Part shown: piece by piece, positions 1-64,000 of the stretch
Position numbering within the stretch: the first letter of the stretch is position 1
How the letters are laid out: every line of letters begins with the position of its first letter
IMG/VR virus record: IMGVR_UViG_3300045988_171958
Span: 96,001-160,000 of that record
DNA length: 64,000 bases
Direction: 5' to 3' (one strand)
Origin: a virus
Translations under genes and position numbers: made by a program
Notes under the pieces: model-generated
The model's input: only the letters and a program-made list of their open reading frames with translations
What the model was told of the DNA's origin: nothing
The model's database searches: none

Positions 1-640
1 AAGCTACTTCTGGTGTATTATTAGGTCCTATAAAAAAAGAAACAGTATAGTCAGTAGCAGAATCCTTATTTGGTTGGTTTATCCAAGTATTAGAAGAAGA
101 AGAAACTGAAGAACGTACTATATCAAGATAATGATATTGAATATAAGTACTTCCTTCTGATTTGTTTATAGGATAATAAGTTTTATTTGTTATTCCATTA
201 GAATTAGAAATATTTGTAAATAAAAATTTACCTTCATCAAATACAATGTTATTATCTGATTTAGTGTATTGATAAGATGCAAGGATAGGACCAAACTTCA
301 AAGTATAAGTAAGTTCTCTTGCCTTCAAATCAAAAGAACCTGTTCCACCAGCAGGTTCTATTTCAAAAACTTTGTTAGGGTCAAAATCAAAAGTAGATTG
401 CTTGGTAGGATAAGCTGAAGTAACAGATCCTGTCCCTATACTGAAGTCTCCTTGCAAACCACCATCATTAGGATCAGGAACAAATTGCAGGGTGTAAGCA
501 GAGCCTTGGAATTCCAAATTAGACCAGTCCCAAGAAGTACCCCTGAATACAAAAGATCCAAGCTTACTGTTTGTTACTATCTTTGGTAAGGCTTTACTAT
601 CACCCTGAAATACATATCCACTTTGAAGTATTACTGGCAT
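1..640 (-). CDS. hypothetical virion/tail-like protein, N-terminal part (gene runs off left edge)
   Basis: Manual translation of the minus strand from ATG at 640 (MPVILQSGYVFQGDSK...) stays open to position 1. It is absent from the track, presumably because there is no stop in the window. Co-oriented with 693..1409. Confidence 0.55.
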   Translation of the reverse strand, partial: MPVILQSGYVFQGDSKALPKIVTNSKLGSFVFRGTSWDWSNLEFQGSAYTLQFVPDPNDGGLQGDFSIGTGSVTSAYPTKQSTFDFDPNKVFEIEPAGGTGSFDLKARELTYTLKFGPILASYQYTKSDNNIVFDEGKFLFTNISNSNGITNKTYYPINKSEGSTYIQYHYLDIVRSSVSSSSNTWINQPNKDSATDYTVSFFIGPNNTPEVA

Positions 641-692
641 TTGATTTTGAAGTTCAATGTTTATTTATATAAAAATTGAACTTGAAAGAAAT

Positions 693-1409
693 TTAATGTT
701 CAACTGGTATACCATTTATTTGTGTAATACTATCGATTATTTCAAAAAATTGATATCTATCTCCTTCATCTTTATTAATTATCTCTTCATCATTATCATA
801 ATTTGTTATATCCACAGATGTACTTGTATAACCAATATATGTTTCTTTAGATGAACTTAAATAGGTATATAATGTATCATTATTTTGGGTATAATATGTT
901 TGACTACTTGTATAATATATCCATTTATAATAATTATAAGATACATATATACTAAATCCAGGATTATCACTATCATCAAAAGATAATGTTTTTGAAGTAT
1001 TATCACTATAATATGCTACTACCTTGATACATTTATAATCCGATATATTTATCGTTCCATATTCTATTCCACCTGTATTAGTATATTGTGAATCATCATA
1101 ATTGTATGATGGGCCATTTATTATAGATATAACATATTTTGTAATAGTAACTTTTGGTTTATTCCATTTAAATTCACATTTTATACCATGATATTCTGTT
1201 GTACATGAATATGGTAAATCTAATGGCTTGGATATCCAATTAGCAGTGTCAATAGAATAATTACCATTTTTATCTGGATATTCTATAAATAAACTATGTT
1301 CAAATAGATCGTTTGGTAGTCCAGTCAAATTTCCATCATAAACTTCTTTATCTCCTGATTTAGTATATGCTCTTGCTGATAATTTTCCTAACCCATACAT
1401 TTCTGGCAT
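693..1409 (-). CDS. hypothetical structural (fibre-like?) protein
   Basis: 238-aa ORF, rich in Asn/Tyr/Ser. It starts MP like the downstream neighbour. No recognisable motif. Confidence 0.6.
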   Translation of the reverse strand: MPEMYGLGKLSARAYTKSGDKEVYDGNLTGLPNDLFEHSLFIEYPDKNGNYSIDTANWISKPLDLPYSCTTEYHGIKCEFKWNKPKVTITKYVISIINGPSYNYDDSQYTNTGGIEYGTINISDYKCIKVVAYYSDNTSKTLSFDDSDNPGFSIYVSYNYYKWIYYTSSQTYYTQNNDTLYTYLSSSKETYIGYTSTSVDITNYDNDEEIINKDEGDRYQFFEIIDSITQINGIPVEH

Positions 1410-1645
1410 AATATTTCATAAATAATGCTTAAGGGAACATAAGTAAAAACATAGGGAAGTTCCCTCTATTCTACATAACTCTTCATGTTGCACTTTTATA
1501 ACATGTCACATATAATTATGTTCATTAGCAATTCATAAAATTACAACGAGTCAGTAGCGATTCATTGATTTGTAGCTATATAAAAATAAATATGAAGTAC
1601 ATCATGTACACTATTTAATATATATTAAAGGTAGATTAAAATAAT

Positions 1646-1681
1646 TTTGAAATTTCTAAAACCTATTCTATATTTTAAATG
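1646..1681 (+). promoter_or_regulatory. class-I consensus phage promoter
   Basis: tttgaaatttctaaaacctattctatatt. TTCTATATT starts 20 nt after TTTG and G lies at +35. 24 nt upstream of the 1705 CDS. Confidence 0.7.
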
Positions 1682-1704
1682 TAAAAAATTTAAGACATAT
1701 AATT

Positions 1705-2160
1705 ATGCTTATAAATACAGAAAAGAAAAAGAAAGAAATAGAAGAATTCATTAATGACAAGATTCTTCATAAACAGCCAATATTTGTATATTTCAGATAT
1801 ATTCCTTCAAATCGTACGCTTATTATCAAAAAGGAAAATATTCTGAAGATTAATCCTAATTTGGTTGATGTGAATTCAAAAGAATGGATTGATGAAGATT
1901 ATCCTATTCAGTCTGATGTTCATTTCAATCAGAATTTTGGTAATATTGATGCTATCCATATTCTCGATTCTTTAGATAAGAGAATTAAAGATGAGGTATC
2001 AGAAAATTTCAAATTAGACATGAAATATATCAATAGAAGTTTCATCAATGACAATTTCTATTTGAATGTATTGTTTGATTCTGAAATTGAAGCTTACAAG
2101 AATGAACTCTATAATGAGATTGTAAGTATTAAAGATAAGTTGAACTTTCTAAATTATTAG
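1705..2160 (+). CDS. hypothetical protein
   Basis: 151-aa ORF, first gene behind the promoter at 1646. Confidence 0.7.
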   Translation: MLINTEKKKKEIEEFINDKILHKQPIFVYFRYIPSNRTLIIKKENILKINPNLVDVNSKEWIDEDYPIQSDVHFNQNFGNIDAIHILDSLDKRIKDEVSENFKLDMKYINRSFINDNFYLNVLFDSEIEAYKNELYNEIVSIKDKLNFLNY

Positions 2161-2163
2161 TAC

Positions 2164-2613
2164 ATGTTTATTAATACAAATACAATTGAAGCAGTAAAGC
2201 TTACTTATAAAGACAGATATTCAGTAAAGAATTTGTTGAATTCAGATAATGATATTCGAATTTGTGTATCGAAATATCCTAGCAATTATCGGGTTTTAGA
2301 TGGTTGTTGGATTGTCAGTATGCCAGCTCATTACTTTGTAAAGAAGTATCTTTATAGTGATGATCCTGAAATTGCTATTGATACAGAATTGGATGTTACT
2401 TCTCGTCATGATGTGTTTGATATTCTCAATAAGTTCATGAATCCTTACAATCTTCGAAATGACCATACAGTAGAAGATTTGAATGAACATTGGAATTTTA
2501 CAATTTTGGATGCAGAAGATATTCAGCATATCATTGATGCATACCACAACTATCTTGAAGTTGTAAAAAATGAGGTAGATAAGCAGATTTGGAAACTTGC
2601 TAACGGTAAATAA
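2164..2613 (+). CDS. hypothetical protein
   Basis: 149-aa ORF, tightly packed (3-nt gap). Confidence 0.7.
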   Translation: MFINTNTIEAVKLTYKDRYSVKNLLNSDNDIRICVSKYPSNYRVLDGCWIVSMPAHYFVKKYLYSDDPEIAIDTELDVTSRHDVFDILNKFMNPYNLRNDHTVEDLNEHWNFTILDAEDIQHIIDAYHNYLEVVKNEVDKQIWKLANGK

Positions 2614-2621
2614 GATATACT

Positions 2622-2816
2622 ATGATATACAAGATGATTGAAGATGACAAATGGGAGTATCGTACACAAATTGTAACAGTGCATGATATTTCTTATGACC
2701 AAGTAGATAGTAAGCTAGATGGTGCTGATGGGTGGGAAGCATTTAGTGTAGAACACATGTATGATGATAAGTTTGTGGTATTTTTGAAGAGAAAATACAA
2801 AGAAGTAGAGAAGTAA
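2622..2816 (+). CDS. hypothetical small protein
   Basis: 64-aa ORF in a co-directional packed array. Confidence 0.55.
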   Translation: MIYKMIEDDKWEYRTQIVTVHDISYDQVDSKLDGADGWEAFSVEHMYDDKFVVFLKRKYKEVEK

Positions 2817-2821
2817 AAATT

Positions 2822-3502
2822 ATGACGTATCGTAATAATAATCCAGTTTTCATGTATCCAAAGGATCCAAAGAAAAGAATTTGGCTAACTAATTATGCAG
2901 GTATTGTTGATGCAGATTGGAAAGAAAAATGTTGTACTCCTATCATATTTCTTGATATTGATGGTGTATTGAATAGTGGTGATTGGGCAGAAGAATTGTA
3001 CAAGAATCCAAATCCTAATTATCACAATTGGTGTGATCCTAAGACTGTTGATAGATTGATTGAATTTTTGCAATCAACAGGTTTCATGCTGGTATTGTCA
3101 TCATCTTGGAGAAGGTCAGGTAATATCTATGAAACATTCAAATCTTTAGATAGCATACCATATTTGAATAAGATATCTCCTTATATCATAGGACAAACTT
3201 GCAGATTGAATTTAGGTAGAACAAATGGTAAGCGTTGGTGTCGTGGTGATGAAATCAAAGTATGGGTTGATGAGTTCAAACCAAGCTACTATATGATTGT
3301 CGATGATGATACTGATATGTTGATAGAGCAATTTCCAAGGCTTATACAAACAGATCCAGAACATGGATTGACAGATGATGACTTGGTTAAATTGAAAAAT
3401 CAATTAGCATTAATATGCAATAAAGCTTGGAAAGAGAAATTTGACTTTTCTTTTGGTGACAGAATATTGATGTATAATTATACTACGAAATCTTATGAGT
3501 GA
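2822..3502 (+). CDS. HAD-superfamily phosphatase-like protein (type seen in RNA-repair contexts)
   Basis: IIFLDIDGVLNS (HAD motif I DxDG), SSSWR (motif II), MIVDDDTD (motif IV). Confidence 0.7.
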   Translation: MTYRNNNPVFMYPKDPKKRIWLTNYAGIVDADWKEKCCTPIIFLDIDGVLNSGDWAEELYKNPNPNYHNWCDPKTVDRLIEFLQSTGFMLVLSSSWRRSGNIYETFKSLDSIPYLNKISPYIIGQTCRLNLGRTNGKRWCRGDEIKVWVDEFKPSYYMIVDDDTDMLIEQFPRLIQTDPEHGLTDDDLVKLKNQLALICNKAWKEKFDFSFGDRILMYNYTTKSYE

Positions 3503-3833
3503 TAAGACAATACGAAATTTTGCAATAATTTTCTTCACATCTTTGTTCATATATTTAGGGTACACAAGATGTATCATTGGTACCCAAACCAAAACCCAAT
3601 GTATTGAACAAAGATTTAATTATGATCCTTATGTTGGTGAAACTCCTGTATACAACAATACATTGACTACATTTCAGGTGACTTATAAAGATGGAACAAA
3701 GAATAAAGTGAATGCTGCTTCTGTCATATATGGACAGACAAATGACAACATTTACTTTCTTGGAAACAATAGAGATACTCTATATATTATGCCTAAGATA
3801 AATGTAGAAGAAGTAAAGACTTTATCTAAATGA
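3495..3833 (+). CDS. small membrane-anchored protein
   Basis: 112 aa with an N-terminal hydrophobic helix FAIIFFTSLFIYLGY. 8-nt overlap with the upstream gene. Confidence 0.6.
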   Translation: MSDKTIRNFAIIFFTSLFIYLGYTRCIIGTQTKTQCIEQRFNYDPYVGETPVYNNTLTTFQVTYKDGTKNKVNAASVIYGQTNDNIYFLGNNRDTLYIMPKINVEEVKTLSK

Positions 3834-3834
3834 T

Positions 3835-3870
3835 TTTGAAATTTCTTTAAACTTTTCTATATTAAATTTG
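3835..3870 (+). promoter_or_regulatory. class-I consensus phage promoter
   Basis: tttgaaatttctttaaacttttctatatt with +20 geometry and G at +35. Followed by leader hairpins (tttgttc/gaacaaa and atgcaa/ttgcat). Confidence 0.7.
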
Positions 3871-3939
3871 TTCAAAGAACAAATCACTGATGCAATTCAG
3901 TTGCATTTTATATATGTCAAATAAAAATTAATAATTGTT

Positions 3940-4134
3940 ATGATGAATAGAAAAGACATGGTTAAAGTTGCTGACGAAAGCGTTGAAGGTGCTAACATTT
4001 ACAAGTCAAAGATTGGAATGCTTTATATAGAAGATTCTAATGGTTGTCTTCGAATTTTGAACCCAGAAGATTCTTTCCAAGGAAAATATTATCCTAAATA
4101 CAGCAATATTGTTTTTGAAAGTAAAATAAGATGA
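3940..4134 (+). CDS. hypothetical small protein
   Basis: 64-aa ORF behind the promoter at 3835. Confidence 0.55.
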   Translation: MMNRKDMVKVADESVEGANIYKSKIGMLYIEDSNGCLRILNPEDSFQGKYYPKYSNIVFESKIR

Positions 4135-4143
4135 TTTGTCATC

Positions 4144-4284
4144 ATGAATAAAAAAGATAAAGTTGAATGTGATGATATGTACAAACCTTGGCATGTTTTA
4201 AACAGAAGATTTCAATGGTTATCATCATATTATAAATCCTTAAATAAAGAAAAATGGTTAAAGAAAGTTTACAGCAAAAGTTGA
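4144..4284 (+). CDS. possible small ORF (46 aa) below track threshold
   Basis: Manual translation MNKKDKVECDDMYKPWHVLNRRFQW... fills the 4135-4253 gap. It overlaps the next gene by 31 nt. Confidence 0.3.
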   Translation: MNKKDKVECDDMYKPWHVLNRRFQWLSSYYKSLNKEKWLKKVYSKS

Positions 4285-4538
4285 ATCGTCTTCTTAAGAC
4301 AGAAGATGTTGTCAATTTCACTTTTAAGAAGAAGAATGGTGAGCTTAGACATGCTCGTGGTACAAAAAAGATGGATAAAATCGAATCTATTGATGAAGGT
4401 GCCATTCCATCAGGTAAAGGTTCTCCAAAGACTGGTGTGATTGCCTACTTTGATTTAGATAAGTCAGCTTGGCGTTCATTCCAAGAGGAATCATTGGTTT
4501 CTGTTGAAACTCAGGAATCTGATGATATGTTCATTTAA
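4254..4538 (+). CDS. DUF2693/WYL_2-like SH3-fold protein (tentative)
   Basis: 94 aa. The pattern VNFTFKKKNGELRHARGT...VIAYFDLDKSAWRSF resembles that family from memory. Confidence 0.6.
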   Translation: MVKESLQQKLNRLLKTEDVVNFTFKKKNGELRHARGTKKMDKIESIDEGAIPSGKGSPKTGVIAYFDLDKSAWRSFQEESLVSVETQESDDMFI

Positions 4539-4550
4539 AATTCATTTATT

Positions 4551-4820
4551 ATGTACAGAGATAGTTTAAAAAATCATTTGAATGTAGGTGATGTTGTAGT
4601 TTATGGTGACCAAGAAACAAATACTCATCTTGGATATATCATGAAGCTTTGTCCTACTAAAGTAAAGATTCGTTCATTGATTCGTCAATTATATAGTGGG
4701 ACAGATAATGATAATGGTCCTGTTCAAGTTTATGAATCTGGTACTTGTCTTAGATATGCAAAACAATTGACTAAAGTAACTATTCCACATCTTGAGATTG
4801 TATCTAGAGAAGGAGATTAA
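4551..4820 (+). CDS. hypothetical protein
   Basis: 89-aa ORF in a packed array. Confidence 0.6.
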   Translation: MYRDSLKNHLNVGDVVVYGDQETNTHLGYIMKLCPTKVKIRSLIRQLYSGTDNDNGPVQVYESGTCLRYAKQLTKVTIPHLEIVSREGD

Positions 4821-4840
4821 AATTTTAAATTAAATAGATT

Positions 4841-5836
4841 ATGGGAAAGCAAAAGAGATCGGAAAATACATATCAGAAGATTAATACAATCTTCAAGCGT
4901 GATATAAACAATATTATCATGCCTTATGATAGTTTTACTCTTCCTGAGTTTGAATGGTTGAGAAATTGCAAGTTTGATGCTACTATCAAGATTGATGGTA
5001 CAAACATGCGTATTGAAGTTTATCCACAGATTACAGATAAGCTTTGTAATGGTACTGTATCATTGTCATGTGGAATTGCTATTAAGGGTAAGACAGATAA
5101 TGCTAATATTCCACCTATGCTTGATGACTTCATGTGGAAGACTTATGTTTCATCTGATGGTAAGAAGTTAGAAGGTAATGGTGATCTTGTAAGTAAGATT
5201 TTTAAAGCGTTTAGACTTCCAGAATCTTACATGTGTACAAGAGACTTTGAAACTGGATTGAATATTCAAGAGAATGTCGATTGGATGCTTGAACGTGGAT
5301 ATATTAAGAAGTGTGGTTGTCATACTCTCAATCAGAAGCCATTTGATGATCCAGATGCTGTTGTAGTTGATGACTACATGGTTGATGAAGAGAATTGTAC
5401 ATTACCTAAGATGTTTACTATCTATGGTGAAGGTTATGGTAAGAAGATTGGTAAGTCTGGTTGTCGATACCTTAAGGATAGTGTAAGCTTCAGAGCTTTT
5501 GATGTTAAGGTAACTAACCGTGATGGTTCTTCAGTTTATTTGAATATTCCACAGCGAGATGCTATTCTTGATGAGATTGGTATACCTAAGGTAATTAGTC
5601 TTGGTCAGTTTACCATTGATGAAGCTATTGATTATGTTAAGAAGGGTTTCAAGGATCCATTAGCAGAAGATGATAGCTATGTAGCAGAAGGTCTTGTATT
5701 GAAGACACCAGATGGATTGCTTCGTAAGAATGGTGATCGTATCATATTCAAGATCAAGCATGGTGACTTTGAAAAGTACTTGAACAAGTATGGAACATTA
5801 GATAAAGTTGAACAAATTCCTAATCCAAATTATTAA
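4841..5836 (+). CDS. ATP-dependent RNA ligase (Rnl2/Rnl5-like nucleotidyltransferase)
   Basis: Motif I IKIDGTNMRI (KxDGxN adenylylation lysine), YGEGYGKKI, EGLVLK, IFKIKHGDF. Confidence 0.75.
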   Translation: MGKQKRSENTYQKINTIFKRDINNIIMPYDSFTLPEFEWLRNCKFDATIKIDGTNMRIEVYPQITDKLCNGTVSLSCGIAIKGKTDNANIPPMLDDFMWKTYVSSDGKKLEGNGDLVSKIFKAFRLPESYMCTRDFETGLNIQENVDWMLERGYIKKCGCHTLNQKPFDDPDAVVVDDYMVDEENCTLPKMFTIYGEGYGKKIGKSGCRYLKDSVSFRAFDVKVTNRDGSSVYLNIPQRDAILDEIGIPKVISLGQFTIDEAIDYVKKGFKDPLAEDDSYVAEGLVLKTPDGLLRKNGDRIIFKIKHGDFEKYLNKYGTLDKVEQIPNPNY

Positions 5837-5845
5837 AGAGTTTAT

Positions 5846-6181
5846 ATGTTGAAAATTGTTAAGTTGAATCCAAACAAATTAAATTACATGAATCCAGATG
5901 GTTCTATGGTCTCAGTACCAAGACCATCTGCTATTCCATTCAATGTAATCAATATGAATAAGATTAAAGCAACAGGTTATGCCAATGGTATTACGATGGT
6001 GATATTCATGGATGAAAAGTTCAAGCCTGCTGATGAGATTCATTTCTTCAGAATGGTACCTAATGATATAGTAGAAGGTCTTATCAATGGTGTAGCAACC
6101 AAAGTAGATGAATTTCTTAAAAATGCATTAGATGGTGTTTATCCAGATTATGTTGAAGAGAATCGAAATTATTTTATGTAA
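5846..6181 (+). CDS. hypothetical protein
   Basis: 111-aa ORF. Confidence 0.65.
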   Translation: MLKIVKLNPNKLNYMNPDGSMVSVPRPSAIPFNVINMNKIKATGYANGITMVIFMDEKFKPADEIHFFRMVPNDIVEGLINGVATKVDEFLKNALDGVYPDYVEENRNYFM

Positions 6182-6197
6182 TTAAAAAAATGTTAAA

Positions 6198-6554
6198 ATG
6201 GCACTAAAATTTTATGTTAGCTTACCTATGGCTTATCATCAGAAAACAGTAAGAAAGAGATATGATAAAGCTGTAGAAGAAATCAGAAAAGAATATCCAG
6301 ATGCATTAATTTATGGTCCTACCAATATCAACGATTTTGATGAAAATGGTCTAGACCCTAATGCTCCTACACATCCTTGGTCTTGGCACTTAGGTGAAGA
6401 TATTAAAGATTTGCTTGAATGTGATTATATCTATTTGTGTAAAGGATATAATGATTCTAAAGGTTGCCAAGTAGAACATAATGTTGCTAAAGCAATGAGA
6501 ATGGTTATTTGGTATGCTTCAGATGCAGATCAGAAACTTGATCCAGAAGAATAA
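6198..6554 (+). CDS. nucleoside 2-deoxyribosyltransferase-like (DUF4406-type) protein, tentative
   Basis: 118 aa: YVSLPMAYH..., DYIYLCKGYNDSKGCQVEHNVAKAMRMVIWY resembles the DUF4406 pattern. Confidence 0.5.
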   Translation: MALKFYVSLPMAYHQKTVRKRYDKAVEEIRKEYPDALIYGPTNINDFDENGLDPNAPTHPWSWHLGEDIKDLLECDYIYLCKGYNDSKGCQVEHNVAKAMRMVIWYASDADQKLDPEE

Positions 6555-6559
6555 AATAA

Positions 6560-6590
6560 AAGGATGGCTTAATAGCCATCCTTGTTTGGT
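6560..6590. terminator. bidirectional hairpin terminator between convergent genes
   Basis: aaggatggct-taat-agccatcctt, a 10-bp stem followed by gtttgg. It overlaps the stop of the minus-strand small ORF. Confidence 0.6.
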
Positions 6591-6712
6591 ATATATGAAA
6601 TAGATGAACCACATTCATTACATTTTACTATATAAGGGATATGTGCTCTTTTATTGATAGAATATTCTGTCAAATCTATTTCATTACCGCAATTGTTACA
6701 TTTAATCTTCAT
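6569..6712 (-). CDS. small zinc-ribbon protein (47 aa), below track threshold
   Basis: Manual translation MKIKCNNCGNEIDLTEYSINKRAHIPYIVKCNECGSSISYIPNKDGY (CxxC...CxxC). Its start overlaps the NDK stop by 11 nt. Confidence 0.5.
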   Translation of the reverse strand: MKIKCNNCGNEIDLTEYSINKRAHIPYIVKCNECGSSISYIPNKDGY

Positions 6713-7142
6713 CTTTGTCTAGTTCATTATCTATTTTGAAACAGATTTCTGCTTCTCTTTCAACATTTTCTTCAGAATCAGAACTATGCATACAGTTCTT
6801 CATATCATCTTTACCATATTTGTCTCTTACTTCATCTTTTACTTTCTTCAAGTCTTTTATAGGATCTTTACAATCTTTGTAAAGTTTGTAAGCAATACAG
6901 TTACCTGAACTCATATAATGGCAAAGATCATCATAAAAATCTTCCTTTTCATGCACTTTATAAAGGTCCCTTGCTTCATCCAAGTTCATCTTTATAGTCT
7001 TATAGTTAGTGATGTCCCAACCAGCATTTTCTAACATATCTTCAAAATCATCTTGAACATCTAAGAATTCTGGTTTGAGAATTGCGAAGCCATTGAATTT
7101 CTTCTGCATGGCTTCACAAATATAGTTGGTTAAGCTTTTCAT
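6702..7142 (-). CDS. ndk: nucleoside diphosphate kinase with N-terminal MKSLTNYICE leader
   Basis: AILKPEF, YKVHEKEDFYDDLCHYMSSGNCIAY and the active-site block NCMHSSDSEEN (NxxHGSDS). Confidence 0.75.
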   Translation of the reverse strand: MKSLTNYICEAMQKKFNGFAILKPEFLDVQDDFEDMLENAGWDITNYKTIKMNLDEARDLYKVHEKEDFYDDLCHYMSSGNCIAYKLYKDCKDPIKDLKKVKDEVRDKYGKDDMKNCMHSSDSEENVEREAEICFKIDNELDKDED

Positions 7143-7146
7143 TTAC

Positions 7147-7662
7147 TTAGAATTCTTTAAGATACTTTTTAAGATTTTTAATATCTTCCTTTCTGAATTT
7201 TTCATTTGGTACAAGATCGAATCCCCAAGAACATGTACCTTTATCTAATATTTCTTTAATGTCTTTACCGTCCTTTTCACTGTCAATAAGATCTTTATTG
7301 TAAAGAACATAATATTTTACAGATTTGCCACGATACTTACTGTTTGTCTTTATAATAGCAATACCTGTCTTATCAAACTTCATACCATTGTAAAATTCTG
7401 TCTCACTATCAGTATTACCCTTGACTTTAATGCTACTCTTAAGGACTTTAGCAATTTCTACCATGCCACGGATTTGAATACGATATCCATCAGTATCATA
7501 AGCAATACATAATGCCTTTTCACCTGGGTTGAAATTAAAGTCTTCTGATTGGCGTAATCCATCCTTATGTAAGAACATTCCATTTTTATTAGAACCATTA
7601 GTTTGGAATTGTTCTGTTATGTTATTTATGCTTTCATAAATGTAATTAGTTAAACTTTTCAT
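7147..7662 (-). CDS. hypothetical protein with MKSLTNYIYE leader
   Basis: 171 aa. Its start overlaps the stop of the 1160-aa gene by 4 nt. The leader matches the decapeptide family. Confidence 0.7.
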   Translation of the reverse strand: MKSLTNYIYESINNITEQFQTNGSNKNGMFLHKDGLRQSEDFNFNPGEKALCIAYDTDGYRIQIRGMVEIAKVLKSSIKVKGNTDSETEFYNGMKFDKTGIAIIKTNSKYRGKSVKYYVLYNKDLIDSEKDGKDIKEILDKGTCSWGFDLVPNEKFRKEDIKNLKKYLKEF

Positions 7663-10600
7663 TTTTGTATAAGTATTCTTGTATGTTTTTTCTGTTGGTG
7701 GTCAACATTTCCTTCTATGCTGTATCTCACATCTATATTATAATAACCAGAAACATTTTTAGAAGCTTCATCATATAAGCTAAGTATCATAGCATTAGAA
7801 TTAGAAGTTATAGATGGCTTGTTCTTATTTAACAATGATAAATTCTTTACTGACCATTTGGTTGTCTTATCTAATATGAATGGGAATTTCACATTATCAA
7901 TAGTAGCAAATATCAAATCATCTTCTTTAAAATGATTGACTGGATATTTTTCTTCCAATACCATTCTATTTATTAAGAAAGTATCAGATGACCTATATTT
8001 TTTCATTACAATCTTTGTTTCATCATCCGGACAATATTCTATCTTGTCATGAGGATCAAGATCCATGTCACCAATAAGCTTGTCTTCTGTATCTTGTGAT
8101 ATGAGAACAGCAAACCAGTTAGTGTCATCATGCATAAGATAGAAGTCATAGTTGAATGTATTGTCATCTCCTATAGTGAACTTTTCTGTACCATCATTAT
8201 TAAAGAACATTCTATAAAGTTCTGCTAGTTCAGAAGGTTGTTCCCAATGATTTGGAGAATACCACTTAGTATCATATATCTTACTATTGTACTTTAGTTT
8301 TGATATTTTACTTATGTTCAAACCAAGTCTCTTTCTTTTTTCTAAATCATTCATCTTATACAGATACAAATCATAGATATGTATTCTGTTCAGATATTTC
8401 TTGTTGTTAGAAGTAGATACGGTCTGTTGCATGCTACTGATAAGTGAATCTATAGACTTCTTTACATTTTCTGAAGTAATTTCTTGCTTCATGTTCATAT
8501 CCACTTCATCATTCTTAGGAGTAGAATCATAATCTGTCTTTACATTATCTCCTCTGAATTTACATTCTGATTTCCAAGGACAGTTGCATTCCATATTGCA
8601 TACTGAATCTGAACTGTTATTCCAGATAGGGATAGCAATATCTTGATATATTCTAGGTATACCAGACAAGGTATATCCACCAAATTCATACGTTCTTCCA
8701 TTTGGTAACTTTATTTCACCTGTGGTAGCCAATCTTATTGTTACTGTTGACTTGTGTCTCAGATGTTCATCTATATAGAAAAGCTTCCATTTGTCAGAAG
8801 TAGCATCCCAATCAATATTTCCTTGCTTATTGTAAGCTGGATCACCTAACCCTATATCTTTCTTCATCATTATCAAATCATTGTTTGATATTGTATATTC
8901 ATGAAGATTTACACATTCATTAGGTTTTGTCGTACTCAGATCTTTTAAGTCTAATCTTATCTTAGCATAGTATTCATTGTTAGAGTCTACATCAAACAAT
9001 ACATCTACATAGAATTTGCTTAAAGAATATCCTTGATTGTCAGGTATATTAAGTCCATTATTGAACATGAATATTGGGATAACAGAATTTCCTTTCTTAT
9101 ATATTAATTTACTGTTCTTTACTCCTAAATTGTATATATAGCATTTAGAAGCAATATAGTTGCAGAAATTGTTCATTGTATTAGTAGAAGCATTATTAGA
9201 ATCACTATCTGAAATATCAGAAGAAGCATTGTCTATCATATACTTCAACTTGTCAAAGAATCTTATGTCATTCACTTCTGCTAATCCTGGAAGATACATA
9301 TAAGAATTGAAGTTTACTGAATCATCTTCTATAGACTTTATTTGAGAAAACAATGATTTGTCTGTTGTATACAAATTTATGTTTGCTTTCTCTGATTCTG
9401 TCATTCCATCAAACTCTGGATCATTAGGATCTCTATATCCTTCTTCTCCTGGTTTAAGTTCTTTTACTTCTGTATAATTGAAATATTTGTATTCTAAAGT
9501 ACCTACTTTCAATTGGAACTCTGGTGCTTTCAATATGAAGTCATAATAATACCAGTTGCCATTGCAGTTTACTGACAATCTGTATTTCTTATCTATCCAG
9601 TAAGTCATATTGAATGACTTTACTAATGACTTTGGTATCATTATGAAGTTCTTATAAGCAACATCACCTTTTCTTTGAAAGAAATTGAATGATGAACTAT
9701 ATATCTTCTTACCACTCTTACTGAGCACTAAGGTAACATCAAAGAAATCTTCATCTTCATCAGACAAGAACCAAATAGGTATTTTAGCGCAGATATCATT
9801 AATATATATTGTAGGATTTTCTGTTGTCTTTCCTAATGTTTCAGAATTTGAAAACTCATTATAGCATTCATCAAAGTAAGATTCTTGGTTGTATATGTAT
9901 ATTATATCAGATCCTTGAAATCTTACTGAAGTATGTGTACTTCCAATCCAAGTAGGAGTTTCTGTTACATGAATGCTAGGGCTTACTATATATTTGATGT
10001 CATTCATCCAGCAATGTTGCTTCATACTAGATGATATAGTTGTCATTATAGGTAAGAAGTACTTCTTCCAGTAATATTCTACCATAGACATCTTTATGTA
10101 CATGTCTTCTAATCTCCAGTTATAGTAAGGTCTCCAGAATTTTATGTCTTGTTCATCAAACTTATCATAAACCATCTTGTCAAACAAGTTTTCTGAAATA
10201 GGCTTACCTTCTCCTATAAGCTCTTCTGTCCAATACTGTTTGTCTAAAACTTCTGTGTATCTGTCTATATCCATCCATATAGAATAAGCAGAAGCTTTTC
10301 TGAAATGTTGCCAAGACCAAAGATTATCAGACAAAGTATCAAAATTGTCTTGTATATATTGCTCTAAGAATTGGTTGTCGGTTTGATTGAGTCCTCTTAT
10401 AGTGATATGATTTCCATAGCCAAACCAATCAAGAGAATCTTTAGCTGATTCATAGTTTCCACATTCCCCTTTGATATGCATATAATTCAGAAGAAGTTCC
10501 TTCAACTTATGAGAATATTCTTCTTCATCTATATTGTCAGATTTTACATCAGTAAAGTATATTGACTTCATCAGATCTTTAGGAATATTTATTCCCATAT

Positions 10601-11141
10601 TCTTACCATTTATGATAAGCTCACTGTTTTCCATGTGGAATTCTGCTCCTATAGTATAAGGGCACCAGTTATTAGATATGTTGATGAGGATATTAGTTAA
10701 CCAAGTAGTTTCTTCTTGACTTAATGTAACAACATAAAATGTCGCTACTGATACTGTTGATTTTCTTCCTTCTACTTCTACATTATCTATTACTGTAAGG
10801 TCGTCTGTATAAAGTTCATTACAAAATTCACTTTCTTCTATGTTGAGAGGATCAAATATATTACTGTTGTTCTCTATACAATTCTGTATATATGCAGAGC
10901 TTAGCAACCAGAAATGTGTATCATCTTTACTGTCATTCTTGAGTTTTACAGTTATTTGGTCATTAGAATTCACTATGATTCTTACAGGCTTAATATAATA
11001 TCTGTCTATACTAAGCTTGTGAGAAGTTGTATCTGAAGTGAACCAGTCTACATAATTTCCTATTTCATATTCATATCCTATTGGTTCATTTTGCCAATCC
11101 TTCAATGAGTATATATGTCCTGTATGATCGATGAATTCCAT
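7659..11141 (-). CDS. large virion structural protein (baseplate/tail?), function unassigned
   Basis: 1160-aa uninterrupted ORF in the minus-strand late-type block. No catalytic motif recognised. Confidence 0.8.
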   Translation of the reverse strand: MEFIDHTGHIYSLKDWQNEPIGYEYEIGNYVDWFTSDTTSHKLSIDRYYIKPVRIIVNSNDQITVKLKNDSKDDTHFWLLSSAYIQNCIENNSNIFDPLNIEESEFCNELYTDDLTVIDNVEVEGRKSTVSVATFYVVTLSQEETTWLTNILINISNNWCPYTIGAEFHMENSELIINGKNMGINIPKDLMKSIYFTDVKSDNIDEEEYSHKLKELLLNYMHIKGECGNYESAKDSLDWFGYGNHITIRGLNQTDNQFLEQYIQDNFDTLSDNLWSWQHFRKASAYSIWMDIDRYTEVLDKQYWTEELIGEGKPISENLFDKMVYDKFDEQDIKFWRPYYNWRLEDMYIKMSMVEYYWKKYFLPIMTTISSSMKQHCWMNDIKYIVSPSIHVTETPTWIGSTHTSVRFQGSDIIYIYNQESYFDECYNEFSNSETLGKTTENPTIYINDICAKIPIWFLSDEDEDFFDVTLVLSKSGKKIYSSSFNFFQRKGDVAYKNFIMIPKSLVKSFNMTYWIDKKYRLSVNCNGNWYYYDFILKAPEFQLKVGTLEYKYFNYTEVKELKPGEEGYRDPNDPEFDGMTESEKANINLYTTDKSLFSQIKSIEDDSVNFNSYMYLPGLAEVNDIRFFDKLKYMIDNASSDISDSDSNNASTNTMNNFCNYIASKCYIYNLGVKNSKLIYKKGNSVIPIFMFNNGLNIPDNQGYSLSKFYVDVLFDVDSNNEYYAKIRLDLKDLSTTKPNECVNLHEYTISNNDLIMMKKDIGLGDPAYNKQGNIDWDATSDKWKLFYIDEHLRHKSTVTIRLATTGEIKLPNGRTYEFGGYTLSGIPRIYQDIAIPIWNNSSDSVCNMECNCPWKSECKFRGDNVKTDYDSTPKNDEVDMNMKQEITSENVKKSIDSLISSMQQTVSTSNNKKYLNRIHIYDLYLYKMNDLEKRKRLGLNISKISKLKYNSKIYDTKWYSPNHWEQPSELAELYRMFFNNDGTEKFTIGDDNTFNYDFYLMHDDTNWFAVLISQDTEDKLIGDMDLDPHDKIEYCPDDETKIVMKKYRSSDTFLINRMVLEEKYPVNHFKEDDLIFATIDNVKFPFILDKTTKWSVKNLSLLNKNKPSITSNSNAMILSLYDEASKNVSGYYNIDVRYSIEGNVDHQQKKHTRILIQK

Positions 11142-11144
11142 TGT

Positions 11145-11381
11145 TTAATAAGATGATATGTGCTTGAATTTTCTGATTGCTTCAACATGCTTGAACATGG
11201 TGATGAGTTGAATATCTATAAGTTGTAAGAAAGCTACTAATGTTGGGTTTCCTCTGAACAGAATAGGTGGAAGAACTCTTATCAGAATTCCATCCCTAGC
11301 ATAGTCATATTTTTTCCTTCCAAGATTTGTTGATTTTTGATATCCTAGAAACTTATAATCTAAACTTTGCTTTATATCCAT
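11145..11381 (-). CDS. hypothetical protein
   Basis: 78-aa ORF packed between structural genes. Confidence 0.6.
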   Translation of the reverse strand: MDIKQSLDYKFLGYQKSTNLGRKKYDYARDGILIRVLPPILFRGNPTLVAFLQLIDIQLITMFKHVEAIRKFKHISSY

Positions 11382-11382
11382 T

Positions 11383-12255
11383 TTAAATAGTATTAGTATT
11401 TATGAAGTAGTCAGCAGAATGGTTCTTCTGAATCCATTCATCTATCTTCTGCATTTCTTCATTAGCCATGTCTCTCCATATACTGTAATTTAAAGTAACT
11501 CCACCTGGTAGTTTGAATTCAAATGTACCAAGAATAGTAGCCATAGAACGTAAGCCAAGACAAACACAATATCTGAAGAAATAGTAGTTCTTGTACAAGT
11601 CTTGTATCTTAAGTCTCTTATATACATTGAGCATCAAATCAGAATGTCCAATAGCTCCTAGTACAACAAGGTCATTACTATAAGTATTGTAATTATATGT
11701 TACTGGAGTATTGAATATGTAGTCAAAAGTATCAAGTTCATATAATGCCGCTGTAACATCAGTCAATGTATATCCACCACCTGATCCATATACATCAGAT
11801 AGGCTACCACCAACTCCAGATGCTATAGCTGAATTGTTCAGTATCATTCTTTCCAAAGAAAAGTCACCCATAACACCATAAGACCAACTATCTGTTGCTT
11901 TGTACAATCCATTTACAGAAAGGATTTGTGGTGGCAACTTAGCAATCATGTTAGCGCCACATTTTGTAAACTCCTTGAATGGAAGACAATACCAACGTTC
12001 TTCTATAGCTCCATCGCAATTTTCCCAGAAATATTGTGCTGCTTGCAATATCAATGGTGGAATAGCTGATGGTTGCATTGGTAAATTTATTGCACATGTC
12101 TGGGTTAATTCTTGAATGATTCTTTGTATGAACTGATAATCTATTTGATCCTCTATTTTTTGTTTTCTCTTATTATATTCTTCTATAGAAATTTCTTTCT
12201 GTATTAAAGGATTATTGCCTGGATTTATGTTTTGTATGCAACTCATTGAATTCAA
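11383..12255 (-). CDS. hypothetical structural protein
   Basis: 290-aa ORF with a 1-nt gap to the next gene. Confidence 0.7.
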   Translation of the reverse strand: MNSMSCIQNINPGNNPLIQKEISIEEYNKRKQKIEDQIDYQFIQRIIQELTQTCAINLPMQPSAIPPLILQAAQYFWENCDGAIEERWYCLPFKEFTKCGANMIAKLPPQILSVNGLYKATDSWSYGVMGDFSLERMILNNSAIASGVGGSLSDVYGSGGGYTLTDVTAALYELDTFDYIFNTPVTYNYNTYSNDLVVLGAIGHSDLMLNVYKRLKIQDLYKNYYFFRYCVCLGLRSMATILGTFEFKLPGGVTLNYSIWRDMANEEMQKIDEWIQKNHSADYFINTNTI

Positions 12256-13244
12256 TCATTTAACTTATTTAAAAATTGAGTTAATAATTCATCTATAAAA
12301 TCTTTTCCTTCTTGTAATGACCAAACTTCTTTAAAATTTAAATTATTTCTTTTAGCTGTTTCTCTTTTATTTACATCATATATAGTCCATGTCTTTATTG
12401 CATTTAAATAATATTTATGGCCATTTTTATATTTTGATTTCCATGATTCTAATTGATTTTTATCATCTACATTATTTTTGTTGTAAGGATGTTTACCATG
12501 GGTCCAATTTCCATTTAATTCAATAAAATAATTCAATTCTGGAATATAAAAATCACATTGCCATGGATATTTCTCTTTATCTCTATATTGTCTTTTTACT
12601 GTTGGAAATTTAGATTTTATATACAAGAAAAGATCTTCTTCCGGTTTAGAAGAATTAAATGAATTATGTTCTTTTAAATTTAAATTTCTATTATATTGAA
12701 CCTTTTCAGAAGACATTATATCTGACATTTTTGTTTTCCAAATAGGAGATTTGGATATCCAATCAACATTATATTTTTCAATACATGTCTTTTTATATTT
12801 CGCTTTTATAACTTCTGATTTGAATGGGTGATCTACTCCATATTTTCTTAAAGAAGTTTCTATGGCAATTTTTCTTTTTTCTTTATCTTTTAATGGTGTT
12901 TCATATCCATATCTATTTAAACAAGTTTGCTTATATTTTTCTAATTTTTCTTTTGCATTATATGAACATTCATGGCAACAATATATAGTAAATGGTTTTT
13001 TAAATTTATTTGTAAAGACTACTTTATTTCCACAAGTTGGACATATTGGTCTTATTTCTATTTTAAGTCTCATTCTTAAAATTGTTTCTTGCCTAGATAA
13101 AGAATCATTATATCTATTATCCAAATAATCAGATATATTAGGATATTTACTTAATTTTCTAATTTTCCAATAATCATTTTTTCCATCTTTATTAGAAATA
13201 ACTTTCAATATTATATTATCGTGATTTGTTTTAATATTTTCCAT
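12252..13244 (-). CDS. homing-endonuclease-like protein (Zn ribbon + Vsr-like PD-(D/E)XK nuclease)
   Basis: RPICPTCGNK...CCHEC, repeats RYGYETP/KYGVDHP/KYNVDW, and nuclease core CDFYIPELNYFIELNGNWTHGKH. Paralog of 17363..18319. Very AT-rich. Confidence 0.7.
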   Translation of the reverse strand: MENIKTNHDNIILKVISNKDGKNDYWKIRKLSKYPNISDYLDNRYNDSLSRQETILRMRLKIEIRPICPTCGNKVVFTNKFKKPFTIYCCHECSYNAKEKLEKYKQTCLNRYGYETPLKDKEKRKIAIETSLRKYGVDHPFKSEVIKAKYKKTCIEKYNVDWISKSPIWKTKMSDIMSSEKVQYNRNLNLKEHNSFNSSKPEEDLFLYIKSKFPTVKRQYRDKEKYPWQCDFYIPELNYFIELNGNWTHGKHPYNKNNVDDKNQLESWKSKYKNGHKYYLNAIKTWTIYDVNKRETAKRNNLNFKEVWSLQEGKDFIDELLTQFLNKLND

Positions 13245-13304
13245 ATTTATTAAAATAGAAATAATTAATTTATATTGTATGTTAAATAAGATTAATGTTA
13301 AATT

Positions 13305-13402
13305 TCACTTCAGGGACGTTTAAAATATAACAGGTTATAAATTATACTTACATCCAATATTCCGCCAATCTCGTGACCCAGGCGCTTTCCTAGGGAATCC
13401 TG
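13305..13402 (-). repeat. GC-rich ~100-nt repeat family, copy D (inverted, degenerate left arm)
   Basis: Contains gtgacccaggcgc...tagggaatcct, and its AT-rich interior aligns with copy A. The arm tcacttcaggga lacks a full partner. Confidence 0.7.
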
Positions 13403-13456
13403 TTTTTATTTATATATTCTGATTGTTTTAACGAGTGTATCCTACACCAAAATCAT

Positions 13457-13487
13457 TTTGAAATAAGTTTATCTAATTTACTATTTT
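13457..13487 (+). promoter_or_regulatory. class-II promoter variant (22-nt offset)
   Basis: tttgaaataag...tactatttt, with the -10-like box 22 nt after TTTG. Upstream of the primase-helicase gene. Confidence 0.45.
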
Positions 13488-13549
13488 GATACAAGATAAG
13501 TAAAGTAATATAATGATTTTAAGATTTAGAATAATTGAAAGAATATTAG

Positions 13550-16500
13550 ATGAGTAACAATTCAAATCCATTAAATATAGCACAATACCTCAAGAAGGTT
13601 GCGGAAAGCTATTCTGGAAAGACAGCAATGACTGATATTTATGAACAGTTTCGTTGTATGTCTAAAGAATATGAAGCATTCAATGAAGAAGATACAGATC
13701 AAGAAATATATTCTTCTGTAAACTTTAAAGAATGTTCTAAAGAAGAGCAAGACAGATATCTTGATTCTGTACTTAGCATGGTATCGTGTTTGATTACTAA
13801 TTCTATTTATGATAAAGTAGGTATTGTACAGTCATGGAAAGATGTTTGGATGCTTACTCAGGATCCTATATATAAGAATGTTGAGAAAGCAAGCAGAAAA
13901 GTAGTTTTTTCTGTTTCATCAAACAATCGACCAATTGGTGAAAAGTCATTCTTTATGTGGAATGGAATCCAAATTATAGATATTGATATTAAGAATAAGA
14001 AGATTGCAAATGAACTGAAAATAAAGATTTTTGAAGATCTCAACAAATATCATTGGTTTTTAGGAGTTGCTAAGTCAGCATCTGGAAAATCACTTCATGT
14101 TTGGACAAAAATAACACCAATATCTTATACAGATGAAAATAAGAAAATTGAATATTTGTGTAACTTCAGACATAAGTACAGTTATTTGTATATTGTTCTC
14201 ACCAAGTATATGAAAGAAATTGGATATACAAAGGATGATATATTTGACTGGATGGATATGGCGATGGCAAAACCACAGCAAGGTATCTTCATTACTTCAG
14301 ATAGTAAAGCATTATTGTCTACCAATTTCATAGACTTACGACTTGATGCAAACTTTGAAACTGCATTTGATACTGGGTTGGAATCTATAGATTGGATATC
14401 ACATCCAGATTTGAAGAATATCTTTGCTAAGTTGGAATGGTTCAATACAGAAAACAATCAGAAGAAAAGTGTAGATATAACAGCAGTTTCTGATATAAAT
14501 GATGTTGATCCAAGCAAATGCATTCGTCGACATTATAAGCATGCACAACGTTGGCAACTTGCAAACACTCTTACTTCTCTTTATGGATATGATAAGGCAT
14601 TACAGTATATGGTTGCTATTTGTGATGGTACTGATTATAAAGAGCTTAAAGGAGATGTTAAGACTGCAAGTATACACGATAAGCCAGTTTCTGTTTGGGC
14701 AATCAAACAGTTGAACAAATACCATGGATTCAATATTAAGATAGAAGATGACAATATCTATAAAGAAGAACAGAAGTCATTGACTACAAATGAAGAAGAT
14801 GAAAAAATATTCAAGTCACCAACAGATGTATTGAATGATAAAGATGATAACTTAGTAAAGTTGCATTTGAATAAAGATCAGTATCTTTCTGATTTGAAGG
14901 ATGATATTCTCAAGAATTTGAATCATATTACATTGTTGGAAGCAGGTGCTGGATATGGAAAGACTGAAATGATTAAGGCATTCAAAGCTAAGACACTTCT
15001 GATACTTCCATTTACTTCAACAATCAAAGCAAAAGTAGAAACATCATCTGTAACATCAGATTGGTTATATTACTATGGAAATAAAAAACCATCTTTAGAG
15101 GACTTGCTTTCAAACAAATCTATGTCAATGACAATAGATAAGTTTTCAAGATTGAATGTCATGGAACTTGATACTGCAGGATTTGAATATATAGTACTTG
15201 ATGAGTCACATCTCATATTCACTTCTTCTTATCGAGATGTAATGGCTCCAACAATCCAGAGACTTGCTAATTGTAAAGCAAAAATAATCATGATGACTGG
15301 TACTCCAACTGGAGAAATGCTATTCTTTCCTGGTATCAAACATATCAAAGTTGAGAAAGATGACTATAGAGAGAAATCTTTTGAATTGAACATGTGCCCA
15401 ACAAAAGTAGAACAAATGATTGAAATGGCTCATTCAATGGCAAAAGATATCAAAGATGGTAAGAAAATTCTATATCCAACAAATAAAGGAAATCTTTGGT
15501 ATGATCAGCTTACAGGTCTTGTTCAGCAATATCTTGATGATATGAAGTTTGGAAGACAGATAAATTGTTTCTATTATAAGAAATCCAATTATGGTGAAGA
15601 ATCTATGGATCTCATCAACTTTGACAAATCTATAGGAAATAATGATATTGTATTCTGTACAACTTACTTGTCAGTAGGTGTGGATATTTGTGATAAGTTC
15701 AGTTTCTCTGTTTATTTTAATGAACAATGGATTCCTCAGGATATTGAACAGTTTGCAAACAGACTTAGAAACAACAATCTGTATCTTAAGATGTTTCTTC
15801 CAAAGAAAGATTCTGTTGGAATGCCTATCAATTATTACTATACTCAACCATTAGATTTGAGTTTGAATCAAGGTGATTTGCTTTTAGCAAGAGATTTGAT
15901 TAAGACATGTAATGATATGATAGAAAGAAACAATGAAGAATCAAAATACAATCCATTCATTCAGTCATTGCTTTCTACTAACAAATATCTTAAGTATGAT
16001 GAAAATCAATGTAAGTATTTTATTGATGAGACAACATATAAGTTGAGTGTGTTTGAAGACAGATATGCTAGCTATATGAAGCAACTTCCAATGATGATTG
16101 AAGGTCTTCAATATTATGGATATGTTACAAATGTAATTGACCATGAAAAGGAGATTTCAGAAGACAGATTGGAATTCATTGAAGATTATCTTAAGTCATG
16201 CAGACACATGAGATTCAATCAAGTTACTGTTGAAACTTTGGATTTCTTGGATCATGTAAATGATGGAAATATTGATTTGTATCGGGAACTCATTTCTGGA
16301 AACTACAACATATTCAAAGATGATGAATATAGAGAGATGAGAGAAGACAATAACTTATATGTAAAGGATATTGAAATAATGGAAAGAAATGTTCCAATAG
16401 TATTGTCATTGTACAAAAACTACAACATAGATACTATCAAAGATATATATAAGTATTGTATTGACAAGAAGCAGAACAGAATAAATTTCAGTAAGCTAAA

Positions 16501-17203
16501 CAGAATCAGAAAGTTTGTTTCAATAGAACAAAGCAGAAGAAAACGAAGACTTGATTTCCCTATCTTGAGATTTGTAAAAGATGCTCAGAAATGGGCTGAT
16601 GATACAATGAAATGTACAAGAGAAGAAATAGATGAATGGTTGAAGGAATATGCATGTAAATATGCAAATTCTGTAAAGGATGTTGTAGTTGAAGATAAAG
16701 CATATCTTGAGAAGATTTATGATTTGACATGCAACTTATGGAAAATTGTAATTGACCAATCTAAACCGAAAAATGGAATCATAACAATAAGACCATTTGA
16801 AATGCTTTGGGATACTAAACAAGAAATAAATGAGATTTACCAGAACAACATTACTAAGCAGTTCTTCTTACAAGAACTTATAGAAAACATTAAGATAGAA
16901 GATGAAACTAAGAAAGAAGAAACATTAGAGGAATATGAATCTAAGTTACCAGAAAATCTTCCACACACTTCAAAATACAAATTAGAGCAAATTGAAAGTC
17001 AATTGAAGAATGTAATACATGATGGTTATGATTATAGTGATTATGCTTCAAAGGATGGAACAAATAAGAGATTTGTTGAGAAGATGGAGAATACTAATTC
17101 ATTACGAGGTACGATCTTTGGTCAGAATTTGAACAAATCTGAAGATACTTCTTACATGAAGAAAATGGAAGAGAAAAATTTATTTGAGGATTGTCCATTT
17201 TAA
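13550..17203 (+). CDS. primase-polymerase (AEP-like) fused to SF2 helicase
   Basis: N-terminal IQIIDIDIK (DxD), SASGKSLHVW (sGxxxH), FITSD. Helicase motifs EAGAGYGKTE (Walker A), VLDESHL (DExH), MMTGTP. 1217 aa. Confidence 0.7.
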   Translation: MSNNSNPLNIAQYLKKVAESYSGKTAMTDIYEQFRCMSKEYEAFNEEDTDQEIYSSVNFKECSKEEQDRYLDSVLSMVSCLITNSIYDKVGIVQSWKDVWMLTQDPIYKNVEKASRKVVFSVSSNNRPIGEKSFFMWNGIQIIDIDIKNKKIANELKIKIFEDLNKYHWFLGVAKSASGKSLHVWTKITPISYTDENKKIEYLCNFRHKYSYLYIVLTKYMKEIGYTKDDIFDWMDMAMAKPQQGIFITSDSKALLSTNFIDLRLDANFETAFDTGLESIDWISHPDLKNIFAKLEWFNTENNQKKSVDITAVSDINDVDPSKCIRRHYKHAQRWQLANTLTSLYGYDKALQYMVAICDGTDYKELKGDVKTASIHDKPVSVWAIKQLNKYHGFNIKIEDDNIYKEEQKSLTTNEEDEKIFKSPTDVLNDKDDNLVKLHLNKDQYLSDLKDDILKNLNHITLLEAGAGYGKTEMIKAFKAKTLLILPFTSTIKAKVETSSVTSDWLYYYGNKKPSLEDLLSNKSMSMTIDKFSRLNVMELDTAGFEYIVLDESHLIFTSSYRDVMAPTIQRLANCKAKIIMMTGTPTGEMLFFPGIKHIKVEKDDYREKSFELNMCPTKVEQMIEMAHSMAKDIKDGKKILYPTNKGNLWYDQLTGLVQQYLDDMKFGRQINCFYYKKSNYGEESMDLINFDKSIGNNDIVFCTTYLSVGVDICDKFSFSVYFNEQWIPQDIEQFANRLRNNNLYLKMFLPKKDSVGMPINYYYTQPLDLSLNQGDLLLARDLIKTCNDMIERNNEESKYNPFIQSLLSTNKYLKYDENQCKYFIDETTYKLSVFEDRYASYMKQLPMMIEGLQYYGYVTNVIDHEKEISEDRLEFIEDYLKSCRHMRFNQVTVETLDFLDHVNDGNIDLYRELISGNYNIFKDDEYREMREDNNLYVKDIEIMERNVPIVLSLYKNYNIDTIKDIYKYCIDKKQNRINFSKLNRIRKFVSIEQSRRKRRLDFPILRFVKDAQKWADDTMKCTREEIDEWLKEYACKYANSVKDVVVEDKAYLEKIYDLTCNLWKIVIDQSKPKNGIITIRPFEMLWDTKQEINEIYQNNITKQFFLQELIENIKIEDETKKEETLEEYESKLPENLPHTSKYKLEQIESQLKNVIHDGYDYSDYASKDGTNKRFVEKMENTNSLRGTIFGQNLNKSEDTSYMKKMEEKNLFEDCPF

Positions 17204-17224
17204 TTGAAATGGACACCTCTTTAT
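17192..17224 (+). terminator. hairpin terminator overlapping the stop codon; loop carries a TTGAAAT box
   Basis: tgtccattt-taattg-aaatggaca, a 9-bp stem followed by cctctttatt. Confidence 0.5.
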
Positions 17225-17233
17225 TACTATATT
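17203..17233 (+). promoter_or_regulatory. class-II promoter variant (22-nt offset)
   Basis: attgaaatgg...tactatatt with 22-nt offset. Upstream of the small ORF and the homing endonuclease. Confidence 0.4.
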
Positions 17234-17242
17234 AATATTATT

Positions 17243-17362
17243 ATGGAAGATAAATGTTATTATTGTCCAAGAAATTTCTATTGTAATAAGAATGTTTGTG
17301 AAATAGAAATTAAAGAAAGAGAAAATCTCAATAAGAGAAAGAAACACGTATTTAAATTGTAA
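17243..17362 (+). CDS. possible Cys-rich small ORF (39 aa)
   Basis: Manual translation MEDKCYYCPRNFYCNKNVCEIEIKERENLNKRKKHVFKL. Its stop abuts the ATG of 17363. Confidence 0.3.
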   Translation: MEDKCYYCPRNFYCNKNVCEIEIKERENLNKRKKHVFKL

Positions 17363-18319
17363 ATGGAATATGATAAAATTATTACAAATTTATTAATAAG
17401 TAATAAAAATAAAATTAGAAATGGAATATTAAGAAAAATAAAATTAAAATATCCTAATATATTATCTTATTTAATAAAAAGATATGATGATTCGGAATCA
17501 ATATCTGAAACTATAAGAAGAATTCAATATAATATAGAAAAAAGACCAGTTTGTAAAGTATGTGGTAAAAAGGTAAACTATATTTGTAATGGGAATTATA
17601 GAAATGTTTGTTCTTTTAAATGTGGAGAAATATATTGTAGAGAAAGAAGGTTTAAAACTATGATAGATAAATATGGTACACCATATCCTTATGAAAATAA
17701 AGATATAATGCGAAAAATGAGGGAAAATTTAAAAAATAAATATGGTGTTGATAATCCTTCTAAATTAGAAAATGTAAAAGAAAAGAAGAAAAATACATTT
17801 ATAAAACATTATGGTGTAGATAATTATTTCAAAACTGAAAAATCAGTTAAAAGATCCCATACAAAAGAATGTATAAATAAACAATATTTGACAAAAATAA
17901 AAAATAATTCATTTGGAAAATCTAAACAGGAAGATACAATATATGAAAAAATAAAAGAAGTATATCCAGATGTTATAAGACAATATAAAGATAAAATAAG
18001 ATATCCATATAATTGTGATTTTTATATTCCTGAGATAGATTTATTTATAGAATACCAGGGTTATTATACTCATGGTAAACATCCATTTAATATTAATAAT
18101 GAAAATGATAAAGAATTAATGGAGAAATATATAAATAAATATGGTAATAACAATCAACAATATACTATATGGTGTGTAAAAGATGTAGAAAAAAGGAATA
18201 CTGCAAAAAATAATAATTTAAATTATATTGAATTATTTAATTTTAAAAAATTAGATGAATTAATTGAAATAATAAAAAATAAAAACTATATTAAAAATAT
18301 TAGTAATTTAGTAATTTAA
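17363..18319 (+). CDS. homing-endonuclease-like protein (Zn ribbon + Vsr-like PD-(D/E)XK nuclease)
   Basis: RPVCKVCGKK...CSFKC, repeats KYGTPYP/KYGVDNP/HYGVDNY, and core CDFYIPEIDLFIEYQGYYTHGKH. Paralog of 12252..13244. Extremely AT-rich. Confidence 0.7.
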   Translation: MEYDKIITNLLISNKNKIRNGILRKIKLKYPNILSYLIKRYDDSESISETIRRIQYNIEKRPVCKVCGKKVNYICNGNYRNVCSFKCGEIYCRERRFKTMIDKYGTPYPYENKDIMRKMRENLKNKYGVDNPSKLENVKEKKKNTFIKHYGVDNYFKTEKSVKRSHTKECINKQYLTKIKNNSFGKSKQEDTIYEKIKEVYPDVIRQYKDKIRYPYNCDFYIPEIDLFIEYQGYYTHGKHPFNINNENDKELMEKYINKYGNNNQQYTIWCVKDVEKRNTAKNNNLNYIELFNFKKLDELIEIIKNKNYIKNISNLVI

Positions 18320-18331
18320 AACAATATTAAA

Positions 18332-19063
18332 ATGGGACATACATTAAAAATTTGGAATGAATTTGGAATTAAGTGTAAAACATCTTTTCATGCTGCTGGA
18401 TTGGATTTCTTTGTACCAAGATTAAATGGTATGGCGCCAGATAAGAAAAGAGCGGCGTATTTTGCTTTTCAGAAGTCATTTGATATTTCTGAAGTTGATA
18501 TGGGTAAGCTTTGTAATGAAGCTAAGCGTATCTTAATAGAGAAAATAGGAGACCCTGTAAGAGCAGATGAAAATTCACTTGATACTGTGCATTTATTTTT
18601 GGCATTAGATAGTGTAATGACTAGAAATAAACATAATACAATGCTAGAAAAGTTAGCAGATTTTTGCGATCATCGTCTTGTTTATGATAAGAAAGAAGAT
18701 AAAGTAGGTCTTTGGCTAGATTTCGGAGATCAACTTAAAATTAATTCTGGTATTCATGAAGTATTACCGCTTAATTATGCTGGTGTATTCTTAAATAAGT
18801 CTGGTAAAGGTAATGAAGGTTTTGATGTCCGGTCTCAGGTGGTGGATGATGATTATGTTGGATGTGTACATCTTTCTATTTCTTTTACAAAAGATAAGAA
18901 GAGTCCAATGGTTTGGTGTGGCGACAAGGTTATTCAGCAGCTTATTCTTCCTATTTGGCAGGTATCTGATATTGATGAACTTTCTGAAGATGACTATAGA
19001 GAGTTGATGAAAGATTCCGAACGTGGAGAAAATGGATTTGGTTCACAAGATCATAAGAAGTAG
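18332..19063 (+). CDS. dut: dUTPase-family protein with a large internal insertion
   Basis: AAGLDFFVP (motif 1), LNKSGKG (motif 2), VVDDDYVGCVHL (motif 3), ERGENGFGSQD (motif 5). There are about 130 aa between motifs 1 and 2. Confidence 0.7.
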   Translation: MGHTLKIWNEFGIKCKTSFHAAGLDFFVPRLNGMAPDKKRAAYFAFQKSFDISEVDMGKLCNEAKRILIEKIGDPVRADENSLDTVHLFLALDSVMTRNKHNTMLEKLADFCDHRLVYDKKEDKVGLWLDFGDQLKINSGIHEVLPLNYAGVFLNKSGKGNEGFDVRSQVVDDDYVGCVHLSISFTKDKKSPMVWCGDKVIQQLILPIWQVSDIDELSEDDYRELMKDSERGENGFGSQDHKK

Positions 19064-19066
19064 AAT

Positions 19067-19474
19067 ATGGGAACAACAGATTTCAACAATGTCGATATCG
19101 ACATGAAAGATATGAAAGATAAGATGAAGGAATTGGACAAATGTATTGGTATGATGTATTATACATATCATGAATGCCCAATTCCAGATGATGATAAGTT
19201 GCTAAACTGGTCATTCAATCTCATTAAGCATCTTGAAGCAGCTAAACCATATATTGCACAACATTGCACTATTAGAAATACTTATCATGATTTCAACATG
19301 CAATTAGTAAAGTATGTTATGCCAATATATGAAGTATTGCAGAGATGTTATGACAATATGCCATGTCACATGAATGGTTCTGAACATCATGTTTATCTTT
19401 ATAACCAATTAGAAAGCTTGAAAAAATTACTTTTTGATAAAGATGAATGTAGATTGATTAAGAAAAAGAAATAA
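19067..19474 (+). CDS. hypothetical protein
   Basis: 135-aa ORF, rich in His/Cys/Met. Confidence 0.65.
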   Translation: MGTTDFNNVDIDMKDMKDKMKELDKCIGMMYYTYHECPIPDDDKLLNWSFNLIKHLEAAKPYIAQHCTIRNTYHDFNMQLVKYVMPIYEVLQRCYDNMPCHMNGSEHHVYLYNQLESLKKLLFDKDECRLIKKKK

Positions 19475-19480
19475 AATTGA

Positions 19481-19535
19481 TTGCTGTTTTTGTTTTACAA
19501 TTTTTAATTAAGATTAAGTAAAACAGAAACAGCAA
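19481..19535 (+). promoter_or_regulatory. long hairpin ending 3 nt before the 19539 start codon
   Basis: ttgctgtttttgttttac / gtaaaacagaaacagcaa, an 18-bp stem (one G-T pair) with a 19-nt AT loop. Confidence 0.5.
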
Positions 19536-19538
19536 TTT

Positions 19539-21845
19539 ATGTTATCATTTCCAAGTACATTAAATAAAGGTGGTTCTCATCTCATTACGCCACAACAATC
19601 TAATTCTTTGAAAGATGTATTGAACAATTCATTAAGATCTGCATTTAATGCCGCAGTATCAAAAGCAACATCTGGACAAGGTTATGATACTGATGGTATA
19701 AGATATAATGAAGATAGGGACACTTCTTCACTGATAGATGATTTAGATTTCTCTTCACATCCAACAGTAAAATATGAATCAAATATGTTGGCACCTCCTG
19801 CTAACAAAAACAATGAAACAAATAAGCAAGCTGTAATTTGGACACCTACTCACATGAATAACCAGATATTCCAAGTGGTGAACAATTACAGATGTTTCTT
19901 ATCTGGTATGCTTATAGAAACAGGAAATGATGGTGAAAAACAAGGTACTAATGGAAAGTGGTATAAGACATATAATTTTAAAGGTGACTTGACTCCATCT
20001 TTGTTCAATCCTTATCATGCTTTGCCAGTATATGGAATAATGGAAAACGTTCCATTGATGGATGGTACATTTCTTTCTAAACATGACAAAGCTGAAATAG
20101 CTAAACTGGATGATTGTTCTATAAGAGAGTTGGTGAATCTAAGTTCTGTAAGAAAGTCTATACTTGGTAATGCAAGATACAGATATGCAGATTTCATGTA
20201 TTGTAAAGATCTTGGAAAGATTTCTAACAACCACATGATAACGTTGCGTAAATTTGCTATTCCGGTTGGTGACAACATATTCAGATCAACAGTGGCAAAA
20301 ACAGCTGGTGAAGGTAAAGATGATCCAATGTCTTCTATTGGTGATGTTGGAAGAATGATTACTTGGTTTGATACAGATGACAATAAGCTTAGTGATATCA
20401 TGTCTTATGAATATGAAGCTTCTTGGAAAAAACTTGATGCTAAGATACAACAGTTGGATTCACAAGAAGATGATGAAGGTAGAGGTATAGCTGGTAAAAT
20501 CATAAACAACTTAAGTCCTGGTTATAACTTACAATCTGCACATGGTATCAATTCAGGTGGTTTGCTTGGTCAATTGATGAACAGTATGGGTATAGGTGCA
20601 AATACACATGAATATCAGCATAATGATGTTGCATTAGGTAGAAACTATGACAACAACAAAGTGTATACTCCAAGAGATACTATTCAAGATACCCACATAT
20701 ATGAAGGTAAGCTTACATTCAAACATGAATTTACTTTGAATTTCTCTTATAAGTTGAGAGCTTATGACAACATCAACCCTAAGTCTGCTTTCTTAGATTT
20801 GCTTGGTAACATCCTAACCGTCACATATAGAAAAGGAACATTCTGGGGAGGAAAGAGTGAAATATTAGGAGCTAAACCTAATAAAGCAGGATGGCAAAAA
20901 TACAATAATGTATTGAAGGGATTGTCAGATGCTGGTGGTGACTTATGGAAAAACATATTTCATCTTGAAGGAGCTAATACTGATGGATTATTAGGTGCTC
21001 TATCTCAATTTGGTAGTTCTTTACTTGATATAGTAAAAGGAGCTGGAATGGATATAGGAGGAGCAGCTTCTAGTGCAATGCAAACTGCCAAAGATTTCTT
21101 ATCTGGTAATATTACAGCTGGTGAAGTAATGGGTAAAGTAAAAACTAGCGTACAAGCTGGTGCACAAAAAGCAGCAGATTTGAATCTTGGTCAAGTAATG
21201 ATGGGTTCTATAAAGAACAAATTAGGTCGTCCAGCATTATATGCTTTTGACTCATTGCTTACTGGAGCTAAAGTAGGTCTTTGGCATGTAACTATAGGTA
21301 ATCCAAAAAATCCTATTGCAACATTTGGAAATCTGATAATGACAAATGCAAAAATAACTCATAGTGGTCCATTAGGATTTGATGATTTCCCAACTGACTT
21401 ACATGTATCTGTAACACTAAAGCATGCCATGTCAAGGGATGCTACAGAAATATCTAAGATGTATACTAAGGGTCAGAATGGAATATACTTTTCATTATGT
21501 TCTCCTTTCAATACTATAGAATTTAATGATGGAGAAAAAGCTCGATCAAACATAAGTTTGGAAACCCCACCAGCAACACCTCCTAAAGGTCAAGTAAATG
21601 ATGTAACAAAGAAACAAAACCAAAACAAAGAAAACCAGAAGAATGCAGATAATGAAAAGAAAGATGATGATAAAGATTTGATGGATGATGAGATAAATAA
21701 TAGTAAAAAAGATAAACCTTTAGATTTGATTCCTGGTAAAGCAAATACAGCATTTGATAGTCCATCAACTACTCAATATACTAGATTTGCTTGGAGTGGT
21801 TGTGATACTGAAGAATATATAACATCTAAAGATGAAATGCGTTAA
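19539..21845 (+). CDS. large virion-associated protein (unassigned)
   Basis: 768-aa ORF with a Gly/Ala-rich central region and a basic/acidic low-complexity C-terminus. Confidence 0.75.
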   Translation: MLSFPSTLNKGGSHLITPQQSNSLKDVLNNSLRSAFNAAVSKATSGQGYDTDGIRYNEDRDTSSLIDDLDFSSHPTVKYESNMLAPPANKNNETNKQAVIWTPTHMNNQIFQVVNNYRCFLSGMLIETGNDGEKQGTNGKWYKTYNFKGDLTPSLFNPYHALPVYGIMENVPLMDGTFLSKHDKAEIAKLDDCSIRELVNLSSVRKSILGNARYRYADFMYCKDLGKISNNHMITLRKFAIPVGDNIFRSTVAKTAGEGKDDPMSSIGDVGRMITWFDTDDNKLSDIMSYEYEASWKKLDAKIQQLDSQEDDEGRGIAGKIINNLSPGYNLQSAHGINSGGLLGQLMNSMGIGANTHEYQHNDVALGRNYDNNKVYTPRDTIQDTHIYEGKLTFKHEFTLNFSYKLRAYDNINPKSAFLDLLGNILTVTYRKGTFWGGKSEILGAKPNKAGWQKYNNVLKGLSDAGGDLWKNIFHLEGANTDGLLGALSQFGSSLLDIVKGAGMDIGGAASSAMQTAKDFLSGNITAGEVMGKVKTSVQAGAQKAADLNLGQVMMGSIKNKLGRPALYAFDSLLTGAKVGLWHVTIGNPKNPIATFGNLIMTNAKITHSGPLGFDDFPTDLHVSVTLKHAMSRDATEISKMYTKGQNGIYFSLCSPFNTIEFNDGEKARSNISLETPPATPPKGQVNDVTKKQNQNKENQKNADNEKKDDDKDLMDDEINNSKKDKPLDLIPGKANTAFDSPSTTQYTRFAWSGCDTEEYITSKDEMR

Positions 21846-21868
21846 CCATTATTTCTATATTTTATTAG
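21831..21868 (+). promoter_or_regulatory. class-II promoter variant (22-nt offset)
   Basis: gatgaaatgc...ttctatatt with 22-nt offset. Overlaps the end of the 19539 gene and lies upstream of the dNMP kinase. Confidence 0.4.
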
Positions 21869-21900
21869 AATAAAAACATAGAATAAGACTGCAATAAAGA

Positions 21901-22965
21901 ATGAAAAGAGTATTATATATTGGTTTAAATGGTTATGCTGGATCTGGAAAAGATACAGTTGCAAAGATGTTGTCACATATTTTGAATTATTCATTTTCAG
22001 ATAAAGAAAGTGCATGGGATAGTTTTAAGAGAAATTTCAATCCAGAAGAAACAGCAACATTTCCTCCTGATAAGATGTATAATAAGTGTATGTGTATTGC
22101 TTTTGCTGACCAATTGAAGGAGTTGTGTGCTAACATGTTCCAAGTGAATGTTGAGTATTTCTATACATCAAAAGCCAATTCTTGGATTTGTATCAATAAA
22201 GGATTTGAATTTACTAAAGAGAAACCAGATCCTAAGCATATCATAACTGCTCAAGATTATTATGTGAATACAAGCATGTATCAGGAATCTGATGATAAAT
22301 TCTATATGTCATTAAGAGAAATTCTTGTTTATGTTGGTACTTATGTATTGCAGAATTCTATTTCTAAAAGAATATTTACAAATGTTGTAGAAAAGAAAAT
22401 CAACCAAAGAACGAATCTTGAGTATGCTATCTGTACTGATGTACGATTCTTACATGAATTTGATTTTATCAGAACACATCAAGGTGTAATGATAAATATT
22501 GTCAGGGATGGAATTACACAGTTGAATAATGTTGCTGAACATGATTTGGATGATGAAGAAAATTTTGATTTCACTATAGAAAATAATTCTGATTATGAAT
22601 CTTTGTTCTATCAAGTTTGGGACATGATAAATGAAAATGTAAGATTCAAAAATATAACTATCAATTTATATTCTCATGATTGCTCTGATAATTTCATGGT
22701 TTTAGATGAGTTACCGGTTAAAGATACATATAGAAATCATGGTTATATTTGGTATCTTGTTTCAGAATATGGAGCATCAAGAGTAGCACATGATAATGGG
22801 CAGATAGTTTTCATAGACCCATCAGGTGGTCCAATGATAGAGGTTGGAACATTATTGAATCAATATTCAGATATAAGCAATATATTGAATGAATATCATA
22901 AAGTAAAGAAAATATGGTTTGACACTATTACAGGTAGACCTATGATAGAAACAGAAAAACCTTAA
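21901..22965 (+). CDS. dNMP kinase (T4 gp1-like P-loop) fused to an unknown C-terminal domain
   Basis: IGLNGYAGSGKDTVAKML P-loop typical of phage deoxynucleotide monophosphate kinases. At 354 aa it is about 150 aa longer than the kinase domain. Confidence 0.65.
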   Translation: MKRVLYIGLNGYAGSGKDTVAKMLSHILNYSFSDKESAWDSFKRNFNPEETATFPPDKMYNKCMCIAFADQLKELCANMFQVNVEYFYTSKANSWICINKGFEFTKEKPDPKHIITAQDYYVNTSMYQESDDKFYMSLREILVYVGTYVLQNSISKRIFTNVVEKKINQRTNLEYAICTDVRFLHEFDFIRTHQGVMINIVRDGITQLNNVAEHDLDDEENFDFTIENNSDYESLFYQVWDMINENVRFKNITINLYSHDCSDNFMVLDELPVKDTYRNHGYIWYLVSEYGASRVAHDNGQIVFIDPSGGPMIEVGTLLNQYSDISNILNEYHKVKKIWFDTITGRPMIETEKP

Positions 22966-22984
22966 AAAGACTTCAGGTTTACTA

Positions 22985-23027
22985 TGTGGAATATTTTTAT
23001 TAAATTAAAGATATTCCACATTTCATT
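22985..23027 (+). terminator. hairpin terminator
   Basis: tgtggaatat-(16 nt)-atattccaca followed by tttcattt. Confidence 0.55.
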
Positions 23028-23035
23028 TATATATC

Positions 23036-23836
23036 ATGTTTGAATTCTTCACTAAAATGATTGAGGAATTTGGCGGCCTAGGATTAGCTATACTGGTCTT
23101 AGGTGGCTTGCTATATTTCTTGATATCTCGTTCTGATAAAAAGGCAGAAAAGTCCATAGCAGATTTATCTGAAAACATATCTACTACATTAGCTAACCAA
23201 AATAAAGATTTGCTAAATACATTGACTTCATCAAATAATCAAATGCAAGCTAATCTGATCAATTTGATAGAAAAAACTATGAATCTTAGAGATCAGAATG
23301 TTGTAAAATTACATAATGCTAGTATGAACCATAGAATGGATATATCTGACAAAATGCAAAAAATGTTATTTGAAATGATGAATTTCTATCATGCTAGAAG
23401 ATGTGGAGTAATGGAATTCCATAATAGTACAAGTAATTTGAACAATCTAAGTTTCTTATGGTATGATTTGTCTTATGAAAATATGCAAAGAAATGTCACA
23501 CCTATATCAGGGCAAGTAAAAAATCTTCAACTTTCAATACTTTCTCCTGTTATGTCAGACCTTATAAATAATGACGGTATTGTAGTATATAGAAGTTCTG
23601 AAATTAAAAAACTAGAACAAAGATCACCTGTATTGTATGACCATTTGAAAAACAAACTTAATGCTAGCAATATGATTTATGCTGGACTTTATAGTTGTGA
23701 CAATAATTTAATAGGAATTGTATTTTTGGAATACAATGACTTTTTCAAATATCCAGAAGATATAATAGATTTGCATGATATAAAAGAAAGAGCTAGTGGA
23801 ATATCACAGTTGCTTGAATTCAAAAGTATGGTTTAA
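23036..23836 (+). CDS. type-II membrane protein; possible T4-T-like holin (tentative)
   Basis: Single N-terminal TM helix GGLGLAILVLGGLLYFLIS plus a ~230-aa C-terminal domain. Sits immediately upstream of the lysin gene. Confidence 0.6.
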   Translation: MFEFFTKMIEEFGGLGLAILVLGGLLYFLISRSDKKAEKSIADLSENISTTLANQNKDLLNTLTSSNNQMQANLINLIEKTMNLRDQNVVKLHNASMNHRMDISDKMQKMLFEMMNFYHARRCGVMEFHNSTSNLNNLSFLWYDLSYENMQRNVTPISGQVKNLQLSILSPVMSDLINNDGIVVYRSSEIKKLEQRSPVLYDHLKNKLNASNMIYAGLYSCDNNLIGIVFLEYNDFFKYPEDIIDLHDIKERASGISQLLEFKSMV

Positions 23837-23845
23837 CAATTGCTT

Positions 23846-25333
23846 ATGGGTTTGCTTGATACATTAAAGACTTTGGTAGAGGATACTCCGGAAAGTAAAA
23901 AACCTAAACAAACAAATAAGAACAAGTCTTCTGATAGTACTGCTAAGTCAAATAAGGCTGAATTAGATAAAGTAAAGAAAGATGCATATACACCTAATGG
24001 TATAGATCCATCTGTTAGTGAACCACAATGGGTATTAGCAGATGAAGAAGATGGAACTCATGAATTGATGAAGAACCTTACATGGGCACGAAATCAGCTT
24101 GGTAAAGAGATACTTGAATCATTTTTAGAGTATGATGAAAGAAACATTAAGGGTGGACATGAATATCATAATTTGTTAGAAGAAGAATTTGATGTCAACC
24201 AAGACCTTTCTTTAAAATATGATAATGAAGCTTATTGTGAAGAAGAGAAAAACTACCAAGAAAATAAAGTTGGGGCCACTAATTGGGTGGATCCAGATAA
24301 ATCTATAGGTGATCTTGTTGTTGAATGGATGAAGACTGGACACTTCACTGGATCATCTGATTTAGGTTCTTTTGGCTTGGATTTTTCTGGCGGTGTTGTC
24401 GGAAACTGGGATTTAGGAAAATCTATCAATCATTTAGTAAGTGCTTCTCATGAAAAGTCCACACACAGATGTGCTAGATATGTGAGAGAAGCTATAGAAG
24501 CTGGTGGACTTTCTTTAGTTGGTCATCCGGAAAATGCCATAGAATATGTAAAATTTCTACCATCGGTTGGATTCAAACATATAAAGCTTATAAAATATGA
24601 TGGACCTTATAAGACATATATGAGAGAAGCAATGCCTGGTGATATAGCCGTTATGGCAAATCCAAAAGGAGGAGCTGGACATATATGTATGTATACAGGT
24701 AAACAGTGGATATCAGATTTCAGACAACCAAGAGCTTGGGTATATGGAGGACAATGTGGTCTTCTATATATATTTAGATATACAGCAATTACACAAGGAA
24801 TAAAAATGGGAAATCTTTCAGCAGGAGCATCTGGTGTAAGCCAAGAAATGTTCAACGCAATATGTCATTTTGAAACTGGACATAGTTATGGTTATCAAAT
24901 GACACCTAAGGATTTGAATGGATATGGACATGACAAAGGACATAAGACTTATGGTTATGGTTTGTTAGTTCATCCAAATGGAAAATACATGGATCAGATA
25001 AAACCAAGGTGGACTCAGCGAGAATTAGAGGCATTATATGTTACTCATGTTCAACAGTTCAGTTCTAAAGTCAGAAATTGGGCTAGTTCTCATGGTTTGC
25101 AATTAGCACAAAATCAAATAGATGCATTGACTTGTGCTACATTCAATTTTGGTCCTGGATTCTTGACACTATCTAGATATAAAGTATGTGCTTTAATAGC
25201 AAGTCATGCACCTATGAGGACTATTTGGGCTACTTGGTCAACATTGTCAGATCATAGAGGATTAGCTGGTTTGAAGAAACGTCGTAGATGGGAAGCAAAC
25301 TGGTATATTGGAAAGAAAACACCTCTCCCATAA
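23846..25333 (+). CDS. peptidoglycan hydrolase: CHAP/NlpC-P60-like domain + GH24-like lysozyme domain
   Basis: CARYVREAIEAGG ... GDIAVM...GHICMYTG (Cys/His). HFETG, TYGYGL, QIDALTCATFNFG, GLKKRRRWEANWY (lysozyme-like). The track start at 23840 is TTG; ATG is at 23846. Confidence 0.75.
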   Translation: MGLLDTLKTLVEDTPESKKPKQTNKNKSSDSTAKSNKAELDKVKKDAYTPNGIDPSVSEPQWVLADEEDGTHELMKNLTWARNQLGKEILESFLEYDERNIKGGHEYHNLLEEEFDVNQDLSLKYDNEAYCEEEKNYQENKVGATNWVDPDKSIGDLVVEWMKTGHFTGSSDLGSFGLDFSGGVVGNWDLGKSINHLVSASHEKSTHRCARYVREAIEAGGLSLVGHPENAIEYVKFLPSVGFKHIKLIKYDGPYKTYMREAMPGDIAVMANPKGGAGHICMYTGKQWISDFRQPRAWVYGGQCGLLYIFRYTAITQGIKMGNLSAGASGVSQEMFNAICHFETGHSYGYQMTPKDLNGYGHDKGHKTYGYGLLVHPNGKYMDQIKPRWTQRELEALYVTHVQQFSSKVRNWASSHGLQLAQNQIDALTCATFNFGPGFLTLSRYKVCALIASHAPMRTIWATWSTLSDHRGLAGLKKRRRWEANWYIGKKTPLP

Positions 25334-25354
25334 AATTTAGTTATATGCAATATT

Positions 25355-26995
25355 ATGGATTTCAATAGTTGTATGCCTGCCCAAGAAGTATTGTTGACAA
25401 TGGCTATTAATGATATGTCATCAATATCTATACTTGGGTGTGATGATATAAAATATGACACCTCTTGTTTAGAAGTGGCATGGAGTTATGATGGTATCAA
25501 TTGGTCATGCTTTGCTTCTTATAATGATGCAGAAAAGGTATTAGTTGATAGTCCATCTGATTTCTATATAAAGTTTAAAGTAAATGGTATTGTTAATGAT
25601 GTAAAAGATGGTGATGAAAGTGTAGACTATACTACATCGATTGCCTCTGGCATCTCATCACCATCTTGTGAATCATCTAGCAAATACAATCCTTATGCCG
25701 GTCTTACTTCTGCTATAGCTTTACAACAATCATTGTCGGATAGTGTTGCTTGTATGATTGGTATACCTATATATTATTTCAAACTTAAACCTGATTCTGG
25801 TTCTAAAGATATCACATTCAAAGAATATACTCTTATGAATGTAGAATCAGTAAAGCAGATAAAGCTTATAGTAAATGAAGGTCAGATGCCAAGCAGCAAA
25901 CCAGAATTTTCTGATTTTGGATTAGATTGGCAAACTGATTGGGAAACTGAGATAAGCAAGACGATGTTTGCTACAGCTTTTGGAATTACTGCTCAACCAA
26001 TGGAAGGTGATTTGATATATGTTCCAATGATGAAGAGAATGTGGATGGTCAATGAATCTTATGAAGAAAAGAATGGTTCATTGATGTGGAACAATACCAC
26101 ATTCAAATTGTCATTAGTAAAATATCAAGAAAAAGGTTCTGTTGATTTAGGAGATTTTGATTCTACTATAGATAGCTTGGTAAAGACAAAGTATGAAGAT
26201 TTGTTTGGTGATAAAGAAGGATTAGATAGTGGAGAAGAAACAACGGAAGCACCAACATATTCTGGAAACGGTATGTATCCTGTATATGAATCTGATTCCT
26301 GTAGGAAGTATGTTACTTCAGAAGGTACAAACTTTGTGGATACAAATATCTATCAAAGAGGAACATTGATAAGTGACAGATGTTACAAATTTGATCCATC
26401 ACTTCTATATCAGTTTAAGAATAAGATAGTATATCAAAGAAAATATTGTGGAGATGAAGGTAGTACAAGCATTATTGTTGGTTTGAATGGAATGTATGAT
26501 TATGATTCTGAACTCATAAAGATAGGCCATATCATATTGAGATTGAAAATGACAAACAGAAGAATCAAAGTAAGCTTAGATAATGTAGAAGATTGTTCTG
26601 TATACTTACCTAAGCAAGATGCCAATATTACTGACAATCATTATTTCATATATTTAAGATGGTCTAAATCTAGAAATGTAGTGGAATTAGGAGTATCAGA
26701 ATATTCTTACAATGAAAATGTTCCTCTATATAAGCTACAACCAGCACATTACAAGTTTAACTTAGATAATTTGACAGCGCATAAAGTAGCAAAGTGGAAT
26801 ATAGAAATGGTAGAAGATGAAAAGCAAGATGTAATGATAAATGGTTTACCTGGAACAGTTACTAACTTCAAACTTTTTGATTCTTATATAGATAATGTAT
26901 CAGAACTACTGCAACAGTATCCTACAAGTCAGCATCTTATGATAAATGATACAGCTAGAAAGATAATAGATATGCAAGGAAGTGGAAGTGCATAA
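25355..26995 (+). CDS. hypothetical virion protein
   Basis: 546-aa ORF following the lysin. No motif recognised. Confidence 0.75.
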   Translation: MDFNSCMPAQEVLLTMAINDMSSISILGCDDIKYDTSCLEVAWSYDGINWSCFASYNDAEKVLVDSPSDFYIKFKVNGIVNDVKDGDESVDYTTSIASGISSPSCESSSKYNPYAGLTSAIALQQSLSDSVACMIGIPIYYFKLKPDSGSKDITFKEYTLMNVESVKQIKLIVNEGQMPSSKPEFSDFGLDWQTDWETEISKTMFATAFGITAQPMEGDLIYVPMMKRMWMVNESYEEKNGSLMWNNTTFKLSLVKYQEKGSVDLGDFDSTIDSLVKTKYEDLFGDKEGLDSGEETTEAPTYSGNGMYPVYESDSCRKYVTSEGTNFVDTNIYQRGTLISDRCYKFDPSLLYQFKNKIVYQRKYCGDEGSTSIIVGLNGMYDYDSELIKIGHIILRLKMTNRRIKVSLDNVEDCSVYLPKQDANITDNHYFIYLRWSKSRNVVELGVSEYSYNENVPLYKLQPAHYKFNLDNLTAHKVAKWNIEMVEDEKQDVMINGLPGTVTNFKLFDSYIDNVSELLQQYPTSQHLMINDTARKIIDMQGSGSA

Positions 26996-27017
26996 TTTTT
27001 AAAAAATCCTATAAAAA

Positions 27018-27053
27018 TTTGAAATTAAATTATTCTTTTCTATTTTATCTTTG
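27018..27053 (+). promoter_or_regulatory. class-I consensus phage promoter
   Basis: tttgaaattaaattattcttttctatttt with +20 geometry and G at +35. The leader ...gaacaaaaaataataatt-ATG is shared with 29178. Confidence 0.65.
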
Positions 27054-27070
27054 AACAAAAAATAATAATT

Positions 27071-27361
27071 ATGGGACAGTTTAGAGATATGTTTATGAAT
27101 ATCAAAGGTGCAGTAACAGATAATTTGGGAAATATTGTAGTTCCAGGTGAACTTGTAGGTTTCCGTAAGACAATTGCTGGAAATGGAGTATTCATCTATG
27201 GTAAATATGATTATCTTGAGGATGGTAAGCTGCATATCATTACTTTTGGATTCAAGACTGATTTACTTAATGATCCAGAAGAATTGAAAAAGAAAATAAA
27301 AGGAGAATATAGAATCAAAGAGAATTCTAAGTTCTATAAAGTAGTTAAGAAAACTGATTAA
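27071..27361 (+). CDS. hypothetical protein
   Basis: 96-aa ORF. Confidence 0.65.
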   Translation: MGQFRDMFMNIKGAVTDNLGNIVVPGELVGFRKTIAGNGVFIYGKYDYLEDGKLHIITFGFKTDLLNDPEELKKKIKGEYRIKENSKFYKVVKKTD

Positions 27362-27403
27362 TCCAATTTATTTTTAATCAAATATATTTTATGTAGAATT
27401 TGA

Positions 27404-28039
27404 ATGAGTAAAACTGGATGGAAAAAGGTTGATAAAGAAAATCCTGAATGGAATGACATTGATACAATGTTGAATGAGTCTGATCCAGTTTTGACTGATG
27501 ATCCAGATGAAGAGCTTGAAATGCCTAAGCTTGATCTTGACTTGGAAAAAGTAGAATCTGAATCAGCAACACAAGCTCAGTTCATAGTAGAACGTCTTTC
27601 GGGATATTATTTTGATGCAAAGTATGTTGATGAACATCCTTATATTGTTTGTAAGATACAAACAGAAATGCAAAGTATAAGGAGACTTCTCAAGATGCTC
27701 ACAATAAATGAGAAAGCTCAGGATAGCATCATAATGGCCATAGCATTGTCCATGTCAAAGTCAACATTATATCAGTCTCTTACATCATTACAAAATTCTA
27801 CTTTATCTATACAAAAGCAACTTGATGATGTTGTTACTAAACTAGAAGATATATTCAGAATGATGCAAGAGGAATGCCAAAAATCATTCGAGGAAAAAGA
27901 TAAAGAAGATGATGGTAATGGTAAGATGGTAATAAAAGGTTCTAGAGAGTTTATTGAAGAAATGACAGCACGCTTAAATCAAAGAAAATACACAACCACA
28001 ACTACTAATAAAACTAATGAAGGTCAAGCAACAGCTTGA
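27404..28039 (+). CDS. hypothetical protein
   Basis: 211-aa ORF with an acidic N-terminus. Confidence 0.7.
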   Translation: MSKTGWKKVDKENPEWNDIDTMLNESDPVLTDDPDEELEMPKLDLDLEKVESESATQAQFIVERLSGYYFDAKYVDEHPYIVCKIQTEMQSIRRLLKMLTINEKAQDSIIMAIALSMSKSTLYQSLTSLQNSTLSIQKQLDDVVTKLEDIFRMMQEECQKSFEEKDKEDDGNGKMVIKGSREFIEEMTARLNQRKYTTTTTNKTNEGQATA

Positions 28040-28050
28040 CCTTTTGTTTA
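28020..28050 (+). terminator. hairpin terminator containing the stop codon
   Basis: aaggtcaagc-aaca-gcttgacctt, a 10-bp stem followed by ttgttta. Confidence 0.6.
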
Positions 28051-28055
28051 TTAAT

Positions 28056-28676
28056 TTATATGCATGTCCAAATCTCTCTTATCTTATTGAATTCATTATA
28101 AGGAAGTGTCCAATATCCGTTTCTTCCATAGCTTCTACCCCAACTGTTTCTGATAATGAAACCATTCTTATCATATCCAACAACTGCAACACAATGACTT
28201 CCTTCTAACTCTGCTCCATTCCAAAAGTCATTTCTTGAACTATCATATACAGGTAATGCTATCAATACTGGCCCATTGCATAATATTGCTTGCTTCAATA
28301 TTTGTTCACTTCCTATCATTGCAAAGTCATGTATCTTAATAGTTCCAACATTTGATTTGATACCGTGTGTTCTTGCTAATGACAATGCTTCTTTGATAGA
28401 CATACCATTATCATGACCCTTATTTGATCTTGCATTATATATTTGCTTCAAATCAATATTGTTGTCTTTCTTTGAAGTCTTCAACTTCATATCAGTAATC
28501 CAATTCAAAAAGCATGCAAGAGCATGGGTGACACACATGTTTGTAGAACCTTGATCTGTTATTGGGCTAAGATAATTTACAAAGCTATATTCATCAGGAA
28601 TCTTATTAGTTAAATTCTTAGTGATCTTCTTATCATGAGCATCAATTTTCGATGCATTGCAACCTAACATTCTCAT
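28056..28676 (-). CDS. papain-family (C1) cysteine peptidase
   Basis: DQGSTNMCVTHAL (Gln...Cys), HCVAVVGYD (His), RNSWGRSYGRNGYW (Asn-Ser-Trp). Lone minus-strand gene in a plus-strand block. Confidence 0.8.
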   Translation of the reverse strand: MRMLGCNASKIDAHDKKITKNLTNKIPDEYSFVNYLSPITDQGSTNMCVTHALACFLNWITDMKLKTSKKDNNIDLKQIYNARSNKGHDNGMSIKEALSLARTHGIKSNVGTIKIHDFAMIGSEQILKQAILCNGPVLIALPVYDSSRNDFWNGAELEGSHCVAVVGYDKNGFIIRNSWGRSYGRNGYWTLPYNEFNKIREIWTCI

Positions 28677-28710
28677 GATTATTAATAAAGTATATATAGT
28701 TAAAAATTAG

Positions 28711-29061
28711 ATGAAAAGAAATCTCACACAAATGCAAGCCACGGTAATCACTTGGATGATAATGATTGCTATGATATTGTCATTCTTCTTCATGTCTTGT
28801 AGTTCACCAAAGCAAGTTGACAATACAACAATGCAATATGAACTTGATACATTAGTTGACAGACATTTTATAGATAGTGTATGTGTCGCAGATACATTAG
28901 CAAGATATCCTGTAGAATGGATATACTCACCAATGAGAGGATATGATACAAAGAAAGACATATCAACTTATGGGTGGATGAAGTCAAGCAACTGGACATT
29001 TTATAGAATAATCAAATATGAAGATGGCACTTATAGGTTAACAAAAAGAACTATACGATAA
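28711..29061 (+). CDS. putative lipoprotein
   Basis: Signal-like MIMIAMILSFFFMSCSSPKQ with a lipobox-type Cys. Divergent from the peptidase gene with a 34-nt gap. Confidence 0.6.
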   Translation: MKRNLTQMQATVITWMIMIAMILSFFFMSCSSPKQVDNTTMQYELDTLVDRHFIDSVCVADTLARYPVEWIYSPMRGYDTKKDISTYGWMKSSNWTFYRIIKYEDGTYRLTKRTIR

Positions 29062-29069
29062 TAAAAATT

Positions 29070-29160
29070 CTCCAGGATGGCGCCTGGGTCACACAGGGAG
29101 CGGAAAAGTATTTAAGAGTATAAATTATAACCTAAGAAAATTTTCTACTTCCTGTGTGAC
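29070..29160 (+). repeat. GC-rich ~100-nt repeat family, copy A
   Basis: ggcgcctgggtcacacagggagcggaa...ttcctgtgtgac. The arms tcacacaggga / ttcctgtgtga are followed by ctttttgttt. Confidence 0.75.
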
Positions 29161-29177
29161 TTTTTGTTTAAATAAAA

Positions 29178-29213
29178 TTTGAAATTTCCTATCATTATTC
29201 TATTTTATACTCG
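29178..29213 (+). promoter_or_regulatory. class-I consensus phage promoter
   Basis: tttgaaatttcctatcattattctatttt with +20 geometry and G at +35. Confidence 0.65.
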
Positions 29214-29269
29214 AACAAAAAAAAATAATAATTAATAACATCACTGAAGTGATATTAAGAACTGAAGTT

Positions 29270-29833
29270 ATGAGTTATACATATAAATACGTACATTACG
29301 CAGTAACAGTAGATAATGTAATCTTCAATTTGAAGGATCCAAATAATCCTAAGGTGTTGCTCATCACTCGTAAGAATGAACCATTCAAAGGAAAGTTAGC
29401 ACTTCCTGGTGGATTCTTAGATCCAGATGACAGATCTGCAATGTCCGCTGCTATCCGTGAACTTAAGGAAGAGACAAACTTAAGCTTGAGTTATATGTTT
29501 CAAGTTTGTGCTCTTACTAAAGAAGGAAGAGATCCACGAGAGAGATGCATTTCTATTGTATATGCAGATACTGTTCATGATGATTTTGAAGGTCTGATTA
29601 AGGCGCAAGATGATGCATCAACAGTACAATGGGTATCATTAGTAGGTCTAAGAAAAGATGATTTAGCATTTGATCATGCTACTGCTATCTGGAAATCTAT
29701 CCAAGAATTGTTTGATGATGAGTCAAATTGCATTTCATTGTTTGATATCAAAGAAGAACAGTATCAACACACAAAGATGCTTCTTGATACAATAAAATTC
29801 AATTTAGGCCAAACTTTTTTACCAATATTTTGA
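29270..29833 (+). CDS. Nudix hydrolase-like protein
   Basis: LPGGFLDPDDRSAMSAAIRELKEETNL (Nudix box with Asp for the first Glu and one extra residue). The track start at 29249 is GTG; ATG is at 29270. Confidence 0.7.
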   Translation: MSYTYKYVHYAVTVDNVIFNLKDPNNPKVLLITRKNEPFKGKLALPGGFLDPDDRSAMSAAIRELKEETNLSLSYMFQVCALTKEGRDPRERCISIVYADTVHDDFEGLIKAQDDASTVQWVSLVGLRKDDLAFDHATAIWKSIQELFDDESNCISLFDIKEEQYQHTKMLLDTIKFNLGQTFLPIF

Positions 29834-29950
29834 AATTTTAGAAGTTGTTTCTATATGTTAGAACTTCATACTTCAGTTCAGCTAAAGTTAACTAAAGTTA
29901 ACAGGAAATAAAAGTTTGAATTTTAATTCAACTTTTCTATATTAGATATG
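29829..29950 (+). repeat. tandem-promoter cassette, copy 1 of 3 (two class-I promoters plus leader)
   Basis: P1 tttgaaattttagaagttgtttctatatg (29829), P2 tttgaattttaattcaacttttctatatt (29915). A 57-nt block gttaactaaagttaac...ttctatatt is identical in all three copies. Confidence 0.8.
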
Positions 29951-29981
29951 TTAATTTAATAATGAACATTTAAAAATTTTT

Positions 29982-30374
29982 ATGATTATGATGAATTCAA
30001 ATACAGTAAACAATTTCAACTTAAGTGCTCCAACTTCTATTGCATTCCGTTTCTTACAGGTACACAACCAGTTAGAGCACAACATGAAGAACTTGACAAA
30101 TGAAGCTCTCAAAAGTGTAATTTATGAGATTGTTTGTAAGATTTATAAGTCTTATGTAAACATGGGTTACAAAGAAGAGAACACTCCACAGTATCTTGAT
30201 ATTGCAGATACATTGTTTGAATACATTACTAATCAGAAAGTTTTCTTAAATCAATTAGTAGATGTATTAGATAAGAATCATCATGACTATGACATTATGA
30301 AGTATTGTGCTTTAGTTCTGAGTTCTACTGAGTACATTCTTGGAACTGATACTCTTGATGAACCAGAAGACTAA
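29982..30374 (+). CDS. hypothetical protein
   Basis: 130-aa ORF. The start context is tATGATTATGAtg. Confidence 0.65.
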   Translation: MIMMNSNTVNNFNLSAPTSIAFRFLQVHNQLEHNMKNLTNEALKSVIYEIVCKIYKSYVNMGYKEENTPQYLDIADTLFEYITNQKVFLNQLVDVLDKNHHDYDIMKYCALVLSSTEYILGTDTLDEPED

Positions 30375-30390
30375 TTTAATATTAAATGAC

Positions 30391-30669
30391 ATGACTGTAA
30401 AAGAAACTTTAGATGTAATATCTGAATTGATTGATTGCCAGATATTAGATGGATTTGCATTTACCACAGTAAAATATCTACATACAGATGAAAATGCTGT
30501 TATCTTATCTGATCTTGCCACTGATGTTCGCGATTGGGTTAATAATGGTCATGAAGATGCAACTCCTGAAGAAGTAGCAAAAGAATGGTGTATGGCTCCA
30601 GTCACATTTAAGGATTTTATTGAGAATTTCCAAAAAGTAAACTGGAAGGATATATTTATTTTTATTTAA
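30391..30669 (+). CDS. hypothetical protein
   Basis: In-frame ATG at 30391 (MTVKETLDV...) avoids overlap with the previous gene. The track ORF starts at 30340. Confidence 0.55.
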   Translation: MTVKETLDVISELIDCQILDGFAFTTVKYLHTDENAVILSDLATDVRDWVNNGHEDATPEEVAKEWCMAPVTFKDFIENFQKVNWKDIFIFI

Positions 30670-30686
30670 ATTTTATTTGTACATAA

Positions 30687-30938
30687 ATGAAGACATTAGT
30701 AGAAATTCTTGAAGGAAAATCAATCAAGCTTTCTCAAGCATATAACAGATTAGCAGGTATGGATCCTAAGCAAAAACTTGGATTCTATGATGAGTACTCA
30801 GATCCTAAGAAAGAATATACAGTAGAAACATTCAGAAATGACCTTAGAGGTGTCATTGACATTGTTGGTGATGTTGATATCAATGAAATCACCAATAAGG
30901 AAGCTAAGAAGTACCTTATTAATTTGATGAATAAATAA
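30687..30938 (+). CDS. small protein with leader variant MKTLVEILE; paralog of 31167..31415
   Basis: 83 aa. The C-terminal VIDIVGDVDINEI..KKYL aligns with VIDLCGNIDIDDL..KNYL of the paralog. Confidence 0.65.
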   Translation: MKTLVEILEGKSIKLSQAYNRLAGMDPKQKLGFYDEYSDPKKEYTVETFRNDLRGVIDIVGDVDINEITNKEAKKYLINLMNK

Positions 30939-30953
30939 ATCGAAAAATGTTTG

Positions 30954-31157
30954 ATGTTTCTTAAATTACCAGAAAAGATATCACAAACAAAAAGATCACA
31001 TTACAATAAGAACAAACATAGCAAAATTGCGTTTTCTTCTAAAGAGGACGCAATTTTATTTTTATATAAACAAAAGAATGATGACTTAGAACCATATTAT
31101 TGTAATTATTGCAATAAGTGGCATGTCGGACATAAAAATAAAAATCAAACTAAATAA
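30954..31157 (+). CDS. small Cys/His protein
   Basis: YYCNYCNKWHVGH motif. The track start at 30951 is TTG; ATG is at 30954. Confidence 0.5.
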   Translation: MFLKLPEKISQTKRSHYNKNKHSKIAFSSKEDAILFLYKQKNDDLEPYYCNYCNKWHVGHKNKNQTK

Positions 31158-31166
31158 CATATAGAT

Positions 31167-31415
31167 ATGAAATCTCTTAATGAATTCTTAATAAAAGAAG
31201 AAAAATCAATGATACAATTGGCTGATGCTGTAGACAAGTTAAATGAACTTGGTAAAAAGAGCATTCCAGCTAAGAGAGATCGGGATGACAAACAATATAC
31301 AGCTGATGAGTTAGCTAATGACTTGCAAGTTGTTATTGACTTATGTGGTAATATTGATATTGATGACTTAATTGGTATTAAAGTAAAGAATTATTTAAAA
31401 ACATTGTTTAAATAA
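31167..31415 (+). CDS. small protein with MKSLNEFLIKE leader
   Basis: 82 aa, paralog of 30687..30938. Confidence 0.65.
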   Translation: MKSLNEFLIKEEKSMIQLADAVDKLNELGKKSIPAKRDRDDKQYTADELANDLQVVIDLCGNIDIDDLIGIKVKNYLKTLFK

Positions 31416-31419
31416 AAAG

Positions 31420-31447
31420 AATGAGGAAGACTTAAGTCTTCCTCATT
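31420..31447. terminator. bidirectional palindromic terminator (CTTAAG-centred)
   Basis: aatgaggaagaCTTAAGtcttcctcatt lies between convergent genes and overlaps the stop of 31443..31688. Confidence 0.65.
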
Positions 31448-31688
31448 TTGTATTGCTTCTCAATATATCTTTTACTTTATTCAAAACTGTCTTATTAGGA
31501 CAATCTTCTCCTGCTCTGTTCATATAGAATACAAGTCTTTTCATTGCTTGACCTTCTGAATCTGAAGCATCTAACAATATTTGAGCTATTTCTCTAGGGT
31601 TTGTTTTAGTAAACAAACCATCAGGTGGATCCCATTTACCTTCTATATCAGATAGCTTTTCATTTACAAATTCACTTAATTTTTTCAT
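31443..31688 (-). CDS. DUF3175-like protein with MKKLSEFVNE leader
   Basis: GLFTKTNPREIAQIL...QAMKRLVFYMNRAGEDCP...LNKVKDILR resembles the DUF3175 pattern (from memory). Confidence 0.65.
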   Translation of the reverse strand: MKKLSEFVNEKLSDIEGKWDPPDGLFTKTNPREIAQILLDASDSEGQAMKRLVFYMNRAGEDCPNKTVLNKVKDILRSNTK

Positions 31689-31696
31689 ATTGTATT

Positions 31697-33628
31697 TTAT
31701 TTAAATAAATCTTGTTCTTCAAAAGCAAGTGCTGTCTTGGCAGTCTTTTCTTTCTTTTTCTTTTCTTCTATCTTTGGTTTCTTCTTATATACAAAGTCAA
31801 CTATTCTTTGATCTATATGTACACAATTTTCTAAAGGAATTTCTTCTATACTATAAGACCATTTCTGTTCTTTGTACATTTTGATACGTTGCAAACCTTG
31901 TAGATATATCTTATTGCTAGCTATCTTAGGATCAAATTGATCTGTAACATCATATAGCTCATAAACATCTTTCATATCTGACAAACCAAGTCCTCTACCA
32001 ATAGACTGCATATTGATTACTTGGGATTTGAATGATTCAAATAAGAAGCCATGACAAAGATTAGAAAGTGTAATACCTGTGCTCATGATAGAATATCCTG
32101 CGATCAGTATCACATTATTTTTGTTTTTCATCACTTCTTTCACAATCTTTCTGTCTTTAGAACCACCTATTACATATAGAACTTCTCTATCTGGGTATGC
32201 TTCTTTCACTCTTTCATAAACATATTTTATATATTCACGATGTTGTGCAAGAATTAATGTATTATTAGGACAATCCTTAAGCTTTGCTATCAACCAATCT
32301 ATTCTTCTTTCTTTGAAATGTACAGTCATCATCTCAACATGCAATGCATTAGTCTTAGTAGATTCCTGTATTACCATCTGAAGAAAATGCTTATACTGCA
32401 AATCTTGATACTGCTGCCACTGTTCATCAGACATCTTACTTGTGTTTGGTTTCTTTTCTCCATAGATTTTCCATTTAGCATCAAGAATACCCTGTGGTAA
32501 TTTTTTCTTATAAGCAATTAAGAATTTTGGATCTGACAATGGTACATGATCCATTTTCTTTGGATTCTTCTTATTAGGTACTTCTTCAAATACCGACAAA
32601 CAATATTCTGCACATTTAATCCAATCTTTGATAGATTGCCATTCATTCATATACTGCAATCTGCACTGTGTTATCTTAACGTCAGAAATATAACCACCAT
32701 CTTGTAAGTCTTTTGGATTCAATTCTTGTATCTTAGGACCTAGCAATGCATTAATACAATGTCTTTCTATAGTAAAATCTTTTGGCAAAGTACCTGTCAT
32801 TCCAAATGCTATCTTCACATTTGACATAAATGGCTGACTTATGATATCCTTAATAGACTTAGCAGTAGCACGATGTGTTTCATCAACAAACACCATATCA
32901 TATCCACATCGATCTATTCCATTACCATCAAAGAAATGTGGATTGTAACGTTTTGAATTCTTATCTAAGAAATTCACAAGTGTTTGGAATGTTGCAATTG
33001 TCAAATCAGATGATTCAACTAACTTACCACCAGACCAAAGGCATTCACTATTGAAATAATCACCATATTCTTTGAAGTCAGAATATCCTTGCTTAACTAA
33101 ATCAATACTTGGTACAACCATCAATATTCTGCGCACACCAAGATATTCTCTTGCATATCGAAAAACTATGTAACTGAGCATAGTCTTACCAGATCTTGTA
33201 GCAAATACCGATGTTGATCGCTTCCATTGCAATATGTTATATGCTCCTTCATACTGGTATGGCCTTGGTGTATACTTCAAATTCCAACTATCAACTATTT
33301 TCTTGAATTCTTCAAATGAATGTGGGAGATTTGACTTGAACTTGGTTTTATCTAAACCATCATATTCCCAATTCTTTTCTTTCAAGAAATTATATATAGT
33401 CTGCCATAGTCCAATAGAACAATACCACACCTTTGTACCTGACTTCTGTACATATTCATATAAGAAATCTTGAGTAAATGGTATACCAGTAAAGCTTTTT
33501 AAATAACATACTGGGTCAATCAAATTCATTTTACTCTTCAATTCATTTATGACCTTTTCATCTTCTTTAGTATCTACTTTCAAGAACAGATATTGGGGTG
33601 ATTTGTTGCTAAACAAAAAATGTATCAT
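31697..33628 (-). CDS. SF2 DExH helicase (UvsW-like)
   Basis: ATRSGKT (motif I), VDETHR (motif II), MTGT (III), QSIGRGLG (VI). 643 aa. Confidence 0.8.
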   Translation of the reverse strand: MIHFLFSNKSPQYLFLKVDTKEDEKVINELKSKMNLIDPVCYLKSFTGIPFTQDFLYEYVQKSGTKVWYCSIGLWQTIYNFLKEKNWEYDGLDKTKFKSNLPHSFEEFKKIVDSWNLKYTPRPYQYEGAYNILQWKRSTSVFATRSGKTMLSYIVFRYAREYLGVRRILMVVPSIDLVKQGYSDFKEYGDYFNSECLWSGGKLVESSDLTIATFQTLVNFLDKNSKRYNPHFFDGNGIDRCGYDMVFVDETHRATAKSIKDIISQPFMSNVKIAFGMTGTLPKDFTIERHCINALLGPKIQELNPKDLQDGGYISDVKITQCRLQYMNEWQSIKDWIKCAEYCLSVFEEVPNKKNPKKMDHVPLSDPKFLIAYKKKLPQGILDAKWKIYGEKKPNTSKMSDEQWQQYQDLQYKHFLQMVIQESTKTNALHVEMMTVHFKERRIDWLIAKLKDCPNNTLILAQHREYIKYVYERVKEAYPDREVLYVIGGSKDRKIVKEVMKNKNNVILIAGYSIMSTGITLSNLCHGFLFESFKSQVINMQSIGRGLGLSDMKDVYELYDVTDQFDPKIASNKIYLQGLQRIKMYKEQKWSYSIEEIPLENCVHIDQRIVDFVYKKKPKIEEKKKKEKTAKTALAFEEQDLFK

Positions 33629-33632
33629 AAAA

Positions 33633-33779
33633 TTATTTTTTAAAATTGCTTTCTAACCATTCTTCAACTGTTGGCCCTATATGACTCCATTTATTATATA
33701 TTTCTTTAAAGTCCTTGTCTAATTGTTCTTTTGGAGTTTCTTTAAAATACTTCTTAAGACTTTCTAACAATTTCTCCAT
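33633..33779 (-). CDS. possible small ORF (48 aa) below track threshold
   Basis: Manual translation MEKLLESLKKYFKETPKEQLDKDFKEIYNKWSHIGPTVEEWLESNFKK exactly fills the gap between two minus-strand genes. Confidence 0.45.
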   Translation of the reverse strand: MEKLLESLKKYFKETPKEQLDKDFKEIYNKWSHIGPTVEEWLESNFKK

Positions 33780-33781
33780 AT

Positions 33782-34192
33782 TCATTTCATTTTTTCTTTA
33801 ATCAATTCTTCAAAGCTTTTAAGTATATTGATATTGTCATGTACAAACCAAGTATGTACTTCAAATCTCAATTTGGATAAAAATTCAACATGATCCATTG
33901 TATGCTCATAATTCAGATTTCCAAAATCATGTGTATCAACATAATTTGTAATGTAACTTACTGATCCATCAACTATCTTACTTATAATGAAACCAACTGG
34001 ATTCTCAAATATCTGACAATATCTAGTCAATTCATCTTTAGTAAATGATATTTGAAAAGATTCTGGTACATCAGTATCTTTATCAACAATCATCCATCCT
34101 ATTACTATATTGTCAATTTTGTAATCAACCATTGGATTTCTCATTACAAAATCTTCATGTTCCCATACTGGCAAATTGTCTATTATTCTCAT
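33782..34192 (-). CDS. hypothetical protein
   Basis: 136-aa ORF. Confidence 0.65.
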   Translation of the reverse strand: MRIIDNLPVWEHEDFVMRNPMVDYKIDNIVIGWMIVDKDTDVPESFQISFTKDELTRYCQIFENPVGFIISKIVDGSVSYITNYVDTHDFGNLNYEHTMDHVEFLSKLRFEVHTWFVHDNINILKSFEELIKEKMK

Positions 34193-34215
34193 TTTCTAAT
34201 AATCTTTATAAAACT

Positions 34216-34244
34216 AAAAATGGAGAACTTAAGTTCTCCATTTT
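34216..34244 (-). terminator. palindromic terminator (CTTAAG-centred)
   Basis: aaaaatggagaaCTTAAGttctccatttt, a perfect 22-nt palindrome flanked by A5 and T4. Confidence 0.6.
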
Positions 34245-34257
34245 GGTAATTTAACTC

Positions 34258-34776
34258 TTACTTGTTGTTGGATGCAGCAGCATCATCAAGTCCAAGCTTA
34301 GATTGAAGAGCTGAATGCTCCTCTGAAAGCAAGTAAGTACGAGCCTTAAGCTTAGTATACTCATCTGAATATGGCTTAGTAAACTCATTGAACTTCATGA
34401 TCTTTACCCACTCGTCATGACCTTCAAACTGAAGCTGACCCAGATTCATAAGGATTGTATCCAAAATTGGGTATGGGATTGTCTCAAGATCTGGATTGAA
34501 TGCATCCCACAACTGAAGCATACCTTCAACATAACTGAACTGAAGCTTCTGCTTATTGATAAAGAAACGATAAACTTCTACAGCTTCCTTCAATGCTTCC
34601 TTATCAGCAACCTTAAACTCATACTTTGCAACCTTACGGTCATGCTTGTCAATTTCCTTAATGAGATCCTGCTCCATTGCAAGCAACTCTTCATTTGTCT
34701 TACCTTCAAGTGTCTTTACAAATTCATTATAAATTTGCTGATTCTTTTCTACTTCTGATAACTTTTTCTTACTCAT
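34258..34776 (-). CDS. hypothetical protein (GC-richer by eye, perhaps highly expressed)
   Basis: In-frame ATG at 34776 (MSKKKLSEVEK...) avoids overlap. The track start is at 34821. Confidence 0.65.
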   Translation of the reverse strand: MSKKKLSEVEKNQQIYNEFVKTLEGKTNEELLAMEQDLIKEIDKHDRKVAKYEFKVADKEALKEAVEVYRFFINKQKLQFSYVEGMLQLWDAFNPDLETIPYPILDTILMNLGQLQFEGHDEWVKIMKFNEFTKPYSDEYTKLKARTYLLSEEHSALQSKLGLDDAAASNNK

Positions 34777-34799
34777 AATAGTTTTTAATTTACGTAAAT

Positions 34800-35345
34800 T
34801 TATAGCAATATTACTGCACATAGTGCGATAATCATATATAATATAGTTTGTTTCAAAACCCGTTTCAAAGCATAAGTCATTTCTTTTCTGCTCACAACAT
34901 CAATTACAATAAGATAATTGTCTGCATTCAATGGACCCACATGCTTTATGTCGACATTAATATAGTCATAAAGCTTATTTATCTTAAACAAATTGTCAAT
35001 CAAATTGAATTGTCTGTATACCCAATTCTTCACATATTCATTACTGTTTGTGTTGTCCCCATCAATTTCTATGATTGTATTGTTGAAGTCAATCTTTCCA
35101 TCAATGTCAATATAAGGGTTTATTACACCATACAATCTTCCAATCCAATCTTTCTTTATAGATATCCTAAGATACTGCTTCAGAACTGTAAGAAATTCTT
35201 TACTATATAGAGTATCTGATATGTATGACATGTCAGTAATGTATCTGTATATAGACTGTACTAACATTACTAATCTCCAAGTCAGAGTATTTGATCCAAT
35301 TTTCTTCAATATCCAACTTATGCCATGTGATTTCTTGTAAATCAT
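34800..35345 (-). CDS. hypothetical protein with C-terminal TM helix
   Basis: 181 aa with C-terminal TILYMIIALCAVILL. Confidence 0.6.
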   Translation of the reverse strand: MIYKKSHGISWILKKIGSNTLTWRLVMLVQSIYRYITDMSYISDTLYSKEFLTVLKQYLRISIKKDWIGRLYGVINPYIDIDGKIDFNNTIIEIDGDNTNSNEYVKNWVYRQFNLIDNLFKINKLYDYINVDIKHVGPLNADNYLIVIDVVSRKEMTYALKRVLKQTILYMIIALCAVILL

Positions 35346-35412
35346 GATAAATTTCTCTATTTTTATCTAATAGATGAATTAGGCAATTAAAAAATAAAAT
35401 TTTTCATTTTTA

Positions 35413-35448
35413 TTTGAAATTTTTCCTAATTGTTCTATATTCATCTCG
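35413..35448 (+). promoter_or_regulatory. class-I consensus promoter of the sigma-factor gene
   Basis: tttgaaatttttcctaattgttctatatt with +20 geometry and G at +35. The -10 box is half of a 10-bp inverted repeat gttctatatt(N14)aatatagaac (35432..35465). Confidence 0.7.
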
Positions 35449-35535
35449 TTAATAAAATATAGAACATAATCTTGATTAATTTCAAGTTATGTTTGAAAAA
35501 ATTTAGAAATTCAAACTTAAAAAGTTCAAGAAAAT

Positions 35536-36735
35536 ATGAAGAAATTATCAGAATTTGTTGTAGAAGCTAAGTCACTTGATGTACAGAATGATACTTTGGA
35601 TTTTATTCCATCTGCTAAGCTTAAGACATATCTTACCGCTGCAGACAAGTTCATTTCTGTTGAGGCAAAGGAAATCATCAATTGGTTGATTGTAAACAAT
35701 GCTACATATATGAAGGAGATTGGTTCTCTTCAAAATTTCTATGGTAAGGGTAAGCCAAAAGATCCTAAGATGCAAGAGTTGTACAAGTGGATTGGAACAC
35801 TTGCTAAAGCACATCGTCTTCTTGAGGTACCAGTATTCCAGACTGAAGAGCAATTCAGTGCAATTATCAAAAATGAGATTTCACCAGATGAGATATTGCT
35901 TGATTTGAAGACAAAGAAAGGTCGTGATGCTGTGGCTAAGAAATATACTCCATTGGTTTGGAAGATTGCTCGTGGATTCAATGGAAAGTCTAGCTTCTCT
36001 CTTGATGATTTGTTTGCTTTTGGTATGGAAGGTCTTACCATTGCAATGAATCAATATGGTAAATCTTCTGAAGAGACCGCTAAGAAACGTGGTGGAAAGA
36101 ATGCTGAAGCAGAAGAGATGGCTGGAGAATTGAAAGATGAAATGAAGAAGCGTAAGGCATTCACTTTCTTGAGTTATGCTAGCTATTTGATTCGTATTGT
36201 AATCCTTGAAAATATCAAGAATGCTTCACACTTAGTACGTATTCCGGTTTCTGTTCAGAATAGGGAACGTAAAGATACAGGTAGAAATACAAAACAGACT
36301 TCAGTATCTGGTGAGTCACCTATCGGTGGTGGAGATGAAGGTAAGGGAATCTTTGATAAAGTTGATTCTAAAGAAGATGCAGATGCTTCACTCGACCAGC
36401 AAGATATTGCTAAGCTTTGGAAGATGATTGTTAAGATGCTTGAGAAGAAATTTACTGAAAAGCAGCTTGATGTATTCTATAGTATGAATGGATTGTTTGG
36501 TCATGAAAAGCTTAAAGCAAAGCAGATTATGGCTAAGTATGGTATGAAGAATCCATCAGAAGTTACTAATTCTAATTTCAAAGTTCTTCAGTATGTTAAG
36601 AATACTCCAGAGTTGAAGAAAGCATTTGCTGAGTTGTATTCTCTCTATAAAGAATGTTTGAATGATGAAGATCAGAGAAATGCCGACCCATCAGTATTTC
36701 GTATAAATGACAATGATACTGCATATCGTGAGTAA
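35536..36735 (+). CDS. sigma-70-family RNA polymerase sigma factor with MKKLSEFVVE leader
   Basis: Region 2.1-2.2 LVWKIARGF...DLFAFGMEGLTIAMNQY. Region 2.3-2.4 FTFLSYASYLIRIVILENIKN. HLVRIPVSV. Region 4 FTEKQLDVFYSMNGL...KAKQIMAKYGMK..SEVTNSNFKVLQYVKN. Confidence 0.8.
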   Translation: MKKLSEFVVEAKSLDVQNDTLDFIPSAKLKTYLTAADKFISVEAKEIINWLIVNNATYMKEIGSLQNFYGKGKPKDPKMQELYKWIGTLAKAHRLLEVPVFQTEEQFSAIIKNEISPDEILLDLKTKKGRDAVAKKYTPLVWKIARGFNGKSSFSLDDLFAFGMEGLTIAMNQYGKSSEETAKKRGGKNAEAEEMAGELKDEMKKRKAFTFLSYASYLIRIVILENIKNASHLVRIPVSVQNRERKDTGRNTKQTSVSGESPIGGGDEGKGIFDKVDSKEDADASLDQQDIAKLWKMIVKMLEKKFTEKQLDVFYSMNGLFGHEKLKAKQIMAKYGMKNPSEVTNSNFKVLQYVKNTPELKKAFAELYSLYKECLNDEDQRNADPSVFRINDNDTAYRE

Positions 36736-36736
36736 G

Positions 36737-37117
36737 ATGAAAAGCCTATCTGAATATATGAATGCATTGCTTGAAAGCAGTATTGAACGATATTCAATCA
36801 AGATTACTCTCAAGCAATTCATTGACAAATATGTGGAATTATCTAAGTTGTCAAGAACCAAAGCAATATCAGAATTAGTATCTAATCTGAATATGTACAG
36901 TGATGGCGGACCTAATAAAGAAGATTGGATTACTTCAAGTCAAAGCAAAGAAATTTCATTTGATGCTTATACAGAAACAATAAGTGGAAAAGAATATCTG
37001 TATATAGAAATTCATGATTCTAGTTATGATACTATGAAGGTTGCATTCAACATTAAAAAAGTTGACTTTGCAGAACAGTTGTATGATTGGTTCAAAAATA
37101 CTGGTAGAAAGCAATGA
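36737..37117 (+). CDS. hypothetical protein with MKSLSEYMNALLE leader
   Basis: ATG at 36737 lies 1 nt after the sigma stop. The track start at 36707 overlaps the sigma gene. Confidence 0.65.
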   Translation: MKSLSEYMNALLESSIERYSIKITLKQFIDKYVELSKLSRTKAISELVSNLNMYSDGGPNKEDWITSSQSKEISFDAYTETISGKEYLYIEIHDSSYDTMKVAFNIKKVDFAEQLYDWFKNTGRKQ

Positions 37118-37422
37118 TTAATCTTAAGAGCTATGTAGTCATGAAAGAAGAATTGGATGGTGATAACATTCAATGGAAATTCAACAATTGGTCTAAAGGA
37201 ATAGAATCATCTGTATTGGACGCATTTATGTTAGATGCGTCCTATCAAAAAGATATAGATAGTTTTAAGAAACTGGTAGATGACAGTGGTATCAACTTCA
37301 ATGCATTGACTGATGTAATGAATGATGATGCAAAAGGATTGCCAGACAACTATGACAATATCTATGTTCTTAAGAAAATAATAGACACTATAAATATATT
37401 AAATAAAGGAAAAAATGATTAG
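37114..37422 (+). CDS. hypothetical protein (weak leader variant MINLKSYVV)
   Basis: 102-aa ORF with 4-nt overlaps on both sides. Confidence 0.6.
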   Translation: MINLKSYVVMKEELDGDNIQWKFNNWSKGIESSVLDAFMLDASYQKDIDSFKKLVDDSGINFNALTDVMNDDAKGLPDNYDNIYVLKKIIDTINILNKGKND

Positions 37423-38110
37423 TATTTCAGAATACTTGAACGAAAATCTTGATGAATTCGTTTTTGAGTTGAAAAGCCAAACATATTTGAATGCTGCTAA
37501 GAAAGCAAAGAAACTTGGTGATCCACGAGCAGAAAAGTTCTTGCAAGCATTTAAAGACAATATTGATAAAGAATTGATGGCTACAGAAGGTCCAGATGAT
37601 GAAGAAAAGAAATTCAACATCTATTATAATGCTGATAAGAAATCTATTATTAGACTTAAGTCTCTTGATAAGAGAGAAAATGGAAATGGACCATTATTGG
37701 AACAAACTAACAGAGGAACTTATTTCGACATACGAAATGATGACATTGAATTTATTGCGAATGTTTATGTTGCATCCAATAAAGATGGAGATAGACAAAT
37801 CTTCTTACGTCAATCTATCATAACTCAAGATAAATGGAAATATGTATCAAAAGAATTCAATAGAGTTGCTGAAAAAATAAATGATTCAGAATCAAAGAAG
37901 CCATTTACTTTTGTTAAGATGTTTACAAATACTGGTACTGTGGAATTTTTCTATATTATAGATACAGATAAGTTAATTCCCATATTCTTAAATCATGGTA
38001 AAGGCAATAAGTATGAAGATGATGAGTGCTTAGATAATTATTCAGAAAATGATAAAACTGCTATCAATGCTATCTGTAAAGCAATGAATCAAAATCATAA
38101 GGATATATAA
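37415..38110 (+). CDS. hypothetical protein with MISISEYLNE leader
   Basis: 231-aa ORF. Confidence 0.7.
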   Translation: MISISEYLNENLDEFVFELKSQTYLNAAKKAKKLGDPRAEKFLQAFKDNIDKELMATEGPDDEEKKFNIYYNADKKSIIRLKSLDKRENGNGPLLEQTNRGTYFDIRNDDIEFIANVYVASNKDGDRQIFLRQSIITQDKWKYVSKEFNRVAEKINDSESKKPFTFVKMFTNTGTVEFFYIIDTDKLIPIFLNHGKGNKYEDDECLDNYSENDKTAINAICKAMNQNHKDI

Positions 38111-38119
38111 ATATTGTTT

Positions 38120-38731
38120 ATGAAACAATTAGTAGAATATATGAAGGAGAGCTTGGCAACGAACTCTCCTTTTACATTAAATGAAGATAGAGATCAGACC
38201 ATCCGGTTGAATGACTTTGAAGCTAGTTGGAAGGTAAAAGATCCAGAAAACAGAAAAGGTATCTTTGTAATAGAAGTACCAGAAGACTATACTGATGATG
38301 ATATCAATCAATATATATCTGATTTGCTTCTTGAAAGCATGCCATCTGATGATGATTTAGCTAAAGAATATTTTGGTGTCAATGCTGATAATATCATAGA
38401 TGCTAGATTTGAATTTGAAAAGAAAGAAGATGCAAAAGATGAGTTGCATTGTACTTTCGACTTTGACAAATCATTAGATGACAACTATAAAGGAGAACAA
38501 GATAACCTGAAGAAGTATGCATTGGAAAATCTCAGATTCATTGTAGATTGGTCAGAGTTTGATGTTGCAAATACATCAGATGATGGATTGCTATACGACT
38601 TATGGGATATCTTCAAGAGAACAAAGTCAAGCAATATTGTAAAATATATGGATGATAAGATAAAGTTGGAAATTGAAGAAAAAGATATGGTTTTTGATAA
38701 CAATAAGAGTGAACTTATTAAAGACAAATAA
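38120..38731 (+). CDS. acidic hypothetical protein with MKQLVEYMKE leader
   Basis: ATG at 38120. The track start at 38114 is TTG. Confidence 0.7.
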   Translation: MKQLVEYMKESLATNSPFTLNEDRDQTIRLNDFEASWKVKDPENRKGIFVIEVPEDYTDDDINQYISDLLLESMPSDDDLAKEYFGVNADNIIDARFEFEKKEDAKDELHCTFDFDKSLDDNYKGEQDNLKKYALENLRFIVDWSEFDVANTSDDGLLYDLWDIFKRTKSSNIVKYMDDKIKLEIEEKDMVFDNNKSELIKDK

Positions 38732-38766
38732 CTATATTTATAATGTTTAGTATTTAAAATAATAAA

Positions 38767-39546
<780 letters not shown>

Positions 39547-39584
39547 TTTAAAGTATTTTTAATTAACGAAATACAAAAAAAATA

Positions 39585-40319
39585 ATGGAATCATTAACAA
39601 ATTTTATAAATGAAGCTCTAAGCAAATCTGAATTCATGGATATCATCGATAAATATGATGATGCTAGAAAGTTGGATAATTTGGATAGTTATTATGATGA
39701 TTTAATAATTGGGTTTAGCCGTAGAGAGGAAATAAATAATGTTGTTGTAAAGTCAATTGGTAAAGGCCCATACTATGTTGTTGGTATGGATAATTGGGCT
39801 GACTTATTTGATAAAAAGGGTATCACCAATATTCTTAAAAAAGCAGGTATTACTAGATTACCACATTGGGTAAAAAATGTAAATGATAGAAGTGAAGAAA
39901 CAACATACGGTTTTGTCGATACTACAAAAATAAATGATTATTATCATACTACTGGAGATAATATGGCATGGAAAAAACATGAAATTAAAAATGCCCTTGA
40001 AACAAATAAGAAGTTAAAAGAACTTGGTCTAACTAAGGAATTGGATGATAAGCTTAAGCAAATGACAAGTGCTTTTGATTTTAAACCAATTAAGCTTGAA
40101 AGAGATGTAAGAGCTAGTAGAGCAGCAGCTGCTAGAAAAGATGTATGGGGTCATTATTATGGTGGCGGTACAGGTAAACTTGATATTGTACCAAATATCT
40201 TATTAATTAATGGAAAATTAATTAAGATTCTTACTATGGGTGTAGAAGGTAATGCAGGAAGTGCAGGTATATATACTTTGATTATTCCGGCAAGTGAAAT
40301 TGAGAATATCAAAGATTAA
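39585..40319 (+). CDS. hypothetical protein with MESLTNFINE leader
   Basis: 244-aa ORF. Confidence 0.7.
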   Translation: MESLTNFINEALSKSEFMDIIDKYDDARKLDNLDSYYDDLIIGFSRREEINNVVVKSIGKGPYYVVGMDNWADLFDKKGITNILKKAGITRLPHWVKNVNDRSEETTYGFVDTTKINDYYHTTGDNMAWKKHEIKNALETNKKLKELGLTKELDDKLKQMTSAFDFKPIKLERDVRASRAAAARKDVWGHYYGGGTGKLDIVPNILLINGKLIKILTMGVEGNAGSAGIYTLIIPASEIENIKD

Positions 40320-40350
40320 AATACAGAGTAAAATAATTAAAATAATGCAA

Positions 40351-40384
40351 AATGCAGGATTTTTCTTTTGAAATTTCCTGCATT
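40351..40384 (+). terminator. hairpin whose loop contains the upstream box of the next promoter (PeSL-like)
   Basis: aatgcagga-(16 nt including ttttgaaattt)-tcctgcatt. Confidence 0.5.
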
Positions 40385-40402
40385 TGTTCTATATTTATTA
40401 CG
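40367..40402 (+). promoter_or_regulatory. class-I consensus phage promoter
   Basis: tttgaaatttcctgcatttgttctatatt with +20 geometry and G at +35. Confidence 0.7.
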
Positions 40403-40406
40403 TAAA

Positions 40407-40450
40407 TTAATGAACATCACTTTCAGTTCTGTTCAAGAACTAAAGTTAAA
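40407..40450 (+). repeat. 44-nt direct repeat, left copy (5' flank of the HExxH gene)
   Basis: ttaatgaacatcactttcagttctgttcaagaactaaagttaaa matches 40953..40996 with about 5 mismatches. Confidence 0.75.
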
Positions 40451-40470
40451 TAATGATTATTTAAATTTTT

Positions 40471-40956
40471 ATGATTATGAAAAAAGTAGTTGATTTTATG
40501 GATACCGAGTTTGCAAAAGACGTGATTAATGATGATGAAAAAATCATCTTTAAAAAAGTTTGCAGAGCTTCAAAGAACAATAATGTAAAGAATACCAGTA
40601 CAAAGAAAAATATGAAGAAGCAGAAGAAGTACGTGGATTTCCAATTCAACTTATTTGGTGAAACAATAGATGTTTGCTTCCATGATAAAGTATATTCTGA
40701 TTACGATAATTCTTGCTGGATCTTTGGTAACAGTAACTTATCAGAACAAGTAATCAACTTGTCATTGACTACTCCATCTGATAAGCCATTAAAATCAGAA
40801 CAGATAAAGCAGACATTTGTACATGAATGTGTACACATTATGCTTGAATCTGGTCAGTATTTTGAAGAATCATGCAATGAAGGTTTAGTAGAATGGATGG
40901 CTAAATGCATCAATATGATGTTCTTCACAAATACTGAACTTGCTAAGCACTTTTAA
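40471..40956 (+). CDS. putative small zinc metallopeptidase (HExxH)
   Basis: FVHECVHIMLESG contains HExxH. 161 aa. The start context is tATGATTATGAaa. Confidence 0.55.
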   Translation: MIMKKVVDFMDTEFAKDVINDDEKIIFKKVCRASKNNNVKNTSTKKNMKKQKKYVDFQFNLFGETIDVCFHDKVYSDYDNSCWIFGNSNLSEQVINLSLTTPSDKPLKSEQIKQTFVHECVHIMLESGQYFEESCNEGLVEWMAKCINMMFFTNTELAKHF

Positions 40957-40996
40957 TGAATATCACTTACAGATCTGTTCAAGAACTTAAGTTAAA
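40953..40996 (+). repeat. 44-nt direct repeat, right copy (3' flank of the HExxH gene)
   Basis: ttaatgaatatcacttacagatctgttcaagaacttaagttaaa begins at the stop codon. Confidence 0.75.
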
Positions 40997-41010
40997 AATC
41001 TCTAGGTATA

Positions 41011-41110
41011 CATAGGGTTCCCCTATTCCGCGCCTGGGTCACACAGGGAGCGGAATATTACTTAGAAGTATATTCTATCAGTTGGAACAATTTTAACGTC
41101 CCTGTGTGAA
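41011..41110 (+). repeat. GC-rich ~100-nt repeat family, copy B
   Basis: catagggttcccctattccgcgcctgggtcacacagggagcggaatatt...acgtccctgtgtgaa. The 11-nt arms tcacacaggga / tccctgtgtga are perfectly complementary. Confidence 0.8.
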
Positions 41111-41141
41111 CATTTAACAAATTTAAATATATATAAATAAA

Positions 41142-41381
41142 ATGGAAAACAATAGTAATTATACAAGTGGATTGTCATTTTCAAGTATTTTGTTCTTGGT
41201 ATTTCTTGTACTTAAGTTGACAAATGTTATTGATTGGTCTTGGTGGTGGGTAACTGCTCCACTTTGGATCCCTGTTATAATCTTTTTAGTTTTTGTTGGT
41301 GGATTGTATGCATTTTATCAGATACTGAAGTATTACAATAAAAATAAATTGAAAAATTTTAGAAAAAATTTGAAATTTTAA
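41142..41381 (+). CDS. small two-TM membrane protein
   Basis: LSFSSILFLVFLVLKL and WVTAPLWIPVIIFLVFVGGLYAF. Confidence 0.65.
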   Translation: MENNSNYTSGLSFSSILFLVFLVLKLTNVIDWSWWWVTAPLWIPVIIFLVFVGGLYAFYQILKYYNKNKLKNFRKNLKF

Positions 41382-41404
41382 GGCTTTGTTCTATATTTAT
41401 TACG
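41369..41404 (+). promoter_or_regulatory. class-I consensus phage promoter
   Basis: tttgaaattttaaggctttgttctatatt with +20 geometry and G at +35. Overlaps the last codons of 41142..41381. Confidence 0.7.
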
Positions 41405-41418
41405 TAAGTTAAAATATA

Positions 41419-41913
41419 ATGATTATGAATATGACAAAAGCTGAAATTATCAAGAGTAATATCGAGAATATTAATGAGAAGTACAATACCTCATTTGGAG
41501 TTATGATTGTAAATCACAAGAATTATGATAAGGTTCTTGTGATTAAAGAAGATGATTCTTGCTTCACAATCAAAGATATCATTTCAATATTGCATAACTC
41601 TAATTTGAATGAATGGAAGATTTCCTTGAACTATGGAGATAAAGGTGGTGACTATATTGGTTTCACTTACTTAGATAATATCACAAGAAAGAATGGTTAT
41701 ATGATTTTGGATGGTGATTCAGAAGAATATGATGACAATGTAATGACTGGTTCAAGCTTGAGAGAAATGTTCTTAATCAATGGTATGAAAGATGAATTAG
41801 TCTACATCAACAACATGGATGAAGGTGGTGATTTTGGCACTAACCGTAGAATGACTTACATTGAAATCTATGTAAATAAGATTGGTACATCAAATCGAGT
41901 TAACTTAGGATAA
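41419..41913 (+). CDS. hypothetical protein
   Basis: 164-aa ORF. The start context is aATGATTATGAat, 22 nt after the -10 box. Confidence 0.7.
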   Translation: MIMNMTKAEIIKSNIENINEKYNTSFGVMIVNHKNYDKVLVIKEDDSCFTIKDIISILHNSNLNEWKISLNYGDKGGDYIGFTYLDNITRKNGYMILDGDSEEYDDNVMTGSSLREMFLINGMKDELVYINNMDEGGDFGTNRRMTYIEIYVNKIGTSNRVNLG

Positions 41914-41937
41914 TTAATTTAATAATTTGAATATAAC

Positions 41938-42474
41938 ATGGGAACAAATTTTTATGCAGTACTTCCAGTAAAGAAGAAGGTAACAAAGAATCTTGAGAAG
42001 GCTATTGAGCTTATCAATAACACACCTTATGATATTGATGCCATTGAAGCAGAGATTTTTGATGCAAAAGAAGAAATCAACAAAAATCGTATCCATCTTG
42101 GTAAGAGATCAGGTGGTTGGGTATTTGATTGGGATGGCAATGACTTGAAGTATTATGAACCAGTATTAGAGTCCATTAAGAATTTTGTTGAATCCAACAA
42201 TGCATGTATTGTTGATGAAAATGGAAACAAATATACATGGGATGAATTCATTAATGATGAGATTGGTGATGTTTTGAAATATGATTGTGGTGCTCTTACT
42301 GGTAAAGAGTATTATGAGCAGTACCCAGAACATCGTACACCTTATACTAGAGAATATCAACGAGAAATGGGTATGTTTAAGAAGTATGCTATGAACAATA
42401 CTATTGAACCTAAGTATCATGATTTCATTACTAAAGAAGGATTGAGATTTGCATTGTATACAGATTTCAGTTAA
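41938..42474 (+). CDS. hypothetical protein
   Basis: 178-aa ORF (MGTNFYAV...IHLGKRSGGWVFDW). Family not recognised with confidence. Confidence 0.7.
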   Translation: MGTNFYAVLPVKKKVTKNLEKAIELINNTPYDIDAIEAEIFDAKEEINKNRIHLGKRSGGWVFDWDGNDLKYYEPVLESIKNFVESNNACIVDENGNKYTWDEFINDEIGDVLKYDCGALTGKEYYEQYPEHRTPYTREYQREMGMFKKYAMNNTIEPKYHDFITKEGLRFALYTDFS

Positions 42475-42507
42475 AAATGAATTGAATATATTTAAAGGAG
42501 AATTGCC

Positions 42508-42999
42508 ATGTCAGTAGATCATTGTATAAAAGCTTATAAAGGAGAAGTTTGGTTACCAGGTTGTCAATATACTTCTTATAGTGAATTTGAACGAGCAAAA
42601 GAAGAATGTTCAAATAATATTGATAGAATAAAGAATAAGATTCGTCAGATTTGTATTTGTACGCCAAAGGATGTGTTTCCATCAGATTCTGAAGGTGATA
42701 CACTATGGAAATTGAATACTGAAGTTGATGAATTGTTTGATGAATTGAATGAATATGAATGGGAAATGTGTAAAATCAATACCATTCAAACAATTCTTGA
42801 TGATTGGGAATATACTGGAAAGAAGGATCCTAAGAAAAATTGGACTAAGATTAATCCAGACTTGTATGCAGATTTGAAAAAGGATATGAAGAAAACCATT
42901 GAATCATTTGATGGTAACCCAGAAACTATTAAGAAGATGAAAGAAGAAAATGATAAGTTAAATGAAGAATTAAAGAAGAAATTGGAAGAGGAATCTTAA
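42508..42999 (+). CDS. hypothetical coiled-coil protein
   Basis: 163-aa ORF. It is the only gene here with an AAGGAG box 7 nt upstream. Confidence 0.7.
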   Translation: MSVDHCIKAYKGEVWLPGCQYTSYSEFERAKEECSNNIDRIKNKIRQICICTPKDVFPSDSEGDTLWKLNTEVDELFDELNEYEWEMCKINTIQTILDDWEYTGKKDPKKNWTKINPDLYADLKKDMKKTIESFDGNPETIKKMKEENDKLNEELKKKLEEES

Positions 43000-43020
43000 G
43001 ATTCCTCTTCTTTTATTTTG
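42985..43020 (+). terminator. palindromic terminator (CTTAAG-centred) containing the stop codon
   Basis: gaagaggaatCTTAAGattcctcttc followed by ttttattttg. Confidence 0.7.
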
Positions 43021-43085
43021 TTACTCTAAATATTTTATTAACTGGTATGATTAGTGGATTTGATATTTAATATATTCTTATATTT

Positions 43086-44849
43086 TTATTTGGAAGAAGG
43101 ATATATGTATCCTTTTTCATTACAATATTCTTTAGCTTCATCTTCTGTCTTAAATGAAATTATATCAACATCATTAGGTATAAGTACAGAAGTATTGAAT
43201 AAATCACCTTCTATTATATCTGTTACATTACTATCTTTAATGAGTAATATTCTACCATCTACTTCATTCTTCTCATCAGTATTATATTCAACATATTCTA
43301 ATGTATTATCATTAATTGCTTCATCTTCTATAGTTGCTAATGATATAGAATCAGGTTTAAATGTTTCACCCGGGTTGGTATTGATAGGAGTTTCTGGTGG
43401 TATTATACAAGTCCATTTGTAATTGTTTACAAGTACATAAAGCATTTCCATTGGGCTTGTTGGATTGCCATCCGATACACCTTTCTCAAATCCTGTTGGT
43501 TCTTGATAAATACCAGTTGGTCGATAAGATACTGGCTGGGATTGTGAATATGCTGTCAATTTAAGATTATACCAAGGATTTCTTTTTCCTTTATATGGAC
43601 CATCTACATAATTTTGGTTATAACCAAATTGTTTAGTATGTTCATATAATGACTCTATAGCTAAATCAATAGTAGTAGGTTTCCTATCTATTCTATCTTG
43701 TCCAAATATCTTACCCCAATCTAAACTTTTAAAATTGAATGTTCTATCCATCCATTCCGGTATTATAATTTTCTTACCTTTAGGTATTTGAAAGAAAGTA
43801 GGAAGTACTGTTATGTGTGATAAATCTTCTATTTCATTGAAACAAGTACCTGTAACAATATCCATATCAGTATCTGTGGCATCCTGCCAAGATGATAATG
43901 GATTAAGTTGATACAAATTTGGATTGATTTTAGTTATACCATCTTTTGAAAATATAGTCTTTATATTACTTGTATCGCCATCTTGACTTATCTTTATATA
44001 TCTTATATTTGGAAGTTCATTGAATTCCTTTATATATCTGTCAACGCCACCATGTATTGTAAGATTTACAAGATTCTTTAATTTGACAATATTTCTGATA
44101 CCATTATTATCTGCATTTCTATCTGAAACAAATGAATCAATATAAAGATTCTTTAATTTAGTGAGTTGCCAAAGACTATTTGGATATATATCATATTTAG
44201 AACTTATTGCTGATCTCAATCCTAATGTAGTCAGATTAGGACAATATAAGAATCTATCTGTATTTATTACATCACATGGACATTCAGATGTATCTATTGT
44301 AGTTAATTCAGGTACTTCAAACAATGGATACTTACCAAATCTAAGATAATATGCATATATGTAATCAATATAACCTTTTGTAAAAGTCATTGTAACTACA
44401 TGTTCCTTTTTTGTGCCTTGGAATATGTGATTTCTAAATGCCCAATTAGGTATCAATACATCTTTCTGGCCATCTGTACCATTACCAGTATATTTTCTGT
44501 AATAATCACTATCATAACTATACCATCTTACATAATAGAAAAAACCAGATTTAGTAGCTACTACATGTTCTATTTCAGAATTATCATCCCAATTGATATC
44601 TAATTCAAATGATACAGGACTCCTTAATTCTAGATAATCATTATTGTCACAGCAATTATATCCATTAGGGTCATATTTGATGTATTCTTTAGATGTATTA
44701 TCTACACTACCATGAGAACCATGTGTATTTAATAGAAAGAATTCTCTAGCAGTAGTAACATAGAATGTAAGTTTTCTTACTAATGTTGTTTGTGTACTAT
44801 TAGTACAAGCACCATTTACCATAGGTATGATATCTCCAATTAAATCCAT
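43086..44849 (-). CDS. leucine-rich-repeat tail/receptor-binding-like protein
   Basis: LRR-like units CPNLTTLGL, LTKLKNLYIDSF, IVKLKNLVNLTIHG, ELPNIRYIKIS. 587 aa, last gene of the fibre block. Confidence 0.65.
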   Translation of the reverse strand: MDLIGDIIPMVNGACTNSTQTTLVRKLTFYVTTAREFFLLNTHGSHGSVDNTSKEYIKYDPNGYNCCDNNDYLELRSPVSFELDINWDDNSEIEHVVATKSGFFYYVRWYSYDSDYYRKYTGNGTDGQKDVLIPNWAFRNHIFQGTKKEHVVTMTFTKGYIDYIYAYYLRFGKYPLFEVPELTTIDTSECPCDVINTDRFLYCPNLTTLGLRSAISSKYDIYPNSLWQLTKLKNLYIDSFVSDRNADNNGIRNIVKLKNLVNLTIHGGVDRYIKEFNELPNIRYIKISQDGDTSNIKTIFSKDGITKINPNLYQLNPLSSWQDATDTDMDIVTGTCFNEIEDLSHITVLPTFFQIPKGKKIIIPEWMDRTFNFKSLDWGKIFGQDRIDRKPTTIDLAIESLYEHTKQFGYNQNYVDGPYKGKRNPWYNLKLTAYSQSQPVSYRPTGIYQEPTGFEKGVSDGNPTSPMEMLYVLVNNYKWTCIIPPETPINTNPGETFKPDSISLATIEDEAINDNTLEYVEYNTDEKNEVDGRILLIKDSNVTDIIEGDLFNTSVLIPNDVDIISFKTEDEAKEYCNEKGYIYPSSK

Positions 44850-44872
44850 ATATAAATATTATGATAATATAT

Positions 44873-45568
44873 TTAAATAGCACCACCTCCTAATGGTACT
44901 TGTTTGATTTCAGTTACTATCCAATCACCAAGAACATTTGCCTTTTCATATATATGATTAGCATTATAACAAACTACTTGAAAGCCAATAGAAACATTAG
45001 GGAATGTTTTATTTAATGTTTCTGCATTCAATGGTACTGTTGTATCAGACCAAGCCTTCATATTATTGTATTTTACCGTAGTAGAAGCACCAGTAGAATC
45101 AATAGATATGGCACCAGTAGAACCGTTTTCAGGTATTAAACTAGGAATATACATTTTAGAACCAAGACCTATTTCTACACACCAAATAGTACCTTTCTTT
45201 ATGAATGTAATTGCATCACCTTTCTGAAGTTCTATTTCTGTTAATGAACCAAATTTATGTATAGCATCACCTAACTTTATGATGTTATTTATATCATTAG
45301 TATTGATTAAAGTAAAACGATCAATATCTACATAATCTGGTACAGAAAATCCAGTTATAGCAACTTGAGATTTTGTAGTCAAATTTACAGTAGGTGCTAA
45401 TACTTCTACTACACCACCTGTGGTAACAGTATCTGTTGTATTATGAGAATAAAGTATGCCATTTGCAAACATCATTCCTTTGTCTTTAATGAAATAAATC
45501 TTATTAAGTTCATGAGTACCTTCTGCTTTGAATTTAGCAAAAGTGGTTTCTTTAAATAGTTTTGCCAT
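44873..45568 (-). CDS. short tail-fibre-like protein sharing the N-terminal module
   Basis: MAKLFKETTF...NKIYFIKDKG..ANGILY aligns with the N-termini of 45736..47355 and 48278..49375. Confidence 0.65.
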   Translation of the reverse strand: MAKLFKETTFAKFKAEGTHELNKIYFIKDKGMMFANGILYSHNTTDTVTTGGVVEVLAPTVNLTTKSQVAITGFSVPDYVDIDRFTLINTNDINNIIKLGDAIHKFGSLTEIELQKGDAITFIKKGTIWCVEIGLGSKMYIPSLIPENGSTGAISIDSTGASTTVKYNNMKAWSDTTVPLNAETLNKTFPNVSIGFQVVCYNANHIYEKANVLGDWIVTEIKQVPLGGGAI

Positions 45569-45679
45569 TTGAATTTAAAATATGTTAATTTATAAATGAC
45601 ACCAAACAGATTAACATATATTACAAAATCTGTAAGTCTTACTGTCGGTGTCTTACTGTTTCATTTATATAAAAATAAA

Positions 45680-45707
45680 AAGGACAGAACTTAATTGTCC
45701 TGTCCTT
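45680..45707 (-). terminator. hairpin terminator (minus strand)
   Basis: aaggacag/ctgtcctt stem, with a T-run on the minus strand (plus-strand aaaaataaaa at 45671-45680). Confidence 0.6.
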
Positions 45708-45735
45708 TATATATTAGAAATATTTAAGTTAGAAA

Positions 45736-47355
45736 TTACTTATAAAGAGCATCCAATTCAGCTTTTGAATGAATTTCTGCCCATGGTTCATATTGAATCA
45801 TAAGCTTACCAGCATTATTCTCTACTTTGATGTACTTATTATTATCAGACTTTACAGTAGTCATCAATGCTTGTCCATACAACCATGCATCTTGAATTGT
45901 TACTAATGAAGGATCAACCTTAGAAATTTCAGTAATATCCTTTAAATAATAAGTCTTATTACCTACAGCTACTTGTCCATCGATATTATCAAGTTTAGTA
46001 TCAGACATCAATGTAGCTATCTTAGTGGTAACTGCAAGATCTTTAATCTTACCAGCTTCCTGAGAAAGACTTACAGTAACAAGAGGATGAGTAGCATTAT
46101 CTTGAGCATGTAGTTCTGCAGCAAGACTATCACGGAGTTTTGCAATCTTAGCATTTACAGATGTTGGATGAGCAACGATATCTTCTTCAGTAGAATTGAT
46201 TTCATCAATCTGGGTTTGAAGATTAGCATCACCAGTTCCACGATCTTTGATTTCCTGGTCAAGAGATTCTCGTAATTCTTGGATCTTTTTATCAATACCA
46301 TCAGTCAAAGTCTTATCGCGTTCAATAGCACGATTAGCAACAGCTGCAATCAATTCATCAGTAGCTTTGAACTTAGCGGCCACCTTAGTAGAATCAGCTA
46401 AACCCTTAATATCAGCAAAGTTGTTAGCATCAGCATGTTCCTTAATAGAAGCTGTATAAGTTTCAGATTCTCCTTCAGTGTGAGTAACAGTAGTAGCAAC
46501 AGTCAAGTCTGTGGCATCAACTACAGCATTAACTTCATAACACATACCACCATCAACATCTCCAGGATGAGGAGTATCTGTTGTAGTAGGAGTTGTCTTC
46601 TTTACTGCAATATATGTAGGAGTACCAGTATGAATTTCTTCAAGCCTGAATACATCATTCATAGGGATATAAGTTACCTTATTCTCCCCATCGGCATTCC
46701 ATGTAATCTTGATAGCAGGAAGACCATCTTCACCTTGAGCAACATACTCTACTGAGCTAATCATTCCATCAACGATGAAATCATTAACATCAACAGCAGT
46801 ACCTACCATTGTACCATCCTTGTCGGCAAGATACATGCTTGGGTGATTAGCAGGAATTCCATCTGGTTTATTTTCTGCCAGTTTATTAGCATAAACAAGT
46901 TGCAAACCAGAAGTAAGCTTACCAGCCTTAGTAACTACTGTCAATTCATCAGCTATTACAGCTACTTCATAGTTCTTGTGACCATCAACATCCTGAGGAG
47001 TAACAGTAACAGCAGAATCAGTTGCAGCAGAAACCGTAGTCATCTTCTTTGCTACATATTTAGCAATAGTAGATTTAGTAGTATCATCTACAATTTCATA
47101 AGTACCATCAGCAGTAATACCTTCAACACCAGTGATTTTCTTGATAGCATTATCAAGATTTGTAAGATGCGCCTTTGTTTCTTCAGATACACCAAATACT
47201 TGACCATGAGTAACAATTTCTTCAGTATCAGCTAAGAAGAAAATTCTGTCATTATAGTCTGTTTTACTGGTAGCTACAACTTGTGCCTTTAATGAATTAG
47301 CATCAGTAGTTGCATCAGCTTTTACATAAATAAAGACTTTCTTTAAATCAGCCAT
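45736..47355 (-). CDS. tail-fibre-like protein
   Basis: 539 aa. The N-terminal module is ...DRIFFLADTEEIVTHGQVFGVS. Ala/Thr/Val/Asp-rich fibrous composition, and GC-richer by eye. Confidence 0.7.
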   Translation of the reverse strand: MADLKKVFIYVKADATTDANSLKAQVVATSKTDYNDRIFFLADTEEIVTHGQVFGVSEETKAHLTNLDNAIKKITGVEGITADGTYEIVDDTTKSTIAKYVAKKMTTVSAATDSAVTVTPQDVDGHKNYEVAVIADELTVVTKAGKLTSGLQLVYANKLAENKPDGIPANHPSMYLADKDGTMVGTAVDVNDFIVDGMISSVEYVAQGEDGLPAIKITWNADGENKVTYIPMNDVFRLEEIHTGTPTYIAVKKTTPTTTDTPHPGDVDGGMCYEVNAVVDATDLTVATTVTHTEGESETYTASIKEHADANNFADIKGLADSTKVAAKFKATDELIAAVANRAIERDKTLTDGIDKKIQELRESLDQEIKDRGTGDANLQTQIDEINSTEEDIVAHPTSVNAKIAKLRDSLAAELHAQDNATHPLVTVSLSQEAGKIKDLAVTTKIATLMSDTKLDNIDGQVAVGNKTYYLKDITEISKVDPSLVTIQDAWLYGQALMTTVKSDNNKYIKVENNAGKLMIQYEPWAEIHSKAELDALYK

Positions 47356-47393
47356 ATTATTTTATAACTAGTTATATTTAATTTTTATTTTTA

Positions 47394-48194
47394 TTATTGT
47401 CCACATGTACAACCAGGCCCACATTGATTTTTATTGGTTCCAGTAGTACCGCCTGTAGTACCGGTAGTAGTATTAGTAGGGACATAATTATCAGCCCAAG
47501 TACCATACAAACTATATGTGGATCCGTTTATTATACCCCAGTATTCATCACCTCCGAAATGAACAAAGTCAGTAAGATAGGCATACGCTGAATATGTGTA
47601 TGTCCAATTGTTATCTACCTCTGTAGAGGTGTAAGTATTGCAATATGTTTTAGTAGCTTCAGCTGCTCGCTCAATATAATCATAAGTATAAGACAAGTCA
47701 GCTTCATGCTTTTGAATTGCTGCTGCTAAATCAGCTTGAATTTGACTGATGTTATTAAAGTATGTGTAAGTATCTTTAATAACACCATCCACACGGAAAT
47801 TGAGATAAGCTAATGAACGACGATTTTCTTTGACACCAGTCTGCAATATATTGATATCATCATGATGTGCATGTTGTCTAGCAGAGATTTCACGCATAGC
47901 ATTAGTCAGGCTAGCCAATTGACAATCTTGCTTTCCATTAAGCTTCTCTATTCCATCTATTCTATATTCATGATTGGAAACAGTATTGGATATGGCTCTT
48001 ACGGTTTCCATACCTGTTGCTCTTCTAAGTTCATGCCATAGATGGTCTATAGTGTGGTTTTGTTTCTCATTTATCTTTTGAGAAAGCTCATCAACAGTAA
48101 CAACTTTATTAGCATGGTCTTGAACGAGAACAACCAATGCATCATCATCTATTCTTGATGCATAAGGTAGTTCAGATATTTTTACATTTCCCAT
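47394..48194 (-). CDS. tail-fibre/fibritin-like protein
   Basis: MGNVKISELPYASRIDDDALVVLVQD N-terminus typical of fibre proteins, then a coiled-coil middle. The C-terminus is TTGTTGGTTGTNKNQCGPGCTCGQ. Confidence 0.65.
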   Translation of the reverse strand: MGNVKISELPYASRIDDDALVVLVQDHANKVVTVDELSQKINEKQNHTIDHLWHELRRATGMETVRAISNTVSNHEYRIDGIEKLNGKQDCQLASLTNAMREISARQHAHHDDINILQTGVKENRRSLAYLNFRVDGVIKDTYTYFNNISQIQADLAAAIQKHEADLSYTYDYIERAAEATKTYCNTYTSTEVDNNWTYTYSAYAYLTDFVHFGGDEYWGIINGSTYSLYGTWADNYVPTNTTTGTTGGTTGTNKNQCGPGCTCGQ

Positions 48195-48228
48195 TAGTTG
48201 TTGTTCAATTTTGTTGATTAAAAATAAA

Positions 48229-48256
48229 TCAAGGTGTCACCCGGGTGACACCTTGA
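48229..48256 (-). terminator. perfect 28-nt GC-rich palindromic terminator
   Basis: tcaaggtgtcacccgggtgacaccttga, with a T-rich run downstream on the minus strand. Confidence 0.7.
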
Positions 48257-48277
48257 CCATATTCATATCTCTTTAGA

Positions 48278-49375
48278 TTAAGCAGTGTAATCCTCCCAGA
48301 ATGTAGCTGGATTAGCCAATGCATCTGTAATCTCCTGGATAGCTTGTTTACGAGCAGTTACCTCATTAGTAAGAGACTGGGTTAAAGTAGCAATGTTGTC
48401 AGCATTCTTCTTGATAGTGTTTACTGGGCCACTAACAGGAATAGCTTCACCATATAATGCAACATCAGCAGCCTTACGATCTGTAACTTCCTGTGCAATA
48501 GTAGTAGTAGCAGTAGTGTTAAGACCATCTGCATATTCCTTAGCTTCCTTCAATGCCTTCTTGATAGAACCATTTACAGTTTCCTCACCCTGGATAACAT
48601 CAAGCTTACCATTAATAGTATCAATCTTACCCTGAAGATCTGAGCTAGCACCACTGACAGCAGCATCAATATAAGTCTTTACATCAAGAGCATCAACAAG
48701 ACCAGTAACAGCCGGTGTAGCATGTTCACCTTCTACAGCAGCCTTAGCATTAGCTACATTACACGTAACTGGTTTGATAGTAAGCTTCTTCTTGGCATAG
48801 CTAACTTCAAAATGTGTCTTATCACCAGATACAACATCATTCATATCAAGCATCTGACCAAGATCGATATTTACATCAACATCTGCAGCAGCACCTTCGA
48901 ATGTGAGCTTCAATGTATTTGTATCAGCATCATAAGCAGAACTCTTTACAACGTGGTTGCCAATGATATCACTAGCCTTGATAGATGAATGAACTACACC
49001 ATCTTCTGATGTGAAGTCGATAGCCTTAGTAGTAGCATTGTAAGCAACTGTCTTAACAAGAAGAGCACGCTTAGCATCATTATCTGTCTTATATGCATCA
49101 AGTGCAGATTGTACAGCATCGATAGCAGCCTTTACTGAATCCTCAGTACCCTTACCATTGTTGTCAAATGTCTTCAAGATAGACTTGATGTTAGCAATCT
49201 GAGCCTGAACATCAGTAGAAAGACCATAAGCAACACCCTGAGTAACAATCTCCTGGGTCTTTGTCAAGAAGTAAATCTTATTGTTGTTAGTCTCCTTAGA
49301 TTTAGCAATGACTGCATCACGAAGACCAGCCTCTGTAACACGAACAAAAAGCTTGTTTAAGTTTGTTAAAGCCAT
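48278..49375 (-). CDS. tail-fibre-like coiled-coil protein
   Basis: In-frame ATG at 49375 (MALTNLNKLFVRV...) matches the N-termini of the paralogs. The track start is at 49426. Contains ...NKIYFLTKTQEIVTQGVAYGLS. Confidence 0.7.
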   Translation of the reverse strand: MALTNLNKLFVRVTEAGLRDAVIAKSKETNNNKIYFLTKTQEIVTQGVAYGLSTDVQAQIANIKSILKTFDNNGKGTEDSVKAAIDAVQSALDAYKTDNDAKRALLVKTVAYNATTKAIDFTSEDGVVHSSIKASDIIGNHVVKSSAYDADTNTLKLTFEGAAADVDVNIDLGQMLDMNDVVSGDKTHFEVSYAKKKLTIKPVTCNVANAKAAVEGEHATPAVTGLVDALDVKTYIDAAVSGASSDLQGKIDTINGKLDVIQGEETVNGSIKKALKEAKEYADGLNTTATTTIAQEVTDRKAADVALYGEAIPVSGPVNTIKKNADNIATLTQSLTNEVTARKQAIQEITDALANPATFWEDYTA

Positions 49376-49480
49376 AATTATGGTTATTTGTAAAATATAT
49401 TTATTGTTTGCAAACAATTTGTACATTAAATTGTCTTATTTAAAAATAGCAGAAAAAGTTTCTAAAAGTTAGACTATTTG

Positions 49481-49516
49481 TTTGAAATTTCTACAAAAGA
49501 TTCTATCTTTTATACG
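49481..49516 (+). promoter_or_regulatory. class-I consensus phage promoter
   Basis: tttgaaatttctacaaaagattctatctt with +20 geometry and G at +35. Confidence 0.65.
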
Positions 49517-49524
49517 TCAAATAA

Positions 49525-49857
49525 ATGTTGAATATAATTTTAATGCTTATGTGTGAAAAGAAGTTTTGTGATAAGAAATGTTTGAAATGTAAGTATCATA
49601 CTATTGTACCAGATCCAGATCCAGATGATTGGTTCAATGATGATGATATGGCTATGTATTGTACTAATCCAAACAATACAATGGAAAAGGAATGGACTAG
49701 TCCTAGCCAACGAGAGAGAGTCTTGTCTTATATTTCTGACAAGCCTTATCTGAAGAAAGGTTGGACATTTATTTGTGGATCTATGCGTCCTTATGAACTT
49801 AGTAAGAGCAGAGAAGATAATGTATTTGCGAATAAAGAAAGTGAGGTACTGTTATGA
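49525..49857 (+). CDS. hypothetical Cys-rich protein
   Basis: 110 aa with N-terminal CEKKFCDKKCLKCKY. Confidence 0.65.
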   Translation: MLNIILMLMCEKKFCDKKCLKCKYHTIVPDPDPDDWFNDDDMAMYCTNPNNTMEKEWTSPSQRERVLSYISDKPYLKKGWTFICGSMRPYELSKSREDNVFANKESEVLL

Positions 49858-50006
49858 TGTTCATTGATGACAATGGGTATATTGAGTACAATATGAAGGA
49901 AGTATCAGAGACTTATATGCCTACTAGAGCAGAATTAGTTATGGGTGAAAGACCATTCTATAATAGATATTTGAATAACAGAAAGAAGAAACATGGAAGA
50001 AATTAA
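49854..50006 (+). CDS. possible small ORF (50 aa) below track threshold
   Basis: ATGA overlap with the previous stop. Manual translation MMFIDDNGYIEYNMKEVSETYMPTRAELVMGERPFYNRYLNNRKKKHGRN fills the gap. Confidence 0.45.
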   Translation: MMFIDDNGYIEYNMKEVSETYMPTRAELVMGERPFYNRYLNNRKKKHGRN

Positions 50007-50361
50007 ATTAATTAAGGATATTAAGGATATTGTTACAAAGCAAGATGCCGATACTCTCAGCAACAAATTGATGAATGCTGAAGTAGAACTCAATAGGACA
50101 AGAAATTTCTTGAGTGATGCTAGCAATTTCTGTACTGATGATTATGATATGGGTCTTTCTTGTAAGATGATTTTAAGAAAGCATATTGAATATCTTCAGT
50201 ATAATATTGATTTGCTAGAAAAGATGCTTACCAAGTCGCAAAACAATAAGTATATTAAGCGAGATGAGGCACCTGAGTTGACAACTGTTTATAAGAAAGC
50301 AGATACAAAGAAGGAAGTTCCTTACTATACAAGTTCTGATAATGTTGATATGCTGATTTGA
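49993..50361 (+). CDS. hypothetical protein
   Basis: 122-aa ORF. Confidence 0.65.
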   Translation: MEEIKLIKDIKDIVTKQDADTLSNKLMNAEVELNRTRNFLSDASNFCTDDYDMGLSCKMILRKHIEYLQYNIDLLEKMLTKSQNNKYIKRDEAPELTTVYKKADTKKEVPYYTSSDNVDMLI

Positions 50362-50699
50362 TGGAAAAGTTTGTAAAATTGATTCCTCGAAAGATGATAG
50401 AGGAGATGATAGCTTATCGTGATGGAAAGGTAGAATTGACAAATGAAATCATAGGTGAAGTAGATAATTTCAGTGATTTTGTTGTATGCAATAACATAGA
50501 GTTGCCAGGATTGCCACATGGATACGGAACGCGCCTTTACCATAAGGATGATAAAGAACATCAATATCCAGTTTCATATACAGATGCATATTGTCAGATA
50601 CATTATAACATGTTGAAAGAGCATGTTTGTAAGGTACTTGACATACCTAACTATGTATATCTTGATCTTGAATATATGCTGTCAAAATATTTTGATTAA
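50358..50699 (+). CDS. hypothetical protein
   Basis: 113-aa ORF with a 4-nt overlap. Confidence 0.65.
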   Translation: MMEKFVKLIPRKMIEEMIAYRDGKVELTNEIIGEVDNFSDFVVCNNIELPGLPHGYGTRLYHKDDKEHQYPVSYTDAYCQIHYNMLKEHVCKVLDIPNYVYLDLEYMLSKYFD

Positions 50700-50701
50700 A
50701 T

Positions 50702-50737
50702 TTTGAAATTTTCTAAAGCTTTTCTATATTATAATCG
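50702..50737 (+). promoter_or_regulatory. class-I consensus phage promoter
   Basis: tttgaaattttctaaagcttttctatatt with +20 geometry and G at +35. ATG lies 23 nt after the -10 box. Confidence 0.75.
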
Positions 50738-50752
50738 TTAATAAAATATATA

Positions 50753-51082
50753 ATGATTATGAACAAAGTAAAGACAACTATAGAGAATTTTTTCAATTGG
50801 TATACTGGTAATGAATTTCTACATTCTGATTTCGAATATCATGTAATGGAATTCATTACTCCAGATTTAGTTGAAGAATTTGGTTCTGATGAAGAAAGTG
50901 CTTCTTTTACATTAGCTAATGTGCTTAAGTACATTAAAGATGATGAAATCGAAGTGGAAGTAGGTAAAGAAACTGGTGATGCATCAGAAAGCTATTATGC
51001 CAAGTTTACTATTGGTGATGGTGTTCAACTTGATAAGTTTGACTTATGCATCTATACAGCAGATCCATTTAATAATAATTAA
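50753..51082 (+). CDS. acidic hypothetical protein
   Basis: 109-aa ORF. The start context is aATGATTATGAac. Confidence 0.65.
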   Translation: MIMNKVKTTIENFFNWYTGNEFLHSDFEYHVMEFITPDLVEEFGSDEESASFTLANVLKYIKDDEIEVEVGKETGDASESYYAKFTIGDGVQLDKFDLCIYTADPFNNN

Positions 51083-51096
51083 TATAATATAAAGTT

Positions 51097-51216
51097 ATGA
51101 ATGAAAGAAAATTAGATTTTAGAGCTTGTTTTGAGCCAAGTTATTCAATCCAATCAGGTGATGCTGAAGTAGCAGAAATGAGTTATGAAAGAGCTCATGA
51201 GCTTATTTACGGATAA
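51097..51216 (+). CDS. possible small ORF (39 aa)
   Basis: Manual translation MNERKLDFRACFEPSYSIQSGDAEVAEMSYERAHELIYG fills the gap. Confidence 0.35.
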   Translation: MNERKLDFRACFEPSYSIQSGDAEVAEMSYERAHELIYG

Positions 51217-51230
51217 ACAACAGAATTATC

Positions 51231-51656
51231 ATGACAATTGAGAGAATAACAAAACAGAAATTAGATAAGATTAAAGATCTAATTGGAGATTTAAGTGAAA
51301 GTTCTCGTAAGAATTATGGTCCTGGTAAGTTTTTTACTAATGAAACTATAGTCAATGGAGATAAATTGAATGTTTTGACTGCCTTAGTCAAGAATTTGAT
51401 GGTGGATGCTGAAAATTTGCAAAAGACTATAGATATGTATATCGATTTCATTAGAGAAAAGTTACCTAATGAAACTATCACATTCGATCCAAATAAAAAG
51501 AAGTTATATATACCAGAAAAGTTATATATACCAGAAAAGAAAGAAGAAAAGAAACCTATCAATACTCCAACTAAACGTAAGGCACCTAAGCCTACTAAGC
51601 AAGTGAGTAAACCAGATGTTGCAAATGACAATGGTAATGATATGCTTCTTTTGTAG
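51231..51656 (+). CDS. hypothetical Lys-rich protein
   Basis: 141-aa ORF with an internal KLYIPE duplication. Confidence 0.65.
   Translation: MTIERITKQKLDKIKDLIGDLSESSRKNYGPGKFFTNETIVNGDKLNVLTALVKNLMVDAENLQKTIDMYIDFIREKLPNETITFDPNKKKLYIPEKLYIPEKKEEKKPINTPTKRKAPKPTKQVSKPDVANDNGNDMLLL
51503..51538 (+). repeat. perfect 18-nt tandem duplication
   Basis: gttatatataccagaaaa x2 (in frame, encodes KLYIPE KLYIPE). Confidence 0.9.
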
Positions 51657-51673
51657 AAAATAATTCAAATAAA

Positions 51674-51795
51674 TTTGAAATTTTTTGAAACTTTTCTATA
51701 TGTTATAACTTCATACTTCAGTTCAACTGAAGTTAACTAAAGTTAACAGGAAATAAAAGTTTGAATTTTAATTCAACTTTTCTATATTATTAACG
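51674..51795 (+). repeat. tandem-promoter cassette, copy 2 of 3
   Basis: P1 at 51674, leader hairpin acttcagt-tca-actgaagt, and P2 at 51760. Nearly identical to 29829..29950. Confidence 0.8.
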
Positions 51796-51849
51796 TATTT
51801 AATATATACAACAAACAAATATTTTAACAATTTAAATTAAGAAAGAATT

Positions 51850-52224
51850 ATGCAGAGTTTTGAGTCAATTATTGGTGGAAGTGCAAAAGAGGTAAAGGAT
51901 ATTCGTGTAAAGAACGCAACACGATCAATTCAGACACAGTCTGAGATGGATGTAGCTAAGATGGTACAGGACTATCGTAACATGCAGAATGACCTTGAGA
52001 ATTCACTTGACTTGGGTATTACAAATACCACAGATGTTGCCACTAACTTGAAGGCAATTAATCCAGTCGAGATTCTCAATAAGGTGAATACTACAGCTCA
52101 GTCTATGGCAGTTCTCGCTCGAAAAATCAAGATTGCAGTCAAGATCCATAACACATTGTTCCCGACCGCTAAGGTAACTGGTTTGACAGATGATGAGCTT
52201 GACTTCTTGAAGGACTGCATCTAA
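51850..52224 (+). CDS. hypothetical protein (GC-richer by eye)
   Basis: 124-aa ORF behind the tandem promoter. Confidence 0.7.
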   Translation: MQSFESIIGGSAKEVKDIRVKNATRSIQTQSEMDVAKMVQDYRNMQNDLENSLDLGITNTTDVATNLKAINPVEILNKVNTTAQSMAVLARKIKIAVKIHNTLFPTAKVTGLTDDELDFLKDCI

Positions 52225-52248
52225 GTCCTTTATTTATTTGTAAATGAA

Positions 52249-52284
52249 ATGGACATTGCTTTGAACAAAGTAGTGTCCATTTTC
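52249..52284 (+). terminator. nested hairpin terminator overlapping the next promoter
   Basis: atggaca-ttg-ctttg-aa-caaag-tag-tgtccat followed by tttt. Confidence 0.55.
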
Positions 52285-52290
52285 TATATT
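52260..52290 (+). promoter_or_regulatory. class-II promoter variant (22-nt offset)
   Basis: tttgaacaaag...ttctatatt with 22-nt offset. Upstream of the PolB C-terminal gene. Confidence 0.45.
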
Positions 52291-52326
52291 AAATCATATA
52301 TAATATAGCAATAAATAAAGATAAAA

Positions 52327-53619
52327 ATGGAATATAACGTAGAGAAATATGGAGAAAAGAAAGTTTTCTCTGAGCAGTGTCAGCAATTTATGAAAGATAA
52401 GCTTGGAGGTAAAGATATTTATTCACTTTCATTGGAAGAGCTTAAAACATATAAAGAGGACTTGGAACATCTGATAGAAGAGAATTCAATGTTGGAATTA
52501 TGCAGTAAACTTTTGAATAATGCGGCGTACGGTGCATGTGCAAACAGATTCTTTTATTTCTATGATATGCGTGTTGCAAGTGATATTACATGTGAGGCAA
52601 GAAACTTGACAAAATTCATGTGGCATAGACTTGAAGAGTTTTTCCATGAAGATATTTGGAAAAGAAAGGATTTGTGGGAAAAATTTGGATTTGAACTTGA
52701 TGAGTCAAAACATGATTGGTTTAGAGAGCAACATATTAGTGAATATAGTGATACTGATTCTGTATATACCCAATATGGTGATTTCTTCAGATGTTGGACA
52801 CCAGAAACTTTAGCAAGTATTCCAGAACGAGATGATAAGATCAAATGGATATTGAGATTCAATAAAGAGTTTCTTGATAAGCAAAATACTGAATGGATGA
52901 ACAATATGTACAATCCACGACATTGTCATTCAATTCATGAGTTTGAGTTGGAAACTGTTTCTGAAGCAACAATTACATTGAAGAAAAAGAAATATTTGAA
53001 GGCTATGTCTTATTCAAAAGGCAAGTGGTTTACACCTTCAAAGATTACCGGTGTTGGAATTGAGCTTATCAAGACAACTTCTCCTAAGCTTGCAAAGGAA
53101 ATCATTACTGATATGACAAGGTCATTAGTTTATGAAACCGGTACAATGTCAAAAGAAGAATATATTCTCTATTTCAACAGCAGATTGGAAAAGTGGAAGA
53201 AGAAATTCTGGTCAGCTCCTATTGAGGATATTTCTCAGTCAATTAATGTTGGTAATTATAAGAAATATGTTTTGTGTGATGAAGAAGATTTGATGTTTGC
53301 AAAACAGACTCCAGTATCTGTAAAATGTGCAGCAAGATATAACTATTTAGCAAAGAAGAACAATCAGAGAAATCTTCGTATTGTACAAGGGCAGAAAGTA
53401 AAGTATTACAATATAAGATTAGGAAGTACAAAGAAGGCTGAAACAGATTACTTTGGATATCCATCTGGTGAACTTCCATCTTGGGCACCACAATGTGATA
53501 AGGCAATACAATGGCAAAAGAATGTTCTTGATCCATTGAACAGATTTCTTGAAGTAATGAAATTCCCATTGTTGAATGGTAATGGCACAGTCCAGTTTGA
53601 CTTATTTGGAAATGCTTAA
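52327..53619 (+). CDS. family-B DNA polymerase, C-terminal half only (motifs B and C, thumb)
   Basis: SKLLNNAAYGA (motif B KxxxNSxYG), YSDTDSVY (motif C), KKKKYLKA (KKRY-like). No exonuclease motifs or motif A. 430 aa. Confidence 0.8.
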   Translation: MEYNVEKYGEKKVFSEQCQQFMKDKLGGKDIYSLSLEELKTYKEDLEHLIEENSMLELCSKLLNNAAYGACANRFFYFYDMRVASDITCEARNLTKFMWHRLEEFFHEDIWKRKDLWEKFGFELDESKHDWFREQHISEYSDTDSVYTQYGDFFRCWTPETLASIPERDDKIKWILRFNKEFLDKQNTEWMNNMYNPRHCHSIHEFELETVSEATITLKKKKYLKAMSYSKGKWFTPSKITGVGIELIKTTSPKLAKEIITDMTRSLVYETGTMSKEEYILYFNSRLEKWKKKFWSAPIEDISQSINVGNYKKYVLCDEEDLMFAKQTPVSVKCAARYNYLAKKNNQRNLRIVQGQKVKYYNIRLGSTKKAETDYFGYPSGELPSWAPQCDKAIQWQKNVLDPLNRFLEVMKFPLLNGNGTVQFDLFGNA

Positions 53620-53701
53620 AATGAGCATCTCTTTCTAGTACTTCATTCTTCAGTACACCTGAAGTTATTTTTAACTAAATCCATTAAAATTGAATTGAAA
53701 A

Positions 53702-54418
53702 ATGGCAAAGAAATCAACTAATACAGAAGAAACAAAGCAATCAACAGTTGTTTTGAATGATGAAGTAAAAGTAAATCCAATCCAGGATGATACTACAAAT
53801 TCTGGTTCTGATACACCAGAAGATACAACTCAGGACCCAGCCAAAGATCTAGTAGAAAATACTGGTGATAGTGGTGATAATTGTCCTCCTGCTGGTGATT
53901 GTTCAAATCCTGACCATGTATGTACTTGCAAACCAGGTCATTGTCCTAATAAAGATTGCAAGTCAGGTCATTACTGGACAGAAGGTACTGAAAAGGATCA
54001 GTATTTGTACCATTATGATACAGAAGATGAAACTAAAAAGTTAGAAGATGCTGATCATCGTATGGTAAATCCTGATTATAAAGCCCCAGAACCTCCTAAG
54101 GATCCAGATGATGGTAAGACAGATCCACCAACTCCATCAACACCATCAAATGACTGTGGTCCTGAAGTAGCTGAACCTTGGGCTCATGATGAACTACTTC
54201 AAGATGCTGATGGCCACACAGGTTTGGAACGTGAACTTCGTTTGCATTGTGGTGTTACTTATGATGTTGTAAAGATGTGGTTAGATGAAATAGCATCAGC
54301 AACAGATAAAGATGCAGTTATTGCAAAGATTGCTTGGCACATTCCTACTGGTGGACCTAAGAGTATCAAAGTACACCATAAAGAAAAAATCATTGCAGCA
54401 CTCAATACTTTGAAATAA
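53702..54418 (+). CDS. Pro/Asp/Thr-rich protein with a Cys-rich segment
   Basis: 238 aa, includes CPPAGDCSNPDHVCTCKPGHCPNKDCKSGH. Confidence 0.65.
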   Translation: MAKKSTNTEETKQSTVVLNDEVKVNPIQDDTTNSGSDTPEDTTQDPAKDLVENTGDSGDNCPPAGDCSNPDHVCTCKPGHCPNKDCKSGHYWTEGTEKDQYLYHYDTEDETKKLEDADHRMVNPDYKAPEPPKDPDDGKTDPPTPSTPSNDCGPEVAEPWAHDELLQDADGHTGLERELRLHCGVTYDVVKMWLDEIASATDKDAVIAKIAWHIPTGGPKSIKVHHKEKIIAALNTLK

Positions 54419-54439
54419 TCTGTATACATATTCTATATT
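54409..54439 (+). promoter_or_regulatory. class-II promoter variant (22-nt offset)
   Basis: tttgaaataatc...ttctatatt with 22-nt offset. Overlaps the stop of the 53702 gene. Confidence 0.4.
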
Positions 54440-54490
54440 CTTCATATAAAGATAAATATAAGTATTTTTGTTTAATTTAAAGAATATAAC

Positions 54491-54742
54491 ATGTTTCCAG
54501 GATTTGTATCATTATACAAGAGAGATGACAAAAGTCATCTCTTCTTTTTCCCTGGTATTGATGACCAAGGAAAACCAATATACATGTCATTAGACATGAC
54601 AAATATAGATAGTGACTATACGTTTGTCAAGAATTCTGACAAATCTATTGATTATACTTTCAATACAGAAGTTAAGAAAGTTACAGCAGATTTGATAAAC
54701 AGAAAAGATGGACTAGCATATAGGATGACTGTAAAGCTGTAA
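54491..54742 (+). CDS. hypothetical protein
   Basis: 83-aa ORF. Confidence 0.6.
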   Translation: MFPGFVSLYKRDDKSHLFFFPGIDDQGKPIYMSLDMTNIDSDYTFVKNSDKSIDYTFNTEVKKVTADLINRKDGLAYRMTVKL

Positions 54743-54743
54743 A

Positions 54744-55325
54744 ATGAAATATAAAGAACACAAAGATCATCAGTTTATATATGTGTTGGGTTGCCCATCA
54801 AATCCACTAGGTGTCATGAATCGATTGATGGCTTGTGGAGGTGTTGTTGGAGAAGATTTCAAAAGTATTGAATTAGCTAATCCTCACCATGTATTCTACA
54901 TTGATTTTCATGACAACAACAAGATTGTCTATATGGAAGATGATACTATGTTGTGGGAATCTTTGAAGAAAGTTTGGAAAGAATTGCCACCATTGAATGA
55001 GATAGAAAGCTTTCCAGAATCATGGGAAGAAGCAGTAGATTCATTTTATGAAGCTCGTTCTTATGAGGATGATGACAATTCTGTATTGAAAGATGACCTG
55101 TATGAACTTGGTAAGATTCTGATATTGAGAGATATCTACAGAAGAGGATGGGAACCATCTGATGATGGAACACCTTGTTGGGCTGTTGCTGTCCATAATG
55201 GTGAATTAGATGTAAGAAAAGTTACTGGATGGTCAAGATTGTTGTCTTTTGCAGAAGACAGTCAAGCAAACATGTTCTTGAATACATTCGGTAAATCCAT
55301 AGAAGCTGTGAAGCAATATATTTAA
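54744..55325 (+). CDS. hypothetical protein
   Basis: 193-aa ORF with a 1-nt gap. Confidence 0.7.
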   Translation: MKYKEHKDHQFIYVLGCPSNPLGVMNRLMACGGVVGEDFKSIELANPHHVFYIDFHDNNKIVYMEDDTMLWESLKKVWKELPPLNEIESFPESWEEAVDSFYEARSYEDDDNSVLKDDLYELGKILILRDIYRRGWEPSDDGTPCWAVAVHNGELDVRKVTGWSRLLSFAEDSQANMFLNTFGKSIEAVKQYI

Positions 55326-55336
55326 AACCTCCATTG

Positions 55337-55383
55337 AATGGAACAATCAATTGATTGTTCCATTTTTTTTTTTTTTTTTTTTT
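55337..55383 (+). terminator. perfect palindrome plus 21-nt T homopolymer
   Basis: tggaacaatcaattgattgttcca (24-nt perfect palindrome, 55339-55362) followed by T21 (55363-55383). Confidence 0.75.
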
Positions 55384-55401
55384 GAAATTTTAATCATTTA
55401 T

Positions 55402-55437
55402 TTTGAAATTTCTAATCTCTATACTATATTATAAACG
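55402..55437 (+). promoter_or_regulatory. class-I consensus phage promoter
   Basis: tttgaaatttctaatctctatactatatt with +20 geometry and G at +35. An orphan TTTGAAATTT also occurs at 55381. Confidence 0.65.
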
Positions 55438-55470
55438 TTAAAATAAAGATGTTTAATTTTTAAAATTTGA

Positions 55471-56268
55471 ATGATTATGAACTACGCAGAAGTTAAAGCT
55501 AAGTACACAACAGTTGAGTCTATCGATATTCGTTTGAATGAGATTGATGAACTTACTAAGGTTGGAGCTGAGAAATATACAAGTGCTGTTACTAACTACA
55601 TCAACGAAGTGAATGATGTTTTGAAGAAGTTCAACATTACTGAGTACCATGTCAATGTCGCTTCTGATAGAAATGTAAGCTTCAAACCAGAAGATAACAA
55701 CAGTTTCTATGAAGTAGATATCTATCCTTCTTATGAGTATAATTGGGATACTAACAAAAAGGTATGGGATTTCCGTTTGAATATCAGTTCTTATGGTGAT
55801 GTTAGAATCAACAATCTCGATGAAAGAAGCATTAAAGTTCTCAAGTACTATGAGTTTGTTGCGATGATTATCAACAACAAGGAATTTGCGAAGGAACTCG
55901 AAGATACTTGTCACAAGAATGTTGATAACCTTTATAAAATCAATAAGGAATATTCATTTACTTCAGAAGAGCAGCAGCTTAGAATTCTCCGTAACAACCT
56001 CATTAAGGAAGCAGCTTACGGTAAGATTCTTACTTCAGTTATGGATGCCAAAGACAAGACTCAGTTAGTTGTAGTCAAGAAGAATGTTTCAGAAGATGAA
56101 GCTGATGGAGTTCGCAAAGGTGAATTCATCAAGGTGATGACAGAACCTCTTCCTAATACTCCTGAAACTCGTCCAGAAGTTGACAAGAAACTTAAAGAAA
56201 TTGCAAAGACAAATGAAGGTAAGTTTATTCTCACTCAGATCAGATTCATTAAGTTGAATGAAGAATAA
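55471..56268 (+). CDS. hypothetical protein
   Basis: 265-aa ORF. The start context is aATGATTATGAac. Confidence 0.75.
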   Translation: MIMNYAEVKAKYTTVESIDIRLNEIDELTKVGAEKYTSAVTNYINEVNDVLKKFNITEYHVNVASDRNVSFKPEDNNSFYEVDIYPSYEYNWDTNKKVWDFRLNISSYGDVRINNLDERSIKVLKYYEFVAMIINNKEFAKELEDTCHKNVDNLYKINKEYSFTSEEQQLRILRNNLIKEAAYGKILTSVMDAKDKTQLVVVKKNVSEDEADGVRKGEFIKVMTEPLPNTPETRPEVDKKLKEIAKTNEGKFILTQIRFIKLNEE

Positions 56269-56269
56269 A

Positions 56270-56368
56270 TTCACACAGGGACTCTCAAATGAGTCCCTTT
56301 TATAGAATATGCTTCAGTATATTTATCCGCTCCCTGTGTGACCCAGGCGCTTAACAGGGGAATCCTAG
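56270..56368 (-). repeat. GC-rich ~100-nt repeat family, copy C (inverted)
   Basis: ttcacacaggga...ccgctccctgtgtgacccaggcgcttaacaggggaatcctag. The interior carries the hairpin gggactc-tcaaat-gagtccc-tttt. Confidence 0.8.
56278..56303 (+). terminator. hairpin terminator embedded in repeat copy C
   Basis: gggactc/gagtccc 7-bp stem followed by ttttat, 10 nt after the stop of the 55471 gene. Confidence 0.6.
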
Positions 56369-56394
56369 AATTAATTAATAATTAGTAAACAGAT

Positions 56395-56670
56395 ATGTCA
56401 TTATTGAGAAGAAAAGCATTAGTCAACTATAAAGTTAGCTATACCACGATGTTTGGAATTTCTGGTTTCTATGAATGTACAAAACTGATGTGGTGCAATA
56501 TGTTTGGTAATGTTACTGAAAATACATTAGATACATGGACAGCTATATTAGAAGATGAAGAAGCCAAGCAGTTGAATGAACGAACATATTCACATGGTCA
56601 AGAAAATGAAGGTAAAGTAGCAGAATTACATGTTGTCATTACAGGTTTCACAAAATTAGATTTGAATTAA
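56395..56670 (+). CDS. hypothetical protein
   Basis: 91-aa ORF directly upstream of rtcB. Confidence 0.6.
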   Translation: MSLLRRKALVNYKVSYTTMFGISGFYECTKLMWCNMFGNVTENTLDTWTAILEDEEAKQLNERTYSHGQENEGKVAELHVVITGFTKLDLN

Positions 56671-56672
56671 TA

Positions 56673-57980
56673 ATGGAATATAATATAATTGGTAAGTACA
56701 ATAAGGATTGCAAGATTTTTGCAAAGACAGTTGAAGAAGATGCATTGAAGATGGTTTACAGTATTTGTGACTGTCCTGCATTTAAGAATCAGAAGATAAG
56801 AGTGATGTGTGATGTACACTGTGGACAGGGGATAGTGATAGGATTTTCTTCAACTATTGATAAGGAGAATCCAATGGTCAATCCAAGCCATGTAGGTGTG
56901 GATATTGGTTGTCAGGTAACTTGTATCAAGATGTCAAAGCCATGTCCAGAGGAATCTTATGCATTGCTTGAACATCGATGGAAGAAGGATATCCCTACTG
57001 GATTCACTATCTATGATAAGAAGATTGCTGATGAGAAGATGTTCTACAAGATGTGCAATACTGCTATTGACAGAGCTGTTGCTACAACAGATTTTGTGAA
57101 CAATGTAAATGTAAATGAAAAGTACATTTCTGATATGCTGAAGCGAATTGGTATGGATGAAGGTACTTTCTGGAAGTCATTAGGTACTACTGGTGGTGGC
57201 AATCATTTCTTGTCTTATGATACTGATGATGAAGGTAACGGATATATCATGATACATTGTGGTTCTCGCAATTTTGGTTTGAAGGTAGCAAAGTACTGGG
57301 TGAATGTTGCAAACAAGCCTTATCATGTTGACAGTTCAGAATGGGCAAAGCATATTGAAAAGATAAAGGACACATATCCTAAGTCAGAGTGGAATGAGCG
57401 AATCAAGAATGCAAAGGAAGACTTTGTATCATCTGTTCCTACTGGTTATCTGAATGGTGAGAATCTGATTGGTTATCTTACTGATATGGTAATTGCACAG
57501 ACTTATGCTAAGTACAATCATTTGCTTATTTCAGATAAGATGACTGAAATCTATACTAAGATTGTCAAAGGTGCTACAACAGCTCGTGTCATCAATACTA
57601 TGCATAATTATATTGACTTTGATGATATGATTATCCGTAAAGGTTCTGTCAATGCTGCTTATGGACGTGAACTTGTGATTCCTATCAACATGCGAGATGG
57701 TGTATTGATTTGTGTAGGTAAAGGAAATGCTGAATGGAATTGTACTGCTCCTCATGGTGCCGGTCGATTGATGTCACGTTCTGCTGCTAAGGCAAATCTT
57801 TCTATGGATGAATTTACTGAAGAGATGAAGGACGTTTGTTCAACTTCTGTCAACAAGTCAACATTGGATGAGTCTCCTATGGCATACAAGCCTATGGATG
57901 AGATTATTGAACAGATTGAACCAACAGTTCAGATTCTGAAGAGAATAAAAGAGCGAATAAATATTAAAGCAGCTGAATAA
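56673..57980 (+). CDS. rtcB: RtcB-family RNA 3'-phosphate/5'-OH ligase
   Basis: CDVHCGQG, GTTGGGNHFLS, IHCGSRNFGLKVA, APHGAGR. 435 aa. Confidence 0.85.
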   Translation: MEYNIIGKYNKDCKIFAKTVEEDALKMVYSICDCPAFKNQKIRVMCDVHCGQGIVIGFSSTIDKENPMVNPSHVGVDIGCQVTCIKMSKPCPEESYALLEHRWKKDIPTGFTIYDKKIADEKMFYKMCNTAIDRAVATTDFVNNVNVNEKYISDMLKRIGMDEGTFWKSLGTTGGGNHFLSYDTDDEGNGYIMIHCGSRNFGLKVAKYWVNVANKPYHVDSSEWAKHIEKIKDTYPKSEWNERIKNAKEDFVSSVPTGYLNGENLIGYLTDMVIAQTYAKYNHLLISDKMTEIYTKIVKGATTARVINTMHNYIDFDDMIIRKGSVNAAYGRELVIPINMRDGVLICVGKGNAEWNCTAPHGAGRLMSRSAAKANLSMDEFTEEMKDVCSTSVNKSTLDESPMAYKPMDEIIEQIEPTVQILKRIKERINIKAAE

Positions 57981-57983
57981 TTT

Positions 57984-58075
57984 TTTGAAATTTTTGAAGT
58001 TGTTTCTATATGTTAACTAAAGTTAACAGGAAATAAAAGTTTGAATTTTAATTCAACTTTTCTATATTCAGTATG
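57984..58075 (+). repeat. tandem-promoter cassette, copy 3 of 3 (about 30 nt deleted)
   Basis: P1 at 57984 and P2 at 58040. It has the identical 57-nt block but lacks the acttcatacttcag... hairpin segment. Confidence 0.8.
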
Positions 58076-58125
58076 TCAAACAAATATTGACAAACTGAAT
58101 GTAGAACAATTTAATTTTTAAGATT

Positions 58126-58476
58126 ATGATTACAAACAATACAAATGACGCTTTCGAAAATCTTCTTCTTGGTGATTCTAATGGTATTAAGTTGAAGATT
58201 ACAGACTATACTAAAGCAGTATTTTCTATGAATGAAGTAGATGGTACTGTTAACCTTATTTTTGAAACCACTACTAAGGATGAAGATACTGGTTTGAAGA
58301 TGGTATCTAATAAAGTTCATCTTATTGAGTACGATGAAGATTTGATGAACGGAAATACCATTCAGGATGATATTGATTTCCTTCTTGAAAAACTTGAAGA
58401 TTTGTTGAATGAAGATTTTGGAATTGCTCCTATTGGAATTACTAAGTGGAAGAATTCTAACTGTTTGGAATACTAA
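58126..58476 (+). CDS. hypothetical protein; paralog of 62821..63174
   Basis: 116 aa. MITNNTNDAFENLLLGD...VNLIFETTTKDEDTG aligns with MNTNKISFDKAVVNLLNGD...INLAFSKKDENGE. Confidence 0.65.
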   Translation: MITNNTNDAFENLLLGDSNGIKLKITDYTKAVFSMNEVDGTVNLIFETTTKDEDTGLKMVSNKVHLIEYDEDLMNGNTIQDDIDFLLEKLEDLLNEDFGIAPIGITKWKNSNCLEY

Positions 58477-58498
58477 TATTAATATAAAGATAAAGAAT

Positions 58499-58714
58499 AT
58501 GAAAGTACAGAACGAAGCAAATATGAAGTATGTGATTTTGTCAACTGGTTTGGTTGTTGATATGGATAAGGTTATCGGTGTACAACCAAACCCTGACAAT
58601 GAGAATGAGTTCTTCATTCATACTATTACATCACAGTATTATAAAGTATCTAAAGAAGATTACAAGTATCTCATTACTTGTGGATTTGGATTGGATGTAA
58701 AAGAGATTGCATGA
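58499..58714 (+). CDS. small protein with one SQYYK-type domain
   Basis: In-frame ATG at 58499 follows the previous stop. YVILSTGLVVDMDKVIGVQPN...FFIHTITSQYYKVSKEDYKYL matches the repeats in 63628..64000. Confidence 0.6.
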   Translation: MKVQNEANMKYVILSTGLVVDMDKVIGVQPNPDNENEFFIHTITSQYYKVSKEDYKYLITCGFGLDVKEIA

Positions 58715-59097
58715 GTGAAAGAGAATTTGAACGAAAAGTAAAGGAATGGCTAGATAAAGGATATTCTAGTTCTGAGGTCATTCATACTATAGAATGTAAC
58801 TACTTAGGTACTTGTATTGCTGATATTAAGTTTTTCTTTACAGAAAAGTATAACAGAAATGATTACTATACAGTAAGCTTACATTGTATATATAATCCTG
58901 ATAAGAAGGAAGTAGAAGTTTACTGCAACAGAGATACTGATCTTTGTCCTAAGAGAGATGATGTAAGTATCTGCAGTAAATGTACTGCTTTTGATTCTGC
59001 TTTACATTTCATAAGTCAATTGAATATCAATGTATGGGAATATGGTTGGTTCCATAACTTGCTGTTTCAGTTGTTCAAGTCAAAGAATCGAAAATAA
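58711..59097 (+). CDS. hypothetical Cys-rich protein
   Basis: ATGA overlap start at 58711 (MSEREFERKV...). The track start is at 58678. Confidence 0.6.
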   Translation: MSEREFERKVKEWLDKGYSSSEVIHTIECNYLGTCIADIKFFFTEKYNRNDYYTVSLHCIYNPDKKEVEVYCNRDTDLCPKRDDVSICSKCTAFDSALHFISQLNINVWEYGWFHNLLFQLFKSKNRK

Positions 59098-59112
59098 ATA
59101 AAATTAATTATT

Positions 59113-59592
59113 ATGATGGATGCTGTTTTTGTGGAAAATGAGATTAAGAAAGATATTGAAGAATGCTTGAAATATTTTGGTTTCAAGAACACTTCATTAT
59201 GTGAGCATAAGGTTTATGTGTCTAAGCTTGATAATTTGATTGGTTGGGAAATTTGTGTTTCATTCTTCAATCTTGGTACCAGTTCTAGGCATAATGTAAA
59301 GTTTATGTTTTTTGGAATTCCTGTTGATTCTGATACTACATTATTCAAGATGGTACCATTGAAGAGCAATTTGTCAACAGAACAAATGGAAACAGATTTT
59401 CTGGATTTGACTTCTTCAAATCCTAATAGAGAAATGCCAAGCATGTATTTTCATGACTATCCATTTGCTACTGCTATTGATTTCCAGCATAAGCTGATTT
59501 TTGATGAAACATTCAGTCACAACATTCAGTGTGATATTCTTGAGAATTATTGGAATAAACTATACAAGCATGGAACAGAAGAGAATTGTTGA
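59113..59592 (+). CDS. hypothetical protein
   Basis: 159-aa ORF. Confidence 0.65.
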   Translation: MMDAVFVENEIKKDIEECLKYFGFKNTSLCEHKVYVSKLDNLIGWEICVSFFNLGTSSRHNVKFMFFGIPVDSDTTLFKMVPLKSNLSTEQMETDFLDLTSSNPNREMPSMYFHDYPFATAIDFQHKLIFDETFSHNIQCDILENYWNKLYKHGTEENC

Positions 59593-59902
59593 TGTTGATG
59601 CAACAGAAGCATTAGGTGAATTAAACCAAGGTGTTGAATTGAAGTATCGTATTGTTGAAGTAAGTCAACATAAGAGAAAGAAGCAAGATGATGGTACATT
59701 CAAATGGGTAGATGAAGTATATTATCAAGTTGAAGAGATTGTACCATCTGGTTGGTTTGGTCGCAAATGGCAAACTGTTGTATTTGAAGATGAATATGGT
59801 ACCATTTCTGAATTTGAAGATATTTCTGATATTGGAGATTGGCTATTATATAGAGATGGCAAGAGATATAATGTAGTTAAACGTTACAAGAAAAGAGATT
59901 AA
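59570..59902 (+). CDS. hypothetical protein
   Basis: In-frame ATG at 59570 (MEQKRIVDV...) gives a 23-nt overlap instead of the 92 nt from the track start at 59501. Confidence 0.55.
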   Translation: MEQKRIVDVDATEALGELNQGVELKYRIVEVSQHKRKKQDDGTFKWVDEVYYQVEEIVPSGWFGRKWQTVVFEDEYGTISEFEDISDIGDWLLYRDGKRYNVVKRYKKRD

Positions 59903-59906
59903 TATT

Positions 59907-60161
59907 ATGGAATTTCTAGTAAGCTATAAGGTAACTAAACGTAATGACGTAAATGATATTGTTGTAGAAAATATTAATGCTTTAGTATTAGATACAGATA
60001 GTACTGATAAGCATCATATTGAATATAATAATGTTGTTGACAGAAATGTATTAGATAAGTGGAGTTTTGAAATTTGCAATACAGAAAGATTTATTGATGG
60101 ATATGAATATACAATATTGAATTGTTCTATTCTTTCATTCTGTAAGTTAGGACCATATTAA
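59907..60161 (+). CDS. small protein, tandem paralog 1
   Basis: MEFLVSYKVTKR...ILNCSILSFCKLGPY, 84 aa. Confidence 0.65.
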   Translation: MEFLVSYKVTKRNDVNDIVVENINALVLDTDSTDKHHIEYNNVVDRNVLDKWSFEICNTERFIDGYEYTILNCSILSFCKLGPY

Positions 60162-60173
60162 AACAAATAAGTC

Positions 60174-60428
60174 ATGAAGTTTCTAGTAAGCTATAAAGTT
60201 GTAAAGCGGTGTATGCAGACAGATAAGATTGTAGAGAACATTGATTCTTTAGTATTAGATACAAGAAGTACACCAGAACACCCTATTGAATTCAAAAATG
60301 TTGTTGATGAGAAAGTACTTATGATGTGGGGTGATAGAATCTGTAGAAAAGAGCGAGTTGATTATGAATCTACTTTCACAATTCTAAAATATTCTATCCT
60401 TTCATTTTGTAAGTTAGGAACATATTAA
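60174..60428 (+). CDS. small protein, tandem paralog 2
   Basis: MKFLVSYKVVKR...ILKYSILSFCKLGTY, 84 aa. Confidence 0.65.
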   Translation: MKFLVSYKVVKRCMQTDKIVENIDSLVLDTRSTPEHPIEFKNVVDEKVLMMWGDRICRKERVDYESTFTILKYSILSFCKLGTY

Positions 60429-60431
60429 AAT

Positions 60432-60467
60432 TTTGAAATTTCCTAAGATTGTTCTATATTTTAATCG
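60432..60467 (+). promoter_or_regulatory. class-I consensus phage promoter
   Basis: tttgaaatttcctaagattgttctatatt with +20 geometry and G at +35. Confidence 0.75.
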
Positions 60468-60476
60468 AACAAAATA

Positions 60477-60821
60477 ATGATGATTATGGGAAAATTAAAA
60501 GAAGCATTAGTATCAATGGGTTACCGAAAGATGGAACCTAATAAGCCACTTTGGATGAAACCAATTGGTTTTTCTGCAATTAGTATCAAGATTGAGAATA
60601 ATATTGTTACAATGAAGATATTGTTCAATAGTAAAAATGAAACTGAAGTTTGGTCTGGGTGGGAATTCAACATCAAAAATGATACTGATATCTTAAAAGA
60701 ATTGAAGTTAGGTGAATGTGAGTTGATGAGAGATTTTTATCCATTTTCAAGTTCTCCAAATTCAAAGTTTGATTTCTTGACTAGATTAGATCAGGCAAAC
60801 TTAATTTCTGGTTGTATTTAA
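60477..60821 (+). CDS. hypothetical protein
   Basis: 114-aa ORF. The start context is aATGATGATTATGgg. Confidence 0.65.
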   Translation: MMIMGKLKEALVSMGYRKMEPNKPLWMKPIGFSAISIKIENNIVTMKILFNSKNETEVWSGWEFNIKNDTDILKELKLGECELMRDFYPFSSSPNSKFDFLTRLDQANLISGCI

Positions 60822-60840
60822 CTTAAAAAATTATTCAATT

Positions 60841-61746
60841 ATGTTTACGATTATAGGTTTTCAGTTTAAGAGTGATGAACATTGCATTGGCTTGTCAAGA
60901 AAGAATTTGAAGAAAGATGATGTAACTGTTACTGAACTTATCCTTCATAGAAAGAAGTATGAATACAATAAGATTCGTACTGTTGTTCTTGACTATGTTT
61001 ATGAAATTCATGATAAAGGAAAGTATGATATTACTATTTGGGAAACTATTTGTAGAGTTGCAAAGAGTTTGAATTGTACTTGTGTCTGTCGATATAAGGC
61101 TATTACATATATAGCTAAGCCATCTAGTGCTCCGCAATTGGTAAAGCTTTATCATGAAGCATTACAGAAGAATTATCTTCATAAGTTTGGTCCTGATGCA
61201 CCTAGCAATTGCAACTATCCATCAAATAGAGTTTTGTACAATTTCCATCATTTGAATTCTTACAATGAAACTATAAAGAATTATATAGAAGAATTGGAGA
61301 AAATGCGTAGAGAGAAAGCACAGCTTATCTTCTACACATTTGCATCAGATATTGAAGATGAAGTACAGAAAAATGAATTTCCAAATGATACTTCTAATGT
61401 TGTAAGAATGTATGTTCGTACATTATACAAATTCATTATAGGACTTTGCAAGAACAATAAGAAGAAGTATTTCTATTATGATGACTTACCAATAGGTTGT
61501 TTAGTACCTGGTGGTAGAAAGGATAGATTTATTGATGATAGAATTCGTGAGCACTATCTTGAAATGTACATTGACTATTGCATCAAATTCTCTGGTGAAA
61601 TGAGAAAGATGGAAGTACTTAATGAATGTGGAAGCATCATGAAGAAACATGTGTATAAAGTATATGGTAAGAATGAAGAAGTAGGATATTCAAATATCAT
61701 GGTTTTGGTTGATTATGTATGTAATTGGTCACCTTCTTACTTGTAA
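60841..61746 (+). CDS. hypothetical protein; distant paralog of 61780..62766
   Basis: 301 aa. IWETICRVAKSLNCTCVCRYKAITYIAKPSS aligns with FWECAAKIAREYHITIIYSLKKNGCKYIVNDTS. Confidence 0.7.
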   Translation: MFTIIGFQFKSDEHCIGLSRKNLKKDDVTVTELILHRKKYEYNKIRTVVLDYVYEIHDKGKYDITIWETICRVAKSLNCTCVCRYKAITYIAKPSSAPQLVKLYHEALQKNYLHKFGPDAPSNCNYPSNRVLYNFHHLNSYNETIKNYIEELEKMRREKAQLIFYTFASDIEDEVQKNEFPNDTSNVVRMYVRTLYKFIIGLCKNNKKKYFYYDDLPIGCLVPGGRKDRFIDDRIREHYLEMYIDYCIKFSGEMRKMEVLNECGSIMKKHVYKVYGKNEEVGYSNIMVLVDYVCNWSPSYL

Positions 61747-61779
61747 ACAGAATTAAAATAATATAAATATATAAAGATT

Positions 61780-62766
61780 ATGACTGAAGAACTTAGAAAG
61801 TGTGCAAGTTTGTTTGATATCGATATTTTCCTCTATAAAGATATGGAGCATGGAACATGTGGTGAGTACACAAATAGTTTCAATGTAATAGTTGAAAAGC
61901 ATTCAAACAGATTATTGAGTACTTGGTTAGATGATAAATATTCAGATATCAGTAAAGTAAAGGGTCTTATTTGTAAGCCTATCAATGAAGACAGTTACTT
62001 TAATCCAGTACATTATTTCTGGGAGTGTGCTGCAAAGATTGCAAGAGAGTATCATATTACTATTATCTATTCATTGAAGAAGAATGGATGCAAGTATATT
62101 GTAAATGATACATCAGATCCTGGTATGATGTATGACTTGATTCCAAAGCCAAGATTCTTCAATAATGTAATCAAGGTCAATGGAAGAAAGTATTGTCCTA
62201 TCCAGTATGATTTTGAATATATGGATAGCAATATGGATTTGCTTGACAAGCTTAAGATTAAGGTTTGTGGTCCTAAGATGCCAAAGATTTCAAAGGACTA
62301 CTATACATTCATGATGTCTGAATATTCTATTGACACATATATTGATGGATTGAAAGATGAGATTGAACGTTCTTATAAGAAGAAGGCAGATATCAGAACT
62401 AAAGCATACATGAAGCTTGCAAGTAAGTATGTAAATAGAATGATTGCTAATCCAGTATTTAATGTTTTGACAGATCAGGAGTTTGATGTTGCAAAGTTGA
62501 TGGTAGGTCTTGTTTATGTAAGTTTTGACAAGTTCCCATATACGGCAGCTAAGTCTGTTACCCCTATATATGAAACTGATGATGAATGGTACAATATCAT
62601 GAAAGAAGTAGATTGGCTTCTTGGATATGAGGTACCTGATACCGTAAATGACAAGTCTATTGCAAAGATTGTTGATACATTATCTGAATACAATAAAGAT
62701 AAAGAAGATGGTGGTCAGTCATGTTTTGACTATCTGAAAGATTGCCATTGGAGAAAAAATAAATAG
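61780..62766 (+). CDS. hypothetical protein
   Basis: 328-aa ORF. Confidence 0.7.
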   Translation: MTEELRKCASLFDIDIFLYKDMEHGTCGEYTNSFNVIVEKHSNRLLSTWLDDKYSDISKVKGLICKPINEDSYFNPVHYFWECAAKIAREYHITIIYSLKKNGCKYIVNDTSDPGMMYDLIPKPRFFNNVIKVNGRKYCPIQYDFEYMDSNMDLLDKLKIKVCGPKMPKISKDYYTFMMSEYSIDTYIDGLKDEIERSYKKKADIRTKAYMKLASKYVNRMIANPVFNVLTDQEFDVAKLMVGLVYVSFDKFPYTAAKSVTPIYETDDEWYNIMKEVDWLLGYEVPDTVNDKSIAKIVDTLSEYNKDKEDGGQSCFDYLKDCHWRKNK

Positions 62767-62773
62767 AAAAATG

Positions 62774-62809
62774 ATTGAAATTTTATTTGTTTATTCTATA
62801 TTATAATTG
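62774..62809 (+). promoter_or_regulatory. class-I consensus phage promoter (ATTG variant)
   Basis: attgaaattttatttgtttattctatatt with +20 geometry and G at +35. Confidence 0.65.
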
Positions 62810-62820
62810 TTAAAACATTA

Positions 62821-63174
62821 ATGATTATGATTATGAATACAAATAAAATTTCTTTCGATAAAGCAGTTGTAAATCTCTTGAATGGAGATACTTATCTTTT
62901 CAATTGCAAGTTTGATGATACTTCAACTGTTTTCACTATTGATGATGACGCTCTTACTATTAATCTTGCATTTTCAAAGAAAGATGAGAATGGTGAATAT
63001 AAGATTCTTGGTAACAAAGAAGTATCAATCTACAGTGTTGGAGGTACTCCTATATTTGACTTTGATGATGTAGAACGTATCATTGATGCTTACGATGATG
63101 GTGTAAATGAGTTCTTCAATTATGATACAGACAATGCCTATCTTGAAGATTTGGATTGTGAAGAAGTATACTAA
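62821..63174 (+). CDS. hypothetical protein; paralog of 58126..58476
   Basis: 117 aa. The start context is aATGATTATGATTATGAat. Confidence 0.65.
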   Translation: MIMIMNTNKISFDKAVVNLLNGDTYLFNCKFDDTSTVFTIDDDALTINLAFSKKDENGEYKILGNKEVSIYSVGGTPIFDFDDVERIIDAYDDGVNEFFNYDTDNAYLEDLDCEEVY

Positions 63175-63195
63175 TAATTTAAATGATTATAAACT

Positions 63196-63582
63196 ATGAG
63201 TAAGATGATTAATAAGAAGATGAAATTTGATGAGAAACCAATTCCAAAGGTAAATCAGACTTGCATGTTCTTTGATGATGGTAAGATTTCATATAGCAGA
63301 ATGTATCAAGCAACAGTAAAGCAAGTAATGGTATATGATGATGCACCTGATAAAGTCAAGAAGACTTTTGAACGTGAATCTAAAACCCACGATTGGATTT
63401 GGAACAATACAACTGACTATATTGTTGCTTGTGAAATCAAAGATTATGATAGGAATCTAATCTGGTTTGCTAGAACGGTAGATGGTGGATGGTTCAGTAT
63501 GGATGTTGATAAAGCATGGCAAGGTGGTCGCTTGGATATCGATGGTGAACTTGAAGATTATCTAGTAAGTTTGTTTGATTAA
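63196..63582 (+). CDS. hypothetical protein
   Basis: 128-aa ORF. Confidence 0.65.
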   Translation: MSKMINKKMKFDEKPIPKVNQTCMFFDDGKISYSRMYQATVKQVMVYDDAPDKVKKTFERESKTHDWIWNNTTDYIVACEIKDYDRNLIWFARTVDGGWFSMDVDKAWQGGRLDIDGELEDYLVSLFD

Positions 63583-63627
63583 AGAATTAAAATATAAATA
63601 CAAATATAAAATTAAATTATAAAAATC

Positions 63628-64000
63628 ATGGCACAGTCAAGTAATTCACAGTTTGCAGTACTTTCAAATGGTTTGATTATTAAGTTTTCAAATATTGTAG
63701 GAATTCAGCCTAATGCATCTAATAATGGTGAGTATTATGTACATACAGTAACATCTCAGTATTATAAGATTAATGTTAGTGATTATAATTATCTCAAGAA
63801 TTGTCTTTCTCGTTCAGAGTTCTATACATTTGTTAGTGGTTTGGTAGTAAGGAATGACTATGTAATCGGTATTCAGGCAACTGATAAAGATGGTGAGTAT
63901 TATGTACATACTACAACACCACAGTATTACAAAATCAATAAGTCTGATTATTGCCAATTTATTGGTGACAACTTTACATTCAATACTTCTGATCCAGTAG
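63628..64000 (+). CDS. protein with two SQYYK-type domains (runs off right edge)
   Basis: Manual translation MAQSSNSQFAVLSNGLIIKFSNIVGIQPNASNNGEYYVHTVTSQYYKINVSDYNYL...GLVVRNDYVIGIQATDKDGEYYVHTTTPQYYKINKSDY... stays open to the window end. Confidence 0.6.
   Translation, partial: MAQSSNSQFAVLSNGLIIKFSNIVGIQPNASNNGEYYVHTVTSQYYKINVSDYNYLKNCLSRSEFYTFVSGLVVRNDYVIGIQATDKDGEYYVHTTTPQYYKINKSDYCQFIGDNFTFNTSDPV

What the first reader, a model, noticed from the sequence alone, without database searches (positions are those of the whole stretch)
35536..36735. Sigma-70-family factor carrying the putative capsid-targeting leader: a possible virion-delivered sigma
The ORF has clear sigma-70 blocks:
- Region 2: LVWKIARGF..DLFAFGMEGLTIAMNQY and FTFLSYASYLIRIVILENIKN
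- HLVRIPVSV
- A region-4 HTH: QLDVFYSMNGL...KAKQIMAKYGMK..SEVTNSNFKVLQYVKN
- A unique N-terminal extension of about 130 aa and a charged insertion of about 40 aa within region 2.

It begins with MKKLSEFVVE|A, the leader shared with the putative packaged proteins.

Phages are known to inject RNAPs (N4, phiKZ-like) or RNAP modifiers (T4 Alt). To my knowledge an injected sigma factor has not been described. Its presence alongside the very uniform promoter family in this window suggests a self-contained early transcription switch.
Basis: partly seen in the sequence, partly recalled or inferred. Interest (0 to 1): 0.75.

Follow-up and report, generated by a model that had tools for sequence, protein, structure and literature searches.

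The report
Phage sigma factor with capsid-targeting leader
A huge human-gut phage encodes a real sigma factor whose first ten residues look like the tag phage T4 uses to load proteins into its head, so it may be injected with the DNA, though no experiment has tested this.

Summary
The ORF (35536..36735, +, 399 aa) is real. It belongs to a metagenomic family with more than 200 protein clusters.

**Sigma identity: well supported.** PHROG 351 matches at E=4e-11. A family profile hits only sigma factors in the PDB (best 4e-8). The AlphaFold model matches only SigA, RpoD and RpoS.

**Leader: real and not chance.** The leader is MKKLSEFVVE|A. The same 10-residue pattern starts 43 of 354 ORFs in this phage group, where 0.35 are expected. 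Carriers include a true NDK. The pattern mirrors the T4 IpII/IpIII capsid-targeting sequence MKTYQEFIAE|A at the four positions that T4 mutagenesis mapped as functional.

**Supporting context:**
- IMG/VR contigs 91-95% identical in DNA to the window carry a T4 gp21-type prohead protease and a gp23-type capsid protein.
- A candidate late-promoter element, TATTTTTA, precedes the protease, capsid and sheath genes in nearly every lineage fetched. It also precedes this sigma gene in all eight lineages.
- A second, leaderless sigma has only an early-type promoter.

**Not shown:** packaging, cleavage and injection are all inferred. The gene also has an early-type promoter. These promoters could be served by the primary sigma of a likely Bacteroidota host.

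**Verdict:** a new variant of known kinds, interesting, and directly testable.

The parts
35536..36735 (+). Sigma-70-family factor gene (399 aa, stop included)
   Evidence: ORF. PHROG 351 E=4e-11. Family profile against the PDB hits sigma factors only. Foldseek PDB and BFVD hits are sigma factors.
35536..35565 (+). Ten-codon leader MKKLSEFVVE. The predicted prohead-protease cut is after Glu10, between 35565 and 35566, leaving a mature protein that starts AKSLDVQ (about 44 kDa).
   Evidence: Matches T4 IpII/IpIII MKTYQEFIAE|A. Leader census. pLDDT 37 for residues 1-11. E10 and K12 are nearly invariant in the family. Cleavage itself is inferred.
35566..35910 (+). Family-specific N-terminal helical domain (residues 11-125), function unknown
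   Evidence: pLDDT 80-92. Conserved across the family. No Pfam match.
35911..36255 (+). Sigma region 2 (residues 126-240), ending in HLVRIPVSV. It contains a charged, variable insertion at residues 176-208 (36061-36159).
   Evidence: Profile alignment to RpoS 94-175. NCBIfam hits. Insertion: low pLDDT and variable length.
36256..36387 (+). Disordered linker resembling region 3.2 (residues 241-284). No region 3.0/3.1 domain is detected.
   Evidence: pLDDT below 50 for residues 255-284. Aligned to RpoS 225 onward and RpoD 455-566.
36388..36660 (+). Sigma region 4 helix-turn-helix domain (residues 285-375)
   Evidence: Profile stretch 241-357 aligns to RpoD 455-566, and 256-349 to RpoS 225-312. 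Four helices in the model.
35414..35441 (+). Early-type promoter of the uniform family (TTGAAA-N16-TATATT; TTTG at 35413-35416), ending 95 nt upstream of the ATG
   Evidence: There are 7 exact copies of TTTGAAATTT-N10-TTCTATATT in the window. Function is inferred.
35456..35485 (-). Divergent early-type promoter facing the minus-strand gene 34800..35345. Its -10 box forms an inverted repeat with the sigma promoter's -10 box.
35358..35365 (+). TATTTTTA, the candidate late-promoter element, 178 nt upstream of the sigma ATG
   Evidence: The same forward element lies upstream of sigma in all 8 lineages. It also lies upstream of the protease, capsid and sheath genes in 26 of the 28 structural-gene upstream regions listed. 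Promoter function is inferred.
36737..37117 (+). Downstream operon gene with a leader-like N-terminus, MKSLSEYMNALLES (variant lacking Glu10)
   Evidence: Start codon is ambiguous: 36707, 36737 or 36758.
37415..38110 (+). Leader-bearing gene (MISISEYLNE|N), 231 aa, unknown function
38120..38731 (+). Leader-bearing gene (MKQLVEYMKE|S), 203 aa. In all distant relatives a leader-bearing protein of 173-175 aa follows the sigma gene (homology to this gene not tested).
   Evidence: No PHROG or Pfam match.
39585..40319 (+). Leader-bearing gene (MESLTNFINE|A), 244 aa, with TATTTTTA 31 nt upstream
6702..7142 (-). Nucleoside diphosphate kinase carrying the leader MKSLTNYICE|A
   Evidence: Pfam NDK E=3.7e-20, 72.6 bits; the domain starts at residue 18.
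7147..7662 (-). Leader-bearing gene (MKSLTNYIYE|S), 171 aa
31443..31688 (-). DUF3175 protein carrying the leader MKKLSEFVNE|K
   Evidence: Pfam DUF3175 E=9.5e-7.

Best explanation
**What it is (shown).** The gene encodes a two-domain sigma-70-family factor. It has region 2 and region 4, joined by a linker resembling region 3.2, and it has a family-specific N-terminal domain. The phage is a roughly 294-kb human-gut phage, distantly T4-related. It belongs to the group that contains the Lak megaphages, the Tenacibaculum jumbo phages and Sphingomonas phage PAU. Its host is probably a member of Bacteroidota.

The first ten residues, MKKLSEFVVE, are a modular leader of the same kind as the T4 capsid-targeting sequence (MKTYQEFIAE).

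**How it probably works (inferred).**
1. The sigma is made late as well as early, together with the head proteins.
2. The leader docks it onto the scaffolding core of the prohead.
3. The T4 gp21-type prohead protease removes the leader after Glu10.
4. The mature 44-kDa sigma stays inside the filled head, along with many other proteins that carry the leader.
5. It is ejected with the DNA into the next cell.
6. There it binds host core RNA polymerase and directs it to phage promoters before any phage protein has been synthesised.

**What is shown and what is not.** The sigma identity, the leader, its modularity, the protease and capsid genes, and the promoter-element distribution are shown. Docking, cleavage, encapsidation, ejection and promoter specificity are inferred.
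For: **Sigma identity:**

**The leader is not chance.**
- 43 of 354 distinct ORFs start with the pattern; 0.35 are expected.
- In the window alone, 7 of the 10 pattern matches fall exactly at residue 2.
- Positions the pattern did not select are also conserved: Lys2 in 37 of 43, and Ser or Ala at residue 11 in 29 of 43.

**Likeness to T4.**
- IpII and IpIII both start MKTYQEFIAEA.
- T4 mutagenesis places targeting at residues 4 and 7, and processing at residues 8 and 10 (PMC9026906). Those are the four conserved leader positions here.
- Fusing the T4 capsid-targeting sequence to foreign proteins is enough for packaging, processing and delivery.

**Machinery is present.**
- IMG/VR contigs carry both the sigma (96-98% aa identity, 91-95% DNA identity to the window) and a head module.
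- The head module holds a 517-aa protein with Peptidase_S77 at E=7e-11, above the Pfam cut-off.
- It also holds a Gp23 capsid protein at E=4e-30.
- The protease carries a scaffold-like tail with several near-identical repeats containing W-[IV]-V-E. That is the same aromatic-aliphatic-x-Glu signature as the leader.

**Modularity.**
- The leader sits on NDK, DUF3175 and many unrelated small proteins.
- Sigma relatives of about 25-30% identity also begin with a similar M-K/R-x-hydrophobic N-terminus, often ending in Glu.
- Two short sigmas that lack the N-terminal domain also begin with a leader-like motif.
- In the model the leader is disordered.

**Timing.**
- TATTTTTA lies upstream of the protease, capsid and sheath genes in 26 of 28 cases.
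- The intergenic background is 1.3e-3 per nt.
- The same element lies upstream of sigma in 8 of 8 lineages.
- In three of those lineages no early-type promoter lies between it and the gene.
- The leaderless paralogous sigma has an early-type promoter and no TATTTTTA.
Against: - There is no virion proteome, N-terminal sequence or infection data for this uncultured phage.
- In the window lineage the sigma gene also sits behind an early-type promoter (35414-35441). It can therefore be made de novo, like any ordinary phage sigma.
- The uniform promoters partly fit the Bacteroidota primary-sigma consensus (TTTG at -33, TAnnTT at -7). An injected sigma is therefore not needed to start transcription.
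- More than 10% of the genes carry the leader, including a housekeeping-type NDK. That is an unusually large and odd cargo list for a capsid, so the leader could serve another purpose.
- The likeness to T4 rests on about 10 residues.
- Tenacibaculum phage PTm1, an isolated relative, shows no such leader family in its first 50 kb.
- TATTTTTA is an AT-rich 8-mer in AT-rich intergenic DNA. Its promoter role is inferred from distribution only.
Confidence: 0.45

Rival explanations
1. This is an ordinary phage-encoded sigma. It is synthesised de novo early in infection from its early-type promoter and switches host RNA polymerase to middle or late phage promoters, possibly the TATTTTTA class, with positive feedback on its own gene. 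The leader is unrelated to delivery. It would be a general N-terminal module of this phage group with some other role, such as stability, translation efficiency, or assembly into an intracellular complex.
For: - An early-type promoter ends 95 nt upstream of the ATG.
- Jumbo phages of this group are known to encode RpoD-like sigma factors that are presumed to redirect host polymerase (PMC7824862; PMC13282480).
- Tandem early and late elements would fit an autoregulated late sigma.
- The leader is on far more proteins than a capsid cargo list would be expected to hold, including an NDK.
Against: - It leaves unexplained the leader's position-by-position match to the T4 capsid-targeting sequence and to T4 gp21 cleavage sites.
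- It leaves unexplained the leader's co-occurrence with a gp21-type protease.
- Three lineages have only the late-type element upstream, which is awkward for a sigma that must act before late genes.
- A second, leaderless sigma with an early-type promoter is available for the conventional role.
- Codon-level divergence between leaders argues against an mRNA-level function.
Confidence: 0.35
2. This is a pro-sigma. The leader keeps the factor inactive or sequestered until the prohead protease removes it, coupling a late transcription step to head assembly. The analogy is Bacillus pro-sigma-E and pro-sigma-K. The sigma is not injected.
For: - The leader ends in a predicted protease site.
- A gp21-type protease is present.
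- A late-type element lies upstream of the gene.
- Established knowledge: pro-sigma-E and pro-sigma-K are activated by removal of N-terminal propeptides.
Against: - The same leader sits on NDK, DUF3175 and dozens of unrelated proteins, so it is not a sigma-specific regulatory device.
- T4 gp21 is held to act inside the assembled prohead (PMC9026906), so a substrate must already be encapsidated to be cut.
- A 10-residue disordered leader, separated from region 2 by a 115-residue domain, is an unlikely inhibitor.
Confidence: 0.07
3. The shared N-terminus is a by-product of recombination or duplication of a DNA cassette (promoter plus 5' end), as with mobile regulatory cassettes in T4-type phages. 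It would have no function at the protein level.
For: Leader genes occur in tandem arrays that look like products of duplication and shuffling.
Against: - Upstream DNA is not shared, and most leader genes are internal to operons.
- Codons for the same residues differ between genes.
- Conservation is at amino-acid property level, at positions 2, 4, 7, 8, 10 and 11.
- The leader persists in the sigma family down to about 25-30% identity.
Confidence: 0.03

Closest known systems
T4 internal proteins IPI/IPII/IPIII and their capsid-targeting sequence
   Same: - A 10-residue N-terminal leader: M-K-x-hydrophobic-x-E/N-aromatic-aliphatic-x-E, followed by Ala or Ser.
- The leader is shared by otherwise unrelated proteins that sit in variable loci.
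- The phage has a gp21-family prohead protease and a gp23-type capsid.
- In T4 the leader alone is enough to package and deliver foreign proteins.
   Different: - The cargo here includes a sigma factor and an NDK rather than small anti-restriction proteins.
- The family is far larger: 7-10 genes in 64 kb, and arrays of more than ten consecutive leader-bearing genes in relatives.
- The residues differ (L/I instead of Y at position 4; no Q-E-F-I-A core).
- Packaging has not been demonstrated.
Phage-encoded sigma-70-family factors of jumbo phages that lack their own RNA polymerase (group 2 of Iyer et al. 2021; PHROG 351)
   Same: A sigma region 2 plus region 4 protein in a phage with a UvsW-type helicase, a family B DNA polymerase, a gp23-type capsid and no detected RNA polymerase. 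It is presumed to redirect host core polymerase.
   Different: - These factors are described as synthesised after infection. None was reported as a virion component in the papers searched.
- This one has the leader, a unique 115-residue N-terminal domain and a late-type upstream element.
Virion-delivered transcription machinery: N4 virion RNA polymerase, phiKZ and AR9 virion polymerases, crAss-like phage virion polymerase, T4 Alt
   Same: The proposed logic is the same: a protein packed in the head and ejected with the DNA takes control of transcription before any phage gene is expressed. T4 Alt is also trimmed by gp21.
   Different: - Those systems deliver a complete polymerase or a modifying enzyme.
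- Here only the specificity subunit would be delivered, and the host core enzyme would be used.
- There is no homology to any of them.
Bacillus pro-sigma-E and pro-sigma-K
   Same: A sigma factor with a short N-terminal extension that ends at a protease site.
   Different: - The leader here is generic and shared with non-sigma proteins.
- The candidate protease is a capsid maturation enzyme.
- There is no sequence relationship.

Membership tests
Sigma-70 family | Region 2 (core binding, -10 recognition) detectable by profile | tested here: met
   - Family profile against the PDB: RpoS at 4e-8 over positions 135-238. All 67 hits are sigma factors.
- NCBIfam RpoS, FliA and ECF hits.
- PHROG 351 at 4e-11.
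- The single sequence is below the Pfam Sigma70_r2 cut-off (14.6 against 24 bits).
- Five family members carry PF04542 in the precomputed table.
Sigma-70 family | Region 4 helix-turn-helix (-35 recognition, flap binding) | tested here: met
   - Profile stretch 241-357 aligns to RpoD 455-566 (E=1e-5).
- Profile stretch 256-349 aligns to RpoS 225-312.
- The model shows a C-terminal four-helix bundle.
- Foldseek alignments to holoenzyme sigma chains span 280-425 columns.
- Support is moderate, since each region-4 stretch is weak on its own.
Sigma-70 family | Region 3.0/3.1 domain (groups 1-3) | tested here: not met
   Between VRIPVSV and region 4 there is only one short helix and a 30-residue disordered segment. 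The architecture is therefore like group 4 (regions 2 and 4 only), although the sequence is closest to RpoS and SigA.
Sigma-70 family | Binds core RNA polymerase and confers promoter-specific initiation | not testable with these tools
   Needs in vitro transcription with host core enzyme.
T4-type capsid-targeting sequence / prohead-protease propeptide | A leader of about 10 residues with hydrophobic residue 4, aromatic residue 7, aliphatic residue 8 and Glu10, followed by a small residue | tested here: met
   - MKKLSEFVVE|A against T4 MKTYQEFIAE|A.
- Family logo: I/L at 4, Y/F at 7, I at 8, E at 10, S/A at 11.
- The functional positions in T4 are 4, 7, 8 and 10.
T4-type capsid-targeting sequence / prohead-protease propeptide | Leader shared by otherwise unrelated proteins of the same phage | tested here: met
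   Sigma, NDK, DUF3175 and at least 7 other window genes carry it. In total 43 of 354 ORFs across related loci do.
T4-type capsid-targeting sequence / prohead-protease propeptide | The phage encodes a gp21-family protease and a gp23-type capsid | tested here: met
   - Peptidase_S77 at 42.4 bits (cut-off 27), and Gp23 at 105.9 bits.
- Both are on contig IMGVR_UViG_3300045988_170375.
- Homologues 93-97% identical lie on contig _172530.
- Both contigs also carry the sigma (96-98% aa identity) and are 91-95% identical in DNA to the window.
- Not checked in the exact source record, because the head region lies outside the window.
T4-type capsid-targeting sequence / prohead-protease propeptide | Expressed when proheads assemble (late) | tested here: inconclusive
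   - The TATTTTTA element shared with the protease, capsid and sheath genes lies upstream of sigma in 8 of 8 lineages.
- Its promoter function is inferred.
- Only 5 of 40 leader-bearing genes have the element within 150 nt upstream, no more than other genes (33 of 262). Many lie in tightly packed arrays.
T4-type capsid-targeting sequence / prohead-protease propeptide | Protein present in virions, N-terminus trimmed after Glu10, ejected on infection | not testable with these tools
   The phage is uncultured, and no proteomic data are accessible here.

The most novel reading that the evidence does not exclude
Huge phages of human-gut Bacteroidota load a sigma factor into the capsid through a T4-type leader, together with dozens of other leader-tagged proteins including an NDK. 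They inject it with the genome. Host core RNA polymerase is then reprogrammed from the first moment of infection by a virion-borne specificity subunit. That would be a third strategy, beside injecting a whole polymerase (N4, phiKZ, crAss-like phages) and injecting a polymerase modifier (T4 Alt).
Probability: 0.4. Interest if true: 0.85.

Novelty: new variant of a known kind. Interest (0 to 1): 0.66.

Why it matters
**If the sigma is packaged.** It would be the first sigma factor found to be delivered by a virion. It would show that a phage can take over host transcription by carrying only the promoter-specificity subunit.

**The leader as a prediction tool.** The leader would become a sequence-only way to predict the whole ejected proteome of a large, uncultured group of gut phages. 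These include relatives of the Lak megaphages. The prediction points to dozens of candidate host-takeover and anti-defence proteins.

**Testability.**
- The leader is short and portable, and the T4 packaging assay already exists.
- A semi-tryptic peptide starting AKSLDVQ in virus-particle proteomes would settle the question.

**If the sigma is not packaged.** The leader family, the protease-scaffold fusion and the two promoter classes are still useful annotation for an almost unannotated phage group.

Tried and rejected
**Searches that found nothing**
- Megablast and tblastn of the locus and the sigma against 50,697 phage records: no match. No isolated model phage carries this sigma.
- PHROG and Pfam scans of the leader-bearing small proteins and of the conserved neighbours of sigma: nothing apart from NDK and DUF3175.
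- tblastn of T4 gp21, gp22, gp23, gp24 and gp68 against all fetched loci: nothing. The head module was reached instead by walking from a tail-sheath fragment and was recognised by profiles.
- Literature searches for an injected or virion-associated sigma: none found. This library lacks most subscription-journal papers, so this is not proof of absence.

**Leads that did not hold up**
- Tenacibaculum phage PTm1, an isolated relative: no leader family in its first 50 kb, so I dropped it as a proxy.
- The T4 late promoter TATAAATA: 18 copies in the window. My rough estimate from base composition is about 25 by chance, so it is not enriched and was rejected.
- Isoelectric point of leader-bearing proteins against the rest: no difference.
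- DNA-cassette origin of the leader: rejected.
- Extending the window at its left end: the first gene is not on record.

**Not attempted**
- A PHROG scan of the remaining roughly 45 window genes for gp55 or gp33 homologues. I prepared it but did not run it.
- Structure prediction of the N-terminal domain alone.
Full report
**1. The observation**

The ORF at 35536..36735 (+ strand, ATG start, 399 aa) exists. It is no chance ORF:
- A search of 5.8 billion proteins returned 206 clusters at E<=0.001. Their identity runs from 95% down to about 40% over the full length.
- An exhaustive search of cluster representatives added relatives down to about 25% identity.

The window is 100% identical to NCBI record CACVDK010000001.1, a 293,853-bp contig of assembly GCA_902729945.1. 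Near-identical contigs come from human-gut metagenomes.

**2. Is it a sigma factor?**

Single-sequence evidence is mixed:
- PHROG 351 'RNA polymerase sigma factor' matches at E=4e-11.
- NCBIfam gives RpoS, FliA and ECF models at 3e-5 to 1e-3, far below their trusted cut-offs.
- Pfam Sigma70_r2 scores 14.6 bits against a 24-bit cut-off.

Family-level evidence is clear:
- A profile of 41 diverse members hit 67 distinct PDB sequences, and every one is a sigma factor.
- The best is RpoS at 4e-8. Aligned stretches cover region 2 (135-238) and regions 3.2-4 (241-357).
- An AlphaFold2 model (mean pLDDT 72) returned only SigA, RpoD and RpoS chains among its top 50 Foldseek PDB matches.
- In the viral structure library the best match is a 456-aa 'DNA-directed RNA polymerase subunit sigma' from a gut phage, at E=1e-10.

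The architecture, in order:
- leader (residues 1-10);
- a well-folded helical domain specific to the family (11-125);
- region 2 (126-240), carrying a disordered, charged, variable-length insertion at 176-208;
- a disordered linker resembling region 3.2;
- region 4 (285-375).

No region 3.0/3.1 domain is present. The '40-aa insertion' is nearer 30 aa.

**3. What kind of phage is this?**

- The helicase at 31697..33628 (-) is UvsW-like. Its matches are T4-type phages, including cyanophages, and the 462-kb uncultured phage LR756500.
- The window also holds the following:
  - a dNMP kinase;
  - a lysozyme-domain protein;
  - a weak T4 neck-protein match;
  - a family B DNA polymerase;
  - RtcB.
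- The tail sheath of a relative matches several jumbo phages:
  - LR756500;
  - the Prevotella Lak megaphages;
  - Tenacibaculum phages PTm1 and pT24;
  - Sphingomonas phage PAU;
  - Flavobacterium and Chryseobacterium phages.
- That grouping is 'group 2.2' of Iyer et al. (PMC7824862). Its members have a gp23-type capsid, a UvsW helicase, no RNA polymerase, and phage sigma factors including RpoD-like ones.
- Gene starts lack Shine-Dalgarno sequences and are A-rich, which is typical of Bacteroidota (PMC7366714).

A phage sigma in such a genome is therefore expected. The leader is the unusual part.

**4. The leader**

*Frequency.* In the window, the pattern ..[LIF].[ENQ][FY][ILVM].E occurs 10 times in 18,593 positions, and 7 of those are exactly at residue 2. 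Across the window and representative related loci:
- 43 of 354 distinct ORFs begin M-x-x-[LIFVM]-x-x-[FYW]-[ILVM]-x-E.
- The internal background is 9.8e-4 per position, so 0.35 would be expected.
- Positions the pattern did not select are also conserved: Lys2 in 37 of 43, and Ser or Ala at residue 11 in 29 of 43.

*Protein-level signal.* Upstream DNA is not shared and codons differ between leaders, so the signal is in the protein.

*Modularity.*
- The leader precedes a bona fide NDK. Pfam gives E=3.7e-20, and the domain starts at residue 18.
- It precedes a DUF3175 protein.
- It precedes many unrelated small proteins.
- In three distant lineages the sigma gene is followed by arrays of more than ten consecutive leader-bearing genes.

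*Within the sigma family.*
- E10 and K12 are nearly invariant.
- Relatives of 460-490 aa, about 25-30% identical, also begin with a similar M-K/R-x-hydrophobic N-terminus, often ending in Glu.
- So do two short sigmas that lack the N-terminal domain.
- In the model the leader is disordered, with pLDDT 37.

**5. Comparison with T4**

I verified from the T4 record that IpII and IpIII both begin MKTYQEFIAEA. A review of the T4 work (PMC9026906) states three relevant things:
- The first 10 residues are sufficient for incorporation into the head.
- Targeting depends mainly on residues 4 and 7, and processing on residues 8 and 10.
- Fusions of the sequence to beta-galactosidase, GFP or a nuclease are packaged, trimmed and delivered into the next cell.

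Positions 4, 7, 8 and 10 are exactly the conserved positions of the leader here. The Ser or Ala after Glu10 matches the T4 gp21 sites visible in gp22, gp24 and the internal proteins.

**6. Is the protease there?**

The head genes lie outside the window. I reached them by walking from a tail-sheath fragment in a relative.
- Contig IMGVR_UViG_3300045988_170375 carries the sigma at 96% amino-acid identity.
- It is 91% identical in DNA to the window over the shared locus.
- Elsewhere on that contig lies a 517-aa protein whose N-terminus is Pfam Peptidase_S77, the T4 gp21 family. It scores 42.4 bits against a 27-bit cut-off, E=7e-11.
- Next to it are a 603-aa Gp23 capsid protein (E=4e-30), then the sheath and tube genes.
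- Contig _172530 is 95% identical in DNA to the window. It carries the sigma at 98% amino-acid identity and the same head module.
- The protease has a long acidic C-terminal tail with several near-identical repeats such as QKWIVENYSPE.
- It therefore looks like a protease-scaffold fusion studded with aromatic-aliphatic-x-Glu sites, the same signature as the leader.

**7. Timing**

Two promoter-like classes emerge.

*The uniform class.* Its sequence is TTTGAAATTT-N10-TTCTATATT.
- It has 7 exact copies in the window, plus variants.
- It precedes the DNA polymerase gene and other non-structural genes.
- One copy ends 95 nt upstream of the sigma ATG, and a divergent copy faces the other way.
- It can be read as TTGAAA-N16-TATATT.
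- It can also be read as TTTG-N19-TAnnTT, which partly fits the Bacteroidota primary-sigma -33/-7 consensus.
- I cannot tell which sigma reads it.

*The second element, TATTTTTA.*
- It lies 43-124 nt upstream of the protease, capsid and sheath genes, and of some tube genes.
- It is found in 26 of 28 upstream regions, across lineages as divergent as 48-75% protein identity.
- The intergenic background is 1.3e-3 per nt per strand.
- It is a candidate late promoter, reminiscent of the T4 late promoter TATAAATA. TATAAATA itself is not enriched here.

*TATTTTTA and the sigma genes.*
- The same forward element lies within 200 nt upstream of the sigma ATG in all eight lineages. In the window it is at 35358-35365.
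- In three lineages no early-type promoter lies between it and the gene.
- A second sigma paralogue lies about 2.3 kb beyond the window end: 417 aa, PHROG 351 at 6e-25.
- It has no leader, has an early-type promoter and has no TATTTTTA.
- Late expression is what a packaged protein needs. It is odd for a factor that must act before late genes.
- An autoregulated late sigma would also fit the tandem arrangement.

**8. Weighing**

- *Shown:* a sigma-70-family factor; a non-random, modular, conserved 10-residue leader; its match to the T4 capsid-targeting sequence at the functionally mapped positions; a gp21-type protease and gp23-type capsid in the same phage species; and a structural-gene upstream element that also precedes this gene.
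- *Inferred:* docking to the prohead core, cleavage after Glu10, encapsidation, ejection, activity in the next cell, and promoter specificity.
- *Against:*
  - the early-type promoter;
  - the possibility that the host sigma reads the early class;
  - the very large and odd cargo list, which includes an NDK;
  - the shortness of the motif;
  - the absence of any proteomic data.

I put the full delivery model at about 0.45 and the conventional-sigma reading at about 0.35.

**9. Novelty**

Phage sigma factors and the T4 capsid-targeting sequence are both well known. Their combination is not described in any paper I could find. Reviews list only injected polymerases and modifiers. I file this as a new variant of known kinds.

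It is testable by virion proteomics, by a leader swap in the T4 packaging system, and by in vitro transcription.

Noticed in passing
window 6702..7142 (-): A genuine nucleoside diphosphate kinase (Pfam NDK E=3.7e-20) carries the same leader, MKSLTNYICE|A, as an extension of about 14 residues ahead of the domain. It is an unexpected candidate for capsid cargo.
   Followed up: partly
L012:10001-20053, L013:9968-16770, L015:10001-16995 (IMG/VR relatives, sigma 40-41% identical): The sigma gene heads a same-strand array of more than ten small genes, most starting MK[DNS]I..[FY]I.E[SA]. This looks like a greatly expanded version of the T4 internal-protein locus.
   Followed up: partly
L017:12666-13919 (about 2.3 kb beyond the window's right end; ENA human-gut contig 99.96% identical to the window): A second sigma-70-family paralogue: 417 aa, GTG start, PHROG 351 E=6e-25. 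It has no leader, has an early-type promoter, and has no TATTTTTA upstream.
   Followed up: partly
window 1647, 3836, 29179, 35414, 40368, 41370, 49482, 50703, 55403, 60433, 62775 (+) and others: A very uniform promoter-like family, TTTGAAATTT-N10-TTCTATATT, often followed by CG about 5 nt downstream. It lies upstream of non-structural genes. It is compatible both with a classical -35/-10 geometry and, partly, with the Bacteroidota -33/-7 consensus.
   Followed up: partly
window 35358, and upstream of genes starting at 23036, 27404, 30687, 39585, 53702 (+) and 48194, 49426 (-); L022-L033 upstream of the protease, capsid and sheath genes: TATTTTTA is conserved upstream of structural genes in all lineages fetched. 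It is a candidate late-promoter element for this phage group.
   Followed up: yes
L024:4495-6048 (IMGVR_UViG_3300045988_170375): The prohead protease (Peptidase_S77) is fused to a long acidic tail. The tail holds a (DK)n run and several near-identical repeats such as QKWIVENYSPE. It appears to be a protease-scaffold fusion full of predicted self-cleavage sites.
   Followed up: partly
window 38120..38731 and 38767..39546 (+); L011, L014, L016 just downstream of sigma: An arrangement recurs across lineages: sigma, then a leader-bearing protein of about 175-200 aa, then a multi-pass membrane protein of about 257-323 aa. In the window the membrane protein has an EPEPEP repeat at 39279-39303. Neither protein matches any family. 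The leader-bearing protein might be a sigma partner.
   Followed up: no
L021 (LR756500.1 168221-211316): genes at 9524, 11786, 12571, 29176, 29587, 30358: The 462-kb uncultured phage has a related but longer leader, roughly MKYI..Y.[DN]F[IL].E, on proteins of about 130-490 aa. These sit beside its sheath and tube genes.
   Followed up: no
window 12252..13244 (-) and 17363..18319 (+); L003:4899-5981: Paralogous homing-endonuclease-like genes. The first matches PHROG 3339. The L003 insert carries Pfam DUF7487. That extra copy sits beside the sigma locus in one Logan contig but not in the window, so these elements appear to be mobile within the population.
   Followed up: no
window 29089, 41039, 41099, 56271, 56331: A GC-rich dispersed repeat containing TCACACAGGGA or its complement lies in intergenic regions of this 31% GC genome. 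Two pairs of copies lie 60 nt apart. I have no explanation for it.
   Followed up: no
window 28056..28676 (-), 29270..29833 (+), 56673..57980 (+): A papain-like Peptidase_C1, a NUDIX hydrolase and an RtcB RNA ligase are encoded in the window, according to the precomputed Pfam tables.
   Followed up: no

What the first reader, a model, noticed from the sequence alone, without database searches (positions are those of the whole stretch)
41011..41110. GC-rich ~100-nt structured repeat family with 11-nt inverted arms, four intergenic copies (reference copy B)
In a genome of about 70% A+T, four intergenic loci share a GC-rich element:

AGGRTTCCCCT-N4-6-GCGCCTGGG-TCACACAGGGA-GCGGAA-(about 50 nt AT-rich, containing RAGTATAWWTTMTA)-TCCCTGTGTGA

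The copies are A 29070-29160(+), B 41011-41110(+), C 56270-56368(-) and D 13305-13402(-). The block GCGCCTGGGTCAC is identical in all four.

The arms TCACACAGGGA and TCCCTGTGTGA are perfectly complementary in B and C, have one mismatch in A, and are degenerate in D.

The element occurs in both orientations relative to neighbouring genes, so it is not simply a terminator or a promoter. The options are:
- a MITE-like mobile element with terminal inverted repeats,
- a structured ncRNA,
- a protein-binding or recombination site.

I could not match it to any RNA or repeat class I know. I tried tRNA, hammerhead, HDV-like and CRISPR-repeat mimics by eye.
Basis: seen in the sequence. Interest (0 to 1): 0.7.

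Follow-up and report, generated by a model that had tools for sequence, protein, structure and literature searches.

The report
Repeated terminator-like hairpin in gut phages
A real, roughly 100-base GC-rich repeat sits between genes in a group of large human-gut phages; it most likely makes a two-hairpin RNA that ends or insulates transcripts and serves as a recombination joint, and it shows none of the hallmarks of a jumping element.

Summary
The window has exactly four copies (A, B, C, D), far more than chance gives. Rfam has no match.

The same family occurs at about 14 fixed intergenic positions, with 5 to 11 copies per genome. It is found in about ten related AT-rich phage contigs of 167-293 kb from human-gut metagenomes.

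**Anatomy**
- A small 5' hairpin, P1 (YYAGG-N6-CCUGGG).
- A long hairpin, P2 (GUCAC-N7-GCGGAAAA ... UCCCUGUGUGA), usually followed by a U run.
- An AT-rich top whose fold differs between subtypes.

**Position.** About 70% of copies start 0-56 nt (mostly within 20 nt) after the stop codon of a gene on the same strand.

**P2 and context.** P2 is intact where a same-direction gene follows. It has decayed where an ordinary two-way terminator follows.

**Strand.** G·U pairs outnumber A·C about 3:1, which points to RNA made from the forward strand. Formal covariation tests are not significant.

**Mobility.** There are no target-site duplications. The inverted arms are not at the ends of the element. 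All 13 relatives' loci fetched through flanking genes carry the element at the same place. The MITE reading is therefore rejected.

**Best reading (about 0.5).** A transcribed terminator or insulator hairpin module, kept alike by recombination between copies. It works much like T4 PeSLs or bacterial REPs but belongs to neither family. The role of the conserved 25-nt core is unresolved.

The parts
29066..29170 (+). Copy A, short 5' form. P1 is TCCAGG 29071-29076 paired with CCTGGG 29083-29088. The core is 29080-29104. The P2 5' arm is 29089-29099 and the 3' arm 29149-29159 (one G·T). The tail CTTTTTGTTT is at 29160-29169. The element begins 5 nt after the TAA stop (29059-29061) of gene 28711-29061.
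   Evidence: MFE -37 kcal/mol, z = -5.16; 106 bits
40998..41120 (+). Copy B (the reference copy), long 5' form. The outer P1 5' strand CTCTAGG is at 41000-41006. An inserted hairpin ATAGGG-TTC-CCCTAT is at 41012-41026. The core is 41030-41054. The P2 arms are 41039-41049 and 41099-41109 (perfect). The tail ACATTTAACA is U-poor.
   Evidence: z = -2.89; 101.6 bits
56262..56371 (-). Copy C lies antisense between + strand genes 55471-56268 and 56395-56670. The core is 56326-56350. The P2 arms are 56331-56341 and 56271-56281 (perfect).
   Evidence: (93.8 bits)
56278..56303 (+). A conventional terminator embedded in the 3' half of copy C and read on the + strand: GGGACTC-TCAAAT-GAGTCCC followed by TTTTAT. 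It starts 10 nt after the stop of gene 55471-56268.
   Evidence: (+ strand fold z = -3.20). It is conserved in the C-locus orthologues L143-L147.
13296..13403 (-). Copy D is the degenerate subtype, with 5' arm TCAC-GAGATTG-GCGGA. The core is 13361-13385 and the 3' arm TCCCTGAAGTGA is 13305-13316. It lies in a divergent intergenic region, 147 nt from the start of gene 13550(+) and about 60 nt upstream of gene 12252-13244(-).
   Evidence: z = -0.76; 75.9 bits
29179..29205 (+). Phage promoter-family motif TTGAAATTTCCTATCATTATTCTATTT, 19 nt after copy A. It drives the NUDIX gene 29249-29833. The same pairing of element then promoter recurs at four other loci in relatives.
   Evidence: (families D1/D2)
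40953..40996 (+). A 44-nt module (D10, hairpin-forming) directly upstream of copy B. It is a direct repeat of 40407-40450, and the pair brackets gene 40471-40956. In relatives the same module abuts the element on either side and in either orientation.
   Evidence: D10, 91% identity

Best explanation
The element is a transcribed, cis-acting intergenic RNA module.

**How it would work**
- It is read on its forward strand, mostly as the 3' untranslated tail of the gene just upstream.
- It folds into a small GC hairpin, P1, stacked on a long hairpin, P2, that is usually followed by a U run.
- P2 ends the upstream transcript, or at least insulates or stabilises it, before the next promoter or gene.
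- Because about 100 nt of near-identical sequence is repeated at about 14 positions in the genome, the copies also recombine with one another. This keeps them alike and swaps their sub-modules.

**What is shown**
- The repeat family and its fixed positions.
- The inverted-repeat geometry.
- Placement after stop codons.
- P2 integrity that depends on context.
- The G·U strand bias.
- The mosaic make-up of the copies.

**What is inferred**
- That the element is transcribed.
- That it actually terminates transcription.
- What the invariant 25-nt core GCGCCUGGGUCAC-N7-GCGGA does beyond forming one strand of P1 and P2.
For: 1. **Position.** 43 of 71 unique copies with both neighbours called (29 + 14), and 46 of all 74 unique copies, start 0-56 nt after the stop codon of a co-oriented gene, mostly within 20 nt.

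2. **P2 integrity tracks context**.
   - Where a co-directional gene or promoter follows, the 11-bp lower stem keeps 9-11 pairs in 28 of 29 unique copies. These come from about 7 independent loci.
   - Where a convergent gene with its own conventional two-way terminator follows, it keeps only 7-8 pairs in 14 of 14 copies. These come from 4 loci: the L008, L016 and L045 loci plus L171.
   - L171 has lost the 3' arm entirely.

3. **U run.** At least 5 T in the 10 nt after the stem in about two-thirds of the intact copies.

4. **Strand-specific pairing.**
   - G·U against A·C is 97:29 over P1 and P2.
   - In the 30 short-form copies the P1 5' strand has six variants (TCCAGG, TCTAGG, CCCAGG, CCTAGG, TTCAGG, ACTAGG). 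All can pair with CCUGGG, giving 98% of cells paired (37 G·U, 1 A·C).
   - At the L045 locus the 5' strand reads GAAGCGG, GAAACGG, GAAAUGG or GAAACAA. Every version pairs with the constant UUGUUUC.
   - 40 of 47 unique copies fold more stably on the forward strand. Four of the seven exceptions are copies at the two antisense loci, G1 and C.

5. **Compensated variants.** GGGA/UCCC becomes GGUA/UACC in L019 and L012. The D-type arm GAUG(A)GCGGAUUA pairs with UAAUCCGCCAUC in L237.

6. **Promoter follows.** The phage's own promoter motif follows the element within 7-21 nt at five loci.

7. **Mosaicism.**
   - Orthologous copies differ by whole 5' modules (A against L004, B against L001) or by whole apical modules (A against L018).
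   - L005 has two copies 460 nt apart with an identical 3' 75 nt but different 5' cores.
Against: - The formal covariation tests are null. 72.0% of cells are paired against 71.6% in shuffles, and only 8 cells show a change on both sides. The apical helix scores 49% against 47.5%. The stems could simply be conserved inverted repeats.
- Three or four loci (G1, C, L005, L237) hold the element antisense between two co-directional genes. There the forward strand has no obvious source of transcription, yet P2 is intact.
- Copy B and its orthologues lack a U run.
- The apical 50 nt is unusually long for an intrinsic terminator.
- Most promoter units in the window have no such element upstream, so it is not the phage's general terminator. 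Ordinary terminators exist and look different.
- The 5' core is better conserved than its pairing partner. 68% of copies found through the 3' arm have an exact core, against 33% the other way round. Pure hairpin function does not explain that.
- There are no transcript data.
Confidence: 0.5

Rival explanations
1. The conserved 25-nt core (P1 3' strand, then GUCAC-N7-GCGGA) is a recognition site for a phage or host protein, on RNA or on DNA. P2 is then a terminator whose use is regulated. Two versions are possible. In the first, a nut-like hairpin sits next to a terminator and gives timed read-through. In the second, termination is coupled to translation, because a ribosome stopping 2-11 nt upstream would cover the 5' strand of P1.
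For: - The core is nearly invariant over about 70 unique copies and is more conserved than its pairing partner.
- It survives where P2 has decayed or is gone: the D locus, the L016 and L008 loci, and L171.
- The GCGG side of the internal loop is unpaired in 85% of copies yet invariant within alignment A2, although that alignment was assembled with patterns that require it.
- The P1 5' strand lies within a ribosome footprint of the stop codon at most loci (my own reading of the distances).
- An alternative pairing, CCUG...CAGG, competes with both P1 and P2.
Against: - No candidate binding protein was found among about 50 window proteins scanned.
- The core can be lost while P2 is kept. L136:5470 has ACAAA in place of GCGGA.
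- The alternative hairpin is weak (about -8 kcal/mol) against a P2 of more than -20, so it is a poor antiterminator.
- Part of the apparent invariance comes from how the copies were found, since the search patterns required the core.
Confidence: 0.2
2. The element works at the DNA level as a recombination or cassette-shuffling site, or as some other DNA-structural site. This would resemble REP/BIME elements or integron attC sites: a cruciform or single-strand hairpin, independent of orientation. Any transcription effect would be secondary.
For: - It occurs in both orientations.
- Copies are mosaic, with exchange points inside the element.
- Two copies flank a homing-endonuclease fragment in L005.
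- A homing-endonuclease gene is inserted 41 bp beyond copy D.
- Like attC and REP, the element sits right after stop codons.
Against: - The G·U over A·C bias and the C/U-only variation in P1 are not expected for a DNA hairpin or a duplex site.
- P2 integrity depends on the transcriptional context.
- No recombinase, RAYT or integrase was found in the window.
- No gene presence/absence breakpoints were mapped exactly to the element. The homing-endonuclease insertion boundary lies outside it.
Confidence: 0.12
3. Each copy is a separate small-RNA gene of about 100 nt, with its own promoter just upstream of AGG and its own terminator (P2 plus the U run).
For: - The copies with no co-oriented upstream gene (G1, C, D, L005, L237) all have a TATAAT-like hexamer 5-8 nt before the element.
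- D follows ATATAAATAAA directly.
- The element ends in a terminator-like hairpin.
Against: - TATAAT-like strings are common by chance in 70% A+T DNA. The generic promoter scan finds no more hits than shuffles do (116 against 119).
- The phage's real promoter motif, TTTGAAATTT-N10-TTCTATAT, is never found upstream of a copy.
- In most loci a stop codon, not a promoter, abuts the element.
- There is no covariation.
Confidence: 0.08
4. It is a MITE-like non-autonomous transposable element with terminal inverted repeats.
For: - It is multi-copy, intergenic, found in both orientations and carries 11-21-bp inverted arms.
Against: - The arms are not terminal. A conserved 5' domain lies outside them.
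- There are no target-site duplications.
- There are no empty sites: all 13 relatives' loci fetched through flanking genes carry it.
- No transposase is present in the window.
- The family is absent from bacterial genomes, apart from phage contigs binned into MAGs.
Confidence: 0.03

Closest known systems
PeSLs (promoter-early stem-loops) of T4-type phages (Arbiol et al. 2010, PMC2839356; Comeau et al. 2014, PMC4122927)
   Same: - Both are repeated intergenic cassettes of about 100 bp in a large lytic phage genome.
- Both contain a stem-loop shown (PeSL) or inferred (here) to terminate or attenuate upstream transcription.
- Both sit among small genes of unknown function.
- Both have conserved sequence that gives homology for recombination and module swapping between related phages.
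   Different: - A PeSL is defined by a built-in sigma-70-type early promoter. Here the phage's promoter motif is a separate module, adjacent at only 5 of about 14 loci.
- The stem-loop here is far longer and is preceded by a second conserved hairpin.
- There is no sequence similarity.
- The phage lineage is different: human-gut jumbo phages, distantly related to the PAU/PTm1 group.
- Mini-circles and gene indels bounded by the element were not shown here.
REP/BIME elements of bacterial chromosomes (for example PMC3733652)
   Same: - Both are GC-rich imperfect palindromes in extragenic 3' regions.
- Both occur in either orientation.
- Both are linked to termination and mRNA 3'-end stabilisation.
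- Both show family-wide sequence conservation.
   Different: - REPs are 20-40 bp, carry a GTAG or CGTC head, number in the hundreds per genome and are tied to a RAYT transposase.
- This element is about 100 nt, has no such head, has 5-11 copies per genome and has no RAYT in the window.
Rho-independent (intrinsic) terminators
   Same: - Both have a GC-rich stem followed by a U run, downstream of a stop codon.
- The P2 stem is kept intact exactly where termination or insulation would be needed.
   Different: - Ordinary terminators in this same phage are short perfect hairpins with a 4-nt loop and are not alike in sequence.
- This element has a 50-nt apical insert, an extra 5' hairpin and a conserved internal loop.
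- At the B locus it has no U run.
RNase III processing sites of phage T7 (R1-R5); comparison from my own knowledge
   Same: - Both are sequence-related irregular hairpins of about 60-100 nt between co-transcribed genes.
- Both have two roughly 10-bp helical segments separated by a conserved internal loop (here GCGG/AACG).
- In T7, processing leaves a protective 3' hairpin.
   Different: - No cleavage data exist for this element.
- T7 sites all share one orientation.
- There is no sequence similarity, and P1 has no counterpart in T7.

Membership tests
MITE | Inverted repeats form the termini of the element | tested here: not met
   A conserved 20-45 nt domain (P1 and its variants) lies 5' of the left arm in every copy.
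MITE | Target-site duplication flanks the element | tested here: not met
   The flanks of A-D share no direct repeat.
MITE | Insertion polymorphism (filled and empty sites) among close relatives | tested here: not met
   Loci were fetched through flanking proteins. The element is present at the A locus in 6 of 6, at the B locus in 2 of 2 and at the C locus in 5 of 5 close relatives. Only close relatives could be sampled.
PeSL (T4-type promoter-early stem-loop) | The repeat unit contains a consensus early promoter | tested here: not met
   The phage promoter motif TTTGAAATTT-N10-TTCTATAT is not inside the element. It lies 7-21 nt downstream at five loci only.
PeSL (T4-type promoter-early stem-loop) | A stem-loop that terminates or attenuates transcription | tested here: inconclusive
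   The stem-loop is present, most copies have a U run, and its integrity depends on context. Termination itself cannot be tested with these tools.
PeSL (T4-type promoter-early stem-loop) | Recombination between copies causes gene indels or replacements between related phages | tested here: inconclusive
   Sub-module swaps occur inside the element, and L005 has a duplicated pair of copies. No gene indel bounded by two copies was mapped.
REP/BIME | A 20-40-bp palindrome with a GTAG or CGTC head, in high copy number | tested here: not met
   The element is about 100 nt, has no such head and has 4 copies in 64 kb.
REP/BIME | An associated RAYT (Y1 transposase) | tested here: inconclusive
   None was found among about 50 window proteins scanned against Pfam or PHROGs. 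The rest of the roughly 250-kb genome was not seen.
Any Rfam family (ribozymes, riboswitches, small RNAs) | A covariance-model match | tested here: not met
   No hit at gathering thresholds over the whole window, and none at E up to 10 around copy B.
Intrinsic terminator | A stable GC-rich hairpin immediately followed by a U tract, downstream of a gene on the same strand | tested here: inconclusive
   Met by A and by most copies in relatives. B has only 3 T in the next 10 nt, C is antisense and D has no stable hairpin.
Structured non-coding RNA supported by covariation | Statistically supported compensatory changes | tested here: not met
   The paired fraction and covariation score are not above the shuffles. 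Only one-sided G·U-type evidence supports pairing.

The most novel reading that the evidence does not exclude
The element would be a regulated terminator unit specific to this clade of human-gut jumbo phages. A sequence-conserved two-hairpin RNA, whose invariant core is read by a phage factor or by the terminating ribosome, decides whether RNA polymerase stops at P2 or reads into the next cassette. This would give temporal or translation-coupled control. The repeated 100-nt homology would at the same time act as the joint for cassette shuffling.
Probability: 0.15. Interest if true: 0.6.

Novelty: new variant of a known kind. Interest (0 to 1): 0.4.

Why it matters
Large uncultured gut phages are known almost only as gene lists, and their regulatory grammar is blank.

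This family, together with the promoter motif and the other intergenic modules found beside it, gives a first sketch of how one such clade punctuates its transcripts. It also shows how its intergenic regions are built from swappable parts. That extends the PeSL idea beyond T4-type phages.

The family also supplies a clean search model for marking these phages in metagenomes. If the conserved core proves to be a protein-recognition site, it would be a handle on regulated termination in phages of a host group that may be Bacteroidota, where such mechanisms are little studied.

If it is only a terminator kept uniform by gene conversion, it is a useful annotation but not a surprise.

Tried and rejected
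- **Rfam.** Searched at gathering thresholds over the window and at E up to 10 around copy B. Nothing was found.
- **tRNA/tmRNA.** None in the window.
- **Nucleotide match to known phages.** A megablast of 20 kb against INPHARED gave no match.
- **Consensus fold of the full alignment.** RNAalifold gave no meaningful consensus, because the apical fold differs between subtypes.
- **Covariation counts.** Not significant for P1 and P2 or for an apical helix.
- **Loose 5' pattern TTCNCNNGGNNNGCGCCTGGG.** Returned mostly chance hits in GC-rich phages.
- **Bacterial genome scan.** No host copy, CRISPR spacer or host REP relative turned up.
- **Mini-ORF.** ATGGCGCCTGGGTCACACAGGGAGCGG... could encode a short peptide, but the ATG is absent in most copies. 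Rejected.
- **Promoter inside the hairpin loop, on either strand.** The spacing and hexamers do not fit the phage's own motif. Rejected by eye; the generic scan is no better than shuffles.
- **T7-type promoter resemblance.** TCACACAGGGAG resembles TCACTATAGGGAG, but it is one base short, it is absent in the D type, and no single-subunit RNA polymerase domain was found in the large ORFs. Rejected.
- **Invertible promoter (inverton).** About 50 bp lies between the arms, which is too short, and the loop does not occur in both orientations. Rejected.
- **CCWGG site enrichment.** 35 observed against 26 expected, so nothing special.
- **Looking for empty sites of the other loci in the window.** Those loci are not within this 64 kb.

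Full report
**1.

- The 13-mer GCGCCTGGGTCAC occurs four times and nowhere else, even with two mismatches allowed, against 0.08 expected.
- The 25-nt core GCGCCTGGGTCAC-N7-GCGGA gives the same four hits with three mismatches allowed, against 0.00 expected.
- The arm TCCCTGTGTGA accounts for six arm hits against 0.5 expected.
- A covariance model built later from 55 family members, run over the window with filters off, finds these four copies at 76-106 bits. The only other significant hits are reverse-strand matches to the palindromic P2 of A and B; no other locus scores above 12 bits.

The window is about 30% G+C throughout, so the element stands out.

- Copy A lacks the AGGRTTCCCCT head.
- Copy B starts about 13 nt earlier than stated and carries an inserted mini-hairpin.
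- The loop motif is only loosely shared.

**2. Where the window comes from**

The window has no nucleotide match in INPHARED. It encodes:
- a T4-type neck protein, a family B DNA polymerase fragment, helicases and a lysozyme-domain protein;
- RNA-repair genes (RtcB, an RNA ligase and a HAD 'Swiss army knife' protein);
- a NUDIX hydrolase;
- two DUF7487 homing-endonuclease-like genes.

The neck protein's only relatives among deposited phages are jumbo phages of Sphingomonas (PAU), Tenacibaculum and Chryseobacterium, at 25-36% identity.

Scans with the core pattern give the distribution.
- In IMG/VR it occurs in 45 AT-rich loci from eight contigs, seven of them 167-283 kb.
- In metagenome assemblies it occurs in further contigs up to 292 kb, several labelled as human gut metagenome.
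- In the bacterial genome collection the only AT-rich hits are phage contigs binned into MAGs.
- A relative with 80% RtcB identity (L146), and phages with more distant RtcB, lack the element.

The family is therefore confined to one clade of large human-gut phages. Each contig has 5-8 strict-core copies, or about 8-11 when slightly variant cores are counted.

**3. Anatomy**

Aligning about 70 unique copies gives this layout.

- **(i) A variable 5' module.**
  - The short form is ATTCYCYAGG-AWR.
  - Two longer forms carry a local hairpin with a UUC(Y) loop, for example ACAGGG-UUC-CCCUGU. In B this is AUAGGG-UUC-CCCUAU, a compensated pair.
- **(ii) P1.** YYAGG pairs with CCUGGG across a 6-nt loop ending in GCG.
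- **(iii) P2.** The 5' arm is GUCAC-N7-GCGGAAAA and the 3' arm is UUUU-NNNN-UCCCUGUGUGA(C).
  - The arms give a perfect stem of about 20 bp in L136 and L019.
  - In 85% of copies GCGG faces AACG as a 4x4 internal loop.
- **(iv) An AT-rich top of 30-50 nt.** It holds a loosely conserved TATAATTTAT or TATATTCTAT motif, and its fold differs between subtypes.
- **(v) A U run** in most copies.

A second subtype of the 5' arm, GUCAC-GAGAUKG-GCGGA, includes copy D. It has a matching 3' arm only in L237 (UAAUCCGCCAUC).

**4. Context**

I called ORFs crudely in all AT-rich loci and classed each copy by its neighbours.
- 43 of 71 unique copies with both neighbours called (46 of all 74) follow a co-oriented gene, with the element starting 0-56 nt after its stop codon, mostly within 20 nt.
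- At five loci, including A, the phage's own promoter motif follows within 7-21 nt. That motif is TTTGAAATTT-N10-TTCTATAT, with 19 copies in the window.
- At four loci a convergent gene follows, with a conventional two-way terminator.
- At three or four loci (G1, C, L005, L237) the element is antisense between two co-directional genes.
- At the D locus it lies in a divergent region.

The integrity of P2 follows this context.

| What follows the element | Pairs kept in the 11-bp lower stem | Copies | Independent loci |
|---|---|---|---|
| Co-directional gene or promoter | 9-11 | 28 of 29 | about 7 |
| Convergent gene with its own terminator | 7-8 | 14 of 14 | 4 |

- One copy in the second class (L171) has no 3' arm at all.
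- Counting loci rather than copies gives roughly 7 intact and 1 decayed against 0 intact and 4 decayed. My own Fisher exact estimate is about 0.01.
- Copy C is antisense. It carries a conventional + strand terminator, GGGACTC-N6-GAGTCCC followed by TTTTAT, inside its 3' half, 10 nt after the stop of the + strand gene.
- Copy D has nothing upstream to terminate, and it is the copy with no significant fold (z = -0.76).

**5. RNA or DNA, and which strand**

The formal tests are negative.
- On the 55-sequence alignment, 72.0% of cells pair against 71.6% in shuffles, with only 8 cells changed on both sides.
- The register is right, since slid controls give 31-53%. That only shows the arms are inverted repeats.
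- The apical helix has no support.

The non-Watson-Crick cells are lopsided, however.
- There are 97 G·U against 29 A·C in P1 and P2. In copies with an intact lower stem the counts in that stem are 10 against 2.
- In the 30 short-form copies the P1 5' strand takes six forms that differ only by C/U opposite G. 98% of cells are paired, with 37 G·U and 1 A·C.
- At the L045 locus four orthologues read GAAGCGG, GAAACGG, GAAAUGG and GAAACAA against a constant UUGUUUC. Every state is a standard RNA pair on the forward strand and would be an A·C mismatch on the other strand.
- 40 of 47 unique copies fold more stably on the forward strand. Four of the seven exceptions are copies at the two antisense loci, G1 and C.

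I read this as moderate evidence that the forward-strand RNA is what selection sees. It is not proof, because transition bias and shared ancestry inflate such counts.

**6. Mobility**

- There are no target-site duplications.
- The inverted arms are not terminal.
- Loci fetched through flanking proteins, independently of the element, all carry it at the same site and orientation. The counts are 5 of 5 at the C locus through RtcB, 6 of 6 at the A locus through NUDIX, and 2 of 2 at the B locus.
- No transposase or recombinase domain was found among about 50 window proteins.

The MITE reading is rejected.

What does move is parts of the element.
- A and its orthologue L004 differ by a swapped 5' module.
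- B and L001 differ by a 73-nt against an 18-nt 5' segment.
- A and L018 differ in the whole apical module inside an otherwise 89% identical 3-kb alignment.
- L005 has two copies 460 nt apart with an identical 3' 75 nt and different 5' cores. They flank a homing-endonuclease fragment.

This is the signature of recombination or gene conversion among dispersed copies.

**7. The unexplained part: the core**

When copies are found through the 3' arm alone, 15 of 22 have an exact core. The other seven differ at one to a few positions. When they are found through the core, only about a third have the exact common 3' arm. The 5' strand is therefore better kept than its partner, and it persists where P2 has decayed.

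It is not indispensable, though. In L136:5470, GCGGA has become ACAAA while P2 is kept.

The 5' domain alone has several alternative folds at -8 to -11 kcal/mol in A, C and D. One of them is a CCUG...CAGG hairpin that competes with both P1 and P2. Copy B's extended variant of that hairpin reaches -21 kcal/mol.

A protein-recognition or regulated-termination role is possible. I give it 0.2 as a rival explanation.

**8. Comparison with known systems**

- The closest in function are the PeSL cassettes of T4-type phages. These are intergenic units of about 100 bp with a terminating stem-loop and an early promoter, and they mediate modular shuffling (PMC2839356, PMC4122927). The present element fails the defining promoter criterion and has a different architecture, so it works like a PeSL without being one.
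- REP/BIME elements share the extragenic, palindromic, either-orientation character. They differ in size, head motif and copy number, and in their link to RAYT.
- T7 RNase III sites share the two-segment hairpin with a conserved internal loop. That comparison is from my own knowledge and cannot be tested here.
- Ordinary terminators in this phage are short perfect hairpins with TTAA loops.

**9. Verdict**

The repeat family is real, previously uncatalogued and specific to one clade. Most likely (0.5) it is a transcribed terminator or insulator hairpin module that also serves as a recombination joint. It is not a MITE.

It is a new variant of a known kind of intergenic cassette, of moderate interest. 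The open point worth an experiment is what reads the invariant core.

Noticed in passing
window, 19 sites, e.g. 1647, 3836, 27019, 29179, 35414, 40368, 41370, 50703, 60433, 62775: There is a highly uniform promoter-like family, TTTGAAATTT-N10-TTCTATAT. 18 of its 19 copies are on the + strand upstream of small genes. It is probably the phage's early promoter. The TTTG plus 19-nt spacing, and the lack of Shine-Dalgarno sequences at the few gene starts read by eye, hint at a Bacteroidota-type host.
   Followed up: partly
window 40407-40450 and 40953-40996: A 44-nt direct repeat (91% identical, hairpin-forming, TTAATGAACATCACTTTCAGTTCTGTTCAAGAACTAAAGTTAAA) brackets gene 40471-40956. In relatives the same module abuts the GC-rich element on either side and in either orientation. 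It is a second swappable intergenic module.
   Followed up: partly
window 12279-13263 (gene 12252-13244, - strand): A homing-endonuclease gene (PHROG 3339, DUF7487) is a ~985-bp insertion. It is absent from at least nine related contigs, which are otherwise 87-99% identical on both sides. The boundary lies 41 bp beyond copy D. A second DUF7487 gene is at 17363-18319.
   Followed up: partly
window 2822-3502, 4841-5836, 56673-57980, 29249-29833: The window carries an RNA-repair toolkit: a HAD domain of 'Swiss army knife' RNA repair proteins, an RNA ligase, RtcB and a NUDIX hydrolase. This suggests defence against host tRNA or anticodon nucleases.
   Followed up: no
window 28019-28044, 31418-31449, 34217-34244, 42984-43011, 45679-45708: Ordinary terminators here are perfect 10-14-bp hairpins with a TTAA or CTTAAG centre. 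Most score as terminators on both strands, and two were checked to lie between convergent genes. They are a separate, structurally uniform class from the GC-rich element.
   Followed up: no
window 29829-29987, 51674-51832, 57954-58112: A 159-nt repeat occurs three times (81% and 60% identity to the first copy). The first two copies contain two tandem promoter motifs about 86 nt apart, separated by a TAAAGTTAAC-rich spacer; in the third copy the motifs are 56 nt apart.
   Followed up: no
window 63720-63786 and 63885-63951: A 67-nt direct repeat (78% identical), 165 nt apart, near the window's end. It is probably a repeated protein segment inside a coding region.
   Followed up: no
L282, L324, L346 (CALFLM01 contigs): Contigs of this phage clade are deposited as part of an 'uncultured Romboutsia sp.' MAG. 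This is probably a composition-binning artefact, so the label should not be read as the host.
   Followed up: no
L005 (IMGVR 3300045988_095960), reverse-strand positions about 2540-3125: Two element copies lie 460 nt apart in the same orientation. They flank a fragmented homing-endonuclease-like ORF and sit next to an intact NUMOD4/HNH-like gene.
   Followed up: partly

What the first reader, a model, noticed from the sequence alone, without database searches (positions are those of the whole stretch)
52327..53619. Family-B DNA polymerase present only as its C-terminal half: split gene or fragment
The ORF starts about 60 aa before motif B (KLLNNAAYG). It contains motif C (YSDTDSVY), a KKKKY motif and a thumb-like C-terminus.

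There are no exonuclease motifs and no motif A (DxxSLYPS), and no other ORF in the 64 kb carries them.

Upstream there is a terminator overlapping its own class-II promoter (52249-52290), with stops in all frames. The ORF is therefore an independent gene, not a frameshifted continuation.

Split gene 43 (43A/43B) is known in some T4-like Aeromonas phages, and split PolB is known in some archaea. A break inside the fingers just before motif B, with the partner more than 50 kb away or absent, is noteworthy.
Basis: partly seen in the sequence, partly recalled or inferred. Interest (0 to 1): 0.65.

Follow-up and report, generated by a model that had tools for sequence, protein, structure and literature searches.

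The report
Two-gene DNA polymerase, halves far apart
This gene encodes the back half of a huge gut phage's DNA-copying enzyme; the front half is a separate gene about 36 kb away, just outside the window, so this is a working two-piece polymerase of a known kind, not a broken remnant.

Summary
ORF 52327-53619 (+) is a free-standing 430-aa C-terminal half of a family-B DNA polymerase: second fingers helix with motif B, palm motif C, KxY and thumb. It has its own promoter-like site and upstream hairpins. No N-terminal half lies in the 64 kb window.

It is not a fragment or an assembly error. The junction is the same (94-100% identical) in 11 other contigs. dN/dS is 0-0.08. Hundreds of ~415-435-aa homologues exist.

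The missing partner was found in three IMG/VR contigs that also carry a 96-99% identical C-half. One of them is about 96% identical to the window in DNA. The partner is a 516-517-aa ORF with ExoI-III and motif A. It lies 34-37 kb downstream of the C-half on the same strand, between DNA ligase and topoisomerase II genes, roughly 25 kb past the window's end.

The two halves tile an unsplit 926-aa relative exactly at residue 511, at the tip of the fingers. No intein or intron is present. Relatives show a series: unsplit, then halves separated by DUF7487 homing-endonuclease-like genes, then dispersed.

Fingertip splits (T4-like 43A/43B, engineered Pfu) and distantly encoded PolB halves (PhiKZ gp82/gp50, M. 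thermautotrophicus) are already known and active. This is a new member of a known kind, of moderate interest.

The parts
52327..53619 (+). Gene for the C-terminal subunit of a split family-B DNA polymerase (430 aa): second fingers helix with motif B, C-terminal palm with motif C, KxY, thumb.
   Evidence: ORF list. PHROG 1918 E 2e-45 and phrog_262 positions 462-839. Pfam PF00136. RB69 gp43 alignment 528-607 and 616-891. Foldseek to RB69 gp43, E 1e-12. dN/dS 0-0.08.
52507..52533 (+). Motif B, KLLNNAAYG (K61, N65, Y68, G69), on the second fingers helix.
   Evidence: K61, N65, Y68 and G69 are invariant in 15 homologues. Aligned to RB69 K560..Y567.
52744..52767 (+). Motif C, YSDTDSVY (catalytic aspartates). 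It is uninterrupted here; it is the intein insertion site in relatives.
   Evidence: Y140-S145 and Y147 are invariant and V146 nearly invariant. Relatives P0005, P0014 and L019 carry inteins exactly after DTD.
52981..52995 (+). KKKKY (KxY primer-binding motif).
   Evidence: K220-Y223 invariant.
52208..52232 (+). Terminator-like hairpin plus T-run over the stop codon of the upstream ORF.
   Evidence: -11.1 kcal/mol, z = -3.0.
52246..52283 (+). Strong 17-bp hairpin followed by UUUUC. It overlaps the -35 element of the gene's own promoter-like site.
   Evidence: -20.4 kcal/mol, z = -6.3, 0 of 200 shuffles as good. Conserved in all conspecific contigs.
52261..52291 (+). Promoter-like site TTGAAC-N18-CTATATTA, a member of a motif class that recurs in the window.
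   Evidence: The class TTGAA-N14-20-CTATATTA has 10 sites against 0.13 expected. The same motif precedes the N-half gene in conspecific contigs.
52312..52314 (+). In-frame TAA five codons before the ATG, so the ORF cannot be extended upstream by TAG or TGA recoding.
   Evidence: Read directly.
53648..53664 (+). Weak terminator-like hairpin plus T-run after the gene.
   Evidence: The fold is not better than shuffles (z = -1.1).
51850..52224 (+). Upstream neighbour, a 124-aa ORF unrelated to the polymerase. It is conserved in relatives, where the GLF and DUF7487 genes are inserted between it and the C-half.
   Evidence: No Pfam hit. Synteny with L060.
12252..13244 (-). Context only: a DUF7487 / phrog_3339 'homing endonuclease' gene. 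It is of the same family as the genes that sit between or beside the polymerase halves in relatives.
   Evidence: Pfam E 5e-14. PHROG 3339 E 2e-14. tblastn to the L012 gene.
17363..18319 (+). Context only: second DUF7487 / phrog_3339 homing-endonuclease-like gene.
   Evidence: Pfam E 4e-10. PHROG 3339 E 1e-26.

Best explanation
The ORF encodes the C-terminal subunit of a two-subunit replicative family-B DNA polymerase of a ~290 kb uncultivated phage.

The enzyme's coding sequence is broken at the tip of the fingers domain, between the two long finger helices. The N-terminal subunit (N-domain, 3'-5' exonuclease, palm motif A, first finger helix; 516-517 aa) is a separate gene. It lies about 34-37 kb downstream on the same strand, in the replication module next to NAD-ligase and topoisomerase II genes, and so just outside this window.

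Each gene has its own promoter-like site of the same sequence class. The two proteins are made separately and, by inference, assemble non-covalently into one active polymerase. This has been shown experimentally for T4-like gp43A/gp43B, for split Pfu and for PhiKZ gp82/gp50.

The inferred origin has two steps. First, a DUF7487-type homing-endonuclease gene inserted into the hypervariable fingertip-coding segment. Then a rearrangement moved the C-half gene away.

Shown: gene identity, independence, conservation, the existence and position of the partner in conspecific genomes, exact tiling, and absence of an intein or intron. Inferred: co-expression, physical assembly, activity and the order of evolutionary events.
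For: Identity of the C-half.

Independence of the gene: an in-frame TAA, hairpins and a promoter-like site upstream. The junction is the same (94-100% identical) in 11 other contigs.

Functional constraint:
- dN/dS is 0-0.08 for the C-half and 0.04-0.05 for the N-half.
- The catalytic residues are invariant.

The partner gene:
- A motif scan hit IMG/VR contigs 3300045988_172530, _172955 and _170375.
- These same contigs hold a 96-99% identical C-half.
- Contig 172530 is 96.3% identical to the window in DNA over 16 kb.
- The ORF is 516-517 aa and carries FSDIETE, GWNYYRFD, YYNAIDS and DDFASLYPS.
- It hits Pfam DNA_pol_B_exo1 at 1e-13 and PHROG 2062 at 8e-68.
- From the contig ranges, the N-half starts 37.2 kb (172530), 36.0 kb (172955) and 34.1 kb (170375, if circular) downstream of the C-half end, on the same strand.

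Tiling: N-half residues 1-511 align to residues 1-511 of the unsplit 926-aa PolB of L018. C-half residues 10-427 align to residues 511-926.

Co-evolution: pairwise identities of the N and C halves across six genomes are nearly equal, Spearman 0.90.

Evolutionary series:
- Unsplit: L018.
- N-half, DUF7487, ORF, DUF7487, C-half: L064/L066.
- DUF7487 directly upstream of a relocated C-half: L012, L060, L062.
- N and C 36 kb apart in the opposite order: contig 118233.

Precedent for activity of such splits: PMC3061061, PMC2988022, PMC13648687.
Against: - I could not read the window's own genome beyond the window. The partner's presence and position are taken from one conspecific contig (96% ANI) and two ~91% ANI relatives.
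- No expression or protein data exist.
- Assembly of the two subunits was not modelled, because the structure tool does not accept the N-half.
- The model of the C-half alone has low confidence (pLDDT below 50) around motif B, residues 55-87. That is expected if this helix needs the partner, but it proves nothing.
- A second, complete polymerase elsewhere in the ~290 kb genome cannot be excluded.
Confidence: 0.85

Rival explanations
1. The ORF is a decaying or duplicated fragment, and a complete PolB elsewhere in the genome does the work.
For: Only 64 kb of a ~290 kb genome is visible, so a full-length polymerase elsewhere cannot be strictly excluded.
Against: - dN/dS is 0-0.08 within the species.
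- All catalytic motifs are intact and invariant.
- Hundreds of same-length homologues exist.
- The same genomes carry a stand-alone N-half that ends exactly where this ORF begins and diverges in step with it.
- Each motif scan hit every conspecific contig at only one place.
Confidence: 0.03
2. The halves are joined covalently after expression, either by a split intein (protein trans-splicing) or by RNA trans-splicing.
For: Split inteins and 'fractured genes' do occur in this very polymerase family, but at motif C: L019, P0005, P0014.
Against: - The N-half tail and the C-half head together reproduce the unsplit sequence. At most ~9 residues are unmatched, and there is no ~100-aa IntN or ~35-aa IntC.
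- The C-half gives no intein Pfam hit and the N-half gives none either.
- There is no Rfam intron in 50500-54500.
- The C-half gene lies upstream of the N-half gene.
Confidence: 0.02
3. The apparent split is an assembly or frameshift error.
For: None found.
Against: - The junction is the same (94-100% identical) in 11 other contigs from NCBI, ENA, Logan and IMG/VR.
- There are stops in all three frames upstream.
- The upstream neighbour is an unrelated, conserved ORF.
Confidence: 0.01
4. The C-half has taken on a role of its own, or pairs with a partner other than the canonical N-half.
For: - It sits away from the replication module, among small ORFs near RtcB.
- In another lineage it sits between the capsid and sheath genes.
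Against: - Divergence of the N and C halves is congruent.
- All polymerase-site residues are retained.
- A C-half alone lacks motif A and the first finger helix, so it cannot catalyse synthesis.
Confidence: 0.05

Closest known systems
Bicistronic gp43 (43A/43B) of T4-related phages 25, 31, 44RR, 65 and 133 (Petrov et al. 2006 and 2010, as summarised in PMC3061061 and PMC2988022)
   Same: - Family-B replicative polymerase split within the fingertip, between the two finger helices.
- The N part carries exo and motif A; the C part carries motifs B and C and the thumb.
- There is no intein.
- Homing-endonuclease genes are associated with the gap.
- In those phages the subunits co-purify and are active.
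   Different: - There the two genes are adjacent, N then C, 2 bp to 3 kb apart.
- Here they are ~34-37 kb apart, with the C gene upstream of the N gene and each with its own promoter-like site.
- The endonuclease family differs: DUF7487/phrog_3339 here, seg-like there.
- Sequence identity to T4-type gp43 is only ~22-24%.
PhiKZ DNAP-N (gp82) / DNAP-C (gp50) split PolB (PMC13648687)
   Same: - A jumbo-phage family-B polymerase made from two separately numbered genes (gp82 and gp50); from the numbering I infer they are non-adjacent, with the C-part gene first.
- There it is shown to be a stable 1:1 active complex that resembles RB69 gp43.
   Different: - The PhiKZ break is inside a large palm insertion, and both subunits are much larger (638 + 731 aa).
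- Here the break is at the fingertip, and the sum (~947 aa) equals a normal unsplit enzyme.
Split PolB of Methanothermobacter thermautotrophicus (Kelman et al. 1999, cited in PMC3061061)
   Same: The two PolB halves are encoded far apart (85 kb) and assemble without splicing.
   Different: It is archaeal, and the break is in the palm domain ~83 residues C-terminal to the fingertip position.
Engineered fingertip-split Pfu polymerase (PMC3061061)
   Same: The break is near the fingertip. Separately made fragments reconstitute full activity, and the C fragment needs the N fragment to fold.
   Different: It is artificial, bicistronic and thermophilic.
Split PolB genes annotated in cultured Bacteroidota jumbo phages: Tenacibaculum phage pT24 and Chryseobacterium phage MA9V-2
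   Same: - The same break point: their N-halves end, and their C-halves start, at the same alignment position.
- They are the closest cultured relatives, at 25-28% identity.
   Different: Their halves are separated by only two or three genes (one of them a TnpB in MA9V-2), in N-then-C order.
'Fractured genes' with split inteins and free-standing endonucleases (Dassa et al. 2009, PMC2677866)
   Same: This arrangement occurs in relatives of this same polymerase, at motif C: L019 and P0014.
   Different: The break studied here has no intein halves.

Membership tests
Family-B DNA polymerase (polymerase half) | Motif B KxxxNSxYG on the second fingers helix | tested here: met
   KLLNNAAYG at aa 61-69. 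Aligned to RB69 K560-Y567. K, N, Y and G are invariant.
Family-B DNA polymerase (polymerase half) | Motif C with the DTD catalytic aspartates | tested here: met
   YSDTDSVY at aa 140-147; Y140-S145 and Y147 invariant, V146 nearly invariant.
Family-B DNA polymerase (polymerase half) | KxY motif and thumb domain, with a fold like RB69 gp43 | tested here: met
   KKKKY at aa 219-223. Profile alignment to RB69 616-891. Foldseek E 1e-12, TM(query) about 0.54.
Family-B DNA polymerase (whole enzyme) | Exo I-III motifs and motif A (DxxSLYPS) in the same protein | tested here: not met
   They are absent from this ORF and from the window. They are present in the separate N-half gene of conspecific contigs.
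Fingertip-split gp43 (43A/43B type) | [quoted passage not shown] | tested here: met
   The two halves tile the unsplit L018 PolB at residue 511. The C-half starts ~50 residues before motif B. No intein domain is present.
Fingertip-split gp43 (43A/43B type) | The two cistrons are adjacent, N then C, 2 bp to 3 kb apart | tested here: not met
   They are 34-37 kb apart, with the C gene upstream of the N gene, in three contigs.
Fingertip-split gp43 (43A/43B type) | The subunits co-purify and reconstitute polymerase activity | not testable with these tools
   This needs expression and an assay. Only indirect support is available: co-divergence and purifying selection.
Split-intein 'fractured gene' | An IntN at the C-terminus of the first product and an IntC (ending HN, followed by Ser/Thr/Cys) at the N-terminus of the second | tested here: not met
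   No extra sequence at either end. No PF14890 hit.
PhiKZ-type DNAP-N/DNAP-C | Split inside a chimallivirus-specific palm insertion domain | tested here: not met
   The break is at the fingertip, and the summed length of ~947 aa leaves no room for a palm insertion (PMC13648687).
Homing-endonuclease-associated gene split | An endonuclease gene at or next to the break point | tested here: inconclusive
   - In the window no such gene is adjacent to the C-half.
- DUF7487/phrog_3339 genes lie at the break in relatives L064, L012, L060 and L062.
- One lies near the N-half in strains 172955 and 174340.
- Endonuclease activity of DUF7487 rests on the PHROG annotation only.

The most novel reading that the evidence does not exclude
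The fingertip split is ancestral to a very large clade of uncultivated gut and rumen jumbo phages, and the C-half gene has been relocated repeatedly. It is found next to the N-half, near RtcB, between the capsid and sheath genes, and 36 kb on either side of the N-half. The relocations could be driven by DUF7487 endonuclease-triggered recombination. If so, half of an essential enzyme would behave as cargo of a selfish element, and its separate promoter could give the phage independent control of polymerase assembly or properties.
Probability: 0.2. Interest if true: 0.55.

Novelty: new member of a known kind. Interest (0 to 1): 0.33.

Why it matters
The result explains an apparent half-polymerase in a huge-phage genome. 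It warns annotators that in this abundant clade the polymerase must be looked for as two genes, which may be tens of kilobases apart and in reversed order.

The clade offers a natural series: unsplit, endonuclease-interrupted, dispersed, and additionally intein-fractured. That series could be used to study how essential enzymes tolerate being broken by selfish elements. It could also show whether a fingertip split changes nucleotide selectivity, as it does in engineered Pfu.

The result does not reveal a new mechanism.

Tried and rejected
- Megablast of 50000-56000 against GenBank phages found no match, so no annotated close relative exists there.
- I considered stop-codon recoding as a way to extend the ORF. 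It is rejected because the in-frame stop upstream is TAA and the upstream ORF is unrelated.
- I guessed that the divergent N-half of L036 (contig 118233) might be this phage's partner. It is rejected: GC is 39% against 31%, and it is an isolated branch. It is a different phage, though it too has N and C 36 kb apart.
- I tested the representative P0283 as the partner. It is rejected because none of its hits fall on the conspecific contigs.
- Peptide-pattern scans with WN[SA]Y[RNG]FD, YE[RN]D[PH]EW and GNVYKNDK missed the partner because it differs at each motif.
- A spaced pattern, YES..LD-N93-YN[AG].D, finally found the partner.
I therefore could not confirm the partner in the window's own record or check read support.
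- I tested whether the two halves are exchanged independently between phages. This is rejected because their divergence is congruent.
- DUF7487 gave no convincing PDB hit (best E 0.057) and no literature. Its endonuclease role rests on the PHROG annotation and on genomic behaviour.

Full report
**What is at 52327-53619**

The ORF is real: ATG at 52327, TAA ending at 53619, 430 aa. It is the C-terminal part of a family-B DNA polymerase.
- It matches PHROG 1918, a 382-position 'DNA polymerase' family, at E 2e-45. It also matches positions 462-839 of the 856-position full-length family phrog_262.
- It passes Pfam's DNA_pol_B threshold.
- A profile of the family aligns to RB69 gp43 residues 528-607 (second fingers helix with K560/N564/Y567) and 616-891 (palm motif C and thumb).
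- An AlphaFold model (pLDDT 76) finds RB69 gp43 structures as its best matches, Foldseek E 1e-12.

**It is an independent gene**

- Five codons before the ATG there is an in-frame TAA (52312). The other two frames are closed by TAA 52241 and TGA 52245.
- The upstream ORF (51850-52224) has no polymerase similarity.
- The spacer holds a hairpin plus T-run over the upstream stop codon (52208-52232).
- A very stable 17-bp hairpin follows at 52246-52283, -20.4 kcal/mol, z = -6.3.
- This hairpin overlaps a TTGAAC-18-CTATATTA site at 52261-52291.
- That site belongs to a motif class (TTGAA-N14-20-CTATATTA) with 10 copies in the window against 0.13 expected, mostly just upstream of + strand ORFs.
The label 'class-II' was not tested.

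**It is not an assembly artefact and not a decaying fragment**

- The exact protein occurs on many contigs, including NCBI CACVDK010000001.1 (293,853 bp) and ENA contigs of 289,574 and 293,482 bp.
- The window corresponds to about positions 156,653-220,652 of the NCBI record.
- The 271 bases spanning the junction are 94-100% identical in 11 other contigs, one of which (L006) is the window's own NCBI record. The only structural variant is a 16-bp tandem duplication in one strain.
- Within the species, dN/dS is 0-0.08.
- The database holds hundreds of homologues of 412-435 aa at 54-97% identity, and none of the 120 best is full length.

**No N-terminal half in the window**

- tblastn found nothing better than E 0.3. 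The queries were the N-halves of two cultured phages, an unsplit relative, a relative with an intein, and finally the conspecific N-half.
- A profile HMM of N-halves against all six-frame segments gave a best E of 0.07.

**Finding the partner**

Relatives supplied the clues.
- L018 (IMG/VR 3300001483_000002) has an unsplit 926-aa PolB whose C part is 51% identical to the window protein.
- Its N part has more than 1,400 homologues, and most of the 120 listed are stand-alone proteins of ~510-516 aa with the exonuclease domain.
- A full scan of 1.8 billion cluster representatives shows that stand-alone N-halves of 450-520 aa are very common.
- PHROGs already has a 502-position family for them, phrog_2062.

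Three peptide patterns from the main clade failed to hit the contigs of this species.

A spaced pattern, Y-E-S-x-x-L-D, 31 codons, Y-N-[AG]-x-D, did hit them.
- It hit IMG/VR contigs 3300045988_172530, _172955 and _170375.
- These contigs also carry a C-half 96-99% identical to the window's over the 116-residue motif C region searched.
- Contig 172530 is 96.3% identical to the window in DNA over 16 kb. The other two are about 91% identical.

The ORF found there has these properties.
- It is 516-517 aa.
- It carries Exo I (FSDIETE), Exo II (GWNYYRFD), Exo III (YYNAIDS) and motif A (DDFASLYPS).
- It hits Pfam DNA_pol_B_exo1 at 1e-13 and phrog_2062 at 8e-68.
- Its dN/dS is 0.04-0.05.

**Position of the partner**

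From the contig ranges:

| Contig | C-half | N-half | Gap from C-half end to N-half start |
|---|---|---|---|
| 172530 | ~85,943-87,235 (+) | 124,393-125,940 (+) | 37.2 kb |
| 172955 | ~44,242 to 42,950 (-) | 7,000 to 5,450 (-) | 36.0 kb |
| 170375 | ~6,071 to 4,780 (-) | 253,627 to 252,077 (-) | 34.1 kb, if the 282,933-bp contig is circularly permuted |

- In all three the N-half lies downstream of the C-half on the same strand.
- In window coordinates this puts the N-half at roughly 88-91 kb, about 25 kb beyond the window's end.
- Its neighbours are an NAD-dependent DNA ligase, an AAA ATPase and the two topoisomerase II subunits, so it sits in the replication module.
- It is preceded by a terminator hairpin and a TTGAAC-18-CTATATTA site of the same class as the C-half's.

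**The two genes make one enzyme**

- N-half residues 1-511 align to residues 1-511 of the unsplit L018 polymerase. C-half residues 10-427 align to 511-926.
- Nothing is missing or duplicated. Neither end carries the extra ~100 or ~35 residues that a split intein would need.
- Pfam finds no intein. Rfam finds no intron around the gene.
- The break falls after the first finger helix (…KYKYxxxxxxxLxxxIDxLIK…) and about 50 residues before motif B, which is the fingertip.
- Across six genomes where both halves are known, pairwise identities of the N and C parts are almost equal, for example 72.0% and 70.6%, or 55.0% and 55.5%. Spearman correlation is 0.90.
- The halves have therefore co-evolved as a pair rather than being exchanged separately.

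**How the arrangement probably arose (inferred)**

The clade shows a series.
- Unsplit: L018.
- N-half, DUF7487, 186-aa ORF, DUF7487, C-half: L064/L066.
- C-half with one or two DUF7487 genes directly upstream but no N-half within 10 kb: L012, L060, L062.
  - L060 is otherwise syntenic with the window.
  - In L062 the C-half sits between the major capsid and tail sheath genes.
- N and C 36 kb apart in N-then-C order: contig 118233.
- The window's species: C then N, with no endonuclease gene left beside the C-half.

DUF7487 proteins match PHROG families annotated 'homing endonuclease'. They vary in presence between close strains. The window itself carries two of them, at 12252-13244 and 17363-18319.

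The likely history is insertion of an endonuclease gene into the fingertip-coding segment, followed by rearrangement.

**Comparison with what is known**

- Splits in the fingertip of gp43 are described for T4-like phages 133, 44RR, 31, 25 and 65, with the cistrons 2 bp to 3 kb apart. The 43A and 43B products of phage 25 co-purify and are active (PMC3061061, PMC2988022).
- A Pfu polymerase split near the fingertip keeps full activity, and its C fragment folds only with the N fragment (PMC3061061).
- Distantly encoded halves are known from M. thermautotrophicus, 85 kb apart with a palm split (PMC3061061).
- They are also known from PhiKZ, where gp82 (N) and gp50 (C) form a stable 1:1 active complex with a split in a palm insertion (PMC13648687).
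- Cultured Bacteroidota jumbo phages pT24 and MA9V-2 have the same break point with two or three genes in between.

The present case combines a known break point with a known kind of dispersal. The combination, a fingertip split with about 36 kb of separation and reversed order across a large uncultivated clade, was not found in the literature searched. It is not a new principle.

**Limits**

- The partner was seen in conspecific contigs, not in the window's own record, which I could not read beyond the window.
- There are no expression, interaction or activity data.
- A second polymerase elsewhere in the genome cannot be excluded.

**Verdict**

- The interpretation 'split gene' is supported, and 'fragment' and 'partner absent' are rejected.
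- This is a new member of a known kind.
- Interest is about 0.33.

Noticed in passing
window 3836-3864, 17204-17234, 18264-18293, 29916-29944, 34839-34868(-), 50703-50731, 51761-51789, 52261-52291, 55403-55431, 62775-62803: A recurring promoter-like motif, TTGAA-N14-20-CTATATTA, has 10 sites against 0.13 expected. Most lie just upstream of ORFs, which suggests one temporal promoter class of this phage.
   Followed up: partly
window 29829-29961 and 51674-51804; also 58012-58068: A ~134-nt intergenic repeat (about 90% identical) that includes the promoter-like motif. A 57-nt exact copy of part of it lies at 58012-58068.
   Followed up: no
window 12252-13244 (-) and 17363-18319 (+): Two DUF7487 / phrog_3339 'homing endonuclease' genes flank the 1217-aa ORF 13550-17203. 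The family is multi-copy in relatives (five or more copies within 21 kb in L062) and has no literature.
   Followed up: partly
proteins P0005, P0014, P0015 and P0100 (relatives, 75-89% identical); locus L019 6350-10900: - In near relatives the C-half is broken again, exactly after the DTD of motif C.
- P0005 carries a ~165-aa mini-intein.
- P0014 starts with an IntC-like segment (...DDILVHN|SVYT).
- L019 has N-extein plus IntN, then a free-standing ORF (phrog_22677), then IntC plus C-extein. This is a 'fractured gene', and P0014 implies a three-piece polymerase in that relative.
   Followed up: partly
L227 3442-4614 (-), compared with L228: A DUF7487 gene is present downstream of the N-half in strains 172955 and 174340 but absent in 170375 and 167932. 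This presence/absence polymorphism is typical of mobile endonuclease genes.
   Followed up: partly
L062 (ENA STEW19-1 scaffold_28) 5976-17907: In a 64%-identical relative the polymerase C-half sits between the Gp23-like major capsid gene and the tail sheath gene, surrounded by DUF7487 genes.
   Followed up: no
window 56673-57980 (+) and 4841-5836 (+): An RtcB RNA ligase (Pfam E 5e-57) and a second RNA ligase-family gene (PF09414). This suggests an RNA/tRNA repair capacity.
   Followed up: no
L009 (ENA HALE18-1 scaffold_4956), spacer equivalent to window 52292-52307: A 16-bp tandem duplication, ATCATATATAATATAG, between the promoter-like site and the start codon in one strain.
   Followed up: no
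L002 4507-5673 (Chryseobacterium phage MA9V-2): In this cultured phage a TnpB-family gene is one of three genes lying between the two polymerase halves. So a different kind of mobile element occupies the same break point.
   Followed up: no
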